NCBI GenBank assembly: GCA_000002445.1
Contig: CP000069.1
Coordinates: 1,536,001 to 1,600,000, forward strand
Reading direction: 5' to 3'
Length of the DNA stretch: 64,000 bases
DNA from: Trypanosoma brucei
Taxonomy: Eukaryota
A program made the position numbers and the translations under genes. How positions within the stretch are numbered: the first letter of the stretch is position 1; each line of letters opens with the position of its first letter. The notes beneath the pieces are model-generated. The model was not told where the DNA came from, did not search any database, and saw only the letters and a program-made list of their open reading frames with translations. This document shows positions 1 to 64,000 of this stretch, piece by piece.

Positions 1-1202
1 GAGAGTGCCTAGGGTGTCAGAAGTTTGGCTTCCTGAAATTTTGTATGTTACTGTTTCCGTGGCTTCCTTCTTGAGAAATACTTCTTCGACAGTTTTTTCC
101 TCACTGCCAACCATGTCCCTTACTGCTCTCACCTTATCTACTGTTCCTTTTTGATTCTGATACTTTATTAGGTCGAGGGCTAGCACGATCAGTTGCATGT
201 CAGGGTCTGCGCTTAGTTCACTGACTTTTGTCTGGCTTACTAGTTTTTCCGTTGTTTCTTTGGTTTTGTCCGCTTGGCAGAGGTCTGCTGCTAACACGCT
301 TGCCTTTACTATTAGTTCCGACTTCGGCCCTTGGTGTTTGCACAGGTTTTGTCTGTTTCTGTTGGCGTAAATCTGACGTTTCTGGCCATTTTTGCGCTTG
401 TGATCGTGGGCTTAACCGTTCTCACGCCCACAGCGTTACTCCAGCCTCCATGTGTTGTGGTGTCTCCGCACGCATTGCAATTTGTTGTCCCTGATGGGTT
501 GGCGCTGACAGTTCCTTTGCATAAAGCCTGTATTTTGAGGCCTTGAGGCGCAAACATGTTGTCGTGCAGTAGATTTAGGGGTTTGAAGTCGTCTAGGTGC
601 TTTGCTGCAGAATCAAGTTCTTGTGCGTCGCCTGCTATCTCCGTCTCGCAGCTGCTGTCTCCTGGAGTACTAGCTTTAAACGTTGCTTTACATGATCCGC
701 CTGCTGCACCTGTAATCGTTGTTTCAGCTGCGCTGGTTGCTTTTCCTGTCGCTGTGTGTGCGCCGAGAACGTTTGTTGCTGTGAGCAGTGCCAGTTGGCC
801 CTGCCTTGTCCTGATCGAGGTTAGTGCTGTTTGCCACTCCTTTATTTGGCCTTATTGCCCCCTCTGACCTCGTTGTAGCCTTTCCATTGCGAGCAATTTT
901 AGTGCTGTTAGCTTTTGTTGTTCAGCTTGAGTTTGTTGGCGGGTTTCCACGAGTTGTATGATAAGCATGTCGCTTATTAGATTTGATGTGCCTTGTACGG
1001 TCGAAGTTATGCGCTTGTTGAGTTGGTTTGCCAGATCATCTAGAAATCTTGACTCCGAACAAGGCGATTTTATTTTGGCGAGGACAGATTGCGCGTCTGC
1101 TCGTGCTTGCCTTATCTAATCTGCACCTGAAAAAACTAGGAGCATAGTGACTTTCCATGACATGTTGGCCATTGAAGGTAGTATCGTGGGGTAATGTAGC
1201 AT
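1..1202 (-). pseudogene. VSG N-terminal-domain pseudogene fragment (partial; continues past the window start)
   Basis: Minus-strand translation from ~1202 gives 'MLHYPTILPSMANMSWKVTMLLVFSGAD*IRQARADAQSVLAK...QLNKRITSTVQGTSNLISDMLIIQLVETRQQTQAEQQKLTALKLLAMERLQRGQ...', which is a type-A VSG N-domain. It has in-frame stops and is split across frames (ORFs 312-557 and 1249-1434 on the minus strand). Confidence 0.55.
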
Positions 1203-2722
1203 TGTGTGGGTGATCGCTGCTTTTCTTCGTGTTTGGAGAAGGTGGATGTTAAGCAGCTGGTTTTCTGTGCGATGCATTTGCTCCCGCAGCACCTTGGTCA
1301 GCTCCGAGTTGGGCTTGTGTAGACGTTTGCAAAGTAAGGGCGAGTGATTGACCTAACCAGGTCCTGTCATGTTCTCGTGGGAGGTTAGACGTCCAAGAAA
1401 AGGAAATAAAACACTGAGGAAAATAAAGATACAAACAATTTTATGCAGCTGTGATCCCTTACCGCGGGTGCACACTTACTACCGTGGAATTTCAGCGGTT
1501 TTATGGATAACAAAGGGGCATAATATGTCGCTCCACACAGAGAATCTGACAGCAGTAGTGAAAACGTGTGCTTATGTCTTTGTTTTTGGGTCAAAAACCC
1601 TGATGAGACCGCTGTTACTAGTATTCTAAACCCCATCCAGCAGTAGTTCTGCCGTCCCCTCCATCTATGTTATGGCTTGTTCTCGCTCCTACGCTTTTCG
1701 CAACGACCAAACATCTTTCTCTCTCTCTAAAACATCTTACATTTATGGTTCTCAATGACTTCCAATATTTTTAGTTTGAAACCTGCAGTTTGGTTCATAA
1801 TAACCAGATACCGCTTCTACTTCTGTTACCTGGATGACCTTAAGCATTTACTACTGTTGTCATGACTTATCATTGCTCTGTTTTGCTGCTTTTTTGGCAC
1901 TTTAATCGTGATTGCACTCTTTTCTTTTGTATTTTCTTCCTTTTCTCCATATATCCCGTTTCAGTCTGTATTCTTATGTGAACTATACTTTCTTTAAGTA
2001 GTTTAGAGTTTGCCCAGTATACCAATATAAAATTAAAGGAATATTTCCACTGATTCTTTTCACTTTATAATGTTCCCCAATAAGTTAATACATACGGTAT
2101 TTTAGCAAATGTTTGTGTTTTTATATTCCTATTGCTGTCCACGTTGATTAAGAAGTAATCATAGTATTTAGAATATTCTACAACATAATATTATACTGTT
2201 AGGAACAAACATTGGCATTTATTACTATGTTTAATATAAAAATTCTTTGATATTAACTCGGATGTGACCAATATTTTCTTCCTTATTATTCTTCTTCATA
2301 GGTGGATATTAGTATATCACATCACATTAAAAATCGAAGTCATTACCATCTCTGCAGTTTTATATATTCATATTTAAGTGAAATACGGGCTTAATATCAC
2401 CTTGTATCATTTGCATTTGTGATGCAATACAGGTCATTCAGTTTTTTACCACGTATTTTCTTTCTTTCTCTTTCGTTTACCATTTATACCTCTTCAAAAC
2501 ACGAGGAGTTTCTATTTCGCCTGCACACTGGATTGTGTCGCACCGTCATTTTCTTCTCCATCATCTACTTTCGGATAATGATTCCCTGCGTTATTTTTCG
2601 TATGAAAATGAAGAAATTCTATTTTCCTCGTGTATAACTCACCAACTCTCATTGCAGCCTACCAATTTCTTTAGGTGCTTATACTTCGGTCGAATTTTTA
2701 GTCATAACTACAACCCCTACTG

Positions 2723-2800
2723 CTATATTAGTATATACACACTCACAATACACTTCTATCTTCGTCATTATTATTAGTATCATTGTTATTATGGTATCAG
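2723..2800 (-). repeat. 70-bp repeat (VSG upstream recombination repeat), 1 unit
   Basis: + strand reads 'attagtatatacacactcacaatacacttctatc...attattattagtatcattgttattatgg'. This is the reverse complement of the 70-bp-repeat core GAGAGTGTTGTGAGTGTGTATATA followed by a (TAA)n run. Confidence 0.75.
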
Positions 2801-2950
2801 TAAAACAATATAAAATAAACGATGATTGCAAACTCAAATATCACACATTTTTATAACTTATCACCATACTACTTTAAAACCATCGGCCGCTTTCATACTA
2901 AAATTTTTATATTTTTAATAATTTTTAATATTGAAAATGATTGACAGAAA

Positions 2951-2966
2951 GTGTTTAATTATACCA
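2951..2966 (-). promoter_or_regulatory. VSG 3'UTR conserved 16-mer (divergent variant)
   Basis: + strand 'gtgtttaattatacca' is the reverse complement of a TGATATATTTTAACAC-like element. It lies downstream of the minus-strand VSG at 3037-4536. Confidence 0.5.
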
Positions 2967-3036
2967 AATGTAAAAAAATCTTTAAAGCAGACAAGTTTCA
3001 TAACTTTCATTAATTTTAGAAAACATCCATGGATTT

Positions 3037-4536
3037 CTAAAGTATTACCGTATTCATAAAGCGACAGCTATACTCATAAGCAAATTTCTTATTGGGGAGA
3101 AAACTAGAGTCTCTGCATTTGTCCTCAATCCAGCTGCAAACTGCTTTCTCACCTGCTTTGGCATTCTTGTTTTCTGCCTCGCATTCTTCTTTTTTAGTGT
3201 GTTTTGTACACCTATCTGAGGGTGTCGTTGTTCCACCAGATTGAGTTTGTGTTACAGGGACACCATTTGCTGTTGCTTTTGTTTCGTTAAATTTGCACTT
3301 CTTATTGTTGTCAGTTTCTGTTTTATTAAAACTACATGCTGCGGTTGCATTGCAATCTTCTTCGATTTTAATTTCGTTGCAGCCGTCTGCGTTTACTGGG
3401 GTATCGCACGTTTGTTTTTCTGAGGTTACTGCTTGTTTTCTCAGCTCAACAATCTTTTCTGCTGTTAGTCTGATAGTGTCATCTAGTGCCATGTCTAGAA
3501 GGGCCGTGGGTTTTGTGCTGCTTTCTGTCTTTATCTTGAAGTCTTCCTTCTCTAGCTGCTTTATAATTCCTCGCTTTCCATCGCTATCTTTTTTTCCGAA
3601 GTACTTGTCGATGGCATTGTCTATCTCCGTTGGAGTCAGGTCAGCTGTTTTCCCTTCGGCTTGTTTGAGTAGGTCCTTCAGATCCTCTTTTGCTTTGCCG
3701 TCGAGAAACGCTTGTACGGCCTCCGGGCTGTCTAGGCTCGGCGAAAGGTCTGATTGTAGGTGCGGCTTAAGTTTTTCTAATGCTTGAAGCACGCTGTTTA
3801 CGTGGCTTACCGCTGTTTTGGATGTTTTGACGTTGCTGTCCGTTAGGGGCGTGCTTTTCGCTAGCACTATAATCCCTCCTCCGAATGACATCTTGTCTGT
3901 GTTGCTCGGGTCCGCGCCTAGGTATGTTTGCAAGTTGGCCTGGAAAAGTTTGCAGTTTTTTGTTGTTTGAAAGTGTCCGCCGCCGGTTGGGAACGGAGCA
4001 CTGCCGTAGTCTGTTAAATAGTTGCTTGTCGACGTTGAGTCAGAAAAGGCGTATGGTGCGCAGCCATTTAGGCTGCTTTGTTCTAAGTTGTTGCCGTTCT
4101 TGGGGTTTGTGCAGGTGTTGTCGCCCCTGTTGGCGGCGACTGGCTGTTTCAGGAGGCTTATGAATTCTTCTGTAATGCCTGCGCCGTAGCCAAGTGCTGC
4201 GGCTGCTAACGGCGCATCTTTTCTGAGTGCCTTCAGCTTTGCTTGCGTCTCCTGCTTCTTTTGTGCAATGAAGGAGCCTAGCACCGCGGCTCCTTCAGCG
4301 TAGCTGGAGCTGTGAAGTTGGAGCAACGTCACCTGTGCTCCTGCTTTGGTGTAGCGCTGTAGGCTGCCTTCTAGTGCTTGTAGTTTTGCTGCAAGTGACC
4401 GCGCCTGAGTCTTACCATGGAGCGAGTACTGACAGATCTTTTCCGCCGTAGCCTCTTTCAGGGCATGTTCGTCGCATTGACTGTACTCTGCAACGAAGAG
4501 GATAAACAGGAGTGCTGCGTAATGGTTGGTGAACAT
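3037..4536 (-). CDS. VSG: Variant surface glycoprotein (type-B-like N-domain); full-length ORF, but the GPI-signal region appears frameshifted
   Basis: ORF 3037-4614. The likely start is the Met at 4536, giving 'MFTNHYAALLFILFVAEYSQC' as signal peptide. The C-terminal domain is cysteine-rich. The tail reads '...CRDSSFLPNKKFAYEYSCRFMNTVIL*', which is not hydrophobic. The overlapping minus-strand frame (ORF 3054-3236) ends '...NLLMSIAVAL*', which looks like the real GPI tail. Nucleotide comparison with the paralogue at 58443-59975 shows a 1-nt indel after 'NKKFA'. Confidence 0.75.
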   Translation of the reverse strand: MFTNHYAALLFILFVAEYSQCDEHALKEATAEKICQYSLHGKTQARSLAAKLQALEGSLQRYTKAGAQVTLLQLHSSSYAEGAAVLGSFIAQKKQETQAKLKALRKDAPLAAAALGYGAGITEEFISLLKQPVAANRGDNTCTNPKNGNNLEQSSLNGCAPYAFSDSTSTSNYLTDYGSAPFPTGGGHFQTTKNCKLFQANLQTYLGADPSNTDKMSFGGGIIVLAKSTPLTDSNVKTSKTAVSHVNSVLQALEKLKPHLQSDLSPSLDSPEAVQAFLDGKAKEDLKDLLKQAEGKTADLTPTEIDNAIDKYFGKKDSDGKRGIIKQLEKEDFKIKTESSTKPTALLDMALDDTIRLTAEKIVELRKQAVTSEKQTCDTPVNADGCNEIKIEEDCNATAACSFNKTETDNNKKCKFNETKATANGVPVTQTQSGGTTTPSDRCTKHTKKEECEAENKNAKAGEKAVCSWIEDKCRDSSFLPNKKFAYEYSCRFMNTVIL

Positions 4537-5124
4537 TATTCTTATTCTTGTGGCGCTTTGTTTTCGGCAAAGAATGTTTTGGCTTCTTAAGGTTGCGTTT
4601 TTTTGGTAGAGCAAGCGAACAAGAATAAAGTAGGTTCTGATATTCGTAATAGATTTGGCTCCCCATTGTTGCCTTAGCTTCTGTTGGTTCTGTGCGCAGT
4701 TTATGCAAAAATCACATTGTAAATTAGCAGATTCAGTTTTATCCCGCTACTGCATCTATCAATTATTGAATGAAATATGTAGCGTCGTATGTTTGGCCTG
4801 CTTTTTTATTTGCCTTTGTTCTGTGGTGCACACTGTCGCTTCATTCCGTATCTTAGTCCCTTATTTTTCTGTTTTGTCACTTCATATGACGATAACTTAG
4901 TGAATTCACTTCGTTTGTACACTAGACTCTGTCTCTCCCTCATTGTACGCTCATTCATCCCCTTGTGTACGGTGATGCCAGTAGTCATATTTGTGCTTCA
5001 AACTGCCCATAATGTGCCTCAATTCCTCTTGTTCCCTGGAATTATCCCTTACTCTTTTTGAACCTTTACCAATGTTATATGCACGTCTACTTTGTCTCTG
5101 CATTTATTTTTTACCACCACGTTT

Positions 5125-5245
5125 AGTATATTATTCGTATACACACACTCACAACGCTCTCCTATAATTATCGTTTTCATAATAATAATAATTATTATTA
5201 TTTTTTTTATTCTCACACTCATTATTGCTATTACAGTCACTGTTG
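5125..5245 (-). repeat. 70-bp repeat block (about 1-2 units)
   Basis: 'tattcgtatacacacactcacaacgctctcctataattatcgttttcataataataataattattatta...' matches the 70-bp-repeat core plus a TAA tract. Confidence 0.75.
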
Positions 5246-5419
5246 TAACCGAAGTTTATGTTCATAAAATTAACAAAATAAGCATAATAAACAAAAAGTA
5301 ACATTTTCATACCCTATTATCACACTATACACGTGCGAACTACCACCATTTACCTTTTATAACAATTTCATATCTTTAAAATTTTAAAATATTCGACAAT
5401 GTGAAAGAATTTGACAAAA

Positions 5420-5436
5420 AGTGTTAAAATATACCA
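5420..5436 (-). promoter_or_regulatory. VSG 3'UTR 16-mer
   Basis: + strand 'gtgttaaaatataccat' sits just downstream of the VSG pseudogene that ends at 5527. Confidence 0.6.
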
Positions 5437-5526
5437 TATTTCAGACGTTTCATAAAATTATCTCACAAAATCAAATTTTCACAAGAATAATAAAGTTAAG
5501 GAAAAATCCTTTGAAACATTAAAGTG

Positions 5527-6995
5527 TTATGCTAGAACCAAAAATTCAAGCAAAAGATGTGCTTTGATTACAGCAGAATCGGCACCTGTGGTGTTTGTAG
5601 TTTTACCATCATTTTCGTTTTTTTCAATTGTTTTTGCCTTATCGTCTGGAAAGCATTTTGGTGTTTTGCTACTATAAAATTTGCATCCAGCGTTCTTGCA
5701 GATGTTTTTCTCTGTGTGCTCCTTGCACTCTTCTTTGGAAGGAGTTTTTTTGGTGGTTTCTGGTTTAGATGAGCAAGATGTGGAGGACGCCACCGTCTTT
5801 TCTTCTTTTGCTGCGGCTTTCCCTTGCAAATAGACAAGAACCTTTGGTGCAGCTCCGTCTTCTACTATTTTGAGGAGAGATTTTCGACTTCTGTTGTTCC
5901 GTCTTGATATTTTACGTTGTTCTCTGTTAGCGGCTCCACGCAGCTAGTCTTGTGGCCACCTTCGTTCATTCCTAATAATTTTTTGAATGCTGTTTTTATG
6001 TCTTCTTCCTTTTGTATTGCGCCTTCTTTTGTGTACTTTCCTGTTGCAATTAAGTAATTGGTGTACGGAGTTGACAACGCCGTTTTCTATGATAGAGTTT
6101 CCGGATTCCAATTATCTGGGTCAGTCGGTGTTGGTGGCGCTGCCACTAGAAATTCACAGATGGCGTATGCTACTTTGTCGTTATCGCTTGCTGTTTTGGT
6201 CTCCGGTTGTTCCACTGTAGCACAGCCTTGTGTCCTGTCGTCTTTGGCGTACATGCTTGTCTGTTCTGCCGTTAGTCCTGAGTCAGCTGCCACAGATCCC
6301 AGGGTGACTTTCAAAGCATTGCTGCCTTCGCTGCCGCTGGTGTCGCATCGAGTTCCACCTGTAGCTGTGTCTACACTGCCCTCTGCTCCTTTTCCTTGGG
6401 CAGCCACTTGTTGCAGCCTCGGCGGTGTTGTCGACAGCTTTAGTAGCTTTATTTTTGTTGCGGCCTCCCAGTTGAACGCTGTTGATTCTACGCCTGTGTC
6501 TGTGGCCTTTCTCAGGTCGCAGGTGTCGCGTGTTGATCCTGATTGTGTTAGCGTGAATGTGCATTTCGCATTGTATGTCGCCTAGCCGGAGGCGTACGCT
6601 GCACCTCCTGCTGTTAGCGATGGGCTACGGTACAAAGCTTCTATATAGCCTATCCTTTCTGAAAGTATCCGCTGTGCCCTTTGGGAAGCTTCCTGTCGCC
6701 GCTTGAGCTCTTCCGCGTGCTTTTTATGTTGTATCATAGCGTAAGCGCTGAGTGTGCCGTAGCCCGGTTTCAGTTGCTTGTCGGTCGTCTGAACCGCCGC
6801 CAGTTGCCATGCTGTTGCATAGGTTTGTGGCTTGTGTATTAGGTTCCTCCCTGTTTCCGCCTGCTTTGCTATGTATTTTGAAATAGCCGCTAAGTATATA
6901 ATCTCAGAACACCGGTTGTTGATGTTGTTTCTTGCTGCTTCGTCTTTGCCACTGAAATTAGTAACAGCTGCCGCGAAAAACAAGCAAGTAAGCAC
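5527..6995 (-). pseudogene. VSG pseudogene with multiple frameshifts
   Basis: Minus-strand ORFs 6582-6995 (N-terminus 'MLTCLFFAAAVTNFSG...', signal peptide plus N-domain), 6087-6407, 5865-6077 and 5527-5829 (cysteine-rich C-domain '...CKEHTEKNICKNAGCKFYSSKTPKCFPDD...') are colinear pieces of a single VSG in different frames. Confidence 0.7.
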
Positions 6996-8947
6996 ATTTT
7001 TTTTTATATCTCCATTTTCACCGCTTCTACACGGTATTGAAGCAGCTTATAGTTACGGAGTTAGTTTTTTTCCCTGCTTTTCTTTGAGGCGTCGGCCGCC
7101 AACTAGGTTGATTTTGTCCAAGGCAAAAAAATAGAAGAACGGAAAAACTATTGCCTCAGTGCAGCAGCCGCTTTACTTCGTTGAGTTGGTTCGGAGGCTT
7201 TCTTTTTTGGTCCTTTTGCAAGCTCTGTGATCGATTTATTCCGGCACAATTAACTGTTTTACATGTCCCCTCCTTGTCCTCGTTCACTTCAATGCCTCTA
7301 CATATCTCTAGGGTAAATATCTCGGTTTTTTTGTCAGGAGACCATCACCGTCACAACTTGCGAGTTTTATATTTTTATTACCATGTCTGTACGCACAAGT
7401 ACCGTTACTAAATGCACGGGAATTGTTTACTGCTGTTGCGTATTGTTAGGTTTTTTCGCTGGAATTGGCAACGGCTCACACAGTCTGCTTTGCAACTTCC
7501 TTTACATAGCTGCCATCAGACCTCTCGCTAAATTAGCGTGTTGTTTTCTTATTGGCATTATTGGAACCTTACCCATGTATGACAGTCTTCGCGAAGTTGT
7601 GACAGCTCCCGTGAATGTAACTCTTTTAATACGACGATTTTTAACAAGTGCAATCTAGCGCCCGCTGTTAGTTCTATTCCTCTCCGCTACTTATTTCCTT
7701 TTTTCTTACTTAACGATAAAGAAAGCTGTAGGGTTCCAAATTACATACGGGAAACGGATTCCCTTTTCTGTTTTCTTACTGCTGAATTCGATCCACTTGT
7801 ACTTTTCTAACTCAACTCGTTTCCGACATGCCAAATCTGCCATTCAGAGTTGCGTTTAACATTTTACATGCTAAAACAGAAAATAACTAAATTTGTGTGG
7901 CCATACAATAACTTTACCAATTTGGTTGCGTCTCAAAACAACTATGCCGCACTATTTATATAGTATCTCATGATACGATAAAGCTTTTTCTACCTTTTAT
8001 TTATTTTTTGACGCATTCTCCTGCTTTCTGCTAATCCTTCTAAACTTTTAGGCGGTCTCAACACTTTCCGCAATATTGGGGCAATCATCAGTTAGTTGAT
8101 TTGCTTATTCTTACTCATGCTTTTGGCTATGCAGTACAGAGAACTCTTGTATCAATTACACGTTTTTTCGATGAACTTTTTTTGTCGTACCAGTAAAAAA
8201 AATAGTGGAGCCTTGCCATTAATTGTCTCTGCTTAATAATGTCCTGTTACTGTTTATTTCTGTGATATTTTAAGTAATATTTGCTTTATTCGTTTTTCAA
8301 GCACGGTAATTCATCGGTAGTCATAGTTTTAAAATCATAGAACAAATAAAATTATATTGTTTACCATAAGTATTAGATATTATTACTATATCTTAGGATA
8401 AAAAATTTTACGTTACTTTACAGTCACACAGTCCCTTCCCCATGCTTTTTCATCTACTACTGCTGTTTCTTCGCAACGAAAATAAGAATTCGCTATCAGA
8501 ATAATAACCAGAAATGTCACCGCTATTGCAGATGTAGCACCTATCCATTTTTTAGTAAAATACTGAGCATCATATCTTCCTTCTGTTGTCTTTATTCCTT
8601 ACGCTGTAATGCATATACTTCTGTTTCATTACATGCATTGTTTCCTTCTTGTCCACTTTCTGTCAGAACTTCTTCCAGTACAGTAGAAACTCGGTTTAGA
8701 TTTCAAACTATGCTGTTTCTCTTCTTATTGTCATCCATCATCTCCTCGCGTATGATTGCCATCTTCATTTTTGTGTTTCAAGCTGCACATATTCCATCTA
8801 TGTCTATCTTTTTATTTCTAAGTTACTCTTAATAAAATCATTGGTGTGCTCTCTGCCTTACTCTCTGTCACTTACTTTAATTTCACCATTTAAAATATTT
8901 TTAGTGCTTCCGTTTTTTTAATGCATTTGGTGACCACTATTTTCATT

Positions 8948-8990
8948 ATATTATTAGTACATACACATTCACAATACTTTCCTACTACAA
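8948..8990 (-). repeat. Degenerate 70-bp-repeat remnant
   Basis: 'attagtacatacacattcacaatactttcctactacaac' is weakly similar to the 70-bp core. Confidence 0.4.
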
Positions 8991-9269
8991 CTTTTTCTGT
9001 TATAACTCAAACTTATATTCACATAATTAGAAAAAAATTATAATGACACTCATCTTTAATACTCTATCACCTTCCTGATTTGCACCCCTACGCACTTTTC
9101 ATACACATTTTACTATATCTATATTTTCAAAATAAATATTCATTATTTTTCAAATGCTTGACAAAAATTATTAAAATATATCACCTTTTAGTATATTTTT
9201 TAAAAACAGGAAATTTTATAAATTTAAACCAAAATATTTTAGAGTACTTTAAATATAATAGCAAAAATG

Positions 9270-9560
9270 CGAGCCAAAGAAAATCTTTGTTAATGACAAC
9301 AAAATTTCTTCCTGTGGTTTTTTTTCATCCTTTCTTCCTGTTGCTTCGTTCGTTACTTCTGCTCCTGCTTGTTGGTCCACCCAACTCATTGTGCACTTTT
9401 TCTTGGTTTTCTTTGCTTCTGAGTTCCATTCGCAGGGTTCTTGGTAATATCGTTATTTATCTTTGGCGTCGCAGTCTTTTTCCGTTTGTTCTCGCTTTTC
9501 TTTGCTAGAGGTAGGTACTTGGTCGCCAAGTGACTGCATTTTCTGCACTGGTAATTCTTC
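9270..9560 (-). pseudogene. VSG C-terminal-domain / 3'-end remnant, truncated at the ingi insertion
   Basis: Minus-strand translation gives '...EPCEWNSEAKKTKKKCTMSWVDQQ...KKPQEEILLSLTKIFFGS', a CxW..C C-domain pattern. The 3' end ('gcaaaaatgcgagccaaagaaaatctttgttaatgacaacaaaatttcttcctgtgg') is homologous to the 3' end of the VSG pseudogene at 55090-56530. There is no N-domain upstream. Confidence 0.5.
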
Positions 9561-9738
9561 CTCCAGGCTAAAAATCAATACCTCCCTTTTTTCTGCTCCA
9601 ATTTATTGCCTTGTTTGTTGTCCTATGACCGCTGCTTTTAATTTGGTTGCCTCTGCCTGCTCCAGTGCTTTTCCTCTTCCCATTGACTTTTTTACGCAGT
9701 CTACGTCTTCGAATGCCGTCTGTTCTTTCTATCTGATA

Positions 9739-9816
9739 CCCTGGAGATGCCGGCCACCTCAATGTGGTGCCAGGGTCCAGTACCCCGTATCATCGGGGGA
9801 AGCCAAGAGCCAGCAG
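9739..9816 (+). promoter_or_regulatory. Pr77 hallmark (ingi/RIME/L1Tc 5' internal promoter / ribozyme-like region)
   Basis: The first ~78 nt of the element match the Pr77 signature shared by ingi/RIME, L1Tc and SIDER. Confidence 0.7.
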
Positions 9817-10238
9817 CGTTCCTTTCATAGGGAACACTGCTGTGCTCCGGCTACGGCATCATACAGCACAGGGATCAGCAGCGTCTTGCTGGGACATCGT
9901 TTTTCATTTGTCGGTCCCTGAGCACGTGCCAGCGTGCCATCAGCAGTATATCATCCGCACTAAGATGCTGCTGTCCGGTGATGTGGAAGAGAATCCCTGC
10001 CTGTCGTTTCACGGGATGCAGTGGAACTGCGCCGGGCTATCTCAAGGAAAGAGATTAGCACTCCACAAAACCCTTGTTGATGAGCGGATCGCCTTTTGTC
10101 TGTTGAGCGAGACAAGGATGACGCCTGGAGAGGCGGCTTGCTTTAGCGTTGCTGGCTACCAACATCACGGAATAGCTCGTAACTGCAAAGGATGAGGTGT
10201 ATCAATACTAGTGAGAGGACATACCAGTCGAGACCGGT

Positions 10239-11100
10239 ATGGCCGTTGTTGGTCGCATTGAAAAAGTGCATGCAACAATTCACCTTGCACGTGGAACGGC
10301 GCTGACTGTCACGTCGGCATACATCCCACCAAAACACACCTTCACGGCAACTGACCTAGATACGCTTCTGACGACTGACGGTGCCCAGCTCATCGGTGCA
10401 GACGCTAACGCACACGCGTTGGCATGGGATCGCGCGAGCCCACCAAATACCAAGGGTGAAACCCTCACACAGTGGTGCATTGACAACCAGTTTCTGGTCT
10501 GCAACACTGGTGAGTGCACCAGGTACGAGCGCCACCACGGGGAGTCCACCCCTGATGTGACACTGTCAAGGAATTGCACAGTGTACACGTGGACATCGCT
10601 GTATTCTCCCGATAGCGATCACCATCACATATTTTTCGACGTTATCTTTGGAGACGACACAGATGCACTGAGCTGCCCGCGGCTTCGAAAGCCCATGTAC
10701 GCATGGCTAAAAGCTGACTGGAGGAATTTCCGTCTCAAGGTTGACGACCTCTGCAGGAAAATTGGTAGAGAGAAGAATGTCAACACCCTGGAACAGATAT
10801 TGAGCTCCGACATCTGCATTGCGACGAAGGTCTCCGTCCCCCGTGGCTGCAGAGCAACGCCACCACATTGGACACCTGAGCTCGCGAAACTCGATGAAGA
10901 GATCGCTGGATGCGGACCCTCCCACCGAAGGGAAAAGTTGGTAGCCACGCGTAAGCAGATCCTGGACCGTACCACAAAGAAGAGATGGAGCACGCTATGC
11001 TCCAGACTTGCGGTGTCAGACCGCTGCAGTTGGCACATTGTCAAGAAGGTATATGCGCCACGACCACTAACCACACCGGCTGTACTTGTTGATAACGCGG
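10239..11100 (+). pseudogene. ingi ORF fragment: apurinic/apyrimidinic-endonuclease-like domain
   Basis: A 407-aa ORF piece reading '...ALTVTSAYIPPKHTF...GADANAHALAWD...' has EEP-fold character. It is out of frame with the neighbouring pieces. Confidence 0.6.
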
Positions 11101-11386
11101 CCATCACGGACTACCGTCAAGCTGAGAGGTTCAGTAAACTGTACTCTTCCCGCGCAAGAAGGCACCCCGACTCACACCCACCGGCACCAATAAAGACGAT
11201 AGCGAGTGAGTTCAGTCCCATCACGATGGCTGAACTACGGAGATCGATCAAACTGCTACCGAGTGGATCCGCAGCCGGACCTGATTGCTTATACAACGAG
11301 GCACTGCAACATCTCGGCAGAACAGCGCTGAATGTTGTTGTGAGGCTATTCAATGAGAGCCTACGAACGGGAGTCGTGCCGCCTGC

Positions 11387-12496
11387 ATGGAAGACTGGTG
11401 TTATCATCCCCATCCTGAAGGCCGGAAAAAGGCGGAGGACCTCGATTCTTACAGGCCTGTGACGCTCACGAGCTGTCTCTGCAAAGTCATGGAGCGCATA
11501 TTTGCCACGAGGCTTAGAGACACTGTTGAGTCCCAGCTGACGCCGCAGCAATCAGGCTTTCGCCCCGGATGCTCAACGCTCGAACAACTCCTGCACGTCC
11601 GCGCTGCCCTCTGCCGCCCCACGCACCAATATCGTACGGGTGCTGTATTCGTCGACTACGAGAAGGCATTTGATACAGTAGACCACGACAAAATTGCGAG
11701 GGAAATGCACAGAATGAAGGTATCACCCCACATTGTGAAGTGGTGCGTATCATTTCTGAGTAACCGAACTGGCAGAGTGAGATTCAAGGAGAAGCTTTCC
11801 AGAAGCAGAACATTTGAGCGAGGAGTGCCACAGGGAACTGTCCTTGGCCCAATCATGTTCATTATTGTCATGAACTCGTTGAACCAGCGCCTTGCAGAAG
11901 TGCCGTTACTGCAGCACGGATTCTTTGCAGACAACCTGACGCTACTTGCGAGGCACACAGAGAGGGATGCCATCAACCACACACTACAATGCGGCCTAAC
12001 CGTGGTGTTACAGTGGCCAAAAGAGTACTTCATGTCTGTCAACGTAGCGAAAACGAAGTGCACACTCTTCGGGTTTATAGAGCGCCACCCCCTTACATTA
12101 CAACTGGACGGCAAAAGAATAGGAGCTGGCAGGACACCGAAGCTTCTAGGAGTAACATTCCAGTGTCTGCAGGGGATGGCAACACATGCTGCAGAAACGA
12201 GACGCAAGATGGATTTTAGACTACTGCAGATAGCAGCCATCTCAGCTTCTACATGGGAGCCAAGAAGACAAGTACTGAGAGCTTTTTATCTAGCACTCGT
12301 ACAGGCACACACCATGTATGGCATTGAGGTATGGTACTGGGACGCTTCGGAACGAAGTCGCGACCTCCTTGCAGCAGCACAACACAAAGCCAGTCGCATC
12401 ATAGCTGGCATACCGCATGGGACGCGCAAAGAGGACTCTCTGCTGGAAGCAAACCTCCTGCCACTCAAGACGACCGCTCTTGTGCGCAGCACGTAA
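11387..12496 (+). pseudogene. ingi ORF fragment: reverse transcriptase domain
   Basis: A 369-aa ORF reading '...YRPVTLTSCLCKVMERIFATRL...GFRPGCSTLEQLL...AVFVDYEKAFDTVDHD...GVPQGTVLGPIMF...FFADNLTLLA' shows the canonical RT motifs 1-5. Confidence 0.8.
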
Positions 12497-12699
12497 TTCA
12501 TGCTGATGTGTGAGTCACGAGGCGGATGTTTGCGCCACAGTGCTGAGAAAGTATACCACAGCAAACACCCAGTCAGAGTCTTACATTCCCGCATCATGCG
12601 GTCCTATCCCCACCTCCACATTGAGCCACGCGAGCACCCACTAGAGACATCGACGCTCCGCCACAGTTGCCGACCGCTATTTCACACGCAGATAAAGCC

Positions 12700-14460
12700 C
12701 GTATGCGCTGATGACCCTGACGATGTCAAAAGGGAGGCTTCCGAAAAATGGATTGCACGGCATTTTGCACGGAGGGGGAAGGAGCCACCGCGGCGAGAGC
12801 ACTACGAATTGTGGACTGATGGATCCGTGTCCCTCGGTGAGAAGTCCGGAGCAGCTGCCCTACTCTATAGAAACAACACGCTGATTTGTGCACCCAAGAC
12901 CTGAGCAGAGGAACTCTCATGCAGTTACAGAGCGGAATGCGTAGCATTAGAGATAGGACTGCAACGGCTGCTAAAATGGCTTCCGGTATACAGAAGCACA
13001 CCGAGCAGGTTGTCCATCTTCTCTGACTCGCTGTCAATGTTAACAGCACTGCAGACAGGCCCCCTAGCCGTAACGGACCCAATTCTAAGACGACTATGGA
13101 GGCTTCTGCTTCAAGTTCAGAGAAGGAAGATACGTATCCGACTGCAATTTGTGTTTGCCCATTGTGGCGTGAAACGGAATGAGGTTTGCGATGAAATGGC
13201 CAAAAAGGCCGCTGACTTACCACAGTTGCGAGACACATGGATCCCCGACATCATTGCTTATGCGAAGCGAGTGCTTAGATCGGAAGAAGTCCATGAGAAC
13301 ACTCATAGGTTTGGTATCACGGGCAACCACTTTCCAACAAAACATAAAGAAGAACTGACGAGGGAAGAAGAAACGGCACGGGCACGCTTTCGGGTTGGGT
13401 CTTCAAGACACTATGGATGGATGTTGCGAAAGATCAACCCGAGTGTGCCTCCACAGTGCCGATGGTGCAACCCGCAACATGCAGCGATAGGACCAACAAT
13501 ACAAACAGCCCCACCTGTTGCGACACGCACTCTTCAGAGAACCTCCGAATCAAACAAATGTACGGAATGTGATGCCACATACCAATGCCGCTCGAGTGCT
13601 GTAACGCACATGGTAAACAAACACGGCTTTGTGCGAGCTGATGCCCTCCGGAGGATCAAATACGGCGATGCAACACCCGCAGTGGATATCCCCCCGGAGC
13701 CCCCTCCAGTGGTGGCGATCGTTCCTCTACCATCGAGCACACGAGTCCCGATGAGACCGCAGGTGCTTCATTGTACCCTCTGTGCCTCCAAATTCGCAGT
13801 GCCAGGCCGACTATTACACCACCTTAGAACAATACATGGCATAGGCAGCGGTAGTTGCCGCGTGAAAAGGGGGCGAGAGAACGAAGACTCAGTGCAAGGA
13901 GATGGTAGCGTCCCAGCAGCGCCAGCCTCTCAGGATACACGGAAGCTGCCGTTTCAATGTGACTTGTGCGAGGCGAGCTTCGGTACACACTCTTCCCTGT
14001 CACTACACAAGAAATTCAAACATAAGAGCATAGTGACGGAGGACGGTACCGTGGTGTTGGTGCAATTCCCTCGTAAGCGTGCCCGTGAGGGAAACGTTGA
14101 CGTCCCGGGGAAGGGCGAGGTGCAGTGTGGTGTGTGCCAAAAAAGTGCTCAGTTGCGGGGCCTCCCTCATCCGACACTGTAAGGCTTTCCACAAAGGTGA
14201 GGGAGTCGAGCTTAAATGCAGCAAAATCACAAAATTGGGTGCCACTGATTCCCCGCATACAAACACATCCATGTTGGTGTGCCAGACAGGCGGAAGGCAG
14301 TGTGCTAGCAAAACTGGCCTCACCCTACATCAAAAGAAGATGCACGGTATGAGAGCAGAGCGCACTGTTACGAGCCAACGCGGCGACTGCAAAGAAACGT
14401 CGCTGCACCTGATGAGCTGTCCAGGTTTGAAGGAGTTACGTGTCAGGTTTGCGGTAGAGG
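12700..14460 (+). pseudogene. ingi ORF fragments: RNaseH-like and C2H2 zinc-finger C-terminal region
   Basis: 'HYELWTDGSVSLGEKSGAAALLY' is the RNase H DxxS/TDGS motif. ORF 13010-14182 carries several Cx2Cx12Hx3-4H fingers. Confidence 0.65.
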
Positions 14461-15027
14461 GTGTGTGTGTACAAGATGTATGTTTCTCTAAAAGGCTGGC
14501 GCAATTTCTCATTGCGGTTGAACGGAGCCGGCCGCAGGTGAAGTCCTCACCTAAGGTAAAAGTCATACAACCCACTCTCCCTTCTGCAACTTCCCCCTTA
14601 TTTCTGAGAGTGGAGCTAGCAGGAAAAGCACCGGACGCATGAATAGTCCAGACACCCTCAGAGACAGAGGGGGTATGCAATCAACAAGCAACAGAAACAG
14701 AAAGAGGGAGAGAGAATAATAAACGAATAACAAAAATCAAAACAAAAGGATTGCTAATTGACATCTTCGGGAGAGTCTGGGGAGGGGTTCTTTTCGCCCC
14801 ATCTGCTGTAATGTGTTCAACTGCGGAGCTACAACAAAAATTATAGAGGGTGTGTTAGGATGAATAAAAAAGGGAGACTCTGCCACAGTCGCCAGACCGA
14901 TAGCATCTCAGGGCTCTACGGTGATGGCTGATGGCCGCGCCAGTGGGGGGAAACTCTCACGAAGACACGAAGAAAATTCAAAAAAAAACGAACACACTCT
15001 TCTTCGCACCCTTGTTTGGTGGTTAAG

Positions 15028-15575
15028 TAGAGTGCTTGTCGAACATTGTACAAGGGTAGATCCCAGGGGGCGGAGAGTATCTAGCTTACACTAAGAATGA
15101 ATCTGCCTCAATGTGGCGCCAGGGTCACGTACCAGAAGAGAAATCGACTGGAAAGCCAAATGTTCCATCCAAAAGTCGGTTGCAATACTGAATATGCTGT
15201 GGCTGCTCCATGAAGAAAGAACCATTACTTAGTGTTGCACCACGGTTCAGTACCCTGCTCAGGTGGGGGAACCAAAATCCCTGACCCAACTTCCGGCCGG
15301 GGAGGCAGATGGATATGGTAAACATGGTTCAGATGCAATGTGGGAGGGATCGAATGGGCGTCAAGTGGAGACCACCCCCCTAGACACGCACACATGCGGT
15401 CTCTCACCCGTGGGTATCAATTCTCCAAAAAACAGGGAATTTCAGTGGGTAGGCACGCTGGTCTCCAGCGCTGAGTCCCACACTACCATATCGTCGTGGC
15501 GTGGTGTGCGTAAATGCATTTCCTCCTTACCATCGGGTGGACAGACTGCATGGTCCTGAAGGTTGCGCGAGGGGA
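15028..15575 (+). mobile_element. ~550-bp dispersed element, copy 1: tRNA-like segment, then a Pr77-like motif ('CTGCCTCAATGTGGCGCCAGGGTCACGTACCAG'), a body, and an A-rich end; unclassified, possibly a SIDER/DIRE-like retroposon
   Basis: It is homologous in inverted orientation to 60285-60862. The segment ~15077-15353 is 100% identical to the other copy, and the flanks are ~80-85% identical. It starts with A-box/B-box-like motifs 'TTTGGTGGTTAAGTAGAG...GGGTAGATCCC' and ends 'GGGGAAAAAG'. It sits 40 bp 3' of the ingi poly(A). Confidence 0.6.
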
Positions 15576-15598
15576 AAAAGTAACGGTTGATTCTATCT

Positions 15599-16130
15599 TT
15601 AATCAGTTATTTTAAGCATTTCATTAACCGCCTTTTCAAACTTTTTGAATTCCCAAACTCTAGCTATTATGTCACCTTTATTGAAGTGTGCTTTATAGTT
15701 TGCAGGCCACTTTAACATATGAGTTAGTTTCTTTTGTTCCTCTTCTTGGCATGTTGCTTCAAAAAAAAACATGCGCACCTCTCCATATGCTCCCTGTGAT
15801 CTGAGTTCAAAGTCAAGTACAGCCGAAGCGCATAACACTTGGTAGTCGTTACAAATATAATGGGATAAACTTGTTTCTCTTTTACTACATCCTCCTCGCT
15901 AAACTTCCCTTCATTTTCCGCAGTGTTTTGTATAAAATACCCCACAGCGGTTTCATATTTTTCTCCGTCAGTAACAATAACATCAGATCCGTCAACAGTT
16001 ATCACAATATCCTCATCAATTTTATCCTGTTTTTTAAAAATTTACATAACCCATCTAGCTCTTTTGACATTGCTATGCAAGTTTCCCATAGCAATTGTAA
16101 TAATTTTAACATGGCTTAGTTTCGCACTCA
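15599..16130 (-). pseudogene. Small-ORF family member, copy 1 (in-frame stop and frameshift); function unknown
   Basis: Minus-strand translation gives '...SAKLSHVKIITIAMGNLHSNVKRARWVM*IFKKQDKIDEDIVITVDGSDVIVTDGEKYETAVGYFIQNTAENEGKFSEEDVVKEKQVYPIIFVTTTKCYALRLYLTLNSDH...'. It is colinear with the copy at 53781-54149 and ~80% identical at the nucleotide level. Confidence 0.5.
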
Positions 16131-17232
16131 GTATGTTTCCCGTCGTGTACACTTAGAGAAATAACGTGCTTAAACACACTAAATGTAATAACAATGATAA
16201 TAGCAAAGTTTTCAAGATACAAAACTATATTCCTAATCTACATTTAAAGTTTAAAAGTGCTATAAGAAAAATATTGAAACTTTAATAGAAGATGCCATTT
16301 GCGCCAATAAGATGTTTACATATATGAGTAATTCCTTAACATAGTTATGATATATGTGCCGATGTGTGTATTATCAGTGTATGAAACTTATTTTTGAAGG
16401 CGTACCTATAATTTTTTAAAAAAACTTTACTTTCAGTAACACATAGTGCCGCACACTATGTGTATTGCGTTGCTTTGCTGCATTGACAATTAGTGCCTAT
16501 GCATTTTTATTGGAATGAAGGTATCTAGTTGCAGTGATTAATTCTAACATGCTATAAAATTTGCCACCCTCGCTTGATGACTACCTCGACCATTCGCTAT
16601 CGTCAAGTGCCTCCAATCAAAATGGTTTCCGAACTATTTATATTGTTGTTTCAATCACATCCGTAGAAGAATCTATTTATTTGTGAGTGTATTTTAGAAC
16701 ACAACCTTCTCCTATATATTATTTTCTTTTATGCTTGTTGCAGTGCATGTTTCACTCCACATTTTTTCTCATATTTATTTCCTTCCGTCGCTGCTTATGC
16801 ATATTACGCAGTGACTTCATTTAGCCTTCAAACTGTTCTTTGTCCCTGCCTCTTCCCCATCTATTTGTGTATGATGAAAGCTATCGCCACTTTTCAACTT
16901 CAAACTGCGCATATTTTATCTATATCTCCTTCTTTCTTTTCTTAAATAGCATTATTTGTGTCTTCTCCCTGTCTTAATAACTGCACCACTCATTCACTTA
17001 CTCTCATCATACCATGGTAATTTTTTTCAACGGTTTAATTTTGTCTCTCCATTCGATCACTTAAAAAAACTTTCCTCATAATGTTAATAAATGCGCTTAA
17101 AACACTCTTTTATTATTACTATTAAAATAACAGATTAGAATATCACTCATTTTTAATATTCTATCACTGTACACGTTACACCCATAGGCCACTCTCATAT
17201 ACATTTTACTATTTGGAACATTTTAATCAAAA

Positions 17233-17249
17233 AGTGTTAAATTATATCA
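17233..17249 (-). promoter_or_regulatory. VSG 3'UTR 16-mer
   Basis: + strand 'gtgttaaattatatcaa' lies ~60 bp downstream of the VSG stop at 17302. Confidence 0.6.
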
Positions 17250-17301
17250 AAATTAATTTTTTTTCGTATATTCTCTAAATATTCAAATAAATCAAATTTT
17301 A

Positions 17302-18901
17302 TTAAAATGTGCAAAAATCCTTAAACCCTTGAAATGCTACTAAATTTATAAAGACAGCAGCCATACTCAGGGCCATTTTCTTGTTGAGGAGAAAACTACC
17401 GTTTCGGCACTTTTCTGTATCCTTTTCATCTTCATTATCTTTACCCTTCCTCCATGCGCAATTTTGCTTATTGCCTGTTTTGTCATTTTCACACGGTTCC
17501 TTGGTTTGGTGTTTTGCACACCCAGTTGTGGTTGCTGTTCCCTCTTTTGCTGTCTTTCCTGTTGCTGTTAATGTGCTTTCTGTTCCTGGTTTAGATTTGC
17601 AGTGGTCTCCTTTATCCTCTGTAGTGCTAGTCCATTTGCAGTCATTGTCCGCTGTGCATGTTGAGTTTGTTTTGAGGTTGGTGCATTGGTTGTTTTGTTG
17701 AGATCCGTCTCTTTTTCTTGGGCTCGTTGCCGCCGCCGGTACAAGGACTTCGCTGATATGTTGGGGTTTTTCTAGTGCTTTCGCTCGCAGGGAGAGTGTC
17801 TTTATCGTTTCCTGAGCCAGCAGTATCTTCTCGTTGTTTTGCTTCCTAATGCTTATAGCTTGAGCCAGCTCGTACACCTTGAAAAGCCATGGCGTCTCCG
17901 TGGCCGTTACTATTTCGTGTGGCTTCTTGTTTTCCCATTTGATGCACCTGCCGTTCTCCTGCTGACCATTGCAGCTGGTTTCGTAGGCGCCGAGATAGGT
18001 GTGAGTGCCGTCGGTTGTGGTCTGATCTAGTATGCTTTCGATCGCTGCCATTAGGTCAGTGCTTATGACGGAAGTATGGTCGTCAGTTAGACACTTTTTG
18101 CCTAGACCCTTTATTGTTGCTTCGGTCGGGTTGCCGCTGTTGCCCCACGGTGTCCCGCCTTGGTTTTTGTAGCATATGTCCTTTTGATTGGCCTGAGTTT
18201 TCGTTGTCGCAGACGCAAGCTATTGCTGCCAGCAGCGTTTTTGTTGCGCCCGCGCCGGCTGTTGCAGTGCAGGCTGTGCCCCTGTTGGATCCTCCTGGCG
18301 TCGACGTGCCAAAGATCTGTGCTAGCGTTGCAGATCCGATCGTTGTTGCTCCGTTGCCTATAAAAAGTGCTTTAAGTTCCGCTTTGATGTTTGGGCTATC
18401 GATTAGGGTGTTGGCCGGTTCCGGCGGCAGCGGCGTTTTGACGATTTCCCTTGCTGTTTCTGCAAGTATCCTTACTTCTGCTTCTACTGCTTTGCGCTGA
18501 GCTGGAGTAAGTCCAGAGAAATATTTGATTGTGTTTTTCGTTTTTCCTGGTGTATCCTGTATTTCTTGAATGCTCTTCTTCCAGTCTTCCCACATTTCGG
18601 TCCAGTCCTCTGTTGCAGCTCCTGTTTTTGGCGCTTCGGTCGCCCACTCCATCGGCTTTGCTGGGTTTGCGAAAAGTGCCTGCCATTTCGAGTGTGAGAG
18701 CGTCATATTCCTTTGAAGGATCTCATAGTACTCCGGCGTTTTGAGTTGTTGCTTAGGCGGGATCTCTGGAGGTTCCATGAGTGCTCTTGCTAGCTTGCAC
18801 ATAGCCGCGAAAGCTCCTGAGTTTTGACCTGCGTGCACGTTTTCTGCTTCTGCAGCAGATATTGCCATGAATGTTGCAGCAACTAGTGATTTATACGTCA
18901 T
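17302..18901 (-). pseudogene. VSG pseudogene (type-B N-domain; frameshift or stop between N- and C-domain)
   Basis: ORF 18083-18901 reads 'MTYKSLVAATFMAISAAEAENVHA...PAKPMEWATEAPKTG...' and is a signal peptide plus N-domain. Its last ~30 aa are out-of-frame junk. ORF 17302-18051 is the C-domain and ends '...DKTGNKQNCAWRKGKDNEDEKDTEKCRNGSFLLNKKMALSMAAVFINLVAF', a GPI signal. Confidence 0.8.
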
Positions 18902-20681
18902 GTGACGTAGCTTCGACTTAATCCTTGATTATTAGAGCCTTGGTTTCATGTGGGTGTGCTTTTAGTGCAGGTGCCGCAGTGAACGCTAGTCATTTCCAGT
19001 ACATTTTGGTACCAGCCGCAGTGAGTTTGTTGCTTGGTGCGTATAGTCATCTCACTTTTAGTGAATTAAGCAATAGTTTCACTAGCATTTTTGCTGTGGA
19101 AAGGCTAGCTTCCTCTGTATCTTTGAATTTGAGCTGATTTTGAGTGTCTAGCATTCGCTGAAACCGACTCTGTTCACTTCACTTGTTAGGCACCTGGGCC
19201 GTTCACATTTGCACTCAAGATAGTGTTTTTTTTCATCAGAGGACACTTGATTGCACATCTGTTCTTTGTCATCTCTAGTGGTTTAAATATTTTCCATGGA
19301 AAACTGAGGTGTCGCTTTAAAGCTCAAACAATTTATGATATTTATACATTAGCCTTTATAGTCCACAGAAATGAGTCAATACCTTTCAGCTTAATTTCTC
19401 TCATGAAAAACAAGAAATTGGCGGATTATGATGTCATGTTGTTTTGCTTGTTTCATTGTCAAACATTAGAGTTCTATCACCAGCTCTCTTTGTTCGCTTG
19501 AATTGAGTAGACAGATTTCTTTTTCTTCTAGGTTTGGGTAGGTTTTATTTCCATTTTTGTATATACAGAGTGGATCTCTGCCGTCCTTTTTGCGATCGAC
19601 GCCGCTATTCCCCTCCCGCATCTTGGTGCCAAGTTAGCCTTAAATATTCTTGAATGGTTTTTGTAAATTAGCTCAAGAAGTTAATCCTTGTGTGTTACAC
19701 TGCTGAACCTCTACCTGCAACTATTGTAATACGTCTACTCTCCGTCTGCGGTCTAATTGCTGCTGTAAGCTCCATTTCTTTTTAATCCTTTTTGATTTGC
19801 TTTAAACTTAAAGATATGAAAAGTTTCAGTAAGTGGATGAAATTTTTTCTACAATGTTACTTCTAGTTGAATTTCTGCGTGCTAAGTTGGATAAGATAGT
19901 GCTCTCTTAGGTCATCTTATCTCTAATATACCAAATATTTCATTAAACTCACTTCCCGGAAATTTTATGTGCCTGAATATAGACAGCGACAAAGTGCTTG
20001 GTTCTCTCTCTCATAACTTTGCCGCACTGGCCGTAAGTAGGTGTCACTAAAACTTAATATCTGTAAGCTGCATTGTGATAGAACAATAGCTTTGTTACTA
20101 TTTGTTTTCGGCTTTCATACATTTTACCCCTTCCTGTCATGTTTTCTAAACGTGTTGCTTCTTTGTGACCTTTGTGCAAGTTGGGGTTCAATTATCAGCT
20201 AGTCTGTTCTTGGTTTCTCCAGTGATTTTTGTAATAACAGTCAAAGATGACTTTTAGACGATTTATGTGTCTTCATTAGCTAAATTGTATGCTTTAAACT
20301 TTTCCGTTCCCATGAAAGTATTTTAAATAGAAACAACGCATTCTTAAAAGAAGTTTTGAGAGAATATTGGTGATTCTGTCTTTAGGTTGCTTATTACTTT
20401 CACTGGTTTTGTGTTGATTCCAGCGACTTCATGTGGCATATACACTAGGCTGTTTTCCATAATTTTTTATCCATCATCTCTCCGTGTATGATGATACTTA
20501 TTGTCATGTTTGTATTTAAAGTTCCGCATATTTTATCCCCTCCTCTGTCTTTCTTTGTCTCCTTAATAAATAATATTCCTCTTTCTAAAGAATCCTTTCA
20601 CTCACTTATTCTTATTTCGCCCTTACAGTTGATTTCACTTCTTCTATTTTGACATTCAATTTAGACTTTAAAAACACTCTT

Positions 20682-20785
20682 ATTGTAATATTACTATATA
20701 CACACTCACAACACTCTCCTATCATTATCATTTTTATTATCATCATTACTTTTCCTATAAAATCCTTATTATTATAGTCCTAACT
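20682..20785 (-). repeat. 70-bp repeat block
   Basis: 'attactatatacacactcacaacactctcctatcattatcatttttattatcatcattac' is a near-consensus core. Confidence 0.8.
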
Positions 20786-20945
20786 AATATTCATCAACTA
20801 AAACAAATAAATCTAAATTAGAACATCACTAATTTTCCATATCCTTCCATTCTACTATTTTATATCCATAAATGGATACCTTACAAAAATATCAATTTTT
20901 CAAAGATTTCAAAAGTTCCATTAATTTGCACATTTTCATGGAAAA

Positions 20946-20961
20946 GTGTTAAAATATATAA
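20946..20961 (-). promoter_or_regulatory. VSG 3'UTR 16-mer
   Basis: + strand 'gtgttaaaatatataa'. Confidence 0.6.
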
Positions 20962-20999
20962 AATATCTGAAAATACCATGTTTTATAAAATCTCATGAA

Positions 21000-22562
21000 T
21001 TTTAAAACAACAAACTCAAAAAAAAAAGCATTCATCAGAGTCAGTTTCTTATTTAAAATAATACTGGAATCCTTGCAAGTTTCACCTTCTCATTTGCCAT
21101 TTGTGTGACCTTCACATTTTGCCTTATAAGTTCCGTGTCTTGCACAACCAGTTGTCGTTCTTCCTGCACCAGCCCGTGCTTGTGTTGCTATTTGCTCTGC
21201 TGCTCTTGTATTCAATTTGCAGTGGGGACCATCGTCGTCATTTTCGCTTTTCCATTCGCAAGCCGGCTTGTTTTCTCTGCACTCACCTACTTTGGTTATT
21301 GCTTCGCATTCTTTGTTGGTTTCTTCTAATGTTTTCGTGGACTTCACAGTTTCAGTGCCGCGAGATTGTTTTATTTCCTTTGAAAGTTTTACTTGCGTGT
21401 TATGCAAGTGTAGTAAATTCGTTAGGGTTTTGTTTAAGCTGTTTATTCTCTCCATCAGTGACGCTTTGTGCCGTGCTGCGCCAGCTTCTGTGTCTAAGGC
21501 CGCCGCTGCTTGCTGAAGCGGTTCCAGCCAGGCTGGTCTGTTGCTGCTCGTCGCCGTTTTGCCATAGTTGACACATGCACCTTTGCCGGAGTTGTCATTG
21601 TTTCCGTCGCAGTTCCCGGCTGTTGCTGAGCCGTGTGTGTCTCCTAGGTATCCAATTTTTTGGTCAGTGCCGTGCGGAGCGTTTATGAGTTGCGCTACCT
21701 GCCTGATGGTCTGCCTGATGTCGCTCGCTGAAATTTGGGAGTTTGTTGGATCGAATTGCTTGCAGCCTGCTTTGAGCTTTTTCCAGGCCGCTGCGTGGTT
21801 GAAGTCGGCGCCGTTGTAAGTTACCGTTGCCGCCCCGTTTGCTAAGCAAGCCTTGTTGTCCGTCGCGCTGTTTGAACCGCAAATACAAATTAAATCTTCC
21901 GCTATCGATTTACCCGCCGCTTTCCCGGCCGTTTCTACTTTTCCGCAGGTGGTCTCTCGATCCGATGCTGCGTCAGTTAGGTGCACTGCATCGTCTGTTT
22001 CTGCGTTGCCCAGTGCCGCTGTCTTCAAGAGCTCTTTGCTCGACTTCCCTGCTGAAGTTTGAGGTTGATGTTTGTATCGCTCTATTGCGTTTTTTAACAG
22101 TTCCACTGTTCTGTTGATTTCTGGAAGCATGGTGCTCGGGGTTTCAGTGTTTCTTATTAGGTGGTCGCCAAGCGTATCCCCTCTGCTTTTCAAGTATTTT
22201 GCCGCGTCAACACAGTCGGTTGCTTTGTCCTTGCCGCAAAGTTCTTCCAGTTTTTCTTTTGGGTTCTTCAGCTCTGCTGCCTGGTCTGCCGCTGCCGCTA
22301 GCGAGTTTAGACTGTCTGTGTCGCGAAGGTAGAGCTGCAGGAGCTTGGCTGTTTTCGTCGTGTCTTCATCGATTACTCCTGTACTCGTTGCTTGTGGCGT
22401 GTTTTCTAGGGCGTTGACCACGACGCAGAGTGTGCCGTATAGGGCCGTATTTTCTCCTTTGCTCAGCTCTGTTGCTGCCACCGGCGACCACAGATTTGCT
22501 GACACGATTATTGCCGTTAACGCCATGATATCGAATGCTACCTTCAAAGTTTGTGGCTTCAT
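21000..22562 (-). pseudogene. VSG with a single premature TGA (Trp codon to stop) immediately before the GPI-signal block
   Basis: ORF 21090-22562 (490 aa) reads 'MKPQTLKVAFDIMALTAIIVSANLWSPVAA...' and ends '...CEGHTNGK*'. The same frame continues 'EGETCKDSSIILNKKLTLMNAFFFEFVVL'. The codon is 'aaa tga gaa ggt gaa', where paralogues have K-W-E-G-E. Confidence 0.8.
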
Positions 22563-24217
22563 TTTCTTTCTCTTGTTTCTCTGTAATGCTTAGGGGCTGT
22601 TACTATAGTAAAATGTGAACAGTGTTGTTTGCAGATTGAGCACTTCTTTTTCTCCGTCTGCTGTACCGCAAATGAGTTGCTAGTTCCGTGGCCGGTCCTG
22701 CCTCGGCCAGGTGGAACGATGCTGCCGTTTAGCGGAAGCTGCTAGGAACTAACGTTTATTTTTTTACCAAACCCGTTTGCTGCACTGATAAGATTAAAGA
22801 AGAGCCAATTTAACCATATATTACGTTATCCACTAAAAACGTTTAGGGTATTTCCCCCAAATTTAGGTTTTTAATCCTTTTCGATATCAATTTAAAAAAC
22901 GTATTTTTTGTTTCCACAAATTTCCAAATGATGTTGTTTCTGTTGGATTTCATATAAATGGAGATAAATACCTGACACATTAGAATCTGTAAATTATGAC
23001 TTTAAATAGCTGTATTTTTCATATGTTCAACTTATGAAAAAGTTGATTAACTGTGGAAAACCATGATCACTATAACCTAAGGGTTTAACCAGAATTTTCG
23101 AAAATATTGCACTTTTACTTCTTACTCTATATTGGTCTATATATACAGAATTTATTCGCCTTATTCACACTTTCAGTACTTTAGTCCTTGAAAATAACGA
23201 GCATATTTCTAGACCTGAAAATTTTAAGCTTATGTTTTTGAGTGCTTTTATTTTGTGATAATTCTCTAATATGTGCTGGCGAAATAACCAGTTAGCACCA
23301 CTTTTCATCGTGGTGGCGGTTATGCTCCGATCTATTGTATTTAATCTGGCTGTTTGGGTTTTAGCTTCCTTGTACGCTGCTATTTTTAAATTACCCACAT
23401 TAAATAAGGTTTACTCTGGGTCTTAATACTTAGCGCTGAATCACTAAACTTCGTTAATTTCTCATCTGCATACCATTGTTAAACTGATGCATTTGTGCTG
23501 TTAATTGTTGACTTCTTAAAGATGCTCCACATCTTTATCTGTGTGTTATTTCATGATGGCTACACATTATTTTTTTGCTTTTCACAGTAATCCATTAGTG
23601 GACGTAGATTTAAAATAATTCTCACAATAATATGATATTGTTTCCCACAAATACTGTCCACTATCACTATTTCTCCTGAAAATGGCTTCGACATTACTTT
23701 ACACTTACCCAATCTATTCTTACTGTTGTTCTTTTGTTTGCTCTCGTTCACAGCTGAATATTTGGTTCCGCCATAAGATAAAATAGCACACTACTCATTA
23801 TCTCTGCAATTTCTTCTATCTACTTTTAATTGAAATACTGTGCAGCATTTCTTTCTGTATCGTTTATTTATGTAATGACATTTACCTGTCGTTGTAACCT
23901 ACATTTTTTCACTTTCGTTTTCTATCACTGCTTCCGTGTATCGTAGAAATTGTATTTTACCTGTGCATTGTAGTTTGTTTTTGACTAATTTCCAGCGAAA
24001 TATTCTTCTTGTTCTTCTCTTTTAAGGTGGTTCCTGCAATAGTTTTCTTTTAAACAGTGCATATTGCATCTCCCGTTCTGTTTCTTTGCATTCTCTCACT
24101 ATTACTTATGTATCTTTTTCATATTCGCTTCGCCAGTCATTCCCATACACTCACTGCCCCCTGAAGCTCTTTTCAGTCCCTTCGTCTGCCTTGTCCATTT
24201 GGTTATCGGTGTCGTTC

Positions 24218-24360
24218 TTATTATAACATTCGTATACACACACTCACAACCCTCTCCTATCATTATTATTATTATCATTATTATTTTACTGCTTTTATTA
24301 TAATATTAGTATATACGCATTTATAACAATCTCCTTTCATTATCATAGCTTTTATTATGG
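24218..24360 (-). repeat. 70-bp repeat block (2 units)
   Basis: Two cores: 'cattcgtatacacacactcacaaccctctcctatcattattattattatca' and 'attagtatatacgcatttataacaatctcctttcattatca'. Confidence 0.8.
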
Positions 24361-24559
24361 CAACGTTTCATAATATCTCTGATTTTTCGTACCCTATCTT
24401 AATGCTATGTTGCACTCGTATACTAATGTCATACAAAATTTAACAAAGTTTACATATTTTCAAATTTTCATCTGAAAGTATTAAAATATATTAATCTTTA
24501 GAAAATTTCCATAATTTGATAAAATTGAGTACCAATTCTTAGAATTCTATAATCGTAAA

Positions 24560-26180
24560 ATGCTAATAGCCTCAAAAAAGCTGCAGCCATCAGAGTGAAC
24601 TTCTTATTGACAAGAAAACTGTAATCTTTGCAAGTTTCACCCTCCTATTTTCAGCCATCTCCACATTCTTTCTCCGCTTTACCTTTGCATTTCTCTTCTT
24701 TCTTTTCTTCCGCCTTAGCTCCCTCTTTAACTTTGCACTTTCCATCTTTGTATTCGCATCCATCCTCATCTTTGCACTCCCCCTGTGGTTTGCCCTTGCA
24801 TTTTCCTTCTGCTATTTTGGTGGGACATGAGGAGCCTGCTTGCTTTTTCTCCTTTTCTTCCTGTTCCTCAACAAAGTGCCGAAAAGTGTAATAGGTTGCA
24901 GCATATGCGATTTTTTGTGGTGATGTTATTGTTTTTAGCTGTCTGTCGCCATTTCCTCCGACAGCGGCTTTAGGTTGTGTCAGGTTGTCAAGCGACTTTC
25001 CTACAGTGTTTGTAATTTCGTCTCCATTTTCACCGATGACTTCCTTTAGTAAGTTATCTACTTTGGCTTTAGTCTCTTGGTTGCTGTACTTGGCCGTTTC
25101 ACCTTCTATCGCTGTCGCTATTTTTTCCTTGAGAGTGCTACTTGTTATTACCGTTTTTAAGTCCAGGTTTATTTTTAGCTGGCTAAGCTCAGAGATTACC
25201 TTTTCTAGGGGTGGTATGTTTTTTAGCTCTGCCGCAATGGTTTTGGCGCTCGGTATGGCCGTGCTCCCTGTGGATGCTGTATACTCTTCCTGGCTCCCGT
25301 ATGTTTTGCGCGTTAGTGCAAGTGTTTCTTCAACGAATAGTTTGCCGCTCACTACCGCTAGTTTGGTGGTTTGGCCACTCGTGCAGGCGTTGCTGGCTGT
25401 GTGTTTGCCTGTGGCCGCCGCATGTGCGCACACCGTGAGTACTGAGTCAACTCCAGCGTTGGTTACAGTTGCCGTTTTTAAGCCGATTAATACGATTGAG
25501 TTCGTTCTTGTGCTGTCTGCCGTCGGTGGTGTTGCATCAATGTCTCTGGCGGTCGCATCCCGCGTGCAAGCCGCGTTTTCGTTGATTTTCGTCGTCGGCT
25601 GGATCTTCTGGTAGTTTCCGCCGGTGAAGTCGGTCGCTGCAGTTACATAGTCTGGTAACTCAATGGCGGCAGTCACGAGCTCCGCCACAGCTTCCATTTG
25701 CCCGCTAAGTTTGTAAGCTGCTCTCGACGCAGCGTAGATCGTCTGACGGTGCTTATTTACTTTATTTTGTAATTCAGCGACTGAGGTTATTAACCTCTTG
25801 GACAGAAGATCGGCGACAAGCTTTGTGGCGCCTTGTGTTGCTTGAGTTACTATCTGTAGCTTAGCCGCTGTATCAGCTGCTGCAGCGCTCTGCTGTGCTT
25901 CTGTTGTTAATATGGCCAGAGTGTTGTCTGCCAATTCCTTTAGATAATCTGCCGTATGTCAGGGTTTTTTTGCTGCCGCCTTCAGTGGGTGCAGAGTAAG
26001 GGAGCAGACTGCATTTGTTGCTGCGAATAGAGCTAATAGAAGGTATACTCTTCCATGCGATAGCGGTAAAGGTACATGTGCCAACTTTACTGTTAAAGTC
26101 CGTCGGAAGTTCTGGCCGTTTCGGGTTTGCTGGTGCATCGCTACCTTCTTTTGTTTTTTGAGAGATTTATTGCTCTTCAA
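24560..26180 (-). pseudogene. VSG pseudogene (N-terminal frameshift plus two nonsense codons before the GPI block)
   Basis: ORF 25959-26180 carries the signal peptide ('...VYLLLALFAATNAVCS...') in a different frame from ORF 24651-25934. The 427-aa ORF ends '...CGDG*K*' and the frame then continues 'EGETCKDYSFLVNKKFTLMAAAFLRLLAF'. The codons are 'ggc tga aaa tag gag', where paralogues have C-K-W-E. Confidence 0.8.
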
Positions 26181-27357
26181 GGTGCGAAAAGTGGGAAATT
26201 GTACGCCATATGATTAAAAGTTGTTTTAAAGAAAAATAGGACTCAGTCAAGCCAAAATTGTCCACTTTAAAAAAACTTTTATAATTGTCCGTATATATAT
26301 CAAACAGTTAAGATTTGTTTTTTTTGCTTCTAATGTACCACAATTCCTTTGTTCTGATGCACATTAAATGAAGATATAACGCCGGTGTTTTCGGCTCACA
26401 CGTTGATCTTTTCATTTTTCACAATAACATTGGCTTACTGTAGACCTCTTTTGTTTTTTCCTTGGAAATTAATATACTGGTTTCAAAGTTTTTCCTGAAG
26501 TTTCTTAATGCATTCCGTCACTGCCGCGTCAGTGCGTATTCTTCTGGGAATTAACTGTTTCCTGAAATCCCTTAATGTGTGGACCGTTTAGCAATACGAA
26601 ATGGGAAGAGTATCATTACAATTTTTTGTAGTTTATAGAATCCCTCTATCGCATCATATACGTTGAATTTCAAGCAGTTTCCACCTTTTGTTTTTTCGTT
26701 CGCTGTTAAAAGTAGTATATTATTGTTCCCGGTTTTAAATTCCTATCTACATAACATTATATTGTTGCCGAAAAATGTTACTCAATATTAATGTATTTGT
26801 TAAGAAGAGGCCTTTGACATTATATAAAATTACCCAGTATATCACCATCTTTTGCTCTTTACATCTAGACATTAGGATCGGTAATCAGAGTAAAAACAAT
26901 AGTCACTACAATCTCTCGTGTAGTATTTATATTTTTTTAAATAAAAACAGTGCATCGTCGACAACTCCTCTTCCTTCTAAAATATTGTTTTCCCAAGTGT
27001 TGTAATGTCGCGTATCGTCTTGTTTTTTTTCATATTTTCTTCTTTTTCAATTAGTTTTCTATCGATGCTTCTGCATTTAACGTAGCAACAGTATTTTTTT
27101 TATGAGAGACTCTTTGCCTCCGCAATTGTCCACTTAATCATATCCTTGTATGATAATATCCTTCATCCTATCTGTGTTTAAAAATGCATATATTCCATCC
27201 CTCTCTCTCTCTCTTTCTCCCTCTTCATCTCTCTCTTTTTTTAATAAAAATTTCCTATGCTCGTCGATTACCACTCCAATTTACTCACTTATTAGAATTG
27301 CACCCTTGTTATTAATTAAGTATCTCTCTTCAGTGATTTCAGCGAGCTCACTACGCA

Positions 27358-27520
27358 TCTATTATAATATTAGTATATGCACACTCACAACATTCTCCTA
27401 TCGATATGATGATCATCATTATTATTTTTATTATTATTATTATCACTATTATTACTGCTATTATTATAATATTAGTATTTAAACATTCATAACGCTCACC
27501 TATTATTATTATTATCACTT
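27358..27520 (-). repeat. 70-bp repeat block (2-3 units with TTA tracts)
   Basis: 'attataatattagtatatgcacactcacaacattctcctatcgat...attattattattatcactattattactgctattattataatattagtatttaaacattcataacgctcacctattattattattatca'. Confidence 0.8.
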
Positions 27521-27671
27521 TCACAACAAAACAAATATACACAAGATAAACATAGTAAACAAAATAGATGATTTTCGTACCCTTTTACTACACTGCATTG
27601 CACCAGTAGGCAACTGTCAAACCTATATGTCATATTTTAAAAAATTTCAGATTGCGCAACGGCTTTACAAA

Positions 27672-27690
27672 AGTGTTGAAATATGTGATA
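27672..27690 (-). promoter_or_regulatory. VSG 3'UTR 16-mer (variant)
   Basis: + strand 'gtgttgaaatatgtgatat'. Confidence 0.45.
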
Positions 27691-27722
27691 TTTCAGAAAA
27701 TTGAAAAATTATCCTTATAATA

Positions 27723-29211
27723 TTAAAATGCTCCCAAACTCATAGGAGCAGCATCCATACTCAGAGCAAATTTTTTATTGACGAGAAAACTAGAGTATTT
27801 GCAAGTTTCGCCCTCCCATTTGCAACCATCTTTGCACTCCTCTTGATTTTTCTTTTCGGAGCATTTTTTGTCTTCGGTTTTTTGCTTGTCCTGCTTCCTT
27901 TGTCTCTGTAGTCCCTGATTTAGGTTTGCATTTTGTTTTCGTTTTGATCGTAAGTGCATGTGTCTCTGGGGCAGGTTCCGTTGTTGTCGTTATGTACACT
28001 ACATAGTGCTTGTGTTTCTTCTGCTATTTTTTGTTATCGCCACTTGAAGTCACAGGTATTGCAGTTTCCTGTACGTGCTTCAATAATATTTCTCGTTTCG
28101 TGAGTGCTTTTACTTGCCTTTCGATGGTTTGTATCTCGCTCTTTTGCTTTGCTAGCGCCATTTTGTACTTTTGTCTCTGCTCTAGTTTTGTTGCTATCGC
28201 GGCAAGGTCCTGCAACCATTTCACTTTGGCTTGCGGGTCCCCGCCGTTCTGTGCAGTGTTGGTAAGCTTTAGACATGCTGTATTGCTGTTGCCGTCGCAG
28301 TTGGTGTTCATGTGGCCGATGTAGGCATCGTTACCGATTGTTACGATCGCAGTTGCTGCTTCTGCCACAGCGGATCGTATTCTGGCCGCTGTCAAAGGCT
28401 GTGGGGTTACTTTTGGGAATGCAGCACGTATTGTAGTCCACTGTGACGCTTGGGGCAGTCCGCCCACTTCCCATTGTACGTTGCCGGTTCCGGAGTGAAT
28501 ACACGGTTCCTCGTTGCTCAGCGCCTGTGCGGTTCCGCACACACAAGCTACTGCGTGTGCTAGAGTTTTGCTTTCTTTCACTCTGCCGACGTTACCGCAG
28601 CTTGTTGCATAGTTGGCGGGCTGCTTGCCGGTCAGTGCCGTGTGCTCCAGATTCTTGCTAGCATCTTTACCTGCTCCGTAGATTGCTGAGTTTATGGCTG
28701 CAGTCAGCGCAGTGTGGTATGCTTCAGTCCGGTTTGCCCTATGAGACATGCAGTGCCTCCACCGCTGCATCTGCGTATGCTGCGACTTGTTGGCGTATTA
28801 ATTCCTTTTGCACAGCTGTCGCTGTCTCTAGGTTGTACGCTTTTAGGATGGCTGTCTCCCCGTTTGGTTTGTTCATCTCGGCTTCGAGGCGGTCCAGCGT
28901 GGCCACATGTTTTTCCAGTCCTCAGGTGTGCCTGGCGGTGGTGCTGCTATGGGTTCGATTTTGTTTTGTCCTGAACGAGTAACAAATTTGTCTCTCCACT
29001 CTTTCGGCGCGAGCGACATATTTAGTTTCAGCACCGTTGGCTCTCCATCGAAGCTGGTTTCTTCTTGTGGCTCGAATGTTATCGGGCTGTCGCCGAGCCT
29101 TAGTGCGTCGCACAACTTAGTCATGACTTCGACATTGCCTCCTTTGGGCGCTGCTGCCGCCTGTTTGAAGAGTATTGCTACAACAGTCACGTAAAAAAGC
29201 TGTTTTGGCAT
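27723..29211 (-). pseudogene. VSG pseudogene (type-B N-domain; at least 2 frameshifts)
   Basis: ORF 28873-29211 reads 'MPKQLFYVTVVAILFKQAAAAPKGG...' and is the signal peptide. ORF 28024-28770 is the N-domain. ORF 27723-27959 reads '...CKDGCKWEGETCKYSSFLVNKKFALSMDAAPMSLGAF' and is the C-terminus plus GPI signal. The three are colinear but in different frames. Confidence 0.8.
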
Positions 29212-29984
29212 TCTTCGGAGTACTAGTACAGCTCCTTTCTCTTCATGGAGAAAAAAAAGGTAGTTGTGCAGAGAAAAGTGTAGCTATATTTTAGTAGAAA
29301 GCTCCTCTTTTGCTTTCAGATGCGGAAATGGCTAAGGAATAATTTATTTTGTTACAGTCGCTGTCGTAAGCCCCCATTTCAATGTCCATTTCTTATCGAA
29401 ATTACAACCAAAGTAGCTCCTACTACATAGTTTCCTTCTGTGATTTCTATTTGCCTTTTCGTTACATAATCCGTATTCATTGCATTAACATTTTTCTATA
29501 GAATTTAGCGCTGCATATCATGATCCACCATCAGATTTAAAACCATATATTTCAGTATCTCAGCTGTTGCATCTTTTCTTCTCTTCGTGAAAAATGCTTG
29601 CTATTTCAGACTTTGTGTCGGATGCAAGCGTCTATGCAATTTCCCCTGTGACCGCCTTACACGTTCACTGCGTCCTTTTTTTAGTTGTAACGACTACACA
29701 TGGCGACCACACCGCCCCTCCTCTATACCTCATTCTACCCTCTATCACCACCTCTTGTGCGATGATGCTCATTTTAATACTTATGTTTGAACATACGCAT
29801 ATTCTGTTGTCCTCCTTGTCCCACTCTCTTTCTCCTTTACTTTTCTCGCAAAAATATTTCTCTCGCTCATTACTCCTCTCAGTCACTTACTCACTTCATA
29901 TCACTTTCTCCCTTGCTCCCATTTCACCATTTTCACTGTTTTCAGTGTTTCTTTTTTTCATCCATTTAGTTTGCACCACCAACC

Positions 29985-30045
29985 TTATTATAATATTAGT
30001 ATAGACACTCAAAACGCTGTTCTATTATTATCATTATCATTATAA
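29985..30045 (-). repeat. 70-bp repeat (1 unit)
   Basis: 'attataatattagtatagacactcaaaacgctgttctattattatcattatcattat'. Confidence 0.7.
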
Positions 30046-30221
30046 AAGTAACTAATACACATGAAATAAAAAATAAATTAGAATAGCACTCATTTTTCAT
30101 ACTCTATCACTCTGTTACTGAACACCTATATGCCAGTATCATGTACATTTTATAATTTTTTCAAATTTTTATGACTTTGGAATATTCAATAAATTGAAAA
30201 ATTTTATCAAAAAGTGTTAAA

Positions 30222-30238
30222 ATATATCAAGTTTCAAG
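30222..30238 (-). promoter_or_regulatory. VSG 3'UTR 16-mer
   Basis: + strand 'gtgttaaaatatatcaa'. Confidence 0.65.
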
Positions 30239-30339
30239 ATATTCTTTCGAAATATTATATGCTCATCAAGTTTTATAATTTTCATAAATTTTATCAATAA
30301 TTCGTAGATTTTATGATACTAAAGTGCTACCAAACTCAT

Positions 30340-31732
30340 AAAAGCAGTAGCAGCCGTAAGAGCCAGTTTTTATTTAAAAGAAAACTGGAATCCTTGCAAG
30401 CATTATTCTCAAATTTGCAGTTATTGTCCTTTTCGCAAGCTTGCTTGTTAGTGCCGTGTTTTGCACACTTCCCTTCGGTTTTCTCATCATTTCCTCTTGC
30501 TTTTTCTCCTTTTTTGCTGCTTCTTTTTTGGCTTTCTCAGTGAGCTTGCAAGTGCTGTCTTTCCATTCGCAACCGTTTGTGTTCCTGCAGTCTTCTTGTT
30601 CCTTTCCTTCACATTTTTGTGGCTCTGTTTTAGTTACTTCACAATCTTGTTTTGCACTTATCTTTGCCCCGAGATCACAAGCCGTTTTGTTCACCTTCAT
30701 CTGCTCTTTGAAAAAATATGCTCGAGTCCCTTCAATACCTTTGGCTTCGTGCACAGTGCGATATTTTTTAAGGTCTGCTTTTATCCTGTTTAAAGTTGGC
30801 ACGTCTATAGTCTGCTGTGTTGCCGGGTCCTTGGCTCCGAATGTTGCCACTTCAATTTTCAGTTTTTCAGGGTCAGCCTCTTCTAGGTCTGCTAGGTTTA
30901 GCATGACTTTTATTTCCTGTTGGAGAGATGTTAGTTGCGTATCAAATTTGCTAGCGGTGTGCACCGCGCCGAACGATTTTGCAGCTGCTGCCCACTTGTC
31001 TGCGCCACCGTTCCAAGTTGGTGCGCCGCCTACCGCTGCGCCCGTTGTGATCAGGCCGGCCAGATATGTTAGGGCTTGCGTGCCTCCTGTTGTCGCGCCG
31101 CTATGGTGGAGCATCACGCACGTTGTTGCTCCGCTGCTAACCGTGCTGGCGCCACTGCTTATGGCTTTGAATTTTTGTTCCACGTTTATTTCTGCCTTTT
31201 CTGCTGTTGTTTCTAAAGTTGCAGCCACGCTGCTGGGTACGTCGCAGCCGGGGTAAGTTGTTGCTTTCTTTTCTGCTGCATATGTTGTCCTTGTTGAGAC
31301 ACAGTCCAGATCGGTGCCGTCACCTGCTGTTAAAAATGATCGGGTACCTTCCGTTATCTGTCCTGCAAGGTATGCAGCGCTTGCTGATGCTTTGAGGGCG
31401 TTAATTGCTGCTTCTTGGAACGCTGTTGTCGCTGCTTCTGCTTTCTGTCGTGCCAGTCTTGCTATTAGCGTCGCTTCTTTTGCTGCCGTTGTTTTCTCAT
31501 TCACGACCATCGCTACAAGGTCCTGCTGTAAGTTTGTCAGCTTCTGCGTTGTGCCTTGGTGTGTTTCGAGTACATGGACAGCGTTTTTTGTTACAGCTTT
31601 TAGCTCAGCACTTAGGGCGCAAGGTTTAGTTAGTTCTGTGTTCAAAAGAGCTACGTGAGTAGCGGAAGCACTTATGGTTAAAGCTAGTAAAGCTAGAGCT
31701 TTTGTGGCTGGCAGTCCGCAGTTTGAGCACAT
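30340..31732 (-). pseudogene. VSG (type-A-like N-domain) with a C-terminal frameshift that separates the GPI signal
   Basis: ORF 30374-31798. The likely start is 'MCSNCGLPATKALALLALTISASATHVALL' at about 31732. The ORF ends '...RTITANLRIMLARIPVFF*'. The adjacent frame instead reads 'CKDSSFLLNKNWLLRLLLL*', which is the expected GPI signal. Confidence 0.75.
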
Positions 31733-32567
31733 TGCATTTGAGTTTGCTAAGGATCTGCGAGTGTTGTGCGTCGTTATGCCGCCAAGTTTCGTACTCATTG
31801 ACTTTCTTGGTTGTTGTTCGCTTTGTAGAGTCTGTGGCTCTCGAGTGCTGTGTGAATTTGGTAAATGTTGTGAAGCTTCCTTTCTGAAGGCGTGTAGGGA
31901 TGTATTACCATTGCAGCCACCGCGTTGCTACGGAATTATCTTAAATTTTGACTTTAAATTCTAATTAATATCAAGTTACAATATTCTGTTCTAAGTTCAG
32001 CTCTCAGCTATTAAATTTCCCTCTGTCCCCTCTGTTGTGTCGCTAAAATTAAAAACGAACGTGCATTCTGAACGAATATCACTCCACTTGTCTTTTCCGT
32101 TTAAGGTTTTCAGCCACCATCAGATTGAAAGATGGTTTCCACCAACTCCACAGTTTAGTCTTTTCATTTTTTGTGTGAAATAAGGTGCATCATTGGTCTT
32201 TCCTTATATATTCTTTTTTATGTCACGCGCTACGCCTTCGCACATTGCCGTTTTTTCTCTCTCTGTTTTCGCCCCAGCTCATCTGTCTTCTATCGTGTGC
32301 TTTACTGATAACGCAGCAAGTGTATTTGGACTATTCACTCCATATTTTTCAACCTCATTCTTCCCTCCACCATTTCCTTGTGTACGATAAATGCCCATCG
32401 TCATGCTTGGGTAAGAGAATTGGTGTATCATATCTCATACTCTACACCTTTCTTTACTTCTTTAATAATCTTTCTAGTGGCTAATCGTCTTTCTCACTAT
32501 CTAATTGTTTTTTCACGTTTTCACTGTCAACTTCTATTCTTCCCTTCAATTGACTCTTCAGCACCAC

Positions 32568-32650
32568 TTTTATTATCATATCAATATACACACACTCACA
32601 GCACCCCCTATCCTGATGATTATGATTATTATTATTTTTATTATTATTAA
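32568..32650 (-). repeat. 70-bp repeat (1-2 units)
   Basis: 'tatcaatatacacacactcacagcaccccctatcctgatgattatgattattattatttttattattatta'. Confidence 0.75.
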
Positions 32651-32869
32651 CGAAACTAATATCCATAAAATAGTCAACATAAATAAATAATTTTCACTGG
32701 AATAACACCAACTTTTCTTCACTGTTACCCTATCACTTTGCACCCACAGGAACCTTTAACACCAAATTTTCATATTTTTGAATAATTTCAAAATTTGTCA
32801 ATATTAAGCAAACTTCAAAAATTTAAGCAGAAATCTTGTGCTTAGAAAATTAATTATAGAACCAAAAAT

Positions 32870-34346
32870 GTGAGAAAAAGAGAATTCTTCATTACAGAAG
32901 ACTTGTTTCCTTTGGAGTTTGTATTTCCTGATTTCCCTACTTGGCTTTCTTTTTTTGCCTTTTTTGTTTTCCTTCTTCACTCAATGTGCACTTTGTTTTT
33001 GTTTTGTCATAAGTGCAACCAGTTTTTGCCTTTCATTCTTCAGCATCTTTTTCTGAATTACATTCCTCTTCGGCTTGTACTGTTTTTCCTTGTGTGCTTA
33101 GCTTTTCCGGCTTTTTTGTGGCAACTGGCATGGGGGATTCCGCAAGTTTGGCTGTCGCCAGGGTAGTGTATATGGCTTCTGCCTGCTTTTTGATCGCACA
33201 AAGTTGTCTGTTTGCCGCTTTCGCCGCTTCATCTGCTCTCTGTGCGTCTTGTAGTTTGCTCGCTGCTTCCTGTATTTTTAGTTCCCACTCGATGTTGATT
33301 GCTGTTCCAGCACCTGTGATTGCCGTTGCCTGCATGAGGTCTATGCACGCTATGCCGGCGGCTGTTTGGCAGTCTAACTGGCCTTTTTGTGTTCCGATAT
33401 AAATGCCCACGCCGGTGCCAGTTCCGAGAGTTCTGGTTCTTGCCAGGAACCTCTGCAAGGCTCCTAGTACCGCCTCCGGTGTTGGTGATAGTGTCTTGGC
33501 TTTCGTGCATGCCGTGTCTATCGTTTGATACGCCGCTTTAAGCGTATCTGCATTCCAGTCCGCCGGTGCCGGTGCGACAGTGCTTCCGCAGTGATCTTGT
33601 GTCGGTTGCCCGCCAGCGTTGCCCTTGGAGCATAGGCATAGCGCCGCTTGGCACAGCGCTTTGCCGACGTTGGGCAAGCCGCATGCTGTTTGTCTGTTCG
33701 TCGTACCCGGTGCGTCACACTTTGTCACCGGCGTCGTAGCTGGAGTTTCGGTGTTGTAAGCTGCTTTCTGCATTGCTTTTTTGAATTGCTCTGCTAGTGT
33801 GCTAGCTGCAACTGGGTAATTCTCGTCAAACGCAGTTCTGATTTCTGTTGCCTGTTGTGCTAGCGCTGCCACTGCTGCTGCTGCTGAGCGGCCTTGTGCT
33901 GACATTAGTTTATCCGCTGGGATCAGAAGTTGGCTTGGACGAGAGTCTTTGTTCTTTGTGTCGTGTGCGAGTTTTTGCCATTTTAACCAGTCGTCCTTGC
34001 ATTTTTCTGCTTTGTCAGTTGCTGGACATGCTGGTGCATCCGTCTTGTCTTTGATCTTGTCCGTTGGGAATGTACTTGTCCAGTCTGGATTCGCTAGCGT
34101 GATGTTGATTTGTTCTATTCGTGTTATCGTTGTGTCATCTATTGGTGTTATTGTCAGTTGAGGCGCTGATGCGTCAGCTGTTTTTATCAGCTCGCATATG
34201 TCGTTCAATTCAGCTAAATTTTTGGCCTCGGTGTTGACGGCTTCGACATTATGTGCACAGCATAGCCACACGACTATCGTTAACGGTAGAACTTCTTTGC
34301 ATCTTATGGAGACTAGTGGTTTGGAATATTGTTTCATATTTGACAT
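32870..34346 (-). pseudogene. VSG (type-B N-domain) with a premature TGA in the C-domain and a degenerate GPI tail
   Basis: ORF 33033-34346 reads 'MSNMKQYSKPLVSIRCKEVLPLTIVVWLCCAHNVEA...' and ends '...CNSEKDAEE*'. The frame continues 'KAKTGCTYDKTKTKCTLSEEGKQKRQKKKAK*...', so the TGA probably replaces a Cys TGC. The tail is scattered over frames. Confidence 0.75.
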
Positions 34347-36271
34347 TGAAAATTGTTGCTTTGTGCTTAAACCAGAAATTGGAGACTGTTGTTTGATGTT
34401 TTCTGTGATTGCAGCGCGCCGCCGAGTTTAGAGCTATCTTCTGATTATCTTGGTTTCTGAAGAATTGGGTGTTCTTTATGAAGTGCCAACATATAATGGG
34501 ATTTACAATTATATTGGTCTTTAGCTGGTAGACTATTAAGTACCTTTTGGTTGGATGGAGTTTCCGGCTTGTGATGAGGTTAAATTGAAAAAATGTATGC
34601 TGTGCGATAGGTTAGAAGCAGTTATCGCTTCTGGAGTCCGGTTTTTGTGGGCTGGAATATTATCCTTAAAATACCCTCTACTACCATTGCCCTCTGTCTC
34701 ATCTACTTACTCGATGCTTTCTATATCAAATAGCATCGTTATATTATTATTCCAGATTATAGGACTACAGTAGTATCATCCCCAGTTACCATGTCTCTCA
34801 GCAACACTCTAGCAACTAGTTTGGCTGTTTTACCCACCTATGATTGACTTCTTTGCAGTTTGTTGTTATTTGGCTGCATTAATATTTTCCTTTTCACTTG
34901 AAGATCAAGAGATATGGCTGAAGTAAATTTAGAAGTTGTTTCGCCTTCGTAGTTTGTGTCAGTTTTTTTGTATTTGCTGTGCCTTTATATGCTCTTGTTG
35001 TTTTGTGTAAAAAAATTTCTGTCATTCTTTTTATATGGCAGGCCTTTTAGCATAAAATCAATTTTTAACAGGTGATGCCTTGCTTTGTAATCCAAACTAT
35101 AAGTTATATACATTTATAATATTCCAAACCGCCCCTGGTGTCATTATCCAACACTTTCCCATATATACTCAGATATTCCAGGCAGGTGCTGCTACAAATC
35201 AATGAAAAATATTCTGTATCTAAAATTCACACCATTAAGCTGTTGCTCCATTCTATTTTTTTAATTTCATCTCTAACTTCCGTTGATGAAAAAACAGAGT
35301 AATGGTGGCGACATTTTTGATTACTGTCCCCCTGAAACACCCGGGTAAGATCCTACTGTTCTTTTCCTGCTTCCGTTTATAACTAAGAAATTTTGGTAGA
35401 AAAATCTTTTCCTCGGTGTCTCGCTTTGTTACACCGCTGTTGCCTGCGGGCTAGCGACTACATTTATAAATATTTCTTATTCCTGAAGTGGTTACAACGG
35501 TTTCCTTTACACCAATGGGGGAGAGGCTCATTGCCATTTGCAACATTATGTACTTCATATATTTTTTCTATTGATTCGCACACATATTATTTTAACAGGT
35601 CCCGCACTTTCATACTTATTATTTTTGCACTGTAATCCATCAGTACCCGTATTTTAAATATACTTCTGACGATAATCTCATGCTATTGTTGCCAACGAAT
35701 GCCACTTATTATTAACACATTTGATGAAAAATATATTTTTACATTACTTCACACTTGATCTATTCTTTCTTCTTGCCACGATTCTACTTTCGCAAAGCTA
35801 GACATCAGGGTCCACCATTATATAAAGCTACAGTTGCCATTATATTATCGGTGGCGTTTATTTATTTTTTCCTTGAGAGGTGGAGCGCAATATCCCCATG
35901 CATCGCTTTCTTTCAAGTTGTGTTGTCTACTCTTCAGTTATTTTCTGTCGTTTTTCTCTACTTTGTCTTCGTTGTCTATTACTGTTTTTTCAGATAATAT
36001 ACCAAATGCATCTGCTCCTGTACCCTACATTCTTTTCCTGCCTTATTGAAACTACATCGTCTCATTCTCTATGATTATGTCTGTCTTCATGATTGTATTT
36101 GTAACTAAGCATGTGAAACCACTCTTTTCCTTGGGGTTGTACCTTTTCTTTAAGAATATTCATTGTTTTTGCTCTGTATCTTTTTCTCACTCACTTACTC
36201 CCATTTCATCTCTTCCGTTGTTTCAACTGCTTCGATTTCACCTATCCATTCGTATTATGACTGTCTCCATC

Positions 36272-36745
<474 letters not shown>

Positions 36746-36999
36746 TTAACTAATATTCAATGAACAAAATAAACCAAATTAACAAATATAAGAACACCAA
36801 TCATTTTAAATACCGTATCACCCTATTACTTTAAGTCCACAATCCACTTTCATATACATCTTTCAAATTTTTATATTTTCTTTTTTTAAAAAATGATAAA
36901 CTATCAATTTTATCAAATTTAATATATTTCTCTCCATGTTAAAGTTTTTATAAAATTGAGAAGGTATTATTAAAATGATAAAATAGCACTAAACTCATA

Positions 37000-38560
37000 A
37001 ATGAAGTAAAAATTAGAGCAAAATTGTTATTTACTAAGAAACCACTATTTCTGCAGTTTTATTTACCTTTGTTCTTGTCATGTTCACCATCTTTACCCTT
37101 CCTGTATCCACAGACAGGACTAGATTTACCCTTGTTTTTTCCTCACATTTAGTTTCGTCATTATGACTAACACAGTTTACAGTTGTCGTTTTTCCATCTC
37201 CTGTTCCTGCTATTGTGGTTTTTGTGTCTGGTTTAGGTTTTCATTCCTTTGTGGTTGCGTTGTAAATACAACTTGCGCTAGGGCACTGATCGGCTGTTTC
37301 TGCTGGCGATTTGCAGTCGTCAGTTGCGGATCGTTGAGCCTTGGGTTCCGTGTTTGCCACTTCTTGCGGCTGCGCTGGTGTTGCTGCACTGGCTATTAGA
37401 CTGTATAGTAGTGCTGCTCGGTCTTCTATGTTGATAAGCTCGGTTTCGAGTTTTGAGATTTGATTTATGGCTTGCTTGACATCTTTGATCTTTTCCGCCG
37501 CGGCTACCATCTGCTTGTACCAGTAAAGGCCTTGTAATCCGCCGTCTGCCTGTGCTTGCTCTGAATAATCAACGCACAGCTTGCTGGCGCTTTCCTTGCA
37601 TACATTTGTGTCAGAGCTGCCCAAGTAAGCGACGGCTTGGCTCGACGGATTTTTTGTGGCATCGCCGGTTACGTGGCCTATGAAAGTTGCTAGCGCTCCG
37701 TATACCGCTTCTGGGGTGCACGGCTGTCTTGGGGCCTTCTTGCACCCTGTGATGATCGCGCCGTAAGCCGTTTCCTGTTGACTGTCCGAGCAGGCGTTCC
37801 ATGCGCCGGTGTTGCAGCCTTTTACTTCGAATCCGCAAAACTTGGCTGAACCTTTTTCGTCTTCTGCAGAGAGGCACATCATGTCGTGAGCTAGAGATTG
37901 GCCGCTGTTCGGGCTTTTGCAGCTCTGTGTGCGGCTTGTTGCCATGTGCTTAGTGTTCACTGTGACTTTGTCAAACGCCGTTTTAGACTCACCGAACCGG
38001 GCGTTTTGCATATGCTTTGTGGCATCGTTAGTTGCGGCCTTCAGTTCGTTGTCGGCTATGTTTTTCGCTGTGGTCGCTTTTGCGTGTGCTACCCTTGCTA
38101 TCCTGGTTAACTCTAGCTGATACTGGGCCGCTGCTGGATTTTCTCTCTTGGCTATAGAAAGTGTTTGGTACTGGTAATTTTTTCCCTTTGATTTGAGGTC
38201 GTTTTTGATTTTATGCCACTTTAGCCAGTGCTCCCTGCAGCCGCTTTTGTCATCACCTGCCTTTTGACACGCGGCGGCGGCCGCTTCTTCTTCGGGTTTT
38301 GTAATTGCATCGGGAACCGCTGAGATGTTCGCTTGGCTTGTTGCAGCTGCGACAATTTCGTCGATAGCGGCTACCGCTGGTGGTGGAAGTTCTATTGGCT
38401 TGAACGTAGCAGCTAAGTCTGTGCTGGCTAACTGTTGTAATGTGCAGAGTGCCGCGAAATCTGCGGCGTTTGAGGCATCACCGGCTGTTGCTTCTGTGCG
38501 CCAGACTTCTGTTACAAAAAACAAGACTAGCTTTGCGGTGCAAATTATGTTGGTAGACAT
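37000..38560 (-). pseudogene. VSG (type-B N-domain) with an in-frame TGA before the C-terminal block and a degenerate GPI tail
   Basis: ORF 37241-38560 reads 'MSTNIICTAKLVLFFVTEVWRTEATA...' and ends '...CIYNATTKE*'. The frame continues 'KPKPDTKTTIAGTGDGKTTTVNCVSHNDETKCEEK...'. A GPI-like 'SGFLVNNNFALIFTSFMSLVLF' follows in another frame. Confidence 0.7.
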
Positions 38561-39882
38561 CGTCTACGCTTCCTTGATGGTGCCTTCTAGTAAAGAAAAA
38601 TGGTGTAAGCACTGGTAAACCTGCTTTTTCACAGTACGTTAAACGTTCCTTCGCTGCGCCGTTTTTCTCGTGCTTTTTTTCAATTTTTGATTGCCTCGTG
38701 AGTGTATGTTGTTACGGCTCTATTCTTCTGTAACATAGATTAGTCCATATCTATACAGTTGTTAGAGTTTCCCATGATCGCTGTCGAAGTCACCGTTTGA
38801 AGCCTTGAAAGCATCACGCATATTTCTATATCTTAAAATTCAAATCTTATGTTAAGTTTCCATTTGTATTTTGTTGTAATACGGAACTGCGTGAGAAGGA
38901 GATAACCGAGGTGCGTTTCTGCTTGTCACGAAGATGATTTCTCTTATGTTTCCGCTTTTTCGGACTCTCCCTTTCATCATTCCGCGTCTTTTAAGGTGTG
39001 TTCATTCTGACTCTTCTTTCAGTAGTCTTGAATACTGTAAGTTTTTGTAATTTTTTCTGTCATCTGAGGGTCGCTTTTGATTATTATGTGAATCACTCGG
39101 TCTTTAAAGACTTTTAATTTCCCACAAGAATGCCAGTATGAAATTAATTGTGTATTATTAAAAAGATTCTGTGTATTATAAGGTCTATATCACATGTAAT
39201 ATATGCGCGTTTTGTATCAGTTTTCACGTGTTTATTTCTTTTCTTCTGTTCACGGCCATCCAATAACATTCCTAGTCTTAAAATCATTCCACTTGATAAT
39301 ATAATTTTTGTAGCAAACAAGTTATAGTCATTGTCACCATATTTGATGAGAAAACATAGACACTAGATCACACATGTCGAATGCCTTTTTCCTGCAGCTT
39401 ATTTTCCTCTTTCTTCACAGTTGGGATTAGAAACTGCCTTTAGCTAGAAAACCATGGTCGCTAACAACATTTCTGCCGTAGCATCCTTCTATTTTCGTGT
39501 GAAATACGTTCCAAAATTTCCCCTCGTATGAGTTTACTTCTTAGTCCATCGGGCCTCACATTTATTTGTTTCATTATGCATCTACTTTCCCACTCTTTCA
39601 TCTAATTCTATTACAACTGATTGCGTAGCGACTCAATGTGCCTTGTACAACGGACTCTGTGCCTTCATGTTTTCCACTTCCTTCCACTTGCGTACAATTA
39701 TTTCCGAACCCTTTTTGTGTTTTAGTCGCCGGCTTTTCCATTTTTTCTATCTTTCTGCAATTCCTTTCATAATAATTATCCACGTGAGCTCTTTTCACTC
39801 ACCGTCTCTCAATCAGTATAATTCATCCTTACCATTTTTTAAACCCTTGTGCGCTAGCTAAAAAATTCGTTACTTTCCGCCA

Positions 39883-39935
39883 TTATTCGTATATACACAC
39901 ACTCGCAACACATTCCTATCATTAGTATTCATGCT
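39883..39935 (-). repeat. 70-bp repeat (1 unit)
   Basis: 'attcgtatatacacacactcgcaacacattcctatcattagtattcatg'. Confidence 0.7.
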
Positions 39936-40097
39936 GTCATCTCATTAACTAATTTCTATAAAATAAACAATATAAACGACGAAAACAAAATTAAAAAATT
40001 AAAACCCCATCACTCTAATAATTTACACTAACAGCCCACTTTCACACCGAAATTACATTTTTTAAAAGTCCCAACAACTTGCAGAGGTATCAAAAAC

Positions 40098-40114
40098 GTG
40101 TTAAAATGTATCAG
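40098..40114 (-). promoter_or_regulatory. VSG 3'UTR 16-mer (variant)
   Basis: + strand 'gtgttaaaatgtatcag'. Confidence 0.5.
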
Positions 40115-40194
40115 AATTTAACAAAATATATAAAATATTTCCAATATAGTAAATTTGACAAATTTCATAAAATGGATCAAAAGTTCTTAAAGTT

Positions 40195-41732
40195 TTAGAA
40201 TGCGAACAAAGCCACAAAAGCATCAGCCATCAGAATCAACTCCTTATTTAAAAGAATACTTGAATCTTTATATTCTTTTTTTCGATTTTCAGCCACATTT
40301 GCGTTCCTCTTGCTTTTTCTTATCGGAAGCCTTTGAAGTTGCCTCTCCTGCTTCTTTGTTTGCTTTTTCTGCTGCTTTTTGTTTTGCTTTCTCACTTAAT
40401 GTGCATTTTTTGCCCTCGTCGCCTTTGTGGTTAAAAAAACACCCATATTTCGCTAGTTTTTCACACTCTTCTTCGTTTTCCTTGCCTTTGGTATTGCATT
40501 CTTTCTCCTTGTCTTCAGCTGATTTTGGCTCCGTAATTTTGGTGGTGTTGGATAGTTTTTTCTTCAGGTCCACTAGCGTTTTGCTATTACGTAGCTGATA
40601 ATAGCTAAGGATTTCTGCGAGTTTGTCTTCAACGTTTATGTTTCCTAATCGCTGTTCATTGTCTGATTGGGCGACACCAGCCGGGATGATGGTGTCGTCT
40701 ATCGCGTTTTCCAGCTGCTTTAGTTTTTCCTCTTCCTTGCTTACGAATATTTTGTTTATTTTTTCTTCAATGTGACTATTGTCGCTGTCGGCCTTGGTCA
40801 AAACCAACTTTTTTTATCGCCTCTTTTAGATCGGGTCGCGCATCTAGTGCCGCACTTTCGTTTTGTGTGTCCGTGTTTGTTTCTAGCAGTGCGCCGTTAA
40901 CGTCTGTGTAGGCTGCTTTCCAAGCTTGTGTCCCTGTTCCGCTGCCCACCTTCAGGTTGTCTGCCGTTTCCAGCGTTACTTCTTCGTCTGCTGCTGGCAG
41001 CTTTACGTAGCCGGCCATGGCGTAAATGTCCATCGCCTGTGCGGTATGTGCTAGCCCGTCGGTGTTGCCGGAGCCAAGCAGCCGGCATTTGAAGCTCCCG
41101 CTTGTCGTGCCTTGGTGTGTGTTGGCTGCGTTGCTCCCCGCGCCGTGCACCATGTTTTCATAGCCTGTGTCGGTTAGCTTCGTTTTGCTGCGGGTTGTCT
41201 CCGCTACTTGTGGTGGCGTTAGCGCGCAGGGAGTTGCACCTATCTTCCCGCCTGACAATATTTGACCCTGCTCTGCTGAGCTCCCTGATAAGAGGCATCC
41301 GTTGTTGGTGCTGCTTGAAACTTGTTGGAGCAAATTTAAGTATTCGTCTACTCTGCCCTTTAGGTATCCAGCGCTTGACGCCGCTTTCATATGAGAAGAC
41401 AGGCCTATTGATTTGTACTTGGACAGGGCTTTCGTTGCTCTCCGCGTGTAGTATTGTTGCACCACCATTCCTTTTTGAGCTTTGTCGGTTCCGACATTTA
41501 TTTCTACGAAAATTTCGGCTCTAAGCGCCGCCTTTCTCATTGTTTCTAAATGCGCCAATATAGCATTTGCAGCTTTCACGTTGGAACCGGCTACTGTGCC
41601 CAGTTCTTCGCTTAATCCGTATATTGGTTTCCAAACTGTGTTTTTGAACCCAAGGTGCTGCGCGCCATCGACCATGTGCATTGCTAATGCCGCTGCTAGT
41701 GTTATCACCGCCCATCCTAGAAAGCTGAACAT
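40195..41732 (-). pseudogene. VSG pseudogene (at least 2 frameshifts, one at an A7 homopolymer)
   Basis: ORF 40776-41732 reads 'MFSFLGWAVITLAAALAMHMVDGA...' and is the N-domain. ORF 40289-40807 is the C-domain. ORF 40195-40395 reads '...EYKDSSILLNKELILMADAFVALFAF' and is the GPI signal. The junction near 40797-40810 lies in 'gataaaaaaagttgg'. Confidence 0.8.
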
Positions 41733-43244
41733 ATTGCTGGCTTTACCTTGCTTGCTATTGCTTCGGCTGCTCTACCTTTTTATTTAATAAAATAAAAGAT
41801 TTTATCCGGATACTTCAGTTCCCCTAACGTGCGTTTGCGAGTTGTACTTGCGACATATTCCATGAAGCGCACGTATAAATCTCATAAATCACGGGAAAGA
41901 TCAAATGAGCATTTAAACATTATTCGCTGACACATTCCTTTCGGAACATGTTCATATATAAGAGTAACATAGAAACAGCTCATTCAACTCCAAAATCCGA
42001 CTAACGTTATTTAATATACATATATTATTACACTTTATTCGCTTGTGTTTTTCATATGTTCAACGTGTAAAAATGTTGGTTTCAGCGCAGAAGCCCATGG
42101 CCACTATGATCAATTTTTATGAAAAATTGTTTTTTTGACACATTTGCACTTAAAAAATCAATCTATATATAGACATCTCAATTTCTGACTCAACCTGCTT
42201 CTGTTTATATACCGTATTAAACTTTTAAAACAGGACTATATTTATACACTAAAAAATTCAAATATTATGGTTGATAACCTAATCTTTTTACCGGTAACTT
42301 TTTGTTGCTTCACCCTCTTCAATAACAATATAATGCATCTGTGTTTTGTAACCAAGGTTTTAGTTGGCATTCATCCTTATTCTAGCTCCAATTCGATTGC
42401 TTGTGTTTAAGAATCCGCATCTTTGACAACGTGCATGATTTCTCTATCTGTTTCTACTTCGTTGTTCTTGTCATTAAATGGAGAAAGCCTTTATCCTAAT
42501 ATGGATCACTTGATAAATGAATACAGTCAATATTTCCAGGTTTTCTAGCATGGAATTTCTGGCATATCACTATAAATGTTTTAAACATCATAAATAATCC
42601 TCTAATACTTTACACGTACGCTAGGTTAAGCACTTTACAGTTTCTATTCTTTTTTGTTGTCGACTGTAATCCATTGGTAGTCCTATTTTTAAAAATTTCC
42701 CCAGACAATATTATATTTTTATACACAAATATTGGCCATCTTTGCTATATATTATTAAAAGAAGACTTAAACACCAACTCATATTTATTCAATTATTTCT
42801 TTTCATGTTTTTTCTTTCACAGCTACACATTACAATATGCCATCCGATTAAAAACTACAATAGCCTCCACCATCTTTGCAAAAACATCTATTCACTTCTG
42901 TGTCAAATTAATGTCATTACTTGCTCCTCCTGTATAACTTCTTTTGTAATTCTCTCTTCTACATCCACCAGCCTCAATTTATATTGCTTCCGCTTTTTTG
43001 TCTTCTCTTGCTTATTCTTCTAATAATGCAACGAATATATTTGATCAGCACACTGCACTCTTTCTTTTCCTCATCGCACCTCAATCATTTCCTCGTGTAT
43101 GATAAATCTTATCTTCAGATTGCGTATGAGACTGTGCATATTCTTTCTCCTTTTCTTATTCATTGCCTCACTTATCCCATTTTATACTTACAATTTTTAT
43201 AAATACTTCTATATTCACAACTTATTTAGTCTTAACAAATATTT

Positions 43245-43320
43245 TTATTATAATATTCGTATATGCACACTCACAACACTGTACTATTATTATTATTATT
43301 GTCATTATTATAACTACTAT
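43245..43320 (-). repeat. 70-bp repeat (1 unit)
   Basis: 'attataatattcgtatatgcacactcacaacactgtactattattattattattgtcattatta'. Confidence 0.75.
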
Positions 43321-43579
43321 AACCTTTTCGAAATATATAAAAAAATAAAACAAATTAGAATGGCACTGATTTTTCATTCTCTATCAATCAACTGATTTAT
43401 ACACAGGTTCCGCTATCATAAACGTTTTGCTAAAGTTTTGAAATTTTTTTTTTTTACTAATTTGCATATGTGAATAAAAAAGTGTTAAAATAAATCAAAT
43501 TTAAAAATTTAAGAAAGTTCTCTCGAATTTAAAAAGTCCATAAAATTTAGCAAAAATTCTTAGATTACTAGAATACTCA

Positions 43580-45130
43580 CAAACTCACAAAAGAAGTAGC
43601 GATGAGATTAAATTTATTTTTCACAAGAAACCTACCAGATCGAAATTTGTCCGTATACTTATCTCTGTCCCCTTCACTTTCCTTTTCCACAGTTAATGTT
43701 TTTGCCACCCTTTTTGACTGCCTAACATGCGTTCTTGGCTTGATAACTAGAGCAACTTTCCCCTGATGTTTTATCCCCGTCTTTATTTAAATCTGTTTTG
43801 TCTTCTGTGTTTATTTGGTCTTGTGTGTTTTTATTTGTTGAATCGAGATTGTCGCTTTTTGTGACGGCTGCAAGCCTTTTTAGGGTATTGTTCGCTTATT
43901 CCGCTGTGGTTATGCTGTCTATGTCTACCGTTTGCACTTTTTTATACTTGAAAACATTAACTTTTTTATTTTGAACAAGATTCGTAAACTTTTAGGTGTG
44001 CGCTTCTGTATCTTTGCCATATGTCTCTTTTAGAAAGTTAACCAGGGCGGCGTTGTTATGTGCCTTTATCGGGTCTGTTAGCTGTTGAAATAGGGGGAGG
44101 AATCTGCTTACAGCTTTTTGGATGGTGCTGTCTTGCGATAGAGTCAGCCCATCTAAAGCCGGAAGCTTGTGGGTCTTTGGCGTGTGTTTCAAGGCTGTGC
44201 ATATTATGTGTCCGTAGTATTTTTTGTGATCATCGGTTTTAGTTTCAGAGGCATTTGCTGTATTGCATTGTTTGCTTTTATCGCCTTCCGTGTACATTTC
44301 TAGTTTTAAATGCAGGTCCGTCAGTTTTGAGAGCTGATTCCCTGTTTTTGTTAGTGTTGGGTTGAGGTTAGTCATGTCGACCTGCGTGCAGGCGGTTATT
44401 GCTGCGCTGAGGTGGTTGGCTTGTCTGTGCTGCCGGTGCAGCTGCCGCCGAATTTCAGTGTGAGAGTTGTGTCTGGCAGTGCTGTGTGCAGCTTGTCGGC
44501 GTCTAGGTACGGTAGTTTCAGCAGTTCGGCGGGTTTCGGTACGTGCCCGCTTATTTTACCGTGTCTGAGCGACGTTGCCGGTTCGCAGTGCAGAGTGGTT
44601 CGCATCTTCCCTGTTACTTCCGCCTTTACTGTGTGCACTTGGTCGAATAAGCGCTTCGCGTTGGTTGGTGTGTTGACGGCGTGGTCGCTGTTAGCTAGTG
44701 CAATAGCTGCCGACGCCACTTGTAGCTGTGGCTGTACTTCTTGAATCGCGAGGCTAACTGTTCGTTCGGCCGCTTGTTGTTGCGCTTCTTCGGCTTCTAA
44801 TATTTCTTCTGCTTTTGCATCCTCGTGGAGATTAGGCAACTTTCTGTATCGTCTGTTGTTGCGGCTGAGGCCAATCTGTACCTCAGTTTCTCCTGTCGCA
44901 AGGCTTTCAGGTTGGCATCGTCGTGGGACAGTTTGCGTTGGAGATTTTTCTTTCAATTTGTTGAGGTAAAATTAAAGGTGGCACAGGTTCGAGGTGCTAC
45001 TGCAGCCTGTTCCTCTTCTGTAGACGCAGGTACTGCGAGCTTCGATGCCAGAAGAAGTAAAACCAAGTATATGTTCATGTTGGGCGCTGCCGACTTTTTT
45101 GTAGTGCTTATGTTGCGTGCAGGCTGGAGC
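43580..45130 (-). pseudogene. Heavily decayed VSG-like pseudogene
   Basis: Minus-strand reading shows a signal peptide 'MNIYLVLLLLASKLAVPAS' at about 45076, followed by a stop. ORFs 44396-44956 and 43992-44375 look like an N-domain ('...NLNPTLTKTGNQLSKLTDLHLKLEMYTEGDKSKQCNTANASE...'). There is a GPI-like tail 'SGRFLVKNKFNLIATSFVSL*' at about 43590-43650. Confidence 0.5.
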
Positions 45131-45699
45131 GTGCGGTGCTACCTAGCGTTGACTGGGGGTGATGAATGATTCAAATGAAGGAAAAAAGAGGAGAGTTTTA
45201 GACTATGCATCTTGTCTCTTCACTGAAAGTGCGATTGCTTGATTTAGGTTGTGCTTCTTTTGTTTACATTGTTCCTTGGTTATTTAAAATTATAAGGTAC
45301 AATCTTTCGTTTAACATGCTTCTCTGTCTGTATGCTATATTGTAAAGCTGCTACAGTAGATTTGGTTCTTTTAATAGTTGCCACAAAGGCAGTTATTTCA
45401 TCTAAATAATCTCAATTTTTATATTTAACTGATGCCATTCTATATCGATGTATAAAACATTTATCATTTATTGTCTTTGTGTGCTGGTAATGCAGTTCAG
45501 CTTTTGATTTCTGTATTTATCTTCAATTAAGGTTCAGAGCCGGCACCTCTGTCGTACATATTTTCTTCAGTATTTTTTCACTGTTATCCTGGCTTAATGA
45601 TTTTTGTTCTCGGTGCACGTTTTCCAGCTGCCGCCATGGAAGTTTTCTACTGCGAAGCCACACGGCGACTTGCCGGTGGTGGTTGCATCCGTCACACAC

Positions 45700-46375
45700 A
45701 AACAAAAAAAGTCGTGTACCAAACTCATTTCTGCGTGTGGATGTTTGCAGCCGTTGTTTCTTTCACTGCCTTTGCCGTGGCCAGCATTTGGCCCGCCTTC
45801 TACCTTGGTTTTGCCACCGCCAAACTTGGCGTTAGTTAGCTTTTGCGTCGCTGGGAATTTGTCGGGTTCGCCGCGTTATCGGCTTTCTGATTGAGTTGGT
45901 TGTCGGTTGCCGTTGCCTCCGCTTCGATGTCTTGTAGTGTTGCGCTGAACCCTGATGCTGCTTTGTTCCTACGTTGACTTTCTGATAGTGACTTGAATTT
46001 TAAATCTTGAGCTTGTTTCGCCGCTTTTTTGACAGTTCGCCATTTTCCCCTGTACGCTTTGCACTCATTATGTTTGTATTTTTGTTGGCTGCATGTTTTT
46101 TGAGCGGCGGCCGCCTCGTACGCGATGTCGTCTGCAGGTACGATGGTGATATTTTTCGCATTTGTCGTTGCCGCTACAATTTCTCATATTTCGTTGATTA
46201 CTGTGCTTGGAACCGCTATTTTTAGATATGCTTCGCTGATTTTGCCGGATGACTGCCGTTCAAGAACACACAGTGTTGCAAAATCTGCCACGTTGATGCC
46301 GTCCGCTCGTGCAGCCTCGCAGCGAAACATACTACTGCGTAACGACAAAGCTAGCGCCAGTATGATATTAATCAT
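45700..46375 (-). pseudogene. VSG N-terminal fragment (signal peptide plus part of a type-B N-domain, with an in-frame stop)
   Basis: ORF 46184-46375 reads 'MINIILALALSLRSSMFRCEAARADGINVADFATLCVLE...'. It continues after a stop as '...EIVAATTNAKNITIVPADDIAYEAAAAQKTCSQQKYKHNECKAYRGKWRTVKKAAKQAQDLKF...', which is colinear with the N-domain of the VSG at 37241-38560. Confidence 0.55.
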
Positions 46376-46927
46376 GTCTTCAGTTACTTGCCTGCTGAGG
46401 TAAACTTAAAGAAAGCGTCTCTAGTGTTTGTAAGTAAATGATATGCCTGTTATAGAATTACGCATCATGTTAATGCTCTCACAAACCACTAACCTATTGG
46501 CAATCACTACTATTGGAAGCTTCGGCATGCTTTTGTTGGACCACCAAAAGTGTCCTTTGCGCATTTTCTGGTGGCGCTTCTTGTTATAGCCGGTTTTTTA
46601 TGGTCGTTCTTTATCTCCGTTGTCGGAAACGTAGTTTTTCATGAAGGATCAATCAAATCAAAGTAAAGTAAGATGCGCAGATGCTTTTGGTCTGCTCTAT
46701 ATGCAGCATAGGAACACTGTCTGTTTTCTCTGCTGCAAACGAGCAACCTTTTACGCTTCCGCACTTAACGAAGGTATTTCTTTAGAACCCTGCGGGTTGT
46801 GTGCTTAGTTTTTTGTTTTGCGACTCAGTTTCGCTGATCGGCTATTGTTTAATATTACTTTGTCTGCCTCGGCAAGCTTTTTTGTTGCTTGCTTCTACAT
46901 TGGCCGCTTTTAAGAATGGAACTACCG

Positions 46928-46951
46928 ATATATATATATATATATATATAT
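46928..46951. repeat. (AT)n microsatellite, about 12 units
   Basis: 'atatatatatatatatatatatat'. Confidence 0.95.
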
Positions 46952-47646
46952 CTGTCGCGTTTTGTCAATAAATCTTGTCAAATCTCATCTTATACAATTA
47001 CAATCGTATAATTTGTTACTCTTCTGTCATGCTTTGCTACCCGTTTTATTTTACGCTCGGTGTGATTGCTTCAGCCTCTTCTTCTCATTAAACTTTAAAA
47101 AAGGACGCTTTTAGGCTTATAATTTCCCACTTCAACTTACAAGTTATACTATATTCATCTCTACTTGCTTCTATTAGTCGCTCAATTTACCCTTTCATCC
47201 ATTAAAATATTGCATTTTGAGGTATGCCTGGAAATTAAAATCGTATGGTTATTAAACTTCTTTATTTGGCGCTAATTTTTTGTTTATAGATGCGAATTGA
47301 GAAATATCCAAGTACTGCCGTTTCTTCTACCAAACATAACTGATTTTTTGTCTCTTTCATTCTGTGTTACTGTATTTCGCTGTCTATTAAGACTGAATAA
47401 TTTTGCTCCAGAACTATCTTCATTTCTGGTTCTTCTCTATTAATAAGTGGTCGTTACCTGCGGGTTACCGCCGACTTTCATGAAACTTATTCGGCCCTTA
47501 ATAGTGTTAGCGGCTGCCAATTTTGAAAGTTATCGTGTAGCTGAACTGCGGTAGTACCTTCGCTGGTTCAGTTTTTGATGCGTATTGCAGTTTTTTCCAC
47601 AGCTTGCTTCCTACGGCTGTCGGTTTTGTTGTTTGTTCATCCACAT

Positions 47647-48174
47647 TCATTTTCGCGCCTTTTCACGTTTGCACATTTGGTCTGCTTGTGTCGGAATGCC
47701 GTGTTGGACGTTAATTTTGGCCTGTGTCCCTTGTTGGAACGGATGGCTTTGCACAGAATATGTAGGCTGCGCAGCTAAATGAACTCCCATCAAATAACCA
47801 TGTCGCTTTTGCAGCAGTCCGCTAGCTTTTTGAATCGCCGTGAGTCGGGCTTGGTGTTGGGTTATCGCCTCGATCCCAGCGGCTGCTGCTACTTCGTCGG
47901 TAGCCGTAAGTGTTGGACTTTTTCCGCTGTCGCTTTCTTTTGCTGCTTGTAGGCGCCATATTGCTGGCTGCGTTAGTATTTCCTTCGCATTAGTTGCTGT
48001 TTCTGTTGCCTTTTGCGTATAGGCCTTTGCTTCCGCCAGCGAGAACGCTGCTTCAAGGCACGGTGTTGTCACTTTTGTATGCTCTACATCGCCTGTTGTG
48101 TCTGTGACTGCTGCTGCTGTTACAGATGCTATGAGTAGAATTACACTGCTTTTGAGTTCGTAGGAGGTGTGCAT
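47647..48174 (-). pseudogene. VSG N-terminal fragment (type-A-like), truncated
   Basis: ORF 47647-48207 reads 'MHTSYELKSSVILLIASVTAAAVTDTTGDVEHTKVTTPCLEAAFSLAEAKAYTQKATETATNAKEIL...'. No downstream continuation is visible. Confidence 0.55.
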
Positions 48175-50280
48175 CTTCCGCTGCCTTACACATCTCTGTG
48201 GCTGCATAGGCGCTGGTAGAGAGATTTTATCACTCTTTTATATTGGAGAGTATTATCAACGCCTGGTGTATCGTTGAGGCTTCTGCTCCCAGTTTCTCTC
48301 AATCTTCTTCCAGGTTATTGCTGTTATTTTTTTCTTGGTAGTCGGCTACAGCTTCAAGCCTGCTAAGGTTAATTTAGGAGAAAAATGTACGTTAGATGTT
48401 GAGTTCAGCTGTTTTCTTTGATTTGCCGAGTTGGCTGTTGCAAAAGGTTAGAAATACAGAAAGCTGTAAAGATCATAAAATTAATTTAGGAAATGTACAC
48501 ACATCACTATTTTTTACTGTCCGGTTGGATACAGTTGCATTATTAATAGTTTCCTTATTTTCATCTACTGGAGCTGAAATTTAAGCTGTTTTCACGTCTT
48601 TAATTAGGCGTTTGTTAGAACAAAAATGCATGCTTTCATGTGATAACTCTTTCAACATTCCTAATAGTAGGAGTCACTAAAACTAATTGCTTTTACACTA
48701 TTTTGTGGTTCAAAAAAGCTGTTATCGCCGTTTTTTGTTTTTTGTTTGGATCCGCTATTCTGCTCGGTGTTGCTCTGTTTAAATTTTCTGCTCATTGTTG
48801 AAGCTTTTGTCGTAGCTCGGTGCACCGGTGCAAATGAATGCTTGTCCTTTCATAGTCAGTATCATTTTTGCTATTGAGGGACTAACTTTTAAACGAATTA
48901 TGCGGTCTTTCTCAGCTTCCTTTTCAACGATAAATTGATGTGTATTCACAATAACACTTTAGGTTGATATATGCGTTCTACGAATAACTCGTGAGAGAAT
49001 ATTGAAAATGGTGCGCTTGGTCGCCATCTAAATGTGCAGCCTTTTTGCTATAACATTATTTTATTCATTTCTTTTCGGATATTTTGTCACAATTTATAAA
49101 TATAAAAATAATGCAAATACTTAAATTATCACCCAAAATGATTGTTTTTTTCATATGGTCAAGTTGTAAAAAGGTCGGTTTCACGATAAAAACTCACAGA
49201 AATAATGAAAGATAATTCACCTAAATTTCGTTTTAAGACAAGTTTTCGCTTTAAGGTCTAATCTATATCATCTTATATCTATATCTAAAACACCTAATAT
49301 TTATGGCTGTTGTGTGCCTCTATGGCAGTACAACTCTCGTTGTGCGGTTTCACCTTAAATGACTATATAATTCTGACTTTTCTGCCTCACGCATGTTCTT
49401 TGTTACTTTTTTACTTTGTCCTTTTATCCTGCTTTATTGTCGATCTCTTTAGTTTTTTCTTGGCAGTTGCGGCATTATTCCACTAATTTGCTTTGACAGG
49501 TGTGATTATACTCCATCAATAACGCATTAGCATGTATGCTTATATGAATTAGACGCTCCTTGAACTGGTAAAGCGGTTTTGTCATTGAGCCAGTAGGTGA
49601 GAGGCAGTGTATTATTTTAAACTTTCTTTTCTTCATAAAAGTTCATCGGGACATGCATACATGCGCTACTTTAATAGTTCCTGCGTTTCTATTGTTATTT
49701 TCCTACGGTCAGTAATCTGTTCAAAGTCCTGGTATTAACACTATCTTCTCGACAATATTATACATTTTCTCATAAATCTGATTAATTATCGCTATATCTT
49801 TTGAGAGAACCTCGATATTACCTAACACTAACCTAATCTCCTCAATCTACCCGGGCATCTTTTCACCTTCCGACGTTATGGTCTGCGAGCACTTCTGCTG
49901 TTGCACCTATCCATTTTTCTGAGAAATAAAGGCTTTCACCACCTCTTCTTCTTATTTCTCTTGATGTGTTATATTTCTCTCAGCTGTTTTGCGTTATATA
50001 TTGTGTCATTTTATTCCGTATTTTTTCTCCTTTTATCACTTGTTACGCGGACAACTTACCGACTCTATCGTCCATATAAATTGCACTCTGCTTGTTTTTC
50101 GTTTTCCCTTACATCACCTGCTTAATTATGATGATTATCAGAGACATCACTGTGTTTAAATAAGCGCATATTATATATCTATTCCTTTTTTGTGCGTCTC
50201 CTCAAAAAAATATATTCCTCTTCTACTCCCGCTCTCACCCATATTTCATCCTCGAAATTGGTTTACACTTTTTTACTTTA

Positions 50281-50340
50281 GACACACACTAGGTTTCACA
50301 ACACTCTCCTATCATTATTACCATTATTATTATCATTATA
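50281..50340 (-). repeat. 70-bp repeat (1 unit)
   Basis: 'cacactaggtttcacaacactctcctatcattattaccattattattatcattata'. Confidence 0.7.
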
Positions 50341-50495
50341 GGCCTAACTTTCATGTATTTAACAACCATAATAAGCGAAACTCAATGTTTTTCATAATTT
50401 CACTGATTTTTCATACCATAACTCTTTATAATTGTTTACATATAGGCTATTTTCATACATTTAAAAATTTCACATCTCGCAAAATTTTTACAAAA

Positions 50496-50512
50496 GTGTT
50501 AAAATATATCAA
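50496..50512 (-). promoter_or_regulatory. VSG 3'UTR 16-mer
   Basis: + strand 'gtgttaaaatatatcaa'. Confidence 0.65.
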
Positions 50513-50589
50513 ATTTTCGAAAAAATTTCAAAATTGCAAATTTCATAAATTTAATTGAATTTAAGTGGAGAATTTTAAAACATCGCACT

Positions 50590-50880
50590 CACAAAGCAGA
50601 AGCCATCATGATTAATTGTTTATTGATCATTAAACTGAAATCACGGCATTTATAAATGGACTTATTAGATCCATCACTATTTTCTCCTTTCCAGCCTCAA
50701 ATACTGAGGGCAGAAGGTGCAAATCCTTTGTTTTCATCCTCATAAGCTTGTTGATTAGTGCCATGTTGGGTACACCTATCTTCTTCCCTAATCTTTCCCT
50801 CCTTCTTTTACTGTTTCTTTTGCTGTTGCGTTTTTCCATCCTCACTCAATGTGCACTTTTTACCATCGTTTTCTTTAGGA
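50590..50880 (-). pseudogene. VSG C-terminal-domain remnant
   Basis: Minus-strand reading gives 'KCTLSEDGKTQQQKKQ*KKEGK...CTQHGTNQQAYEDENKG...SLMINKQLIMM'. It has the C-domain cysteine spacing and a degenerate GPI tail. The upstream part is replaced by an A-rich sequence. Confidence 0.45.
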
Positions 50881-51280
50881 TTGAAAACGCGCAACTGGAA
50901 GTGGAGCGGCTTTAGAGTCACCTTCCAGTAACAGATGGCGCAGTTGTTCCTTAACTGCTGATCGTGATAATCTCCTACTTTAGAATAACTTTCCCTTCAG
51001 ATTATTTGTGCTTTTGAAGAAAATCGTATCGCGCAGTGAAACTGCCACACTCCAGCGTTTAAAAAAATTAAAAAATTTTACAAAAACAAAAAACCGAAAA
51101 AAAGAAGATAAAAAATAGAAAAATCAATAAAAAAATTTTAAAATGTAAAGAATGAAAAAAAAAATTAAACCCCGCTGGAAAAAAGTAAAAATGTAAGGGG
51201 GGGAAAGCAGCTCAATGTGGAAGAGAAGTGAAGGAACCTTAAGTTCGACAAACAAAAAAGGCGAATTGGCTGCTAGAGGA

Positions 51281-51421
51281 ATAAGGGTTAGGGTCTCCAT
51301 CAAGAAAGAGCGGTAGCACAATTGAAAAATAAAAGATCAAAAGTCGTGACGCTTCACTGCTAGTAAAGAAAACAACATATTAGTAAGAGGAGAAATATCC
51401 CTAACCCTAACCCTTACCCTC
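51281..51421. repeat. Interstitial telomere-hexamer inverted pair: 'GGGTTAGGG' at 51286-51294 and 'CCCTAACCCTAACCCTTACCCT' at 51399-51420
   Basis: The arms 'gaggaataagggttaggg' and 'ccctaaccctaacccttaccctc' are reverse-complement related and separated by a ~105-bp spacer. Both sit inside an A-rich stretch at 51060-51560. Confidence 0.7.
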
Positions 51422-51572
51422 AAAAAAAAATTCAAGAGAAGAAAAGGAGAAAAATGTTAGCCATCGACAAAATAATTCACATGCGCAGACAGCCAAAAAA
51501 ATAATGATATTATTTCCGGGGAACTTACGTGTTAAAATATTTCAAATTCAAGCAAGAAAAGTTGAGGGTATA

Positions 51573-53097
51573 TTAAAAAAGCATGGCCAACAAAGCAGCA
51601 GCCATACTCAGAGCCAATTTCTGATTCAGAAGAAAACTAGAAGAGCGGCACTTTTTTGTCTCTTTATCATCTTCACCATCTTTTCCCTTCCTCCATGCAC
51701 AATTTTGCTTATCTCCTGTTTTGTCATTTTCAGAATCATGTTGATTTTGGTGCCTTGCACACCGAGATGAATCTGCTCTTGTTCCTGCTGCTGTTGGTGC
51801 TGATCTTGCTTTGGGTTTGTATTTTTTTTTTGCATCATAGTCACGGCCAGCCTTGTTGCAGTTATCTGGGCTAGCATGGTGTTTGTCGCATTCTTGTTTA
51901 ATGCTAAGTTGCTTACCTTCCCCTGGAGTTCCTGCTCTTGGTGAGCCGGCTGTTGCCTCCACTGCGTGGTTGCGGCCGTACTCGTGTTCGGCTTGTTTGG
52001 ATAGGTTGTCTATGTCTTTTATAAGAAGCTGCTTTTGTGCCACTTGTTGCTTGTATTCGGAAAATAGTTTCTTTGCTGTTAGTAGATGCCCGATCCAGGC
52101 TATTTTCTAAAACCTTGTTGTGCCATCTTTGATCTGGTCCGTGTATTCAACGCAGACAATTGATGTCCCCGTGCAGACGTTGCCGTTGACTGTTCGGCCT
52201 ATCCCGATCTTGTTCTGGTTGTCTGCTAACTGTCCCAGCTGGCCTAGAGATGCTGCTAGTGCGAGCGTTATGCCTTCATCCAGTTGCTTACCTAGATTCG
52301 TTTTGGGGCATTTGCTTATAAGAGTTTCTAGAGCAAATGCGTTAAGGTTGCTTCCTGTTAAGACGGTTCCTGCTATGTTGGTTCCTCCAGCACAGCTGTC
52401 CTGGTCATTGGTTACTGCGCACAGAAAAAACATGTCGAACGCTATTGATTTTCCGGCGTTTTCTTTTGTGCACTGCAGCACCTTGGTTGTCGCCGTGTTG
52501 ATGTCGCTACATACTGGGGCGGCTGCGGTGCCGATTAATGTTCCTGAGCAGAAAGCTTTGGTTAGTGCGTTGTTTATTGCGTTTCCGAGGGATTTACCGG
52601 TGCTGTCTCGGGGCTCCGTGTTTAGTTGTTCGAGCAAGTTCTGTGCTTCCTGGGTTGACATGTTTATGATGCTTATTTGGTAGTCTTTTAGGTTGCTGTT
52701 ATGCTTGGGCCTGTCTTTGGCGTTCCAGTCGCTCGTCGGGTTGTTAACCGCCTCCGCGGCTGTTAGCCACCGCGACCATTGTTTTGACCAGTCCAGTCCT
52801 TTGGTTGAGTCGCTATTGGCCTGCTTATACTTGCCCCACCCCTGTTTTGCCTCGGCTTTTTCAAACATTTTCCTCCAATCCGCTGGTGCTACCGACATGT
52901 TCAGCTTCAGTAGGCTGTCATAGCTTGGTGGCGCCGGCATTGGTGAGCAAGCAGGTAATTTCATGTTTTGAGTTACGTCGCATGCCAAGCAAAGGGAATG
53001 AAATGGGGCCTGGGCGCCCTTTGTCGGCTGGTTCACACAGGGGAGTTATCAGCAACGCCATTAGCGGCAGAAAGTATGGAGTTACACGCATCACCAT
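51573..53097 (-). pseudogene. VSG pseudogene (type-B N-domain; frameshifts)
   Basis: ORF 52918-53289 contains the signal peptide 'MVMRVTPYFLPLMALLITPLCEPADKGRPGP'. ORF 52107-53036 is the N-domain ('...SVAPADWRKMFEKAEAKQGWGKYKQ...'). ORF 51573-52043 is the C-domain and ends in the canonical '...DKTGDKQNCAWRKGKDGEDDKETKKCRSSSFLLNQKLALSMAAALLAMLF*'. Confidence 0.85.
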
Positions 53098-53276
53098 CTT
53101 TATCTTTGTGAAAAAACATTTAGGGCCGTTGTGTAATTTAGCGTTGGCGCCTGAAGATTTGTCGAGTTTACGAAACTTCTCAGTGGCGATGAGAGCTTGT
53201 TTAAAGGAAGTTTTTGATTTAGTCATGTGCTGCAGTGTGAGAGAATTCGGTTGTGTTAGATTTAAGTCACAACTTC

Positions 53277-54149
53277 TTAGCCTTGACAAAATCTTTTTCT
53301 ACAACTGCGGCTCCACAAATACTCCATATTCAATATACCATTTCCCACCATATATCCCATAACTTTGAATTTCCCCCAATGGTTCGTATTAAATTTCCTT
53401 CTCTCAAATTCTCTATAACAACTAAGATTTTTTACAATAAGCTTTGCTTTTTCCTCCAATGCAATTAGTTGTTGTGTAAAATGAATGAATGGCGCCTCTT
53501 CGACTTCACTATGTGGAATAGTAAAAAATCTCTCATCAAAACTAATCGCTGAGCAACAGCTTCTTCCTGAATTGCACTCCATATTAGCAAAGATTTATAA
53601 ATACTTTGTTACGACCATTATTCTTCACTTCCTTTCGATAGGTCTTTAAAATCTAATTCAAATTTCTTAAACGCCAACTCTCTCGCTATCAAGCCAACAC
53701 CACTAAGACAGTGTTTGCCACAAGAATTAGACTTCAGAAAATGAGGTATTTTTTATCCTATTCTTTCCTGTATCCAATATTTAAAAACAATACACATTTC
53801 TCCAACGCTCTTTGTGATCTGAATTATCGAGCAACTCTAACTGAGATGCATAACACTCTGATGTTGTCATGAATATAATAGTGTAAATTTGTTTCTCTTT
53901 GATGACATCTTCTTCACTACCTTTTTCGTCATTAGCTGCACTATTTTGTATAACATATTCCACAGCATTCAAATACTTATCATGTTCGGATATTATATCA
54001 GCCGGTCCATCAACAGTAATGACAATATCCTCATCACTTGCATTCTGTTTTTCTAAAAATTCCATAACCCATCTAGGCCTTTTAATATGACTATACAACC
54101 ATCCCATTTCAATTGTAATAATTTCAACATTTCTTACTTTGGCACTCAA
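53277..54149 (-). pseudogene. Small-ORF family member, copy 2 (122-aa ORF plus a downstream out-of-frame continuation); function unknown
   Basis: ORF 53781-54149 reads 'MSAKVRNVEIITIEMGWLYSHIKRPRWVMEFLEKQNASDEDIVITVDGPADIISEHDKYLNAVEYVIQNSAANDEKGSEEDVIKEKQIYTIIFMTTSECYASQLELLDNSDHKERWRNVYCF'. It is ~80% identical at the nucleotide level to 15850-16130. It sits between a 70-bp repeat at 54750-54830 and the VSG at 51573-53097. Confidence 0.5.
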
Positions 54150-54749
54150 TATGAGTCTACACCATTCTTTAGTTGCATGAGTTTGTCACTACAACCACAA
54201 ATACTCTTTGTTTTCTCATGGTAATTCTGTGTTTGATTTGCCGTTGTTTCTCTTCAAGAGATATTGAGCTTAAATAAACTAAATGAAGCAAAAGTACAAA
54301 AATACTAAACTTAGTGCCCTAATCTATCTTTAAAATTTGATAGGGTTATAAGAAAAACTTATAAAAGCTTAATAAAAAATACAGTTTGGCCACTAATGTC
54401 TTTACATAAGCAATCCCTTGACATTGTTGTGATACAGCTGTTGAAGGGTCTGTACTTAGTGTTGGTGTCTTCCATTTGAGAAATCATTTACATTCTTTTA
54501 GTTTAAGAAGATAGCTTCAATTTCACCTAGTTAAGCACACTAATCTTTGACTATAACTCATTATCACCTCCATCATATCTTCGTTTACGATGAGATCCAA
54601 TTGTCATATCGATGTTTAAATCCGCATATATTCAACATAAATGAGTCTTTTTTCCCCTTCCTCTCTCACTTACTCATTTACTTGTTGTTCACCGTTACCA
54701 TTATTTTAAATGCTTTTATTTTTTCGTTGACTTAGTGTTCTTCACCGCT

Positions 54750-54830
54750 TATATTGTATTATTATTATGCACACTCACATCGGTTACTCATATTAATATT
54801 ATTATAGTTTATATTATAATTCTAAGTAAT
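54750..54830 (-). repeat. 70-bp repeat (degenerate, 1-2 units)
   Basis: 'attattattatgcacactcacatcggttactcatattaatattattatagtttatattataa'. Confidence 0.6.
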
Positions 54831-55089
54831 ATCATAAAAAACATAAAATAAACTACAAAAAACCCAATTAGAATAGCACTAATTTTTTATGCTCTATCAC
54901 TGTTTTACTTTACACTCAGAGGCCGATGTTACACGAATTTTTCTAAATTTTAAAATTTACGTTAAAAAGTGTTAAAATAGAAGACATTCTTATATTATAA
55001 AGCAGATTTTATTAACTTCATAAAATTGAGCAAAAATATTTTATAAATTTAATTACAAAAGCAAAAATGCAAGCCAAAGAGGGGCCTTA

Positions 55090-56530
55090 TTAATGATAAA
55101 AGAATTTCTTTCTGTGGTGTTTGTGTTTGGAGCTGCTGTTGTAGTTTTTGCATGGTCTCCTCCGCATTTGCTATCTTTTAATTCACACTTTTCCCGGTTG
55201 CAGTCATCTTCTTTGTCCCTTTGCATTCGATACTGGTGGGTCTGTAGCGGTTATCGTCTTAATCTGCACTTGATTTGCATTCATACCGCGACAGAATGCT
55301 AGTGCTGTTGCGTAGCCACCACTTGTGGCGATAGCAGGTAATGATCGTTTCAGTTGATCGTCGCCGAGAGGGTTGGGAAGTTTGGTGTTAGACAACGTGT
55401 TGAGGAAAAGTTCCTTGACCTTTTTTGTTTTGTCGCCCAACAAATTTTCTACTTCTTTTTTAGGGTGTCTGTTGTTTGGGCTGTGGTCGCCTTGTCTGTT
55501 GTTACGAGCCACGCAGCTTTCTGGGAATCTCCGTCGTTGCTGAGCTCTGCGATTGTGTTATCTTGCAATGTAGGTGTTGTTTGGAAGACTAAGTTTTTCA
55601 GTTGGCGTATTACGTCTGCGGTTTGTGCTACTGTTAGTAATGTGGTCGCTGTGTGCCCGGTGTGTTCGGAGTTCTTGGTTGAGCTGCCTGGCGCCTGGCT
55701 CTGTTGCTTGGCTTGCAGTGTTGTCGCCGTCGTATAGCGTGTAATCGCCTTCACTCCCACATGGTGTGTGTTTTTACCAGCTCGTTAACCGCGTTGTTGC
55801 CGGCGGTGTCAGAGCCGCAGCCGATGCCCGTCCCGCCTAGTGGATGTTTGATATTTGCTCCTGCCCCGTGGTATGTTATAGTGATCTTGTAGTTTATGAA
55901 TGCGAAGGCGTCGTCAGGTGTCAGCGACACTTGTGTTATCTCTGCGTGTCACCGTGCTGCTTCTTTGAGCTTGCTCTCCGTGCTTGAGTCTTGTGGGCAT
56001 AGGTCTTGTTTTTCCTGCTTTGCATTGACATACGTGGTGCATGTCGCCGCTGTACCGCCTGTTGCCTTGTTCCCACTGTCGTTGTTTGTTTCGCTCGCCT
56101 TGGCCTTGGACACACCTCCGGCTTGGTTCGCCATTAGCGCCGTTAGGGCTCCTAGCCGGCGATTTAGCAAGTTAAGTAGCGGGTCTATTGTCTGTTGGAT
56201 GGTTTCTATCTCCCCCTGTAGCTTGGTTCTTCTTTTTTCTGCTGCTGCTACCAGTGCGAGATACTGTTGTTGCTGGCGCAGTGTGGCCATTGCGCAGGCT
56301 GCTAGTTCGAAAGTTTGTTGCTCTTTTTTAAGCTGGTCCAGGTTTGTTATTGGAGTTGCCAGCTTATCGGAAATGGCTGCTTGTGTCTCTCTGATGAATT
56401 TTATTTGCTGGTAAGGCGTGGTTATTGTCGCGGCTAGGACGCCCGCTGATTCTGCTGCCACGTTCCGTACCTGTGCTGCCAGTGCTGCTGCGAAGATTAT
56501 TAAAGTCGCCGTGCTTTGATTGCAGGTCAT
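55090..56530 (-). pseudogene. VSG pseudogene (type-B N-domain; multiple frameshifts; alternative C-terminal type)
   Basis: ORF 55949-56530 reads 'MTCNQSTATLIIFAAALAAQVRNVAAESAG...QQYLALVAAAEKRRTKLQGEIETIQQ...'. ORFs 55449-55760 and 55204-55512 follow in other frames. The 3' end '...DDCNREKCELKDSKCGG...NTNTTERNSFIINKAPLWLAFL' is homologous to the remnant at 9270-9560. Confidence 0.75.
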
Positions 56531-58007
56531 GTTTGTATGTGAAAAGCCGTTTGTCCGTTGCTTTTGTGCTGGAAAGGAGTTGGGAGCTTGTAATAATTTC
56601 TTTCTGAGCCACAGTTACTGTAGAGTATCGATTGTGGTAGTTCCACATTTGTTGCTAATGACAACCTTCCCATCCCTTTTAAATTAAATCTCATCTTTTT
56701 TAAACTTTGTTAAAGTCAGCGACTATCTTGTAGGGTTTGTATGATGACGGACCTATATATCGTTAAAAGACTGCTAATAGCTACAAATTTATCTCTTTTC
56801 GCTGGCTCCTCCCTCTAGTTCCAGGGTATCACGCTCTTTTCACGCCCTGTAGGTGAATTTATTCGATGCCTGGTGAGTGATGGCTGTCACTGCTTCTCCG
56901 AAGTCATCAATCAAAAGTCTTCTAGTATTAAATCTCCCATAATCAGTTTTCTCACTGGTTGCGCCGTTTTCCTTGCAAGGTCTGGGTAAATTTTAGTGAT
57001 TGTCTCTGCATCTGTTTTACTACCATTTTTATTTACAACAGCCCCTCAAAAATAGCTTTCGTCATGCGGATCAGTGAATTGGCCTCGTAAATGGCTGTTT
57101 GTTTTCCTGGTAGCTCTCTTGAGTTTAGTTTTGCTGCTTGTCCTGAAAAGGTTTCTGCAGCTGTAAACCTTTTGATCCACCTAGTAGTTGCCATGTGCAA
57201 GCCACCTGATTCTGTCGGTACCATTTCCATTTACTATTACCTCTTTCGCTCTCACTAAACGACATAAGCCTGAAGAGACGATGAAATATTATTGAGAAAA
57301 AAGCGCATTTTTTTGGCTTCTGACTAATAGATTAGATACACCTAATTTATTAAGTCAGCTAGTTTTTAATCTAGTAAGTCAGGATATTAAGTTGTTGTTT
57401 CACATTTGCGGCTGAATGTATTCTAGAAAACCACGAAGATAAGTACTCTATCTAAAAACCACAGCAATTTTCTAGAGTAGATACCACTATGATCCACTGT
57501 ATCTACTTTATCTTGGGTCTAAATAACGGCTTCATTTTTTCTTTTCCTTTGGTATACTGATGCATTATTGGAATTGTTGCTGCTTCTGAACATGACGCTG
57601 GTGCCTTCACTTCTCACAAGGTCGGGTGCAATCATCACCTGCTTATTTTTTTGTTTGTTGCTTGGCTTTGCTAATTCTTGTGCATATCACATAGAAAAGA
57701 ACTGCAAGGTCTCTTCAAATGAATCATTCGTGCTGCACTTCTGTTTATTCATGATAATTCTTTTAGTGGAAATAGTGCAACCCTTCAAGAGCTTGTGGAA
57801 ACATATTAGAAGTGTGTCACTTAGACGCATTCCACTTACATTGCTTCCATAGCATTAGTTTCAGTTCCTTTATTTATCCTGTACAATGCACTTAGCTACT
57901 TTCTCATCGTCCTCTCCATCACAATCTTGTGTGTAATGATGATGATGGTTATACTAATGTTTGTGTTTGAAAAAGAGCATACTAAATCCCCATTTTCCCT
58001 CTTTGTC

Positions 58008-58031
58008 TCACACACACACACACACACACAC
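58008..58031. repeat. (CA)n microsatellite, about 12 units
   Basis: 'cacacacacacacacacacacaca'. Confidence 0.95.
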
Positions 58032-58109
58032 TTAATCTCACTAAACCTGTGCTGTTGTTTTTGTGCTTCTATTTTTGTGTCTCCTCGTTATGCACTATTA
58101 TTGCTCTCA

Positions 58110-58190
58110 TAATAATATTAAAATATACCCACTCACAACGTGATTGTATCATCATCATTATTATTATTATCATTTTTATTATAACACCAC
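58110..58190 (-). repeat. 70-bp repeat (1 unit)
   Basis: 'aatattaaaatatacccactcacaacgtgattgtatcatcatcattattattattatca'. Confidence 0.7.
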
Positions 58191-58330
58191 CAATGAAAAT
58201 AAAAATTAAATTAAATTGGAATAGTACTAACTTTTCATACTATATAACGATACTACTTTGCATCGGCAGGAGATTTTTATACATAGTTTTTAGATGCTTT
58301 TAATTCTAAATTTTTAATGGTTTGAAAGAA

Positions 58331-58347
58331 GTGTTAAAATATAGAAA
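58331..58347 (-). promoter_or_regulatory. VSG 3'UTR 16-mer
   Basis: + strand 'gtgttaaaatatagaaa' lies ~100 bp downstream of the VSG stop at 58443. Confidence 0.55.
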
Positions 58348-58442
58348 AGTTTAACAAATTTTATCAAATTATTAAAAACGGCATATTTCATAAGTTGAAT
58401 AAATTGAGGAAATTGAAGAAAAACCCTAAAATCCTTAAAATT

Positions 58443-59975
58443 CTACCAAATCACAAAAGCAGAAGCCATACTCGGAGCCAATTTCTTATTGGGGAGAAAA
58501 CTGGAATCTTTGCATTTGTTTTCTTCCCATTTGCAACCAGCTTCCTTCTTGCAAACATCCTCCACTTTGCCTGTACATTTTTCTGTTGCTGTTTGTTCAT
58601 TTCCTTTTGTTTCTCCCGCTTGGGTTTTCGCTTGTCCGACTTTTGTTGTATTCAATTTGCACTTTTTCTCTCCTTCTGTAGCCTTATCATTCCATTCACA
58701 TTCTGACTTTAGGCTGCATTCTTCGGGGATAACTATTGCTTCACAATCTTTGCTGATATTGTTCGCTTGGTCCTTGTTGGCTGGTGTCAATATTTCTTGT
58801 GACGCTATGGGGGGTTTGGTTAAAGCTAAATGCGAGTAAAGTTTGTCAGCTTTGGCGCGCAATGCTTTCAGCTTGGTGTTTATTACCTTTGCGACAGTCG
58901 CTGCCTCTGATGCTGCGTCCAGTTTATTGGCTGCTTCTAATAGCTTCTCTTCCCACTGTATCTTTGTTGCTGTGCCTGTTGCTGCCAGCAGGGTTGATGC
59001 GCTCATGTCTACACAAGCGGCGCTCGCTTCCGCCCGGCAGTCGTGGTTGGTGCCCGCTGTCCCCAGAATTACGCTTTTGCCGCTGCCACCTCCCTTTGTC
59101 TTGTAGAGCCCTTTGAGCTGCGCTAGTAAACTGCGTATGTTGGCCCCTGTTGGTTTGACTGACGGCATCTTTAGGCAGTGCGGTTCAAGTTCCCTATACG
59201 CTGCTTTGACGCCGGCTTCATTCCAAGACGTAACATCCTGTGTTAGTGTCGCTCCGCAGACATCGGTGTTGGGCTGGTCCCCCGAGTTTTTTGCACACAG
59301 ACACACCGAAACTATGCAAAGAGCGTTGCCTGCTGTGGCTACTTTACAGTCAGCGGCCCTGTTGCCGCCTTTTGCCCCCGGGCATTTGTTTTCTGCTAAA
59401 GTTTCAGCCTTCCCTGCGCCGTACGCTGCTGTTTTTAGATCGTCCAGCACTTTCTGTTTCAGGTCTGTTAGTGCTGGTCTACTTTCCGCATCGAATCTTG
59501 CCTGAAGTGTTGCCGCCTCAGCTGCTATTGCTGCTGCAGCTAATGCGGCTGCCCGGCCTACGCTGCTCGTTTTTTGCATTGGTGAGATTTTTGCAGCCTT
59601 ATTGTTTTTGTCTTTGTTTGCTAAGGAATGCGCTATGTGTTGCCATGCCAGCCATTGTTCCTGGCAGCTGTCTTTCGATTGGACGTCCTCACATCCTTTG
59701 GCTTCGGCCTTGGTTTTGATGCCGTCCGTCGGAAAGGCCTTAGTCCAATAGTCATCTGCTAACGAAAAGTTCACTTCGTTGATAGCGGCGATTTCATCTG
59801 TTTCGAGCTGGGCTGTTGGCATGTCGGTGCCATCGTCGTTGGCTATTTTTATTAGGGAGCACACCGTGGTTAGTTCAGCTAAATTTAATGCTTCACTGTC
59901 GGCTGCGTGCGAATATCGGGTTGCTGCTACTACAAACAGGAGTAACACACTGGCGTGAGCTGGTATCAAAGTCAT
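58443..59975 (-). CDS. VSG: Variant surface glycoprotein, apparently intact (510 aa, type-B N-domain); the GPI signal is short or atypical and ends '...SMASAFVIW'
   Basis: It is one uninterrupted ORF. The signal peptide is 'MTLIPAHASVLLLFVVAATRYSHA'. The N-domain is colinear with 33033-34346. The cysteine-rich C-domain reads '...CTGKVEDVCKKEAGCKWEENKCKDSSFLPNKKLAPSMASAFVIW*'. Confidence 0.8.
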   Translation of the reverse strand: MTLIPAHASVLLLFVVAATRYSHAADSEALNLAELTTVCSLIKIANDDGTDMPTAQLETDEIAAINEVNFSLADDYWTKAFPTDGIKTKAEAKGCEDVQSKDSCQEQWLAWQHIAHSLANKDKNNKAAKISPMQKTSSVGRAAALAAAAIAAEAATLQARFDAESRPALTDLKQKVLDDLKTAAYGAGKAETLAENKCPGAKGGNRAADCKVATAGNALCIVSVCLCAKNSGDQPNTDVCGATLTQDVTSWNEAGVKAAYRELEPHCLKMPSVKPTGANIRSLLAQLKGLYKTKGGGSGKSVILGTAGTNHDCRAEASAACVDMSASTLLAATGTATKIQWEEKLLEAANKLDAASEAATVAKVINTKLKALRAKADKLYSHLALTKPPIASQEILTPANKDQANNISKDCEAIVIPEECSLKSECEWNDKATEGEKKCKLNTTKVGQAKTQAGETKGNEQTATEKCTGKVEDVCKKEAGCKWEENKCKDSSFLPNKKLAPSMASAFVIW

Positions 59976-60284
59976 ATTTATTGTGTGTTGATGGTTATAC
60001 GCTTAGATGCTTTGCACTCTAAAATAGATGCGTTGGTTTCATTTCAAAGGAAGTTAGGGAACTCTTGAGGCGCCTTGCCGTGTACTTTGGCACTTACCCT
60101 CACGGGTTGGTACCTGTCGTTCATTTTTATCAGAAAAAGTTGTTCTTTATGCGTAGTGCTAATACTTCTTCCGGGTTTTGTGGGTGGTATCGCAACGATG
60201 CCTTGCCGCTGGAGGCTCAGATTTCCGCTTTGGCGTAAATTCCTTTTTAAAATTCTATACTCGTTGACTTTTTTAAATTTTCCA

Positions 60285-60862
60285 CCGAGCAACCGTCAGG
60301 TCCATGCAGTCTGACCAGCCGAGGGTAAGGCTTAAATGCATTTATCCGCACCACGCCGTGAGGACATGGTAGTGTGGGACTCAACGCTGGAGGCCAGCGT
60401 GCCTATCCACTAAAACCCCCTTTGTTTCTTTGAGAATCGACACATACAGGTGGGCCACCGCATGTGTGCGATTCTAGGGGGCGTTGTCCATTTGCCGTCC
60501 ATCCGATCCCTCCCACATTGCATCTGAACCATGTTTACCATATCCATCTGCCTCCCCGGCCGGAAGTTGGGTCAGGGATTTTGGTTCCCCCACCTGAGCA
60601 GGGTACTGAACCGTGGTGCAACACTAAGTAATGGTTCTTTCTTCATGGAGCAGCCACAGCATATTCAGTATTGCAACCGACTTTTGGATGGAACATTTGG
60701 CTTTCCAGTCGATTTCTCTTCTGGTACGTGACCCTGGCGCCACATTGAGGCAGATTCATTCTTAGTGTAAGCTAAATAATCTGCGCCCGCGGGGATTCAC
60801 CCAGGAATTATCTGCGACGAGCACTCTACTTAACCACTAAACCAGGGGCCGGTTAAGTTGCT
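60285..60862 (-). mobile_element. ~550-bp dispersed element, copy 2 (inverted relative to copy 1)
   Basis: The reverse complement carries the same tRNA-like segment ('GGTTTAGTGGTTAAGTAGAGTGC...GGGTGAATCCCC'), the same Pr77-like motif, a ~277-bp 100%-identical core (60507-60783) and the 66-aa ORF 60531-60731, which is identical to ORF 15125-15325. Confidence 0.6.
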
Positions 60863-63007
60863 GTTGTAGTCCGCGTAACACAAGCATGTTAAATCTTTTG
60901 CTACGGTTGTCACCTGGATTTTTTCTGAAGCCGAGTTGCACCGTTCCGTTCCTGTGCTGAACATCGGTTTCTTCGTCGCTTGTTGGGGTTGATCTCCCGA
61001 CAGAGGGTGCTTTAGGTGTTGTCGTGGCGTTGTTACTAAAGCCTGTATCATAGCGTGAGTCAGCTTTTGCTGTCTACTCGGTTTTATGGCGCCCAGTTGC
61101 ATTTGTTTTACGGCTGTTTCTGTCAGTTGTCGTTCTGGTTCGTCGCAGGTGCGTAAATATTTACGCTTTGCATCTGCTGCCTGTGCCTCTGGAAAACTTT
61201 GTTTTGTCTTCTGCCATGTTTGTTTGCTAAAAGGTGAAAAAATTGGCGGCGTGAAATTAACTGTCAGCGTTGTTACAAAGTACAGTTCCTGTCCGTCGAT
61301 GATCGCGTGTCGTGTGTCGGTTCGTGTTAAGTCTGTTGTGTTGGATTTCTATGAGGACGGCTTGTAAATTGCGCAGAAGAAAGAGAATTCTTTGCTGTTC
61401 TTTGTGGCCGCTGTGTTGGCCAGTGCCGCCGCCAATAGTAGTAACAACGATGTTGGTGCTGTAGCAAATACGCCATCTCCCGACTTTTCATGTCCGTATC
61501 TGTTCATCCCTAGCTTTCAGTCGGGACTTGCAAACTCTGGGGGTTCAGAAACGGAAAAATAGTTGAGTGGCCCCAGTGTCTACAATAAAGTCCACTGCTT
61601 TTCTTTCAAGCTGCTGTTGTTTACCGCGCGTGGCTTTTAGATTGATGAATACGATTTGTATCCATTCACATTATTTCTAGCCGCCTATATCCCTCATCTA
61701 TGAAATATCGTCTTTCGACACCCTATTTTTCCACTAAAATAAAAGCTTTATATTCTCACTATTACTTGCCACCGCTTGAAATCAATACATAACATGAAAA
61801 TCACACGACAGAATAAAAAACAGTCACCACCATCATCTCTGTTGCACCCATTCATTTTTTGTGATGTGGTGTTTTCTTTTGAGTGCCCATGGTACTTCCA
61901 TCCGCCGCATCATATGTGACTTCGTAATTTCGGCCCCCAGTTTCGCCACTTCTTCCATTTCATACTTTATGTGCTTCATTCTGGGCCTTGAGAATGATTA
62001 ATTCTAAACATTGAAGAGGAGTATCTGTTGTTCTCTTCCTAGGAACTTCTTACATTTGTAACGTAGATTGTCATTGGTCTTTCATTTGTTCCATTTTTAA
62101 ATAATTATCTGATAGCTGTCGATTTCTTGCACGTGAGCGACACAAAAGCTACAACAGGATAAAAGTCTCATGAGAAATGGCTCATCTATTCTGACTTATT
62201 CCCTCTGTGTTAGATTCACTTGTATTATTTAAAGTCACCTTGTTTTTAATCTACTAAATAAGCTATTTAAGTTGTGCCTACACACCTCTAATTGCATGGC
62301 CCCAGAAAAACAATGAAATGCTTCGTTCTATCGAATATTTTTACCAACTCTACTGTGCATAGGGTGTTAATAAGGTTAAATGCTTCTACACTGCCTTTTA
62401 ATGCAATAATTTTATTTTTGTCTCTTTTCATTTGCCATTTCTATGGTTTTCCGGATAGTTTTCAAAATCTTTAAATGTTGTGATATTTTTTGAGCTTTAC
62501 ACGTATGTTTAGGTACAATCATTCTCTGCATACTTGTTCACTTCTCTCAAGTTCCAAATTCTGTTCATAGCTGCACTCTCACAAGAATTACACGTAATTT
62601 ATTAGCTACACTTTCTGCATTAGATAGTTTTTTTCCATAATGCTGCTTTCAGTAGAAATAATGCATTCTTCGAGGAATTCTCAGTAACATGTGGGAAATA
62701 GTAGGCTTAGTCTCTTGCCACACTCACTGCTTCTCCGTTGCAAATTTAGAAGCTTAATTTGTCTTCAAAACTGTACTCTGTCTTTTCATCATCTTACCGT
62801 GTATAACAATGAGCAGTTCCATGTTATTGTTTGACACTCCACATATTCTGTCTCCTTTTTCTTTTCTTTACGCCTTTCTTAATAATATTATCCGTTCCCT
62901 CCCCTTTCCCTCTTACTCACTGTCCCTCCTACTCACTTTGATTTCGCACTTACCACTGTTCAAATATTTTATTTTTTTCTGTCCATATAGTCTTCATACT
63001 AACTCCT

Positions 63008-63350
<343 letters not shown>

Positions 63351-63629
63351 GTAAATATGCACAATAACAGTACAATGCCATCATTAATATCATTACTTTT
63401 ATCATTATTACCCTAAATTGCTCTTAATATACATAAAATAAACAAAATAAACCTAATCAGAATAGCACCCACTTTTAACACCTTATCACCTTATGACTTA
63501 GCAGTCATATACAACATTAATACCAAAAGCTGAAATATATATATATTTTTACAAATTCTCTAGAAAAAGCTCCATAAATTTTACAAAATAGAGCAAAAAT
63601 AGTTAGAGGTAAAATTCGACGAAACTCAT

Positions 63630-64000
63630 AAAAGCAGCAGCCATACTCAGAGCAAATTTCTAATTGACGATAAAACTACGATTTCTGCACTTCTCCTTTT
63701 TTGTATCCTTATCATCTTCACCATATTTACCCTTTCTAAATGCACAATTGTGTTTGTCACCTGTTTTGTCAGCTTCACAATTAGACATATTTGGTGTGTT
63801 GCATACACAGGTTTATCAGCTGCGTGTTCTGCATCTCTTGTCCCTACTGCTGTGTTTTCTTTTCCTGTCTCTTTAGGTTTGCATTCCTTTTGTGTTTTGT
63901 CATATTCGCAGTGTGTTTCCGGACACTCTGCTGGGGTATTGTTCTTTTTGGGGCAGCTCTTGCCGTTGATATTTGTGTCTTTGCCTTTCGGTGCTTGTAC
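63630..64000 (-). pseudogene. VSG C-terminal end (partial at the window edge) with a TAG in place of a conserved Lys/Gln in the GPI signal
   Basis: Minus-strand reading gives '...CEADKTGDKHNCAFRKGKYGEDDKDTKKEKCRNRSFIVN*KFALSMAAAFMSFVEF'. This is the same C-terminal subtype as the VSGs at 17302 and 51573. Confidence 0.65.

What the first reader, a model, noticed from the sequence alone, without database searches (positions are those of the whole stretch)
9739..14988. Opposite-strand degenerate ingi retrotransposon interrupting the VSG array and truncating a VSG
A ~5.25-kb element has the Pr77 5' end, APE, RT, RNaseH and C2H2 zinc-finger coding potential split over at least 6 frames, and an A9 tail. 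It is inserted on the + strand inside an otherwise uniformly minus-strand VSG array. Immediately 5' of it (9270-9560) only the 3' end of a VSG survives. Together with the ~550-bp element and a small-ORF pseudogene it forms a 6.4-kb non-VSG island (9739-16130). No obvious target-site duplication flanks the element ('ctatctgatac' versus 'cgaacacactc'). That points to a post-insertion rearrangement or to insertion by recombination rather than simple retrotransposition.
Basis: partly seen in the sequence, partly recalled or inferred. Interest (0 to 1): 0.5.

Follow-up and report, generated by a model that had tools for sequence, protein, structure and literature searches.

The report
Dead ingi retrotransposon in VSG array
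This is an ordinary, full-length but mutationally dead copy of the well-known Trypanosoma brucei "ingi" jumping gene sitting inside a silent surface-antigen (VSG) gene array; its only unusual feature is that it landed at an atypical site and about 1.5 kb of the host DNA seems to be missing there.

Summary
Window 9739-14988 (+) aligns end to end, at about 95% identity, with three full-length T. brucei ingi copies. It has the Pr77/79-bp signature at nt 1, both RIME halves, endonuclease, RT, RNase H and four C2H2 fingers, and an A9 tail. The reading frame is broken by four frameshifting indels and three stop codons. All 14 VSG 3'-UTR 16-mers in the window lie on the minus strand, so the ingi is antisense to the array. 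No 12-bp target-site duplication exists at any offset.

New points:
- The 34 bp upstream of the element score 3/10 on the ingi endonuclease target motif. That is background level; seven control ingi/RIME junctions score 7-10/10.
- The "~550-bp element" is a 572-bp SIDER-type relic with a second copy at 60 kb.
- The "small-ORF pseudogene" is an ESAG3 pseudogene fragment.
- By analogy with a paralogous cassette at 51.5-54.2 kb, about 1.5 kb is missing: the ESAG3 3' end, a spacer, and about 340 VSG codons.

The exact element ends combined with a non-target 5' flank favour a non-canonical retrotransposition with target deletion over ingi-ingi recombination. Neither mechanism is proven. The element type and its context are already known, so interest is low.

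The parts
9739..14988 (+). Full-length degenerate Tbingi non-LTR retrotransposon (5250 bp)
   Evidence: It aligns end to end at 95.0-95.5% identity with L004, L005 and L006. It is 2.6% diverged from a 5-copy consensus.
9739..9817 (+). 79-bp signature / Pr77 hallmark at nt 1 of the element (internal promoter and HDV-like ribozyme region in this clade)
   Evidence: The first 120 nt are 91-96% identical to the 5' ends of four other ingi/RIME elements (alignment). The function is taken from PMC4035085 and was not tested here. There is no Rfam family match.
9739..9987 (+). RIME-A half (5' ~250 bp shared with RIME)
   Evidence: Matches L002 13444-13199, the 5' half of a free-standing RIME, at 94.4%.
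9965..14719 (+). Remains of the single long ingi ORF (ATG 9965 to TAA 14717-14719). It reads as 1585 codons after four indel repairs, with three internal stops.
10010..10640 (+). AP-endonuclease domain, split by TGA 10193-10195 and a 2-bp deletion at 10214/10215
   Evidence: Pfam Exo_endo_phos_2, E=1.5e-13. Lesions are shown.
11429..12157 (+). Reverse-transcriptase domain. A 1-bp deletion in an A-run at 11425/11426 lies just upstream.
   Evidence: Pfam RVT_1, E=1.8e-42. Best protein hits are T. b. gambiense and T. b. equiperdum RT fragments at 90-93% identity.
12800..13215 (+). RNase H domain, interrupted by TGA 12902-12904. TAA 12494-12496 lies upstream.
   Evidence: Pfam RNase_H, E=7.5e-06. 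Stops are shown.
13562..14193 (+). Four C2H2 zinc-finger motifs. The fourth is split by a 1-bp insertion at 14139.
   Evidence: Regex C..C.{12}H.{4}H on the repaired translation, aa 1200-1410.
14739..14988 (+). RIME-B half ending in an A9 tail (14980-14988)
   Evidence: Matches L002 13191-12944 at 90.8%. The tail is read directly.
9168..9738 (-). VSG 3' remnant: 3'-UTR 16-mer (9168-9183) plus about 160 degenerate codons of the C-terminal domain and the end of the N-terminal domain, cut off exactly at ingi nt 1
   Evidence: The 16-mer matches with 2 mismatches. DNA similarity of 9212-9322 to 55014-55122, at the same offset from the 16-mer, is 77%. Weak blastx hits map to VSG aa 408-451. Composition is coding-like up to 9738. 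There is no Pfam or database hit.
9705..9738 (+). 5' flank of the ingi. It lacks the ingi4 endonuclease target motif (3/10) and would hold the 5' TSD copy (TTCTATCTGATA).
14989..15008 (+). 20-bp spacer between the ingi tail and the SIDER relic. It is probably a sliver of the ESAG3 pseudogene (codons ~259-264). Its first 12 nt (CGAACACACTCT) are where a 3' TSD copy would be.
   Evidence: Matches the ESAG3 paralog at 11 of 12 positions with one gap, at the expected place. This is suggestive only.
15009..15580 (+). SIDER-type short degenerate retroposon (572 bp) with two internal Pr77-signature copies and an A-rich end. It is an older, separate insertion.
   Evidence: A second copy lies at 60278-60847 (-), 89% identical. 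Signature alignment scores are 47 and 41, versus 17.5+/-3.1 for shuffles. Size and definition come from PMC2323293 and PMC4035085.
15611..16134 (-). ESAG3 pseudogene fragment (aa 63 to ~253 of 368), truncated at the SIDER relic
   Evidence: phmmer gives E=1.8e-44 for the paralog against ESAG3. tblastn gives 61% identity, E=6e-51.

Best explanation
Identity (near certain, about 0.97). This is a complete but dead copy of the T. brucei ingi non-LTR retrotransposon (Tbingi, ingi4 subclade). It lies antisense inside one cassette of a silent subtelomeric VSG array.

Origin (inferred, about 0.5). The element arrived by retrotransposition of a full-length, poly(A)-tailed ingi RNA. The 5' end of that RNA is set at nt 1 by the Pr77 promoter/ribozyme. 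Integration was non-canonical. It was not made by the usual pair of staggered nicks at the GTxGGxT target motif, which produces a 12-bp duplication. Either second-strand joining happened far upstream of the first nick, or the cDNA was captured at a pre-existing break. Both routes remove target DNA.

What was lost. A paralogous cassette runs VSG 51573-~53100, about 200 bp of spacer, then ESAG3 pseudogene 53270-54185. By that analogy the missing stretch is about 1.5 kb: ESAG3 codons ~264-368, the spacer, and about the first 340 VSG codons. The result is a VSG 3' stump fused to ingi nt 1, with the ingi tail 20 bp from an older SIDER relic in the ESAG3 pseudogene.

Current state. The copy cannot encode its own machinery, because it carries 4 frameshifts and 3 stops. 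Two of those lesions are shared with a copy at an unrelated locus. The RNA was therefore probably already defective and was mobilised in trans. Today the element is inert apart from offering 5.25 kb of dispersed homology and, presumably, Pr77-driven transcripts.
For: Identity:
- End-to-end alignment at about 95% with three full-length ingi copies.
- RIME halves at both ends.
- APE, RT and RNase H by Pfam, and four C2H2 fingers.
- Homologs are T. brucei-group RTs. More distant ones are named 'Tbingi protein' by their sources.

Non-canonical site:
- No TSD at the junctions, at any offset within 60 nt, or elsewhere in the window.
- The method detects perfect 12-bp TSDs in the controls L005 and L002-RIME.
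- The 5' flank scores 3/10 on the published ingi4 motif. Seven controls score 7, 7, 8, 8, 8, 9 and 10. The background is 2.68+/-1.44, and only 0.6% of window positions reach 7 or more.

Arrival as a unit: the alignments begin at nt 1 and end at the A-tail. PMC4035085 places ribozyme cleavage at the 5' side of +1.

Deletion:
- The VSG remnant stops at about aa 341 of about 500.
- The other side of the ingi holds 20 bp, then the SIDER relic, then ESAG3 aa ~253 back to 63.
- The paralogous cassette shows the intact order.

Trans-mobilisation: TGA 10193 and the 11425 deletion are shared with L005, which lies in a core region with its own TSD.
Against: - The insertion mechanism is inferred by elimination. 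No empty site or orthologous locus could be found.
- The target motif is a statistical preference, and only seven controls were available.
- The 12 nt after the tail fit 0 of 3 conserved TSD positions. A canonical first nick there is therefore not supported either.
- The 1.5-kb estimate rests on a paralogous cassette that is only about 72% similar.
- The VSG nature of 9540-9738 rests on composition and reading-frame continuity, not on homology.
- Target-deleting or endonuclease-independent insertion is documented for human L1 (from my own knowledge). I found no report of it for ingi.
Confidence: 0.5

Rival explanations
1. Ectopic or unequal homologous recombination between two ingi copies. Each copy was inserted canonically at a different site. 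The recombinant element keeps the 5' flank of one parent and the 3' flank of the other, so the TSDs do not match and the DNA between the parents is lost or translocated.
For: - The TSD is absent.
- TSD-less ingi are common in my small sample: L004 and L006, the latter also between VSG genes.
- Ingi copies are about 95% identical over 5.25 kb, which makes them good recombination substrates.
- Subtelomeric arrays are known to be recombination-prone (PMC3553974).
Against: - Recombination inside the element preserves a genuine ingi target site on the 5' side. The window's 5' flank scores 3/10, at background. Both TSD-less controls keep 8/10 and 9/10.
- There is no mosaic pattern of relatedness along the element, though five copies give little power.
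- There is no partner element or reciprocal TSD in the window.
Confidence: 0.25
2. Canonical insertion followed by an unrelated deletion, or by a VSG gene-conversion event, that removed the original 5' flank (motif plus TSD) and happened to end at ingi nt 1.
For: VSG arrays undergo frequent segmental conversion and decay. The VSG here is a 3' fragment, a common class in arrays (from my own knowledge of published VSG archive surveys).
Against: - The breakpoint would have to coincide with nt 1 of the element to the base. For a random break this is about a 1-in-10^3 coincidence.
- A conversion tract needs homology on both sides, and none is evident at the ingi edge.
Confidence: 0.12
3. Assembly artefact: two different loci were joined through a collapsed ingi repeat.
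For: Ingi is a 5.25-kb dispersed repeat. The left and right flanks share no TSD. The source assembly could not be identified.
Against: - A chimeric join would still leave a real target motif on the 5' flank, and none is present.
- The 16-mer spacing, once the ingi is subtracted (2816 bp), is a normal cassette length.
- The array continues in the same orientation on both sides.
Confidence: 0.05
4. The element is not an ingi but another trypanosomatid LINE (SLACS/CZAR, L1Tc-like, or a DIRE).
For: None beyond the generic APE, RT and RNase H domain content.
Against: - It is 95% identical in nucleotides over its full length to T. brucei ingi copies, and it has RIME halves at both ends.
- Its flanks are a VSG and an ESAG3 pseudogene, not a spliced-leader gene.
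- It is only 2.6% diverged from the consensus, far less than a DIRE would be.
Confidence: 0.01

Closest known systems
Tbingi (ingi, ingi4 subclade) of Trypanosoma brucei
   Same: It is 5250 bp long. It has the 79-bp/Pr77 signature at nt 1 and a RIME half at each end. It has one long APE-RT-RNaseH-C2H2 ORF and a poly(A) tail. It is about 95% identical to other copies. It is subtelomeric and lies within a VSG array, as reported in PMC2323293 and PMC3553974.
   Different: It has no 12-bp TSD and no upstream GTxGGxT target motif. The ORF is disabled by 7 lesions, which is the usual state of ingi copies.
TbRIME (500-bp non-autonomous partner of ingi)
   Same: The first ~249 bp and the last ~250 bp of the element are the two halves of RIME (the L002 control).
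   Different: The window element retains the 4.7-kb coding core. There is no separate RIME in the window.
Human L1 insertions with target-site deletion, or endonuclease-independent insertion at DNA breaks (from my own knowledge; not retrieved here)
   Same: The retro-element ends are intact, a poly(A) tail is present, there is no TSD, the site is off-consensus, and target DNA is lost at the insertion point.
   Different: It belongs to a different LINE clade. Endonuclease-independent L1 insertions are often truncated, whereas this copy is full-length. The mechanism has not been demonstrated for ingi, and no empty site is available here.
TbSIDER (short interspersed degenerate retroposons; the neighbouring 572-bp element)
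   Same: Its length falls within the published 558-587 bp range. It has two Pr77-signature copies (the SIDER2 definition in PMC4035085) and an A-rich 3' end. The two copies are about 80% alike outside a converted patch, in line with the published 8-18% divergence from the consensus.
   Different: It has no TSD and no upstream motif. The signatures start about 95 nt into the repeat, not at its very start.

Membership tests
Tbingi | Length about 5.2-5.25 kb | tested here: met
   5250 bp, 9739-14988. Full-length colinear alignment with elements of 5249-5264 bp. A 'complete INGI' is about 1-5250 bp in PMC4660242.
Tbingi | 79-bp signature (Pr77 hallmark) at the 5' extremity | tested here: met
   The element begins CCCTGG at 9739. 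Its first 120 nt are 91-96% identical to four other ingi/RIME 5' ends.
Tbingi | Half of a RIME element at each end | tested here: met
   9739-9987 and 14739-14988 match the contiguous halves of a 501-bp RIME that has a perfect TSD (L002 12944-13444).
Tbingi | Single long ORF encoding APE, RT, RNase H and C2H2 zinc fingers | tested here: met
   Domain order confirmed by Pfam and regex. The ORF is interrupted by 4 indels and 3 stops, so it is a pseudogene.
Tbingi | 3' poly(A) tail | tested here: met
   A9 at 14980-14988. The controls end in A8-A12 at the same position.
Tbingi | 12-bp target-site duplication (a mark of canonical insertion, not of family identity) | tested here: not met
   1 of 12 positions match. 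No TSD at any offset. Positive controls L005 and L002-RIME match 12 of 12.
Tbingi | Upstream ingi4 endonuclease motif AxxxxxxxTxxxGTxGGxTxxx^xTxTxxTxxxxx (PMC3820030) | tested here: not met
   3/10, versus 7-10/10 in seven controls. Background is 2.68+/-1.44.
Tbingi | Retrotransposition competence or activity | not testable with these tools
   The coding capacity is destroyed, so autonomy is excluded by sequence. Transcription and siRNA production need RNA data.
[quoted passage not shown] | Highly diverged vestige, recognisable mainly at protein level | tested here: not met
   The element is only 2.6% diverged from the ingi consensus and about 95% identical to other copies.
SLACS/CZAR | Site-specific insertion in spliced-leader RNA genes | tested here: not met
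   The flanks are a VSG remnant and an ESAG3 pseudogene/SIDER. No SLACS reference sequence was compared.
TbSIDER2 (neighbouring 572-bp element) | About 560-590 bp, two Pr77 hallmarks, A-rich 3' end | tested here: met
   572 bp. Two signature copies score 47 and 41, versus 17.5+/-3.1 for shuffles. The element ends GGGGAAAAAG. Assignment against the published consensus was not possible.
ESAG3 (the 'small-ORF pseudogene') | Sequence homology to the 368-aa ESAG3 protein | tested here: met
   The paralog gives E=1.8e-44 and 66% identity to a cluster whose members are named ESAG3. Window 15611-16134 covers aa 63-236 at E=6e-51, with frameshifts and stops.

The most novel reading that the evidence does not exclude
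The ingi integrated by a non-canonical route, either target-primed reverse transcription with a large target deletion or endonuclease-independent capture of ingi cDNA at a DNA break. In one step this destroyed two thirds of a VSG and the end of an ESAG3 pseudogene. If this signature (exact element ends, no TSD, background-level target motif) recurs among array-borne ingi, retroposon-mediated break repair would be a so far undescribed contributor to erosion and fragmentation of the VSG archive.
Probability: 0.35. Interest if true: 0.4.

Novelty: already known. Interest (0 to 1): 0.15.

Why it matters
It matters little on its own. Ingi elements are already known to be abundant, mostly defective, mainly subtelomeric and present inside VSG arrays. 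TSD-less copies are also familiar. The one modest point of value is methodological. Scoring the upstream endonuclease motif separates TSD-less copies that kept a genuine target site from copies that never had one. The first pattern is expected after ingi-ingi recombination and is seen in L004 and L006. The second pattern is seen in this copy. Applied genome-wide, that simple test could show how often ingi insertion itself, rather than later recombination, deletes VSG sequence.

Tried and rejected
- Rfam scan of 9000-17000 for a Pr77/HDV-like ribozyme family: no relevant hit.
- Orthologous or source locus by exact-protein look-up of two intact window VSGs: not on record. Blast of the window flanks against all seven fetched loci found only generic array repeats. 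The insertion could therefore not be dated or compared across strains.
- VSG remnant: Pfam at E<=1 found nothing. The 5.8-billion-protein search found nothing at E<=1e-3. tblastn against the window found only itself. Only weak blastx hits to VSG C-terminal domains were seen (E 0.25 and 0.86 in a tiny database).
- 5'-transduction idea, in which a TSD copy would sit further upstream: the 12-mer after the tail does not recur upstream. Rejected.
- Reciprocal TSD or partner element inside the window: none.
- Consensus ORF from five copies: it is still broken, because lesions are shared and coverage of nt 320-460 is thin. Lesions were therefore mapped against sibling copies case by case.
- Mosaic (recombinant) structure of the element: no signal, but power is low.
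- SIDER1 versus SIDER2 assignment by upstream motif: neither motif is present at either copy.
- Key primary papers are not held in the library: Bringaud 2004 Mol Biol Evol, Bringaud 2009 Eukaryot Cell, and Kimmel 1987.
- Early blast tables mixed two loci per file. This was corrected.

Full report
WHAT IS THERE. The stretch 9739-14988 stands out from its surroundings by composition. Its GC is about 0.53 and its AT skew is positive, against a T-rich array with GC 0.3-0.5 and negative AT skew. It starts CCCTGGAGATGCCGGCCACCTCAATGTGG... and ends ...GAAGAAAATTC(A)9.

Translating the RT-containing frame and searching the protein collection returned T. brucei gambiense and T. b. equiperdum reverse-transcriptase fragments at 90-93% identity. 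More distant hits are named 'Tbingi protein' by their sources. I fetched the DNA around seven such genes. The window element aligns as a single colinear block, from its first to its last base, with three full-length elements:
- L004 2486-7749, 95.0%;
- L005 7045-12293, 95.3%;
- L006 8247-13506, 95.5%.

Its first ~249 bp and last ~250 bp match the two adjoining halves of a free-standing 501-bp RIME, L002 12944-13444. This composite structure defines ingi (title of Kimmel et al. 1987 as cited in PMC3820030; PMC4660242). Pfam finds Exo_endo_phos_2, RVT_1 and RNase_H in that order. Four C-x2-C-x12-H-x4-H fingers follow. It is an ingi.

HOW DEGENERATE. I compared the element with sibling copies in a MAFFT alignment. 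It carries these lesions:
- TGA at 10193-10195;
- a 2-bp deletion at 10214/15;
- a 1-bp deletion in an A-run at 11425/26;
- TAA at 12494-12496;
- TGA at 12902-12904;
- a 1-bp insertion in an A-run at 14139;
- a 1-bp deletion in a C-run at 14595/96.

With the four indels repaired, the frame reads 1585 codons from ATG 9965 to TAA 14717, with only the three stops inside. The element is 2.6% diverged from a five-copy consensus, the same as every other copy. It shows no obvious mosaic structure. TGA 10193 and the 11425 deletion are shared with L005. That copy sits in a housekeeping region with a perfect TSD. These lesions therefore predate the insertion, or were spread between copies by gene conversion. 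In the first case the RNA that made this copy could not have encoded a working protein and was mobilised in trans (inference).

CONTEXT. All 14 matches to the conserved VSG 3'-UTR 16-mer are on the minus strand, spaced 2.5-3.7 kb apart (1.3 expected by chance). The long minus-strand ORFs are A-type or B-type VSGs by Pfam. The ingi is the only large plus-strand feature.

Left of it lies a 16-mer (9168-9183). Then come about 160 degenerate codons whose 3' part resembles other VSG C-termini. Their coding-like composition continues unbroken to 9738. Homology evidence for the upper part is weak, so 'VSG remnant truncated near codon 340' is an estimate.

Right of the ingi lie 20 bp and then a 572-bp repeat (15009-15580). 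That repeat has a second, inverted copy at 60278-60847. It contains two copies of the Pr77 signature and an A-rich end, so it is a SIDER-type relic. SIDER2 elements carry two hallmarks (PMC4035085), and TbSIDERs are 558-587 bp (PMC2323293).

The 'small-ORF pseudogene' is a fragment of ESAG3. A paralog at 53781-54149 hits a 368-aa protein cluster named ESAG3 at E=1.8e-44. tblastn maps ESAG3 aa 63-236 to 16134-15611 and aa 52-368 to 54185-53270. In the 51.5-54.2 kb cassette the ESAG3 pseudogene lies about 200 bp upstream of a B-type VSG. ESAG3 is therefore a normal cassette component, not part of a foreign 'island'.

In the ingi cassette the ESAG3 reading frame runs up to the SIDER tail at about aa 253. 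The 20-bp spacer on the far side of the SIDER resembles ESAG3 codons ~259-264 (11 of 12 positions with one gap, at the expected position). This is suggestive only. The likely history is that a SIDER inserted long ago into the ESAG3 pseudogene. Later the ingi came to lie between ESAG3 codon ~264 and VSG codon ~341. By analogy with the paralogous cassette, those two points should be about 1.5 kb apart.

TARGET SITE. Ingi-clade elements make a 12-bp TSD. Tbingi/TbRIME are preceded by AxxxxxxxTxxxGTxGGxTxxx^xTxTxxTxxxxx (PMC3820030). My controls reproduce both features. L005 and the L002 RIME have perfect 12-bp TSDs. All seven control 5' junctions score 7-10 of the 10 specified positions in the exact register.

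In the window the flanks are TTCTATCTGATA and CGAACACACTCT, matching at 1 of 12 positions. No TSD appears at any offset within 60 nt; the best is 9 of 12 away from the junctions, and 48% of shuffles do as well. Neither 12-mer recurs meaningfully elsewhere in the window. The upstream 34 nt score 3/10. Across all 127,932 positions of the window the mean is 2.68+/-1.44, and only 0.6% reach 7. Two control ingi also lack a TSD: L004, and L006, which likewise sits between VSG genes. Both keep motif scores of 8 and 9.

MECHANISM. Recombination between two ingi copies explains mismatched flanks, but it preserves a true target site on the 5' side, as in L004 and L006. This copy has none. A later random deletion or MMEJ event would have to end exactly at nt 1. 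Both ends of the element are exact. This is what is expected when a complete RNA is reverse-transcribed in full (PMC4035085 for the 5' end being fixed at +1).

The simplest reading is a retrotransposition event at a non-canonical site with loss of about 1.5 kb of target. This could be second-strand joining upstream of the first nick, or capture at a pre-existing break. That is analogous to L1 target-site deletions and endonuclease-independent L1 insertion (from my own knowledge; not shown for ingi). I rate this reading at about 0.5, ingi-ingi recombination at about 0.25, a later deletion or conversion at about 0.12, and mis-assembly at about 0.05. No empty site or orthologous array could be obtained, so the mechanism remains an inference.

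KNOWN OR NEW. About 60% of T. brucei ingi, RIME, DIRE and SIDER elements are subtelomeric (PMC2323293). Ingi are reported within subtelomeric VSG arrays (PMC3553974; PMC4660242). Most copies are non-functional; only a 'few retrotransposition-competent ingi' exist (PMC2323293). The element and its setting are therefore already known. The only mildly interesting point is the combination of exact ends, no TSD and no target motif next to a truncated VSG. That hints at insertion-coupled deletion and is testable genome-wide.

VERDICT. Novelty: already known. Interest 0.15.

Noticed in passing
window 15009-15580 (+) and 60278-60847 (-): Two inverted SIDER-type relics 45 kb apart share a 271-bp tract of perfect identity (15082-15352). 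It is flanked by 77% (5') and 80% (3') identity. This looks like a recent gene-conversion patch between dispersed retroposon relics, or assembly smoothing.
   Followed up: partly
window 15611-16134 (-) and 53270-54185 (-): ESAG3 pseudogenes lie inside the VSG array. The 53-kb copy is nearly full-length (aa 52-368) and sits about 200 bp upstream of a B-type VSG. The 15-kb copy is cut at about aa 253 by the SIDER relic.
   Followed up: yes
window 10193-10195 and 11425/11426; L005 (T. b. equiperdum CM010676.1): Two disabling lesions of the window ingi (a TGA and a 1-bp deletion) are shared with a copy at an unrelated core-chromosome site that has its own perfect TSD. This implies a defective master copy mobilised in trans, or gene conversion between copies.
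   Followed up: partly
window 9980-10003: The 2A-like motif DVEENPGP at the start of the ingi ORF is intact in L005 and L003. It is mutated to DVEENPCL here and to DVEKNTGP in L004.
   Followed up: no
L006 8247-13506 (T. b. equiperdum QSBY01000014.1): This is another full-length ingi lying between VSG genes. It also lacks a TSD but has a 9/10 upstream target motif, the signature expected after ingi-ingi recombination.
   Followed up: partly
L002 ~9630 and L003 ~8985 (corresponding to window 12849-12902): Two ingi copies share a 54-bp deletion in the RNase H region and are 98.5% identical to each other. They form a recent sub-lineage or a duplicated segment.
   Followed up: no
window 36307-36734 and 63048-63350: Long (TAT)n tracts of 143 and 101 units lie between VSG cassettes, presumably the TAA/TAT-rich part of 70-bp-repeat regions. 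The 16-mer spacing also leaves a 7-kb stretch (43.5-50.5 kb) without a recognisable VSG 3' UTR.
   Followed up: no

What the first reader, a model, noticed from the sequence alone, without database searches (positions are those of the whole stretch)
15028..15575. Unclassified ~550-bp element with a tRNA-like head and Pr77-like motif, in two inverted copies sharing a 277-bp perfectly identical core
Regions 15028-15575 (+) and 60285-60862 (-) are homologous. Each begins with a tRNA-like segment: A-box-like 'TGGTGGTTAAGTAGAG' / 'TTTAGTGGTTAAGTAGAG' and B-box-like 'GGGTAGATCCC' / 'GGGTGAATCCCC'. Next comes 'CTGCCTCAATGTGGCGCCAGGGTCACGTACCAG', which resembles the Pr77 signature of ingi/RIME/L1Tc/SIDER ('CCTCAATGTGGTGCCAGGGTCCAGTACC'). 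The rest is ~450 bp of body ending in a short A-rich tail. A central ~277 bp (15077-15353 versus 60507-60783) is 100% identical in the two copies, including an identical 66-aa ORF. The tRNA-like head and the 3' body are only ~80-85% identical. That mosaic of identity suggests recent gene conversion or selection on the core. The size and architecture recall Leishmania SIDER or degenerate ingi-related elements, but the tRNA-like head is not part of canonical ingi/RIME. Copy 1 abuts the 3' poly(A) of the ingi. The two inverted copies, 45 kb apart, also form a substrate for inversion of the intervening VSG block.
Basis: partly seen in the sequence, partly recalled or inferred. Interest (0 to 1): 0.75.

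Follow-up and report, generated by a model that had tools for sequence, protein, structure and literature searches.

The report
Two known TbSIDER2 dead retroposons
The two inverted ~570-bp repeats are copies of TbSIDER2, an extinct short retroposon of Trypanosoma brucei first described in 2007, and these very copies are printed in a 2014 paper; the one small addition is that they have recently copied a 271-bp stretch from one to the other.

Summary
The repeat is real, but it is not unclassified. Copy 1 (window 15009-15579, +) and copy 2 (60269-60847, -), each with 22-nt flanks, are letter-for-letter the TbSIDER2 entries Tb927_06_v4:1,550,987..1,551,601 and 1,596,247..1,596,869. Both are printed in Additional file 1 of Sanchez-Luque et al. 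2014 (PMC4035085). The family was defined by Bringaud et al. 2007 (PMC2323293): 12 copies, extinct, mostly subtelomeric.

The Pr77-like motif is a genuine Pr77 hallmark (z about 7-10 against the ingi Pr77 in this window), and the A-rich tail is present. The "tRNA-like head" fails every tRNA test I could run: ARAGORN, Rfam down to about 8-11 bits, and cloverleaf pairing. It is better read as the 5' strand of helix P1 plus a conserved 13-bp hairpin, which matches the published "large hairpin".

The perfectly identical core is 271 bp (15082-15352 = 60774-60504), not 277. Outside it the copies are only 77% identical, no closer to each other than to copies on other chromosomes. That points to a recent ectopic gene-conversion tract.

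Verdict: already known, low interest.

The parts
15009..15579 (+). TbSIDER2 copy 1 (571 bp), equal to Tb927_06_v4:1,551,009-1,551,579
   Evidence: With its 22-nt flanks it is an exact string match to the published entry Tb927_06_v4:1,550,987..1,551,601. It is 88.9% identical to my 7-copy consensus.
60269..60847 (-). TbSIDER2 copy 2 (579 bp), equal to Tb927_06_v4:1,596,269-1,596,847
   Evidence: With its 22-nt flanks it is an exact string match to the published entry Tb927_06_v4:1,596,247..1,596,869. It is 86.4% identical to the consensus.
15082..15352 (+). 271-bp tract 100% identical to 60504-60774 (-); inferred gene-conversion tract
   Evidence: This is the longest identical run at 271 bp; the next longest is 18 bp. 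Identity outside it is 77%, and P(run) is about 1e-28. In head and tail the two copies are no closer to each other than to copies on chromosomes 3, 4 and 8.
60504..60774 (-). Partner of the 271-bp identical tract, in copy 2
15009..15015 (+). 5' strand of helix P1 (CCCTTGT; family consensus CCCTGGT), pairing with GCCAGGG at 15118-15124
   Evidence: RNAalifold consensus structure. This helix is 93.9% paired across the 7 copies. In copy 1 the G5>T change breaks one pair.
15017..15093 (+). The arms are 15017-15029 and 15078-15093; the variable interior holds the box-B-like GGGTAGATCCC.
   Evidence: 13 bp, 95-100% paired across 7 family members, against 30-48% when the partner is slid by 1-3 columns. 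The cloverleaf alternative reaches only 67%. PMC4035085 mentions a 'large hairpin in TbSIDER2(162)Rz'.
15104..15160 (+). Pr77 hallmark core: CCTCAATGTGGCGCCAGGGTCACGTACC ... GGAAAGCCAA. The DPE motif CGTG is mutated to TGTG.
   Evidence: Local alignment to the ingi Pr77 (9739-9817) scores 55 vs 17.7+-3.5. BLAST gives 28 nt at 89%. The DPE motif and its role come from PMC4748587.
15234..15275 (+). Second, partial Pr77-like segment inside the body: GTTGCACCACGGTTCAGTACCCTGCTCAGGTGGGGGAACCAA
   Evidence: Consensus positions 215-275 against the ingi Pr77 score 43 vs 17.6+-3.5, 0/2000.
15571..15579 (+). A-rich 3' tail (GGGGAAAAA). In copy 2 the tail is GGAAAATTTAAAAAA at about 60269-60283 (-).
   Evidence: Sequence read directly and the family alignment.
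9739..14988 (+). Context only: a degenerate ingi (5250 bp) whose A9 tail ends 20 nt before copy 1
   Evidence: The Pr77 sequence is at its 5' end. Endonuclease, RT and RNase H domains sit in separate ORFs. No TSD was found.

Best explanation
Both repeats are copies of TbSIDER2. This is an extinct, non-coding, roughly 575-bp non-LTR retroposon of the ingi/L1Tc clade in Trypanosoma brucei. The window is TREU927 chromosome 6, 1,536,001-1,600,000, in a subtelomeric VSG array.

Anatomy, 5' to 3':
- CCCTGGT, the 5' strand of helix P1.
- A roughly 77-nt hairpin with 13-bp arms.
- A Pr77 hallmark (CCTCAACGTGGCGCCAGGGTCCAGTACC...GGGAAGCCAA).
- A body that contains a second, partial Pr77-like piece.
- An A-rich tail.

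How it worked (from the literature, not shown here). [quoted passage not shown] TbSIDER2 was copied in trans by target-primed reverse transcription, using the machinery of ingi4-subclade elements (Tbingi or TbDIRE).

Present state. The elements are dead. They lie 11-14% from the consensus and have no target-site duplications. The DPE motif is mutated in both copies. The family's ribozyme was inactive in vitro.

The two copies are old and separately diverged: head and tail are 77% identical and the flanks are unrelated. A 271-bp central tract was recently homogenised by ectopic, non-crossover homologous recombination (gene conversion) across 45 kb. This step is inferred from the identity mosaic.
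For: Identity:
- Exact string matches, flanks included, to two published TbSIDER2 entries.
- Full-length alignment with five further published copies from chromosomes 3, 4 and 8 and from T. b. gambiense.
- Length and divergence fall within the published ranges of 558-587 bp and 8-13.7%.

Hallmark: significant similarity to the ingi Pr77.

Head: P1 plus the large hairpin is 95.7% paired across 7 copies, against 30-48% in slid controls. This agrees with the 'large hairpin' named in PMC4035085.

Mobilisation: other family members match the ingi4 upstream signature at 5-7 of 8 positions. The window background averages 3 of 10; the signature comes from PMC3820030.

Gene conversion:
- A 271-bp perfect run inside 77% identity, with P about 1e-28.
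- In head and tail the pair is no more similar than any other pair of copies.
- Homology stops at the element ends.
- The shared core carries 34 differences from the consensus of the other copies, so it is one diverged copy's sequence written over the other.
Against: - No target-site duplication at either copy.
- The ingi4 upstream signature is weak at copy 1 (5/10, the distal part overwritten by the ingi tail) and absent at copy 2 (2/10).
- Beyond the first six bases, head positions 7-95 show no statistically detectable similarity to Pr77 (z about 0). The published description of 'two in-tandem Pr77 hallmarks' could therefore not be reproduced by simple alignment for this stretch.
- No compensatory base changes support the hairpin.
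- No Rfam HDV-type ribozyme family matches.
- Donor, recipient and date of the conversion are unknown, because I could not retrieve the orthologous loci of other strains.
Confidence: 0.93

Rival explanations
1. The head is a degenerate tRNA. TbSIDER2 would then be a chimeric tRNA-derived SINE, with an internal RNA polymerase III promoter (boxes A and B) fused to a Pr77 hallmark.
For: - The family consensus has TGGTTTAGTGG at positions 4-14, one mismatch from TRGCNNAGTGG.
- It has GGATCGATCCC at positions 46-56, one mismatch from GGTTCGANNCC.
- The spacing of 42 nt is tRNA-like. No site of this quality occurs on either strand of the 64-kb window.
- With its threshold lowered to 80%, ARAGORN calls one family member over positions -3..71.
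- D-arm-like pairing (6-9 with 17-20) holds in 89% of cells.
Against: - ARAGORN at default settings finds nothing in any of the 7 copies or in the consensus.
- At the 80% threshold, 1 of 8 heads is called, against 2.3% of shuffles; this is not significant.
- Rfam's tRNA model gives no match for either window copy, even in 106-nt searches that list hits of 8-11 bits.
- The anticodon and T helices pair in only 51-57% of cells and the whole cloverleaf in 67%. The P1 plus hairpin alternative, which uses the 'box A' bases as a hairpin arm, reaches 95.7%.
- The TTAGTGGT motif also sits at the same offset in TbSIDER1, which lacks the insertion.
Confidence: 0.05
2. The identical 271-bp core is kept identical by selection on a function, either a non-coding RNA or the 66-aa antisense ORF, rather than by gene conversion.
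For: - Across the family the core is somewhat better conserved than head or tail: 80-92% versus 69-89% among non-orthologous copies.
- The antisense reading frame stays open in 5 of 7 copies.
Against: - Other family members differ from this core by 8-20%, so the family is under no strong constraint.
- Amino-acid changes are frequent: about 12 of 66 residues differ against the closest other copy. One copy has a frameshift and a stop, and another has lost the ATG.
- There is no Pfam match and no such protein on record.
- The identity ends abruptly on both sides. That is the signature of a recombination tract, not of graded constraint.
Confidence: 0.03
3. A simple local segmental (inverted) duplication of an otherwise unique sequence.
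For: There are two copies, 45 kb apart, on the same chromosome arm.
Against: - Homology ends exactly at the element boundaries and the flanks are unrelated.
- At least five further copies exist on chromosomes 3, 4 and 8 and in T. b. gambiense. The literature counts 12 copies.
- Head and tail of the two copies are as diverged from each other as from those other copies.
Confidence: 0.01

Closest known systems
[quoted passage not shown] 2007, PMC2323293; sequences in Sanchez-Luque et al. 2014, PMC4035085, Additional file 1)
   Same: Everything. The two window copies are two of the published members, identical base for base including flanks.
   Different: Nothing in the sequence. In the papers I could read with these tools I found no mention of the 271-bp identical tract shared by the two chromosome-6 copies. 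A search for 'gene conversion' in PMC3820030 gave 0 hits.
TbRIME / Tbingi (the active ingi4-subclade pair of T. brucei)
   Same: The 5' CCCTGG, the Pr77 hallmark, an A-rich tail and a subtelomeric location. According to PMC3820030 the same ingi4 upstream target signature precedes TbSIDER2.
   Different: Only about 28-55 nt of the hallmark aligns; the body is unrelated. TbSIDER2 has a roughly 80-90-nt insertion (hairpin) between CCCTGG and the rest of the hallmark. Median divergence is 11% for TbSIDER2 versus 4% for RIME.
Leishmania SIDER2 (LmSIDER2)
   Same: A short, degenerate, extinct ingi-clade retroposon of similar length. PMC4035085 places the two in the same clade.
   Different: No sequence similarity outside the hallmark. 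LmSIDER2 has about 1,000 copies in 3'UTRs, where it regulates mRNA, and several of its ribozymes are active. TbSIDER2 has 12 copies, mostly in silent subtelomeres, and its ribozyme is inactive.
TSIDER1 (TbSIDER1 / TcoSIDER1 / TvSIDER1; Bringaud et al. 2011, PMC3820030)
   Same: Similar size (about 570 bp), a Pr77 hallmark and a shared CCCTG..TTAGTGGT start.
   Different: The body is unrelated and there is no large hairpin insertion. TSIDER1 is preceded by the ingi6 target signature, not the ingi4 one.
tRNA-derived SINEs (for example mammalian MIR or B2)
   Same: Short, non-autonomous, mobilised by a LINE. The family-consensus head contains box-A-like and box-B-like motifs at tRNA-like spacing.
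   Different: No detectable cloverleaf and no tRNA model hit. The 'box A' bases pair into a long hairpin instead. Bringaud 2007 contrasts the trypanosome short retroposons RIME and NARTc, which arose from ingi and L1Tc by deletion, with tRNA-, 5S- and 7SL-derived SINEs.

Membership tests
TbSIDER2 | Full-length sequence homology to the published TbSIDER2 members or consensus (558-587 bp) | tested here: met
   Exact identity to two published entries. 86-89% identity to the 7-copy consensus over 566-575 nt. Lengths are 571 and 579 bp.
TbSIDER2 | The '79-bp signature' / Pr77 hallmark at the 5' end, starting CCCTGG | tested here: met
   The copies start CCCTTG (copy 1) and CCCTGG (copy 2). Positions 73-165 against the ingi Pr77 give z about 7-10. 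The stretch 7-95 is not itself significantly Pr77-like.
TbSIDER2 | Adenosine-rich 3' end | tested here: met
   GGGGAAAAA in copy 1 and GGAAAATTTAAAAAA in copy 2.
TbSIDER2 | Degenerate and extinct: 8-13.7% divergence from the consensus, non-coding | tested here: met
   11.1% and 13.6% from the consensus. No Pfam domain in its ORFs.
TbSIDER2 | Preceded by the ingi4 target signature (AxxxxxxxTxxxGTxGGxTxxx^xTxTxxTxxxxx; PMC3820030) | tested here: inconclusive
   Copy 1 scores 5/10: the proximal xTxTxxT is 3/3, and the distal part has been replaced by the ingi tail. Copy 2 scores 2/10. Other members score 4-7 of 8. The window background averages 3/10.
TbSIDER2 | 12-bp target-site duplication (general for the ingi clade; reported for only 1 TbSIDER2 member) | tested here: not met
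   No match of 8 nt or more, allowing <=2 mismatches, between the 30-nt flanks of either copy. This is expected for an old element and is not required by the family definition.
tRNA or tRNA-derived SINE head | A cloverleaf recognised by tRNA detectors or a covariance model | tested here: not met
   ARAGORN finds 0. Rfam finds no tRNA at gathering score or at E<=10, even on 106-nt stretches. Cloverleaf pairing is 67%, with the anticodon and T arms at 51-57%.
tRNA or tRNA-derived SINE head | Internal RNA polymerase III boxes A (TRGCNNAGTGG) and B (GGTTCGANNCC) at 30-60 nt spacing | tested here: inconclusive
   The family consensus has 1 mismatch in each box at spacing 42. Five of 7 copies have 1 and 2 mismatches. 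Copy 1 reaches only 2 and 2 at a shifted position, and copy 2 has none.
HDV-like ribozyme (L1TcRz type) | Helix P1 between the element's first bases and the GCCAGGG of the hallmark | tested here: met
   Positions 1-7 pair with 110-116 in 93.9% of cells across 7 copies. Copy 1 has one broken pair (G5>T).
HDV-like ribozyme (L1TcRz type) | Self-cleavage immediately upstream of position 1 | not testable with these tools
   PMC4035085 reports that none of the assayed T. brucei SIDER ribozymes cleaved in vitro. No Rfam HDV-type family matches here.
ingi / RIME | Homology to ingi or RIME beyond the 5' hallmark | tested here: not met
   Only 28 nt of the hallmark align to the ingi in this window.

The most novel reading that the evidence does not exclude
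The roughly 85-nt stretch between CCCTGG and the Pr77 hallmark has no detectable similarity to Pr77. In the family consensus it carries near-perfect box-A and box-B motifs at tRNA-like spacing. It could be the remnant of a captured tRNA or tRNA-like RNA polymerase III module. TbSIDER2 would then be the first tRNA-related chimeric SINE reported in trypanosomatids.
Probability: 0.05. Interest if true: 0.45.

Novelty: already known. Interest (0 to 1): 0.1.

Why it matters
It matters little. The element family, its hallmark, its distribution and even these two loci are already in the literature.

The one added observation is a 271-bp perfect tract shared by two otherwise 23%-diverged dead retroposons in inverted orientation, 45 kb apart. 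It is a clean local example of ectopic homologous recombination acting on non-VSG sequence inside a subtelomeric VSG array. It also shows that such relics can serve as recombination substrates there. This fits what is generally known about T. brucei subtelomeres and opens no new question.

Tried and rejected
- tRNA identity of the head. I tried ARAGORN at default and relaxed thresholds with shuffled controls, Rfam at four settings, and cloverleaf against hairpin pairing counts. Rejected as unsupported.
- The head as a second tandem Pr77 copy. Local and global alignments of positions 1-72, 1-79 and 7-95 against the ingi Pr77, against the element's own hallmark and against TbSIDER1 heads were all within shuffle expectation, apart from the initial CCCTGG. 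I could neither confirm nor refute the published 'two in-tandem hallmarks' wording for this stretch. Table S1 and the figures that define it are images and are not held.
- Retrieving orthologous loci from other strains, to date and polarise the conversion. Exact-protein look-ups of the 66-aa ORF and of the adjacent 510-aa VSG found nothing on record. The DNA collections offered hold no trypanosome genomes.
- Looking for T. brucei tRNA sequences in PMC2695483, for a direct comparison. The supplements hold only gene lists and terminators.
- Supplementary Tables S2 and S3 of PMC2323293 concern Leishmania only.
- Coding potential of the antisense 66-aa ORF and the 98-aa sense ORF: no Pfam hits.
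- Target-site duplications for both copies and for the ingi: none found.

Full report
**1. The observation**

A self-BLAST of the region finds one other homologous place in the window. 15009-15578 (+) matches 60847-60278 (-) at 89% identity over 572 columns. A 28-nt match also links it to 9757-9784.

That third place is the 5' end of a 5,250-bp ingi (9739-14988). The ingi starts CCCTGGAGATGCCGGCCACCTCAATGTGGTGCCAGGGTCCAGTACC.... Its endonuclease, reverse transcriptase and RNase H domains lie in separate ORFs. Its A9 tail ends 20 nt before copy 1.

So the two inverted copies, the Pr77-like motif, the A-rich ends and the neighbouring ingi are all real. The pairwise alignment shows one perfect run of 271 bp, 15082-15352 = 60774-60504. 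The next longest run is 18 bp. The remaining 311 columns are 77% identical (head 76.7%, tail 77.3%).

**2. What it is**

Literature searches on Pr77, ingi and SIDER led to Bringaud et al. 2007 (PMC2323293). Using the 79-bp ingi/RIME signature as bait, they found 22 short degenerate retroposons of 558-587 bp in T. brucei. Ten are TbSIDER1 and 12 are TbSIDER2. All have the signature at the 5' end and an A-rich 3' end. Divergence from the TbSIDER2 consensus is 8-13.7%. The elements are extinct, and 95.5% of them lie outside the directional gene clusters, chiefly in subtelomeres and strand-switch regions.

Additional file 1 of Sanchez-Luque et al. 2014 (PMC4035085) prints seven TbSIDER2 sequences with 22-nt flanks. 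A string search shows two exact matches:
- Tb927_06_v4:1,550,987..1,551,601 is identical to window 14987-15601 (+).
- Tb927_06_v4:1,596,247..1,596,869 is identical to window 60247-60869 (-).

The window is therefore T. brucei TREU927 chromosome 6, 1,536,001-1,600,000. The elements are 15009-15579 and 60269-60847. They align along their whole length with copies from chromosomes 3, 4 and 8 and from T. b. gambiense. They are 88.9% and 86.4% identical to my 7-copy consensus.

The surroundings are a VSG array. Pfam finds VSG_B, the A-type VSG domain and the VSG C-terminal domain, all on the minus strand.

**3. The Pr77 motif**

Consensus positions 73-165 align to the ingi Pr77 with a local score of 55, against 17.7+-3.5 for dinucleotide shuffles (0/2000). 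The global alignment gives z 7.3. This is a true hallmark.

In both window copies the DPE motif CGTG reads TGTG. Macias et al. 2016 report that this motif is essential for L1Tc promoter activity and is conserved in the TbSIDER2 consensus.

A second, partial Pr77-like piece lies inside the body, at consensus 215-275 (window 15234-15275). It scores 43 vs 17.6+-3.5, 0/2000.

**4. The "tRNA-like head"**

tRNA detectors give no support:
- ARAGORN finds no tRNA in the window, in any of the seven heads or in the consensus.
- With its threshold lowered to 80% it calls one of eight heads. The same setting.3% of shuffled heads, so this is not significant.
- Rfam gives no tRNA match at gathering score.
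- It gives none at E<=10 on about 660-nt stretches.
- It gives none on 106-nt stretches, where hits of 8-11 bits are already listed.

The family consensus has box A with one mismatch at positions 4-14 and box B with one mismatch at 46-56. No site of that quality occurs anywhere in the window. The two window copies themselves do not stand out.

The RNAalifold consensus of the first 167 nt of the seven copies gives a different picture. Positions 1-7 (CCCUGGU) pair with 110-116 (GCCAGGG), which is the P1 helix of the published HDV-like fold. Positions 9-21 pair with 70-85 to form a 13-bp hairpin. Counted on the alignment, this structure is paired in 95.7% of cells, against 30-48% when the partners are slid. 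A cloverleaf drawn on the same columns reaches 67%, with its anticodon and T arms at 51-57%. Neither structure has compensatory changes.

[quoted passage not shown] It names a "large hairpin in TbSIDER2(162)Rz" that does not contribute to the ribozyme.

I could not detect any similarity between positions 7-95 and Pr77 (z about 0). The evolutionary origin of this insertion stays open. A tRNA origin is possible but unsupported.

**5. The identical core**

In head and tail the two chromosome-6 copies are 76-77% identical to each other. That is no closer than either is to copies on other chromosomes, which range from 69% to 84%. Homology stops at the element ends and the flanks are unrelated. These are old, separately diverged copies, not a recent duplication.

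The shared core differs from the consensus of the other copies at 34 of 271 columns. The differences are mostly C>T and G>A transitions. The core is thus one copy's decayed sequence written onto the other. A 271-bp perfect run at 77% background identity has a probability of about 1e-28.

Selection is unlikely. Other members differ from this core by 8-20%. The antisense 66-aa ORF accumulates amino-acid changes, is frameshifted in one copy and lacks its ATG in another. It has no Pfam match or database record.

The best reading is a recent non-crossover gene-conversion tract of at most 271 bp. Inside and outside the 45-kb interval the VSG ORFs all face the same way, so this assembly shows no inversion.

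**6. Mechanism**

Shown here: family membership, the hallmark, the P1 plus hairpin pairing potential, the decay, the absence of target-site duplications, and the conversion mosaic.

Taken from the literature:
- TbSIDER2 is preceded by the ingi4 target signature, so it was mobilised by Tbingi or TbDIRE machinery. I see that signature in the other members (4-7 of 8 positions). It is only partial at copy 1 (5/10) and absent at copy 2 (2/10), where a VSG_B fragment abuts the element.
- None of the assayed T. brucei SIDER ribozymes cleaved in vitro.

Inferred: both copies are inert today.

**7. Verdict**

The element is already known, down to these two loci. "Unclassified" and "tRNA-like head" do not hold. 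Interest is low.

Noticed in passing
window 15234-15275 (and 60581-60622 on the minus strand): A second, partial Pr77-like segment lies inside the TbSIDER2 body: GTTGCACCACGGTTCAGTACCCTGCTCAGGTGGGGGAACCAA. It aligns to ingi Pr77 positions 36-76 with a score of 43 vs 17.6+-3.5, 0/2000 shuffles. I could not tell whether this is what the literature means by the second 'in-tandem' hallmark.
   Followed up: partly
window 9739-14988: A full-length (5,250 bp) but degenerate ingi. Its endonuclease, RT and RNase H domains are split over several ORFs. No 12-bp target-site duplication is recognisable, and the ingi4 upstream signature scores only 3/10. One of its junctions may have been rearranged.
   Followed up: partly
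window 60830-61102 (-), abutting copy 2 at 60847/60848: A VSG_B N-terminal-domain fragment (Pfam profile positions 150-215) reads straight into the 5' end of TbSIDER2 copy 2 and stops in it. The sequence downstream of the element does not continue this VSG. The element's 5' boundary therefore looks like a rearrangement junction rather than a simple insertion.
   Followed up: partly
window 36307-36734 and 63048-63350: Two long (TAT)n arrays. The first has about 143 units at 99% match and the second about 101 units at 85%. Mechanical ORFs of 180-230 aa overlap them.
   Followed up: no
window 15125-15325 (-) and the homologous stretch in the other TbSIDER2 copies: The antisense frame holding the 66-aa ORF is free of stops in 5 of 7 family members, and the length differences are in multiples of three (198 vs 201 nt). 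One copy is frameshifted and one lacks the ATG. By my rough estimate this is compatible with chance (about 0.1).
   Followed up: partly
window 15009-15101; alignment A2 columns 9-21 and 70-85: Within the otherwise variable head, the two hairpin arms (TAGTGGTTAAGTA and TATTTAGCTTACACTA) are almost invariant across copies from four chromosomes. The 48 nt between them is the most variable part of the element. Why a dead element keeps these arms better than the rest is unexplained.
   Followed up: partly
window 15434-15527 (+): A weak Rfam match to the R2 retrotransposon RNA element (RF00524): 16.5 bits against a gathering score of 38, E=0.55. It is present in copy 1 only and is most likely chance.
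   Followed up: no

What the first reader, a model, noticed from the sequence alone, without database searches (positions are those of the whole stretch)
15599..16130. Two-member small-ORF family embedded between VSG cassettes
15850-16130 and 53860-54180 are ~80% identical at the nucleotide level. Both encode on the minus strand a ~120-200-aa product ('...VDGxDxIxxxxKYxxAVxYxIQNxAxNxxKxSEEDVxKEKQxYxIIFxTTxxCYA..NSDH...') with no VSG features. Copy 2 has an intact 122-aa ORF. Copy 1 has an in-frame TAA where copy 2 has Glu ('WVM*IF' versus 'WVMEFL') and a frameshift, after which it runs on for another ~55 aa. Copy 1 ends exactly where the 550-bp element begins, while copy 2 has a further ~500 bp. 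That is consistent with copy 1 having been truncated by the retroposon insertion. In copy 2 the element sits between a 70-bp repeat and the VSG, where normally only the non-coding co-transposed region lies. I could not assign it to a known ESAG, RHS or GRESAG family from the sequence.
Basis: seen in the sequence. Interest (0 to 1): 0.55.

Follow-up and report, generated by a model that had tools for sequence, protein, structure and literature searches.

The report
Two decayed ESAG3 pseudogenes in VSG array
The two "small ORFs" are broken, independently decayed copies of ESAG3, a well-known Trypanosoma brucei expression-site gene recently reported to be the VSG O-glucosyltransferase. Relics of this gene are already known to be common in subtelomeric VSG arrays, so the finding is ordinary.

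Summary
The repeat is real, at 73% nucleotide identity (not about 80%), and it has a coding origin: dN/dS is 0.22 in one minus-strand frame and above 1 in the other two. It is not a new small-ORF family. A profile of the two copies hits T. brucei ESAG3 (368 aa) at E = 1.6e-55.

**Copy 2 (54315→53267, minus strand)** covers the whole ESAG3 gene. Its start codon is lost (ATG→ACT), and it has six frameshifts and three in-frame stops. The "intact 122-aa ORF" is only ESAG3 residues about 64-185.

**Copy 1 (16230→15586)** covers codons 1-245. It has a lost start codon, a deletion of about 90 nt, three stops and one frameshift. It is cut off where a 570-bp TbSIDER1-like retroposon plus an ingi element begin.

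No lesion is shared between the copies. Each is closer to functional ESAG3 (61% and 68% amino-acid identity) than to the other copy (52%). Catalytic residues are hit in both.

Both copies lie about 450-470 nt downstream of a degenerate 70-bp repeat core, upstream of a VSG or a VSG remnant. This arrangement is already described for expression sites BES7 and BES15. The literature states that ESAG3 copies are spread through subtelomeres and are mostly pseudogenes.

Verdict: already known, low interest.

The parts
15586..16230 (-). ESAG3 pseudogene, copy 1, covering ESAG3 codons 1 to about 245. Lesions: ATG→ATA (16230-16228) followed by TAG (16227-16225); signal-peptide relic at 16224→16156; a ~90-nt deletion of codons ~27-62; TAA at codon 93 (16044-16042); a 1-nt frameshift in a T9 run near 15774; TAA at codon 240 (15601-15599); TAG at codon 242 (15595-15593). 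The 3' end is truncated at 15586.
   Evidence: tblastn of ESAG3 P0001; frameshift-aware protein-to-DNA alignment, 106/174 identical; N-terminal alignment; three-frame translation
16231..16460 (-). 5' flank of copy 1, homologous to the 5' flank of copy 2 (presumed ESAG3 upstream/5'-UTR region)
   Evidence: blastn 16214-16352 versus 54299-54434, 73%; MAFFT alignments
53267..54315 (-). ESAG3 pseudogene, copy 2, covering the full length (codons 1-368 plus the native stop at 53269-53267). Lesions: ATG→ACT (54315-54313); frameshifts after codons 51, 178, 198, 275, 331 and 350; in-frame stops at codons 194, 241 and 244.
   Evidence: tblastn E 1.7e-80 in three frames; frameshift-aware alignment, 218/341 identical; N-terminus
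54316..54540 (-). 5' flank of copy 2, homologous to that of copy 1
16700..16714 (-). Degenerate 70-bp-repeat core (TAGGAGAAGGTTGTG), 470 nt upstream of the copy 1 start
   Evidence: motif search: 8 hits, all on the minus strand, against 0.03 expected
54758..54781 (-). Degenerate 70-bp-repeat core (GATGTGAGTGTGCATAATAATAAT), about 450 nt upstream of the copy 2 start
   Evidence: aligned with the copy 1 core; 3 mismatches to the core GTGTTGTGAGTGTG, which recurs before other VSGs
15009..15585 (+). ~570-bp short retroposon (TbSIDER1-like) with a short A-run at 15575-15579. Its 3' end abuts copy 1. A second copy lies at 60847-60278 (89% identity).
   Evidence: blastn. Its only similarity to the ingi 5' end is a 28-nt signature. 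The size matches the 571-bp TbSIDER1 consensus in PMC3820030.
9739..14989 (+). Degenerate ingi non-LTR retrotransposon, 5.25 kb. It starts with CCCTGGAGATGCC... and has an A9 run at 14981-14989.
   Evidence: Pfam Exo_endo_phos_2, RVT_1 and RNase_H on its ORF fragments; sequence
51576..53045 (-). B-type VSG pseudogene, about 220 nt downstream of copy 2; its 3'-UTR 16-mer is at 51529-51544
   Evidence: Pfam VSG_B 6e-29; 16-mer search
9249..9738 (-). Likely VSG C-terminal remnant (ends '...EEILLSLTKIFFGSHFCYYI*') on the far side of the ingi, followed by a VSG 3'-UTR 16-mer at 9168-9183. It holds no ESAG3 3' part.
   Evidence: translation. The tail resembles the VSG tail 'KEILLSLIRPLFGLHFCFCN*' at 55051. 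16-mer. ESAG3 residues 236-368 score no better here than in control regions. There is no Pfam hit, so this part is inferred.

Best explanation
Both copies are non-functional relics (pseudogenes) of ESAG3. [quoted passage not shown] A 2026 preprint reports it to be the Mn2+-dependent O-glucosyltransferase that modifies VSGs.

Each relic sits inside a silent VSG array cassette, in the order 70-bp repeat, ~450-470 nt, ESAG3 relic, VSG.

The two relics descend from different, already diverged ESAG3 genes that were once under purifying selection. That accounts for the coding-type substitution pattern. They were then disabled independently. Copy 1 later lost its last third, together with most of the downstream VSG, at a site now occupied by a TbSIDER1-like element plus an ingi.

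- **Shown:** the homology, the lesions, the positions and the lack of shared lesions.
- **Inferred:** the order of events, and that neither relic makes a working protein.
For: **Identity**
- An HMMER profile of the two copies against 1.84 billion proteins gives P0001 (368 aa) at E 1.6e-55, with the match at residues 61-183.
- P0001's 90% cluster holds 15 sequences named ESAG3 from T. b. brucei and T. b. gambiense.
- tblastn of P0001 covers copy 2 from residue 52 to 368 in three frames (E 1.7e-80) and copy 1 from residue 63 to 236 (E 5.7e-51).

**Lesions**
- The frameshift-aware alignment lists them all. None is shared.
- The stops near codon 241 fall on different codons: 240 and 242 in copy 1, 241 and 244 in copy 2.

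**Relationships**
- Amino-acid identity is 61% (copy 1 to ESAG3), 68% (copy 2 to ESAG3), 52% (copy 1 to copy 2), and 20-27% to chromosome-internal GRESAG3-like proteins.
- dN/dS between the copies is 0.22 (bootstrap 0.10-0.40) over 170 codons, with 55/40/81 differences at codon positions 1/2/3. In the other two frames it is 1.16 and 1.33.

**Loss of function**
- Copy 1 has lost 4 of 18 family-invariant residues and copy 2 has lost 6 of 18.
- Of the catalytic residues named in the preprint (D110, D113, G215-G216, W242, E244/Q245, H297), copy 2 has D113A, G215V and a stop at E244. Copy 1 has G216D, a stop at W242, and lacks H297.

**Parent fold**
- My AlphaFold model of P0001 has pLDDT 85.5.
- Its best PDB matches are the LH3/PLOD3 glucosyltransferase domain (6wfv, E 6e-9).

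**Context**
- The window is a Trypanozoon VSG array.
- PMC2567434 lists an 'ESAG3 ψ 3' of 70-bp repeat' in BES7 and BES15.
- A third, differently broken ESAG3 relic lies about 170 nt upstream of a B-type VSG in a T. b. equiperdum array (L001).
Against: - No ESAG3 nucleotide sequence was available, so dN/dS of each relic against a functional gene could not be computed.
- dS between the copies is near saturation (1.5), so the ratio is rough.
- The frameshift in copy 1 lies in a T9 run and could by itself be a sequencing error. The stops, the deletion and the lost start codon cannot.
- Absence of transcription or translation of the 108-aa ATG-initiated ORF in copy 2 was not tested.
- No clean 12-bp target-site duplication flanks the retroposons, so how copy 1 was truncated is not settled.
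Confidence: 0.95

Rival explanations
1. A new family of small (~120-200 aa) protein-coding genes specific to VSG array cassettes.
For: - A 122-codon open stretch in copy 2.
- A coding-type substitution pattern between the copies.
- No Pfam hit for the fragment alone, and no hit in the word-indexed protein search.
Against: - The sequence aligns along the whole 368-aa ESAG3 once frames are followed.
- The open stretch corresponds to internal residues about 52-185 of ESAG3. It has no signal peptide and only half of the GT-A fold.
- Its first ATG is ESAG3's internal Met77.
- Copy 1 has a stop inside that same stretch.
- The flanking out-of-frame pieces are also ESAG3.
Confidence: 0.02
2. A duplicated non-coding spacer whose similarity has nothing to do with coding.
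For: The homology extends about 230 nt into non-coding 5' flank at similar identity, about 70%.
Against: - Differences are concentrated at third codon positions (55/40/81), and dN/dS is 0.22 in one frame only.
- There is highly significant protein-level homology to ESAG3.
Confidence: 0.01
3. Functional ESAG3 or ESAG3-related genes that only look broken because of assembly or sequencing errors.
For: - One frameshift in copy 1 lies in a T9 homopolymer (sequence).
- The 2026 preprint mentions about 50 intact ESAG3-related genes in subtelomeric and internal regions.
Against: - Copy 2 has six frameshifts and three substitution-type stops.
- Copy 1 has three substitution-type stops, a ~90-nt deletion and no 3' third.
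- Both have lost the ATG by substitution, and both have replaced family-invariant and catalytic residues.
Confidence: 0.02
4. The relics are dead as genes but matter as DNA. An ESAG3 tract between the 70-bp repeat and the VSG would offer extra homology with ESAG3 copies in expression sites. It would travel with the VSG during gene conversion. This is compatible with the best explanation rather than an alternative to it.
For: - Both relics, and a third in T. b. equiperdum, lie directly upstream of a VSG and downstream of a 70-bp repeat.
- BES7 and BES15 carry an ESAG3 pseudogene in exactly that position.
- The authors of PMC2567434 note that recombination breakpoints coincide with ESAG3 loci.
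Against: - At 61-68% amino-acid identity to expression-site ESAG3, and about 73% nucleotide identity between the relics, the tracts are probably too diverged for efficient homologous recombination.
Confidence: 0.1

Closest known systems
ESAG3 of T. brucei bloodstream expression sites (for example CAQ57304, Q26748; Fam53 sensu stricto)
   Same: Collinear homology over the whole 368-aa protein, at 61-68% amino-acid identity. This includes the signal-anchor relic, the DXXD region 'DEDIVI..DGSD', the 'LIARVWAFKKFE' strand and, in copy 2, the C-terminal 'KAKKL' plus the native stop.
   Different: The window copies are pseudogenes with a lost ATG, frameshifts, stops and a deletion or truncation. They are much more diverged than expression-site copies, which share one 90%-identity cluster in this database. 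They sit in silent array cassettes rather than upstream of the 70-bp repeats of an expression site.
ESAG3 pseudogene located 3' of the 70-bp repeats in BES7 and BES15 (Hertz-Fowler et al. 2008, PMC2567434)
   Same: The same order of elements: 70-bp repeat, ESAG3 pseudogene, VSG.
   Different: Those are telomeric expression sites; these are internal array cassettes. Sequence relatedness to the expression-site pseudogenes could not be checked.
GRESAG3 / ESAG3-related chromosome-internal genes (for example XP_823173 and XP_951520 in T. brucei; T. vivax and T. congolense homologues)
   Same: The same family and fold. They were detected by the same profile at E 1e-12 to 6e-5.
   Different: Only 20-27% identity to the window copies, against 61-68% for ESAG3 proper. 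The copies therefore belong to the ESAG3 clade, not the GRESAG3 clade.
GT domain of human LH3/PLOD3 (GT-A fold; PDB 6wfv, 6fxr)
   Same: The parent ESAG3 model matches it (Foldseek E 6e-9 to 4e-8). There is a weak Pfam GT_PLOD hit at E 0.005, below threshold. The preprint aligns D110/D113, G215-216, E244/Q245 and H297 with the LH3 catalytic residues.
   Different: About 15% sequence identity. The similarity is one of fold and mechanism in the parent gene only. The relics in the window cannot encode a complete GT-A domain.

Membership tests
ESAG3 (Fam53 sensu stricto) | Significant, collinear sequence homology to the 368-aa ESAG3 protein | tested here: met
   Profile E 1.6e-55; tblastn E 1.7e-80 for copy 2 and 5.7e-51 for copy 1; 218/341 and 106/174 identical codons
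ESAG3 (Fam53 sensu stricto) | Closer to ESAG3 than to the GRESAG3 lineage | tested here: met
   61-68% identity to ESAG3 against 20-27% to GRESAG3-like proteins of T. brucei, T. vivax and T. congolense. No formal tree was built.
ESAG3 (Fam53 sensu stricto) | Telomeric or subtelomeric, VSG-associated location in a Trypanozoon genome | tested here: met
   Flanked by VSG pseudogenes, VSG 3'-UTR 16-mers and 70-bp repeat cores. PMC6152948 describes such subtelomeric copies.
Functional ESAG3 enzyme (O-glucosyltransferase) | Uninterrupted ~368-codon ORF with an ATG and an N-terminal signal anchor | tested here: not met
   ATG→ATA in copy 1 and ATG→ACT in copy 2. Copy 1 has 3 further in-frame stops (4 with the TAG at codon 2), 1 frameshift, a ~90-nt deletion and truncation at codon 245. 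Copy 2 has 6 frameshifts and 3 stops.
Functional ESAG3 enzyme (O-glucosyltransferase) | Catalytic residues D110/D113 (DXXD), G215-G216, W242, E244/Q245 and H297, as defined in preprint 10.64898/2026.01.27.701950 | tested here: not met
   Copy 2: D113A, G215V, W241 stop, E244 stop. Copy 1: G216D, W242 stop, E244Q, H297 region absent. D110 is kept in both.
TbSIDER1 (for the ~570-bp element abutting copy 1) | ~571-bp element with an ingi-clade 76-79-bp signature, a 3' A-run, and no other similarity to ingi | tested here: inconclusive
   The length is 570 bp in two copies at 89% identity. There is a short A-run. Only a 28-nt signature is shared with the ingi 5' end.
ingi (Tbingi) | ~5.2-kb non-LTR element encoding an endonuclease, reverse transcriptase and RNase H, with the 5' signature and an A-tail | tested here: met
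   Pfam hits on ORF fragments. The 5' CCCTGG... signature is at 9739 and the A9 run at 14981-14989, giving 5.25 kb. The ORF is fragmented, so the element is degenerate. No 12-bp target-site duplication was found.

The most novel reading that the evidence does not exclude
Array cassettes that carry an ESAG3 relic between the 70-bp repeat and the VSG could be the donors of the 'ESAG3 pseudogene 3' of the 70-bp repeat' seen in BES7 and BES15. The relic would then be part of the co-transposed unit. It might add upstream homology that influences how, or how often, those particular VSGs are copied into expression sites. A remoter possibility is that the 108-aa ATG-initiated ORF of copy 2 yields a half GT-A fragment that interferes with assembly of the ESAG3 octadecamer.
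Probability: 0.08. Interest if true: 0.35.

Novelty: already known. Interest (0 to 1): 0.1.

Why it matters
- **Annotation:** two stretches that could be taken for orphan ORFs should be labelled ESAG3 pseudogenes, and the 122-aa ORF should not be called a gene.
- **Biological interest (modest):** the two relics are old, independently decayed members of a once more diverse functional ESAG3 repertoire. They occupy the co-transposed position of VSG cassettes. This is relevant to how ESAG3 pseudogenes came to lie downstream of 70-bp repeats in some expression sites.
- **Parent gene:** ESAG3 has just been reported to be the VSG O-glucosyltransferase, so a catalogue of intact versus dead copies has some value.
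- Nothing here is unexpected to a trypanosome genomicist.

Tried and rejected
- **Word-indexed protein search:** the 122-aa ORF found nothing. The same tool queried with ESAG3 found only ESAG3 itself.
- **Pfam and PDB sequence searches with the fragment or frame-joined reconstructions:** no significant hit.
- **AlphaFold on the two-sequence fragment alignment:** pLDDT 52.7, unusable, so no fold search was run on it.
- **Shared disabling lesions:** both copies change frame near 'NSDHKE' and stop near 'EEWW', which looked shared. Codon-level inspection shows different positions, so I rejected the idea of a common pseudogene ancestor.
- **Missing ESAG3 3' third beyond the ingi:** the score (41) equals the best control, so it is absent.
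- **Target-site duplications around the ingi, the 570-bp element or both together:** there is no clean 12-bp duplication. There is only an offset 13-mer, GTTNNTTCTATCT (9722-9734 and 15586-15598, 11/13 matches), of uncertain meaning.
- **Pfam on the putative VSG C-terminal remnant at 9249-9738:** no hit.
- **Identifying the source genome by exact look-up of two intact VSGs:** not on record.
- **Relatedness of the VSGs downstream of ESAG3 relics in the window and in L001:** only 25% identical, so there is no conserved ESAG3-VSG unit.

Full report
**Setting**

The window is a silent VSG array of a Trypanosoma brucei-group genome.
- Minus-strand ORFs every 3-6 kb hit Pfam VSG_B, Trypan_glycop and Trypan_glycop_C.
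- The VSG 3'-UTR 16-mer TGATATATTTTAACAC occurs 11 times, always on the minus strand, against 0.04 expected.
- The 70-bp-repeat core motif occurs repeatedly on the same strand, 6 to 11 hits against 0 to 0.5 expected.
- I recalled both motifs from memory. Their strong strand-specific over-representation in the expected positions is the test.
- PMC4858185 reports 70-bp repeats in T. brucei, T. evansi and T. b. gambiense but not in T. congolense or T. vivax.

**Checking the observation**

- blastn of the region against the window gives 15765-16135 versus 53783-54153 at 71.8% over 372 nt (E 6e-50). A second piece, 16214-16352 versus 54299-54434, is at 73%.
- One minus-strand frame is open in both copies for 118 codons, apart from one TAA in copy 1 at 16042-16044.
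- In that frame the differences fall 34/21/47 on codon positions 1/2/3, and Nei-Gojobori dN/dS is 0.25. In the other two frames it is 1.16 and 1.33.
- Over 170 frame-corrected codons dN/dS is 0.22, with a bootstrap 95% range of 0.10-0.40. dS of about 1.5 is near saturation.
- The similarity is therefore real, far beyond chance, and of coding origin.
- tblastn finds no third copy in the window.

**What it is**

- The fragment alone gave nothing in Pfam, in PDB sequences or in the word-indexed protein search.
- An exhaustive HMMER search with a profile of the two copies found 18 proteins. The best is P0001, 368 aa, E 1.6e-55, matching at residues 61-183.
- P0001's cluster consists of T. b. brucei and T. 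b. gambiense proteins named 'expression site-associated gene 3 (ESAG3) protein'.
- The weaker hits are ESAG-related proteins of T. brucei chromosome cores, T. vivax and T. congolense.
Copy 2 is covered from residue 52 to 368 in three frames (E 1.7e-80) and copy 1 from residue 63 to 236.

**Anatomy**

I wrote a frameshift-aware protein-to-DNA alignment and aligned the N-terminus separately.

Copy 2 (54315→53267):
- It spans ESAG3 codons 1-368 and keeps the native stop.
- The start codon is ACT.
- The signal-anchor relic reads 'TKFSIFVLLLHLVYLSS'.
- Frameshifts follow codons 51, 178, 198, 275, 331 and 350.
- In-frame stops replace E194, W241 and E244.
- Identity to ESAG3 is 218/341 codons.

Copy 1 (16230→15586):
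- ATG has become ATA and is followed by TAG.
- The signal-anchor relic reads 'FCILKTLLLSLLLHLVCLSTLFL'.
- About 90 nt are deleted, removing codons ~27-62.
- TAA replaces codon 93.
- A 1-nt loss lies in a T9 run after codon 182.
- Stops replace E240 and W242.
- The copy ends in codon 245.
- Identity to ESAG3 is 106/174 codons.

About 230 nt of 5' flank is also homologous between the copies.

**Independent decay**

- At first sight both copies shift frame after 'NSDH(K/R)E' and stop near 'EEWW'.
- At codon level the frameshifts are at different codons: 178 and 198 in copy 2, 182 in copy 1.
- The stops are also on different codons: 241 and 244 in copy 2, 240 and 242 in copy 1.
- No lesion is shared.
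- Each copy is closer to functional ESAG3 (61% and 68%) than to the other copy (52%). Both are far from GRESAG3-like proteins (20-27%).
- Together with dN/dS of about 0.2, this indicates two separately derived relics of diverged ESAG3 genes that were once selected. It does not indicate a private two-member family.
- Copy 1 has replaced 4 of 18 family-invariant residues and copy 2 has replaced 6 of 18.

**Parent function**

- Preprint 10.64898/2026.01.27.701950 reports ESAG3 as a Mn2+-dependent, UDP-glucose-specific O-glucosyltransferase that modifies VSG3.
- It describes a GT-A fold forming an 18-mer ring.
- Its catalytic residues are D110/D113, G215-G216, W242, E244/Q245 and H297. The D110N and W242A mutants are inactive.
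- P0001 has these residues at exactly those numbers.
- Independently, my AlphaFold model of P0001 with 13 family members has pLDDT 85.5.
- Its best PDB matches are the LH3/PLOD3 glucosyltransferase domain (6wfv E 6e-9, 6fxr E 4e-8).
- In the window, copy 2 has D113A, G215V and stops at W241 and E244.
- Copy 1 has G216D and a stop at W242, and lacks the H297 region.
- Neither copy can encode the enzyme.

**Context**

Reading along the minus strand, each relic lies downstream of a degenerate 70-bp repeat core.
- For copy 1 the core is at 16700-16714, 470 nt before its start.
- For copy 2 the core is at 54758-54781, about 450 nt before its start.

Copy 2 is followed after about 220 nt by a B-type VSG pseudogene (53045→51576).

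Copy 1 is followed by three things in turn.
- First comes a 570-bp element (15585→15009). Its only other copy in the window is 60278-60847, at 89% identity.
- Then comes a degenerate 5.25-kb ingi (14989→9739; Pfam endonuclease, RT and RNase H).
- Last comes a sequence that does not continue ESAG3. It ends in a VSG-like GPI-signal tail, followed by a VSG 3'-UTR 16-mer.

Copy 1's cassette probably once had the same layout as copy 2's. It then lost the last third of ESAG3 and most of the VSG where the retroposons now lie.

There is no clean target-site duplication, so the mechanism (deletion at insertion, or later recombination) is open.

The 570-bp element matches the published description of TbSIDER1: a 571-bp consensus, an ingi-type signature, an A-tail, and otherwise no similarity to ingi (PMC3820030). 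I could not align it to a consensus.

**Comparison with what is known**

- PMC4766357 says pseudogenic ESAG copies are prevalent in subtelomeric VSG arrays.
- PMC2567434 lists an 'ESAG3 ψ 3' of 70-bp repeat' in BES7 and ESAG3 pseudogenes in the duplicated 70-bp/VSG region of BES15. It notes these as exceptions to the rule that only the VSG lies beyond the 70-bp repeats.
- A further example is in a T. b. equiperdum array (L001, CM010678.1). A 5'-truncated, frameshifted ESAG3 relic at 7989-8784 lies about 170 nt upstream of a B-type VSG ORF. Its longest open piece is annotated there as a 95-aa 'hypothetical protein'.
- That VSG is unrelated to the one behind copy 2 (25% identity).

**Verdict**

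- The interpretation as an unassignable new small-ORF family is wrong.
- These are two ordinary ESAG3 pseudogenes in a VSG array, one of them truncated next to retroposons.
- Novelty: already known. Interest: low.

Noticed in passing
window 15009-15585 (+) and 60278-60847 (-): Two copies, 89% identical, of a ~570-bp short retroposon. Its only similarity to the ingi 5' end is a 28-nt signature. The size and features fit TbSIDER1, for which only about 10 copies per genome were reported. The signature lies about 97 nt inside the element rather than at its very 5' end.
   Followed up: partly
window 9739-15585: A 5.25-kb degenerate ingi ends in an A9 run at 14981-14989. Only 19 nt later the 570-bp element follows in the same orientation. 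The pair may have moved together (read-through or 3' transduction) or may be nested or adjacent insertions. No 12-bp target-site duplication flanks either element or the pair.
   Followed up: partly
window 9722-9734 and 15586-15598: A 13-mer, GTTNNTTCTATCT (11/13 identical), occurs near both outer ends of the ingi plus 570-bp pair. It is offset by 4 nt from the ingi 5' end, and the sequence beyond it is not ESAG3. It may be a decayed target-site duplication or chance.
   Followed up: partly
window 9249-9738 (-): A VSG C-terminal-like remnant lies directly against the ingi 5' end. It ends 'EEILLSLTKIFFGSHFCYYI*', very like the VSG tail 'KEILLSLIRPLFGLHFCFCN*' that ends at 55049-55051. A 3'-UTR 16-mer follows at 9168-9183. 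Pfam gives no hit.
   Followed up: partly
window 36307-36734 and 63048-63350: Very long triplet tracts, (TAT)143 at 99% purity and (TAT)101. These are TAA/TTA on the VSG-sense strand. The second tract overlaps perfect 70-bp-repeat cores at 63029-63054 and 63163-63188. They look like expansions of the triplet part of 70-bp repeats.
   Followed up: no
window 47650-48237 (-) and 55952-56614 (-): Long open stretches in VSG-like positions of the array that give no Pfam VSG hit at E ≤ 1e-3. They may be strongly decayed VSG fragments or something else.
   Followed up: no
L001 7871-8784 (T. b. equiperdum CM010678.1, record positions 229913-246200): A third ESAG3 relic (residues 74-368, with residues ~148-174 missing and several frameshifts). 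It is fused at its 5' end to a VSG C-terminal fragment and lies about 170 nt upstream of a B-type VSG ORF. Its longest open piece is annotated as a 95-aa hypothetical protein (RHW71741.1), the same annotation trap as in this finding.
   Followed up: partly
window 16002-16112 (-) and 54025-54130 (-): A short ATG-initiated frame ('MLKLLQLLWETC...' and 'MLKLLQLKWDGC...') overlaps the ESAG3 frame in both copies. It is out of frame with ESAG3 and stops at different points, so it is most likely a by-product of the conserved ESAG3 sequence.
   Followed up: no

What the first reader, a model, noticed from the sequence alone, without database searches (positions are those of the whole stretch)
51060..51560. 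Head-to-head interstitial telomere-repeat tracts inside an A-rich stretch that replaces the 5' part of a VSG
'gaggaataaGGGTTAGGGtctcc' (51277-51299) and 'CCCTAACCCTAACCCTTACCCTc' (51399-51421) are inverted relative to each other across ~105 bp. The arms 'GAGGAATAAGGGTTAGGG' and 'CCCTAACCCTTACCCTC' are near reverse complements. They lie within a ~500-bp A-rich, low-complexity sequence (51060-51560). This sequence sits where the N-terminal two-thirds of the VSG remnant at 50590-50880 should be, directly downstream of the intact-looking C-terminus of the VSG at 51573. Interstitial (TTAGGG)n in a VSG array could be a relic of telomere healing, of a telomere-telomere fusion, or of an ancient expression-site or minichromosome-derived segment captured internally.
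Basis: seen in the sequence. Interest (0 to 1): 0.6.

Follow-up and report, generated by a model that had tools for sequence, protein, structure and literature searches.

The report
Fossil telomere flank inside VSG array
The two short telomere-repeat tracts are real, but they belong to a recurring stretch of DNA that normally follows chromosome-end surface-antigen (VSG) genes in Trypanosoma brucei and that here sits stranded inside a gene array; it is a useful marker of past rearrangement, not a new kind of element.

Summary
Observation confirmed. The only TTAGGG dimers in the 64-kb window are at 51282-51293 (+) and 51399-51416 (-); chance expects 0.13. They form a perfect 13-nt inverted repeat inside a block that is 50% A.

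Interpretation partly supported. The window is a T. brucei-group VSG array with every gene on the minus strand. On that strand the order is: VSG pseudogene, 3'UTR 16-mer, 107-nt flank, GAGGGTAAGGGTTAGGGTTAGGG, 105-nt spacer, GGAGACCCTAACCCTTATTCCTC, T-rich tail, VSG C-terminal remnant.

The same ordered module follows VSGs at four other loci in T. equiperdum, one of them inside a gapless 126-kb contig. Profiles built without the window find it again (E 4.9e-10 and 0.0037). The short "inverted arm" is part of a conserved ~90-nt unit that repeats within the T-rich region.

"TTAGGG-like repeats 3' of telomere-proximal VSGs" are already described in the literature. The block is therefore most likely a relic of a telomere-proximal VSG 3' flank captured inside the array.

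Rejected: head-to-head telomere fusion, telomerase-RNA retrocopy and retroposon tail. In a related T. equiperdum locus, homology to the window starts exactly at the tract, which suggests the tract later served as a recombination boundary.

The parts
51573..53094 (-). VSG pseudogene (B-type N-terminal domain plus C-terminal domain with GPI signal). It has a frameshift near the N-terminus and an in-frame stop at about 52107. Its last ~66 coding nt and everything 3' of them up to the tract differ from the related T. equiperdum locus.
   Evidence: Translations; ORFs; Pfam VSG_B 6e-29 and Trypan_glycop_C 8e-17; nearest proteins are T. brucei VSG-1167 at 81% and a T. equiperdum VSG at 77%; homology to L001 ends at 51641.
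51529..51544 (-). Conserved VSG 3'UTR 16-mer (TGAAATATTTTAACAC, 1 mismatch).
   Evidence: 14 matches in the window, all on the minus strand, against 1.3 expected.
51422..51528 (-). Telomere-type proximal 3' flank (GTAAGTTCCCCGG...TTGAATTTTTTTTT). It is the only flank of this type among the 12 VSG 3' ends in the window that pass the stricter 16-mer filter.
   Evidence: Flank comparison; alignment A3 with L001 VSG-B, L003 and L004; a leave-one-out profile hits 51545-51386 at E 4.9e-10.
51399..51421 (-). TTAGGG-like tract. It reads GAGGGTAAGGGTTAGGGTTAGGG on the VSG-sense strand, the G-strand orientation expected of a telomere lying 3' of the VSG. It starts 152 nt after the stop codon.
   Evidence: Homology with T. 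equiperdum L001 begins exactly here.
51299..51398 (-). Non-telomeric spacer between the tract and the 23-nt inverted motif at 51276-51298. It is about 94% identical in L001 and weakly homologous to post-tract sequence in L003 and L004.
51276..51298 (-). Inverted telomere-like motif, GGAGACCCTAACCCTTATTCCTC on the VSG-sense strand. It is a decayed copy of the recurrent unit ...ATGCGGACCCTAACCCTCCTCCCCC.
   Evidence: Alignment A2: 6 copies in 4 loci with 36 invariant columns. A leave-one-out profile hits 51338-51275 at E 0.0037, the best hit in the window.
51060..51275 (-). T-rich tail of the module (A-rich on the + strand), collinear with the T-rich regions of L003, L004 and L007.
   Evidence: Composition; blastn collinearity, e.g. 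window 51412-51068 with L004 3182-3543; 92% identity to L001.
50881..51059 (-). Unassigned non-repetitive segment between the T-rich tail and the recognisable VSG remnant. It is conserved in L001 and may be degenerate upstream VSG coding sequence.
   Evidence: no VSG protein match, and no repeat elsewhere in the window.
50592..50876 (-). VSG C-terminal-domain remnant (last ~120 codons, with in-frame stops), in the same orientation as the pseudogene upstream.
   Evidence: tblastn with 49 VSG proteins; translation.
50496..50511 (-). Perfect 16-mer of the remnant's 3'UTR, followed by an array-type flank and 70-bp-repeat sequence.
   Evidence: L001 14840-14900 read.

Best explanation
Window 51060-51544 is a relic of the kind of 3' flank that follows telomere-proximal VSG genes in the Trypanosoma brucei group, now stranded at least 51 kb inside a subtelomeric VSG array.

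On the VSG-sense (minus) strand the module reads: 3'UTR 16-mer, about 105-nt conserved flank, short degenerate (TTAGGG)n in telomere G-strand orientation, about 100-nt spacer, a unit carrying an inverted CCCTAACCCT motif, then a T-rich tail.

The 'head-to-head' pair is therefore built into the module. It is not the scar of two telomeres meeting.

Inferred history:
1. A telomere-proximal VSG with part of its distal flank was joined to the interior of an array VSG, leaving that VSG's 3' remnant (50592-50876). One route is templated repair or gene conversion from a telomeric donor, with the second end captured by microhomology. The other is an eroded chromosome end capturing a broken array fragment.
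2. The VSG end next to the tract was later exchanged again, with the crossover in the TTAGGG-like tract.

Shown: the module, its recurrence, its internal position, and the homology breakpoint at the tract.
Inferred: the telomeric origin (from the literature and the tract orientation), the joining mechanism, and the use of the tract as a recombination boundary.

At this silent internal site the block probably has no current function.
For: 1. Array context and polarity.
- All 14 VSG 3'UTR 16-mers are on the minus strand.
- The long tract reads TTAGGG on that strand, 152 nt after the stop codon.
- In bloodstream expression sites the VSG-to-telomere distance is 200-1590 nt (PMC2567434).

2. Flank type.
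- Only 1 of 12 VSG 3' ends in the window has this flank type. The other 11 share the array-type flank.

3. Recurrence.
- The same ordered module follows VSGs in T. equiperdum OVI contigs L001 (VSG-B), L003 and L004.
- It also follows the L004 orthologue in the gapless T. b. equiperdum contig L007. There it is internal to a 126-kb contig, it again ends at a VSG C-terminal fragment, and more VSGs lie downstream.

4. Homology is more than shared composition.
- Alignments A2 and A3 have 36 and 63 invariant columns.
- Profiles built without the window or its relative L001 pick out 51545-51386 (E 4.9e-10) and 51338-51275 (E 0.0037) as the best hits in the 64 kb.

5. Not an assembly artefact.
- The tract-spacer-motif-tail-remnant stretch is 92% identical in an independent assembly of another taxon.

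6. Literature.
- Hall et al. [quoted passage not shown]
- Ectopic gene conversion is reported to duplicate VSGs between subtelomeres (PMC3467770).

7. Recombination boundary.
- Window and L001 are homologous from GGTTAGGGTTAGGG onward but unrelated immediately before it. The window has 223 nt there and L001 has 2171 nt containing a whole extra VSG. Both sides carry telomere-type flanks.
Against: - No bona fide terminal VSG flank (expression site or minichromosome end with a long TTAGGG array) could be fetched. 'Telomere-type' therefore rests on the literature statement, the tract orientation and the distance, not on a direct alignment to a real chromosome end.
- The comparison loci all come from T. 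equiperdum / T. b. equiperdum. L003 and L004 were chosen for small contig size, which may enrich for such repeats.
- L001 has a 10-N scaffold gap right before its tract, so the join between VSG-B and the tract there could be a scaffolding error.
- Window and L001 are only 86-92% identical and may be paralogues.
- Part of the similarity in the T-rich tail may be compositional.
- The 152-nt VSG-to-tract distance is slightly below the published 200-1590 nt range.
- No 'empty' allele was found, so the joining mechanism is not resolved.
Confidence: 0.75

Rival explanations
1. Scar of a head-to-head telomere-telomere fusion. Two chromosome ends fused, and most of both repeat arrays later decayed or were deleted, leaving TTAGGG and CCCTAA tracts that face each other.
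For: Two telomere-like tracts of opposite orientation lie 105 nt apart, far beyond chance. The arms extend to about 17 nt with one indel.
Against: - The tracts do not abut. The 105-nt spacer is non-telomeric and is conserved at about 94% in L001.
- The VSG-sense strand is T-rich on both sides, and the distal VSG remnant has the same orientation as the proximal VSG. There is no mirror-image subtelomere.
- The inverted motif lies in a conserved ~90-nt unit that occurs twice per locus in L003, L004 and L007.
Confidence: 0.04
2. Short interstitial telomeric sequence added de novo by telomerase while a double-strand break inside the array was repaired, as for mammalian short ITSs, with or without retrocopied telomerase RNA.
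For: The tract is short (about 4 repeats) and interstitial. T. brucei telomerase RNA has the template CCCUAACCCUA (PMC8643685).
Against: - The tract is preceded by a flank that is conserved behind other VSGs carrying such tracts, and it is followed by conserved module sequence. It is part of an inherited unit, not a local insertion.
- The spacer does not match the published telomerase RNA bases 5' of the template. The paper gives 334A, 332A, 330C and 327U; the spacer would require A, G, G and G.
- The related locus has a longer degenerate tract of about 65 nt or more.
Confidence: 0.05
3. The module is an ordinary dispersed subtelomeric repeat, or an alternative VSG 3' flank family, with no particular telomeric history. 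The TTAGGG-like motifs are simply part of its sequence.
For: - It recurs at internal positions in several loci.
- 4 of 32 sampled VSG 3' ends carry it.
- No true chromosome end was examined here.
Against: - The literature assigns TTAGGG-like repeats to the 3' side of telomere-proximal VSGs.
- Tract orientation and distance fit a telomere.
- In both independent families the module ends abruptly at a truncated VSG, as expected of a captured end and not of a regular cassette flank.
Confidence: 0.15
4. A-rich tail of a retroposon (ingi / RIME / SIDER) inserted between two VSGs.
For: The block is A-rich on the + strand. An ingi-like element lies elsewhere in the window on the + strand.
Against: - No similarity to any other part of the window, including the ingi-like element.
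- No retroelement body adjoins the block.
- The block is collinear with VSG 3' flanks in the VSG orientation.
Confidence: 0.01

Closest known systems
3' flank of telomere-proximal VSG genes with 'TTAGGG-like' repeats (Aline & Stuart 1989, Exp Parasitol 68:57, as cited by Hall et al. 2013, PMC3708902)
   Same: - Lies directly 3' of a VSG 3'UTR.
- Carries degenerate TTAGGG repeats in the VSG-sense (G-strand) orientation.
- Followed by T-rich sequence.
- The distance from the VSG is of the order reported for expression sites (200-1590 nt, PMC2567434).
   Different: - Here it is not terminal. At least 51 kb of further array, with about 11 more VSG 3' ends, lies beyond it.
- The tract is only about 4 repeats.
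- The T-rich tail is cut short at about 340 nt and runs into a truncated VSG.
- The 1989 paper could not be read, so its detailed organisation was not compared.
Interstitial telomeric sequences (ITSs) of vertebrates and fungi, subtelomeric or fusion type
   Same: Telomere-type repeats at a non-terminal, subtelomeric site. They are degenerate and serve as markers of past chromosome-end rearrangement.
   Different: - It is not a stand-alone hexamer run. It is embedded in a specific gene-flank module tied to an antigen gene family.
- There is no evidence of telomerase-mediated insertion or of telomerase RNA retrocopy.
- It is not a fusion point.
VSG '3' donation' / segmental gene conversion in expression sites (Hall et al. 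2013)
   Same: The VSG next to the tract looks chimeric. Its body is shared with the T. equiperdum relative, but its GPI-signal end, 3'UTR and flank are not. This is as if an incoming VSG had been joined to a resident telomere-type 3' end.
   Different: That process is documented at active telomeric expression sites during infection. Here it is only inferred, for a silent internal locus over evolutionary time.

Membership tests
Telomere-proximal-type VSG 3' flank | Lies immediately 3' of a VSG 3'UTR (16-mer) | tested here: met
   The 16-mer is at 51529-51544 (-) and the module starts at 51528.
Telomere-proximal-type VSG 3' flank | TTAGGG-like repeats in G-strand orientation relative to VSG transcription, within about 0.2-1.6 kb of the VSG | tested here: met
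   GAGGGTAAGGGTTAGGGTTAGGG is on the VSG-sense strand, 152 nt after the stop codon. The published range is 200-1590 nt, so this is slightly short.
Telomere-proximal-type VSG 3' flank | Sequence homology to other flanks of the same type | tested here: met
   Leave-one-out profiles give E 4.9e-10 and 0.0037 at the expected positions. Alignments A2 and A3 agree.
Telomere-proximal-type VSG 3' flank | Homology to flanks of proven terminal VSGs (expression site or minichromosome) | not testable with these tools
   No collection of T. brucei telomere clones or long-read ends was reachable. Look-ups for TREU927 proteins returned nothing.
Telomere-proximal-type VSG 3' flank | Followed by the terminal telomere array (is the last gene before the chromosome end) | tested here: not met
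   The window continues for 51 kb with further VSGs and an ingi-like element. The block is therefore a relic, not a working chromosome end.
Head-to-head telomere fusion ITS | Oppositely oriented repeat arrays that abut directly | tested here: not met
   A 105-nt non-telomeric spacer separates them and is conserved in L001.
Head-to-head telomere fusion ITS | Mirror-image subtelomeric flanks (genes and composition inverted across the junction) | tested here: not met
   Strand bias and VSG orientation are the same on both sides.
Telomerase-inserted short ITS / telomerase-RNA-flanked ITS | Flank retrocopied from telomerase RNA 5' of the template | tested here: not met
   Three of the four published TbTR positions (332A, 330C, 327U) disagree with the spacer.
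Telomerase-inserted short ITS / telomerase-RNA-flanked ITS | Orthologous 'empty' site that lacks only the repeats | not testable with these tools
   The only related locus (L001) also carries the tract.
Retroposon poly(A) tail (ingi/RIME) | A-rich tail contiguous with a retroelement body, or similarity to the element's 3' end | tested here: not met
   No match to the ingi-like element at 9.7-14.5 kb or to anything else in the window.

The most novel reading that the evidence does not exclude
Internal telomere-type modules are 'fossil chromosome ends' that record how VSG arrays grew. Eroded VSG-bearing ends repeatedly captured broken array fragments, or telomeric cassettes were written into array genes.

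Their TTAGGG-like tracts may remain active as recombination boundaries. They may also act as latent seeds at which a broken subtelomere could be healed, turning the adjacent array VSG into a telomere-proximal, readily activated gene.

The exact coincidence of the window/T. equiperdum homology breakpoint with the tract is the one observation here that points beyond a passive relic.
Probability: 0.2. Interest if true: 0.6.

Novelty: new member of a known kind. Interest (0 to 1): 0.35.

Why it matters
The VSG archive evolves very fast, and traffic between telomeres and internal arrays is thought to shape which antigen genes can be activated early or late. Direct sequence scars of that traffic are rarely pointed out.

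A recognisable telomere-type flank inside an array, ending at a truncated VSG, is such a scar. A genome-wide census of these modules in long-read assemblies could give three things:
- a map of former chromosome ends;
- rates of telomere-to-array transfer;
- a test of whether short internal TTAGGG tracts act as recombination boundaries or as binding sites for telomere proteins.

For this single locus the result is mostly explanatory. It removes the more exotic reading of a telomere fusion.

Tried and rejected
- Block repeated within the window or derived from the ingi-like element: blastn found only the 16-mer and low-complexity noise.
- Rfam scan of 50300-51700, both strands: only chance-level hits, all far below gathering scores.
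- Telomerase-RNA retrocopy: the published TbTR bases next to the template do not fit the spacer.
- Hairpin or cruciform role for the inverted repeat: DNA fold -15.5 kcal/mol, z = -2.1, weak, and explained by the module's built-in motifs.
- Source strain and orthologous loci through neighbouring intact VSGs: the 510-aa VSG at 58443-59975 is not on record. Its nearest protein is only 80% identical, Lister 427 VSG-1741. The strain was not identified.
- Three look-ups of TREU927 VSG proteins returned no contig.
- Array loci without the module: T. b. equiperdum L005 and L006 and T. b. gambiense L008.
- Literature: searches for interstitial or internal telomere repeats in T. brucei VSG arrays found no direct description. 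Aline & Stuart 1989 and Marcello & Barry 2007 are not held.

Full report
**Observation**

The stated sequences are present. 'gaggaataagggttagggtctcc' lies at 51276-51298, one base off the stated start. 'ccctaaccctaacccttaccctc' lies at 51399-51421.

A telomere dimer (TTAGGGTTAGGG, up to 1 mismatch) occurs three times in the 64-kb window, all in this spot. Dinucleotide-preserving shuffles expect 0.13, and none of 100 reached three. Single hexamers are not enriched: 22 against 21 expected. The clustering is therefore the signal.

The arms form a perfect 13-nt inverted repeat, TAAGGGTTAGGGT / ACCCTAACCCTTA, 109 nt apart. The stretch 51060-51560 is 49.7% A on the + strand against 23% for the window.

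**Context**

The window is a VSG array of the Trypanosoma brucei group.
- The conserved VSG 3'UTR 16-mer occurs 14 times, always on the minus strand.
- 70-bp-repeat cores recur between the genes.
- The ORFs carry VSG_B and Trypan_glycop_C domains.
- The nearest proteins are T. brucei and T. equiperdum VSGs.

The gene directly upstream of the block, on the minus strand at 53094-51573, is a VSG pseudogene with a frameshift and an in-frame stop. Downstream lies a VSG C-terminal-domain remnant at 50876-50592, with its own perfect 16-mer at 50496-50511.

On the VSG-sense strand the locus reads:
1. VSG pseudogene
2. 16-mer
3. 107-nt flank
4. GAGGGTAAGGGTTAGGGTTAGGG
5. 105-nt spacer
6. GGAGACCCTAACCCTTATTCCTC
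7. about 215-nt T-rich tail
8. about 180 nt of unassigned sequence
9. VSG 3' remnant
10. 16-mer
11. 70-bp repeat

The long tract thus has the orientation a telomere would have behind a VSG transcribed towards a chromosome end. It starts 152 nt after the stop codon. In bloodstream expression sites that distance is 200-1590 nt (PMC2567434).

**The block is a recurrent module**

Within the window it is unique. Of the 12 VSG 3' ends in the window that pass the stricter 16-mer filter, 11 share an array-type flank after the 16-mer. Only the one at 51544 has a different, T-rich flank that begins GTAAGTTCCCC.

That flank type, followed by degenerate TTAGGG repeats and then by T-rich sequence holding the inverted motif GGACCCTAACCCTCCTCCCCC, is found at these other loci:

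| Locus | Source | What is seen |
|---|---|---|
| L001 (second VSG, "VSG-B") | T. equiperdum OVI contig | Same flank type, then a tract of about 65 nt or more |
| L003 | T. equiperdum OVI contig | Flank, tract, two inverted-motif units |
| L004 | T. equiperdum OVI contig | Flank, tract, inverted-motif units, then a VSG C-terminal fragment |
| L007 | T. b. equiperdum IVM-t1, gapless contig | Orthologue of L004 (94.9% over 8.4 kb) with the same module |

In L004 and L007 the T-rich region ends abruptly at a VSG C-terminal-domain fragment. That fragment is followed by a 3'UTR, 70-bp repeats and more VSGs. This is the same architecture as in the window, and L007 lies inside a 126-kb contig without gaps.

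The alignments show homology beyond shared composition:
- The post-16-mer flank has 63 invariant columns in 4 loci (A3).
- The unit around the inverted motif has 36 invariant columns in 6 copies (A2).
- Profiles built without the window or its relative L001 find the window only at 51545-51386 (E 4.9e-10) and 51338-51275 (E 0.0037).

In all sequence sampled (187 kb), 4 of 32 VSG 3' ends with a recognisable 16-mer are followed within 700 nt by a telomere-like dimer. Three array loci have none (L005, L006, L008).

**What the module is**

Hall et al. [quoted passage not shown] The 1989 paper itself is not held.

Three lines of evidence agree: that statement, the tract orientation, and the distance from the VSG. 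The best reading is that 51060-51544 is a relic of a telomere-proximal VSG 3' flank that has become internal.

It is not a working chromosome end. The window runs on for 51 kb with about 11 more VSG 3' ends and an ingi-like retroelement.

It is not an assembly artefact. The stretch from the tract to the remnant is 92% identical in an independent assembly of another taxon.

**The 'head-to-head' feature**

The short inverted arm is a decayed copy of a motif built into the module. It sits in a conserved ~90-nt unit that occurs twice per locus in L003, L004 and L007.

Three facts speak against a telomere-telomere fusion:
- The two tracts do not abut.
- The spacer is non-telomeric and conserved.
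- Strand composition and VSG orientation are the same on both sides.

The predicted hairpin is weak, with z = -2.1.

**Other origins tested**

- Telomerase-RNA retrocopy, as in rodent TERC-ITSs. The published TbTR bases 5' of the template are 334A, 332A, 330C and 327U (PMC8643685). The spacer would require A, G, G and G.
- Retroposon tail. There is no similarity to the ingi-like element or to anything else in the window.
- Healing at a random break. The tract is preceded by the conserved flank.
- Known RNA families. Nothing above noise.

**History (inferred)**

In two independent families (window/L001 and L004/L007) the T-rich tail, about 340 nt in one and about 1000 nt in the other, runs straight into a truncated VSG of the same orientation. 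Two routes fit this:
- A break in an array VSG was repaired by copying a telomeric VSG and part of its distal flank, with the second end captured by microhomology.
- An eroded VSG-bearing chromosome end captured a broken array fragment.

I could not separate the two routes, because no 'empty' allele was found.

A second event is suggested by the comparison with L001. Homology to the window is 86-88% up to 51641, near the end of the VSG coding sequence. It is then absent. It resumes at 92% exactly at GGTTAGGGTTAGGG.

Between those two points the window has 223 nt: its own GPI signal, 3'UTR and telomere-type flank. L001 has 2171 nt: a whole extra VSG joined without a 70-bp repeat, plus that VSG's own telomere-type flank. 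Two different telomere-type flanks joined to the same distal sequence at the tract point to a crossover within the repeat.

Caveats:
- L001 has a 10-N scaffold gap just before its tract.
- The two loci may be paralogues.
- All comparison loci come from the T. equiperdum lineage.
- No true chromosome end could be aligned.

**Verdict**

The fusion and healing readings are not supported. The 'captured telomere-derived segment' reading is supported.

The kind of sequence is already known: TTAGGG-like repeats 3' of telomere-proximal VSGs. Its internal, truncated occurrence here is a further member of that kind. It has moderate value as a marker of telomere-to-array traffic and as a possible recombination boundary.

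Noticed in passing
window 9700-14500 (+): Degenerate ingi-like non-LTR retrotransposon. It is split into three ORFs carrying endonuclease (PF14529), reverse transcriptase (PF00078) and weak RNase H matches. Window 9738-12750 is 94-96% identical to a copy in T. b. gambiense DAL972 chromosome record FN554972.1. It lies in the opposite orientation to all VSGs of the window.
   Followed up: partly
L001 11588-11605 (T. equiperdum CZPT02001881.1): A VSG truncated just before its GPI signal is joined, within about 16 nt, to the 5' flank of a second, nearly intact VSG, about 85 nt upstream of that VSG's ATG. No 3'UTR and no 70-bp repeat lie between them. This is a non-canonical cassette junction that suggests microhomology-mediated joining or a deletion.
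   Followed up: partly
window 40035-55124 versus L001 8163-21404: Mosaic synteny at 86-92% identity with cassette-sized differences. L001 14881-17943 (3 kb) stands against window 50300-43559 (6.7 kb). There is no match beyond window 55124. This divergence seems, from general knowledge and not from any test here, higher than expected between T. brucei-group taxa, so the loci may be paralogues or the arrays may turn over by cassette replacement.
   Followed up: no
L003 4613-4666; L004 3354-3400 and 3767-3790; L007 11930-11965 and 12333-12355: The inverted motif GGACCCTAACCCTCCTCCCCC runs into a C-run and GC-rich sequence (CGCCAGCGCACCCCGCGCACACACC). Contig L003 ends in a run of more than 40 C. 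The complementary strand is G-rich and might form a G-quadruplex. In the window copy this part has decayed to CTTATTCCTC.
   Followed up: no
window 58443-59975 (-) and 51573-53094 (-): The nearest database proteins to the window's VSGs are only about 80% identical (Lister 427 VSG-1741 and VSG-1167), and the one window protein looked up by exact sequence (58443-59975) is not on record. The source strain's VSG repertoire therefore seems not to be represented in the protein collection. The strain was not identified.
   Followed up: partly
window 62589-63400: A 70-bp-repeat block with long TAA/TTA-type triplet runs appears as an artefactual 180-aa + strand ORF full of poly-Ile and poly-Leu. Two perfect 70-bp-repeat cores lie at 63044 and 63178.
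   Followed up: no
L008 11060-11090 (T. b. gambiense FN554972.1): The DAL972 homologue of the extra T. equiperdum VSG loses similarity inside the C-terminal domain, at a (TA)n run (GAAAAAATATATATATATATATAAAAGG). This may be a breakpoint or a slippage site within a VSG.
   Followed up: no
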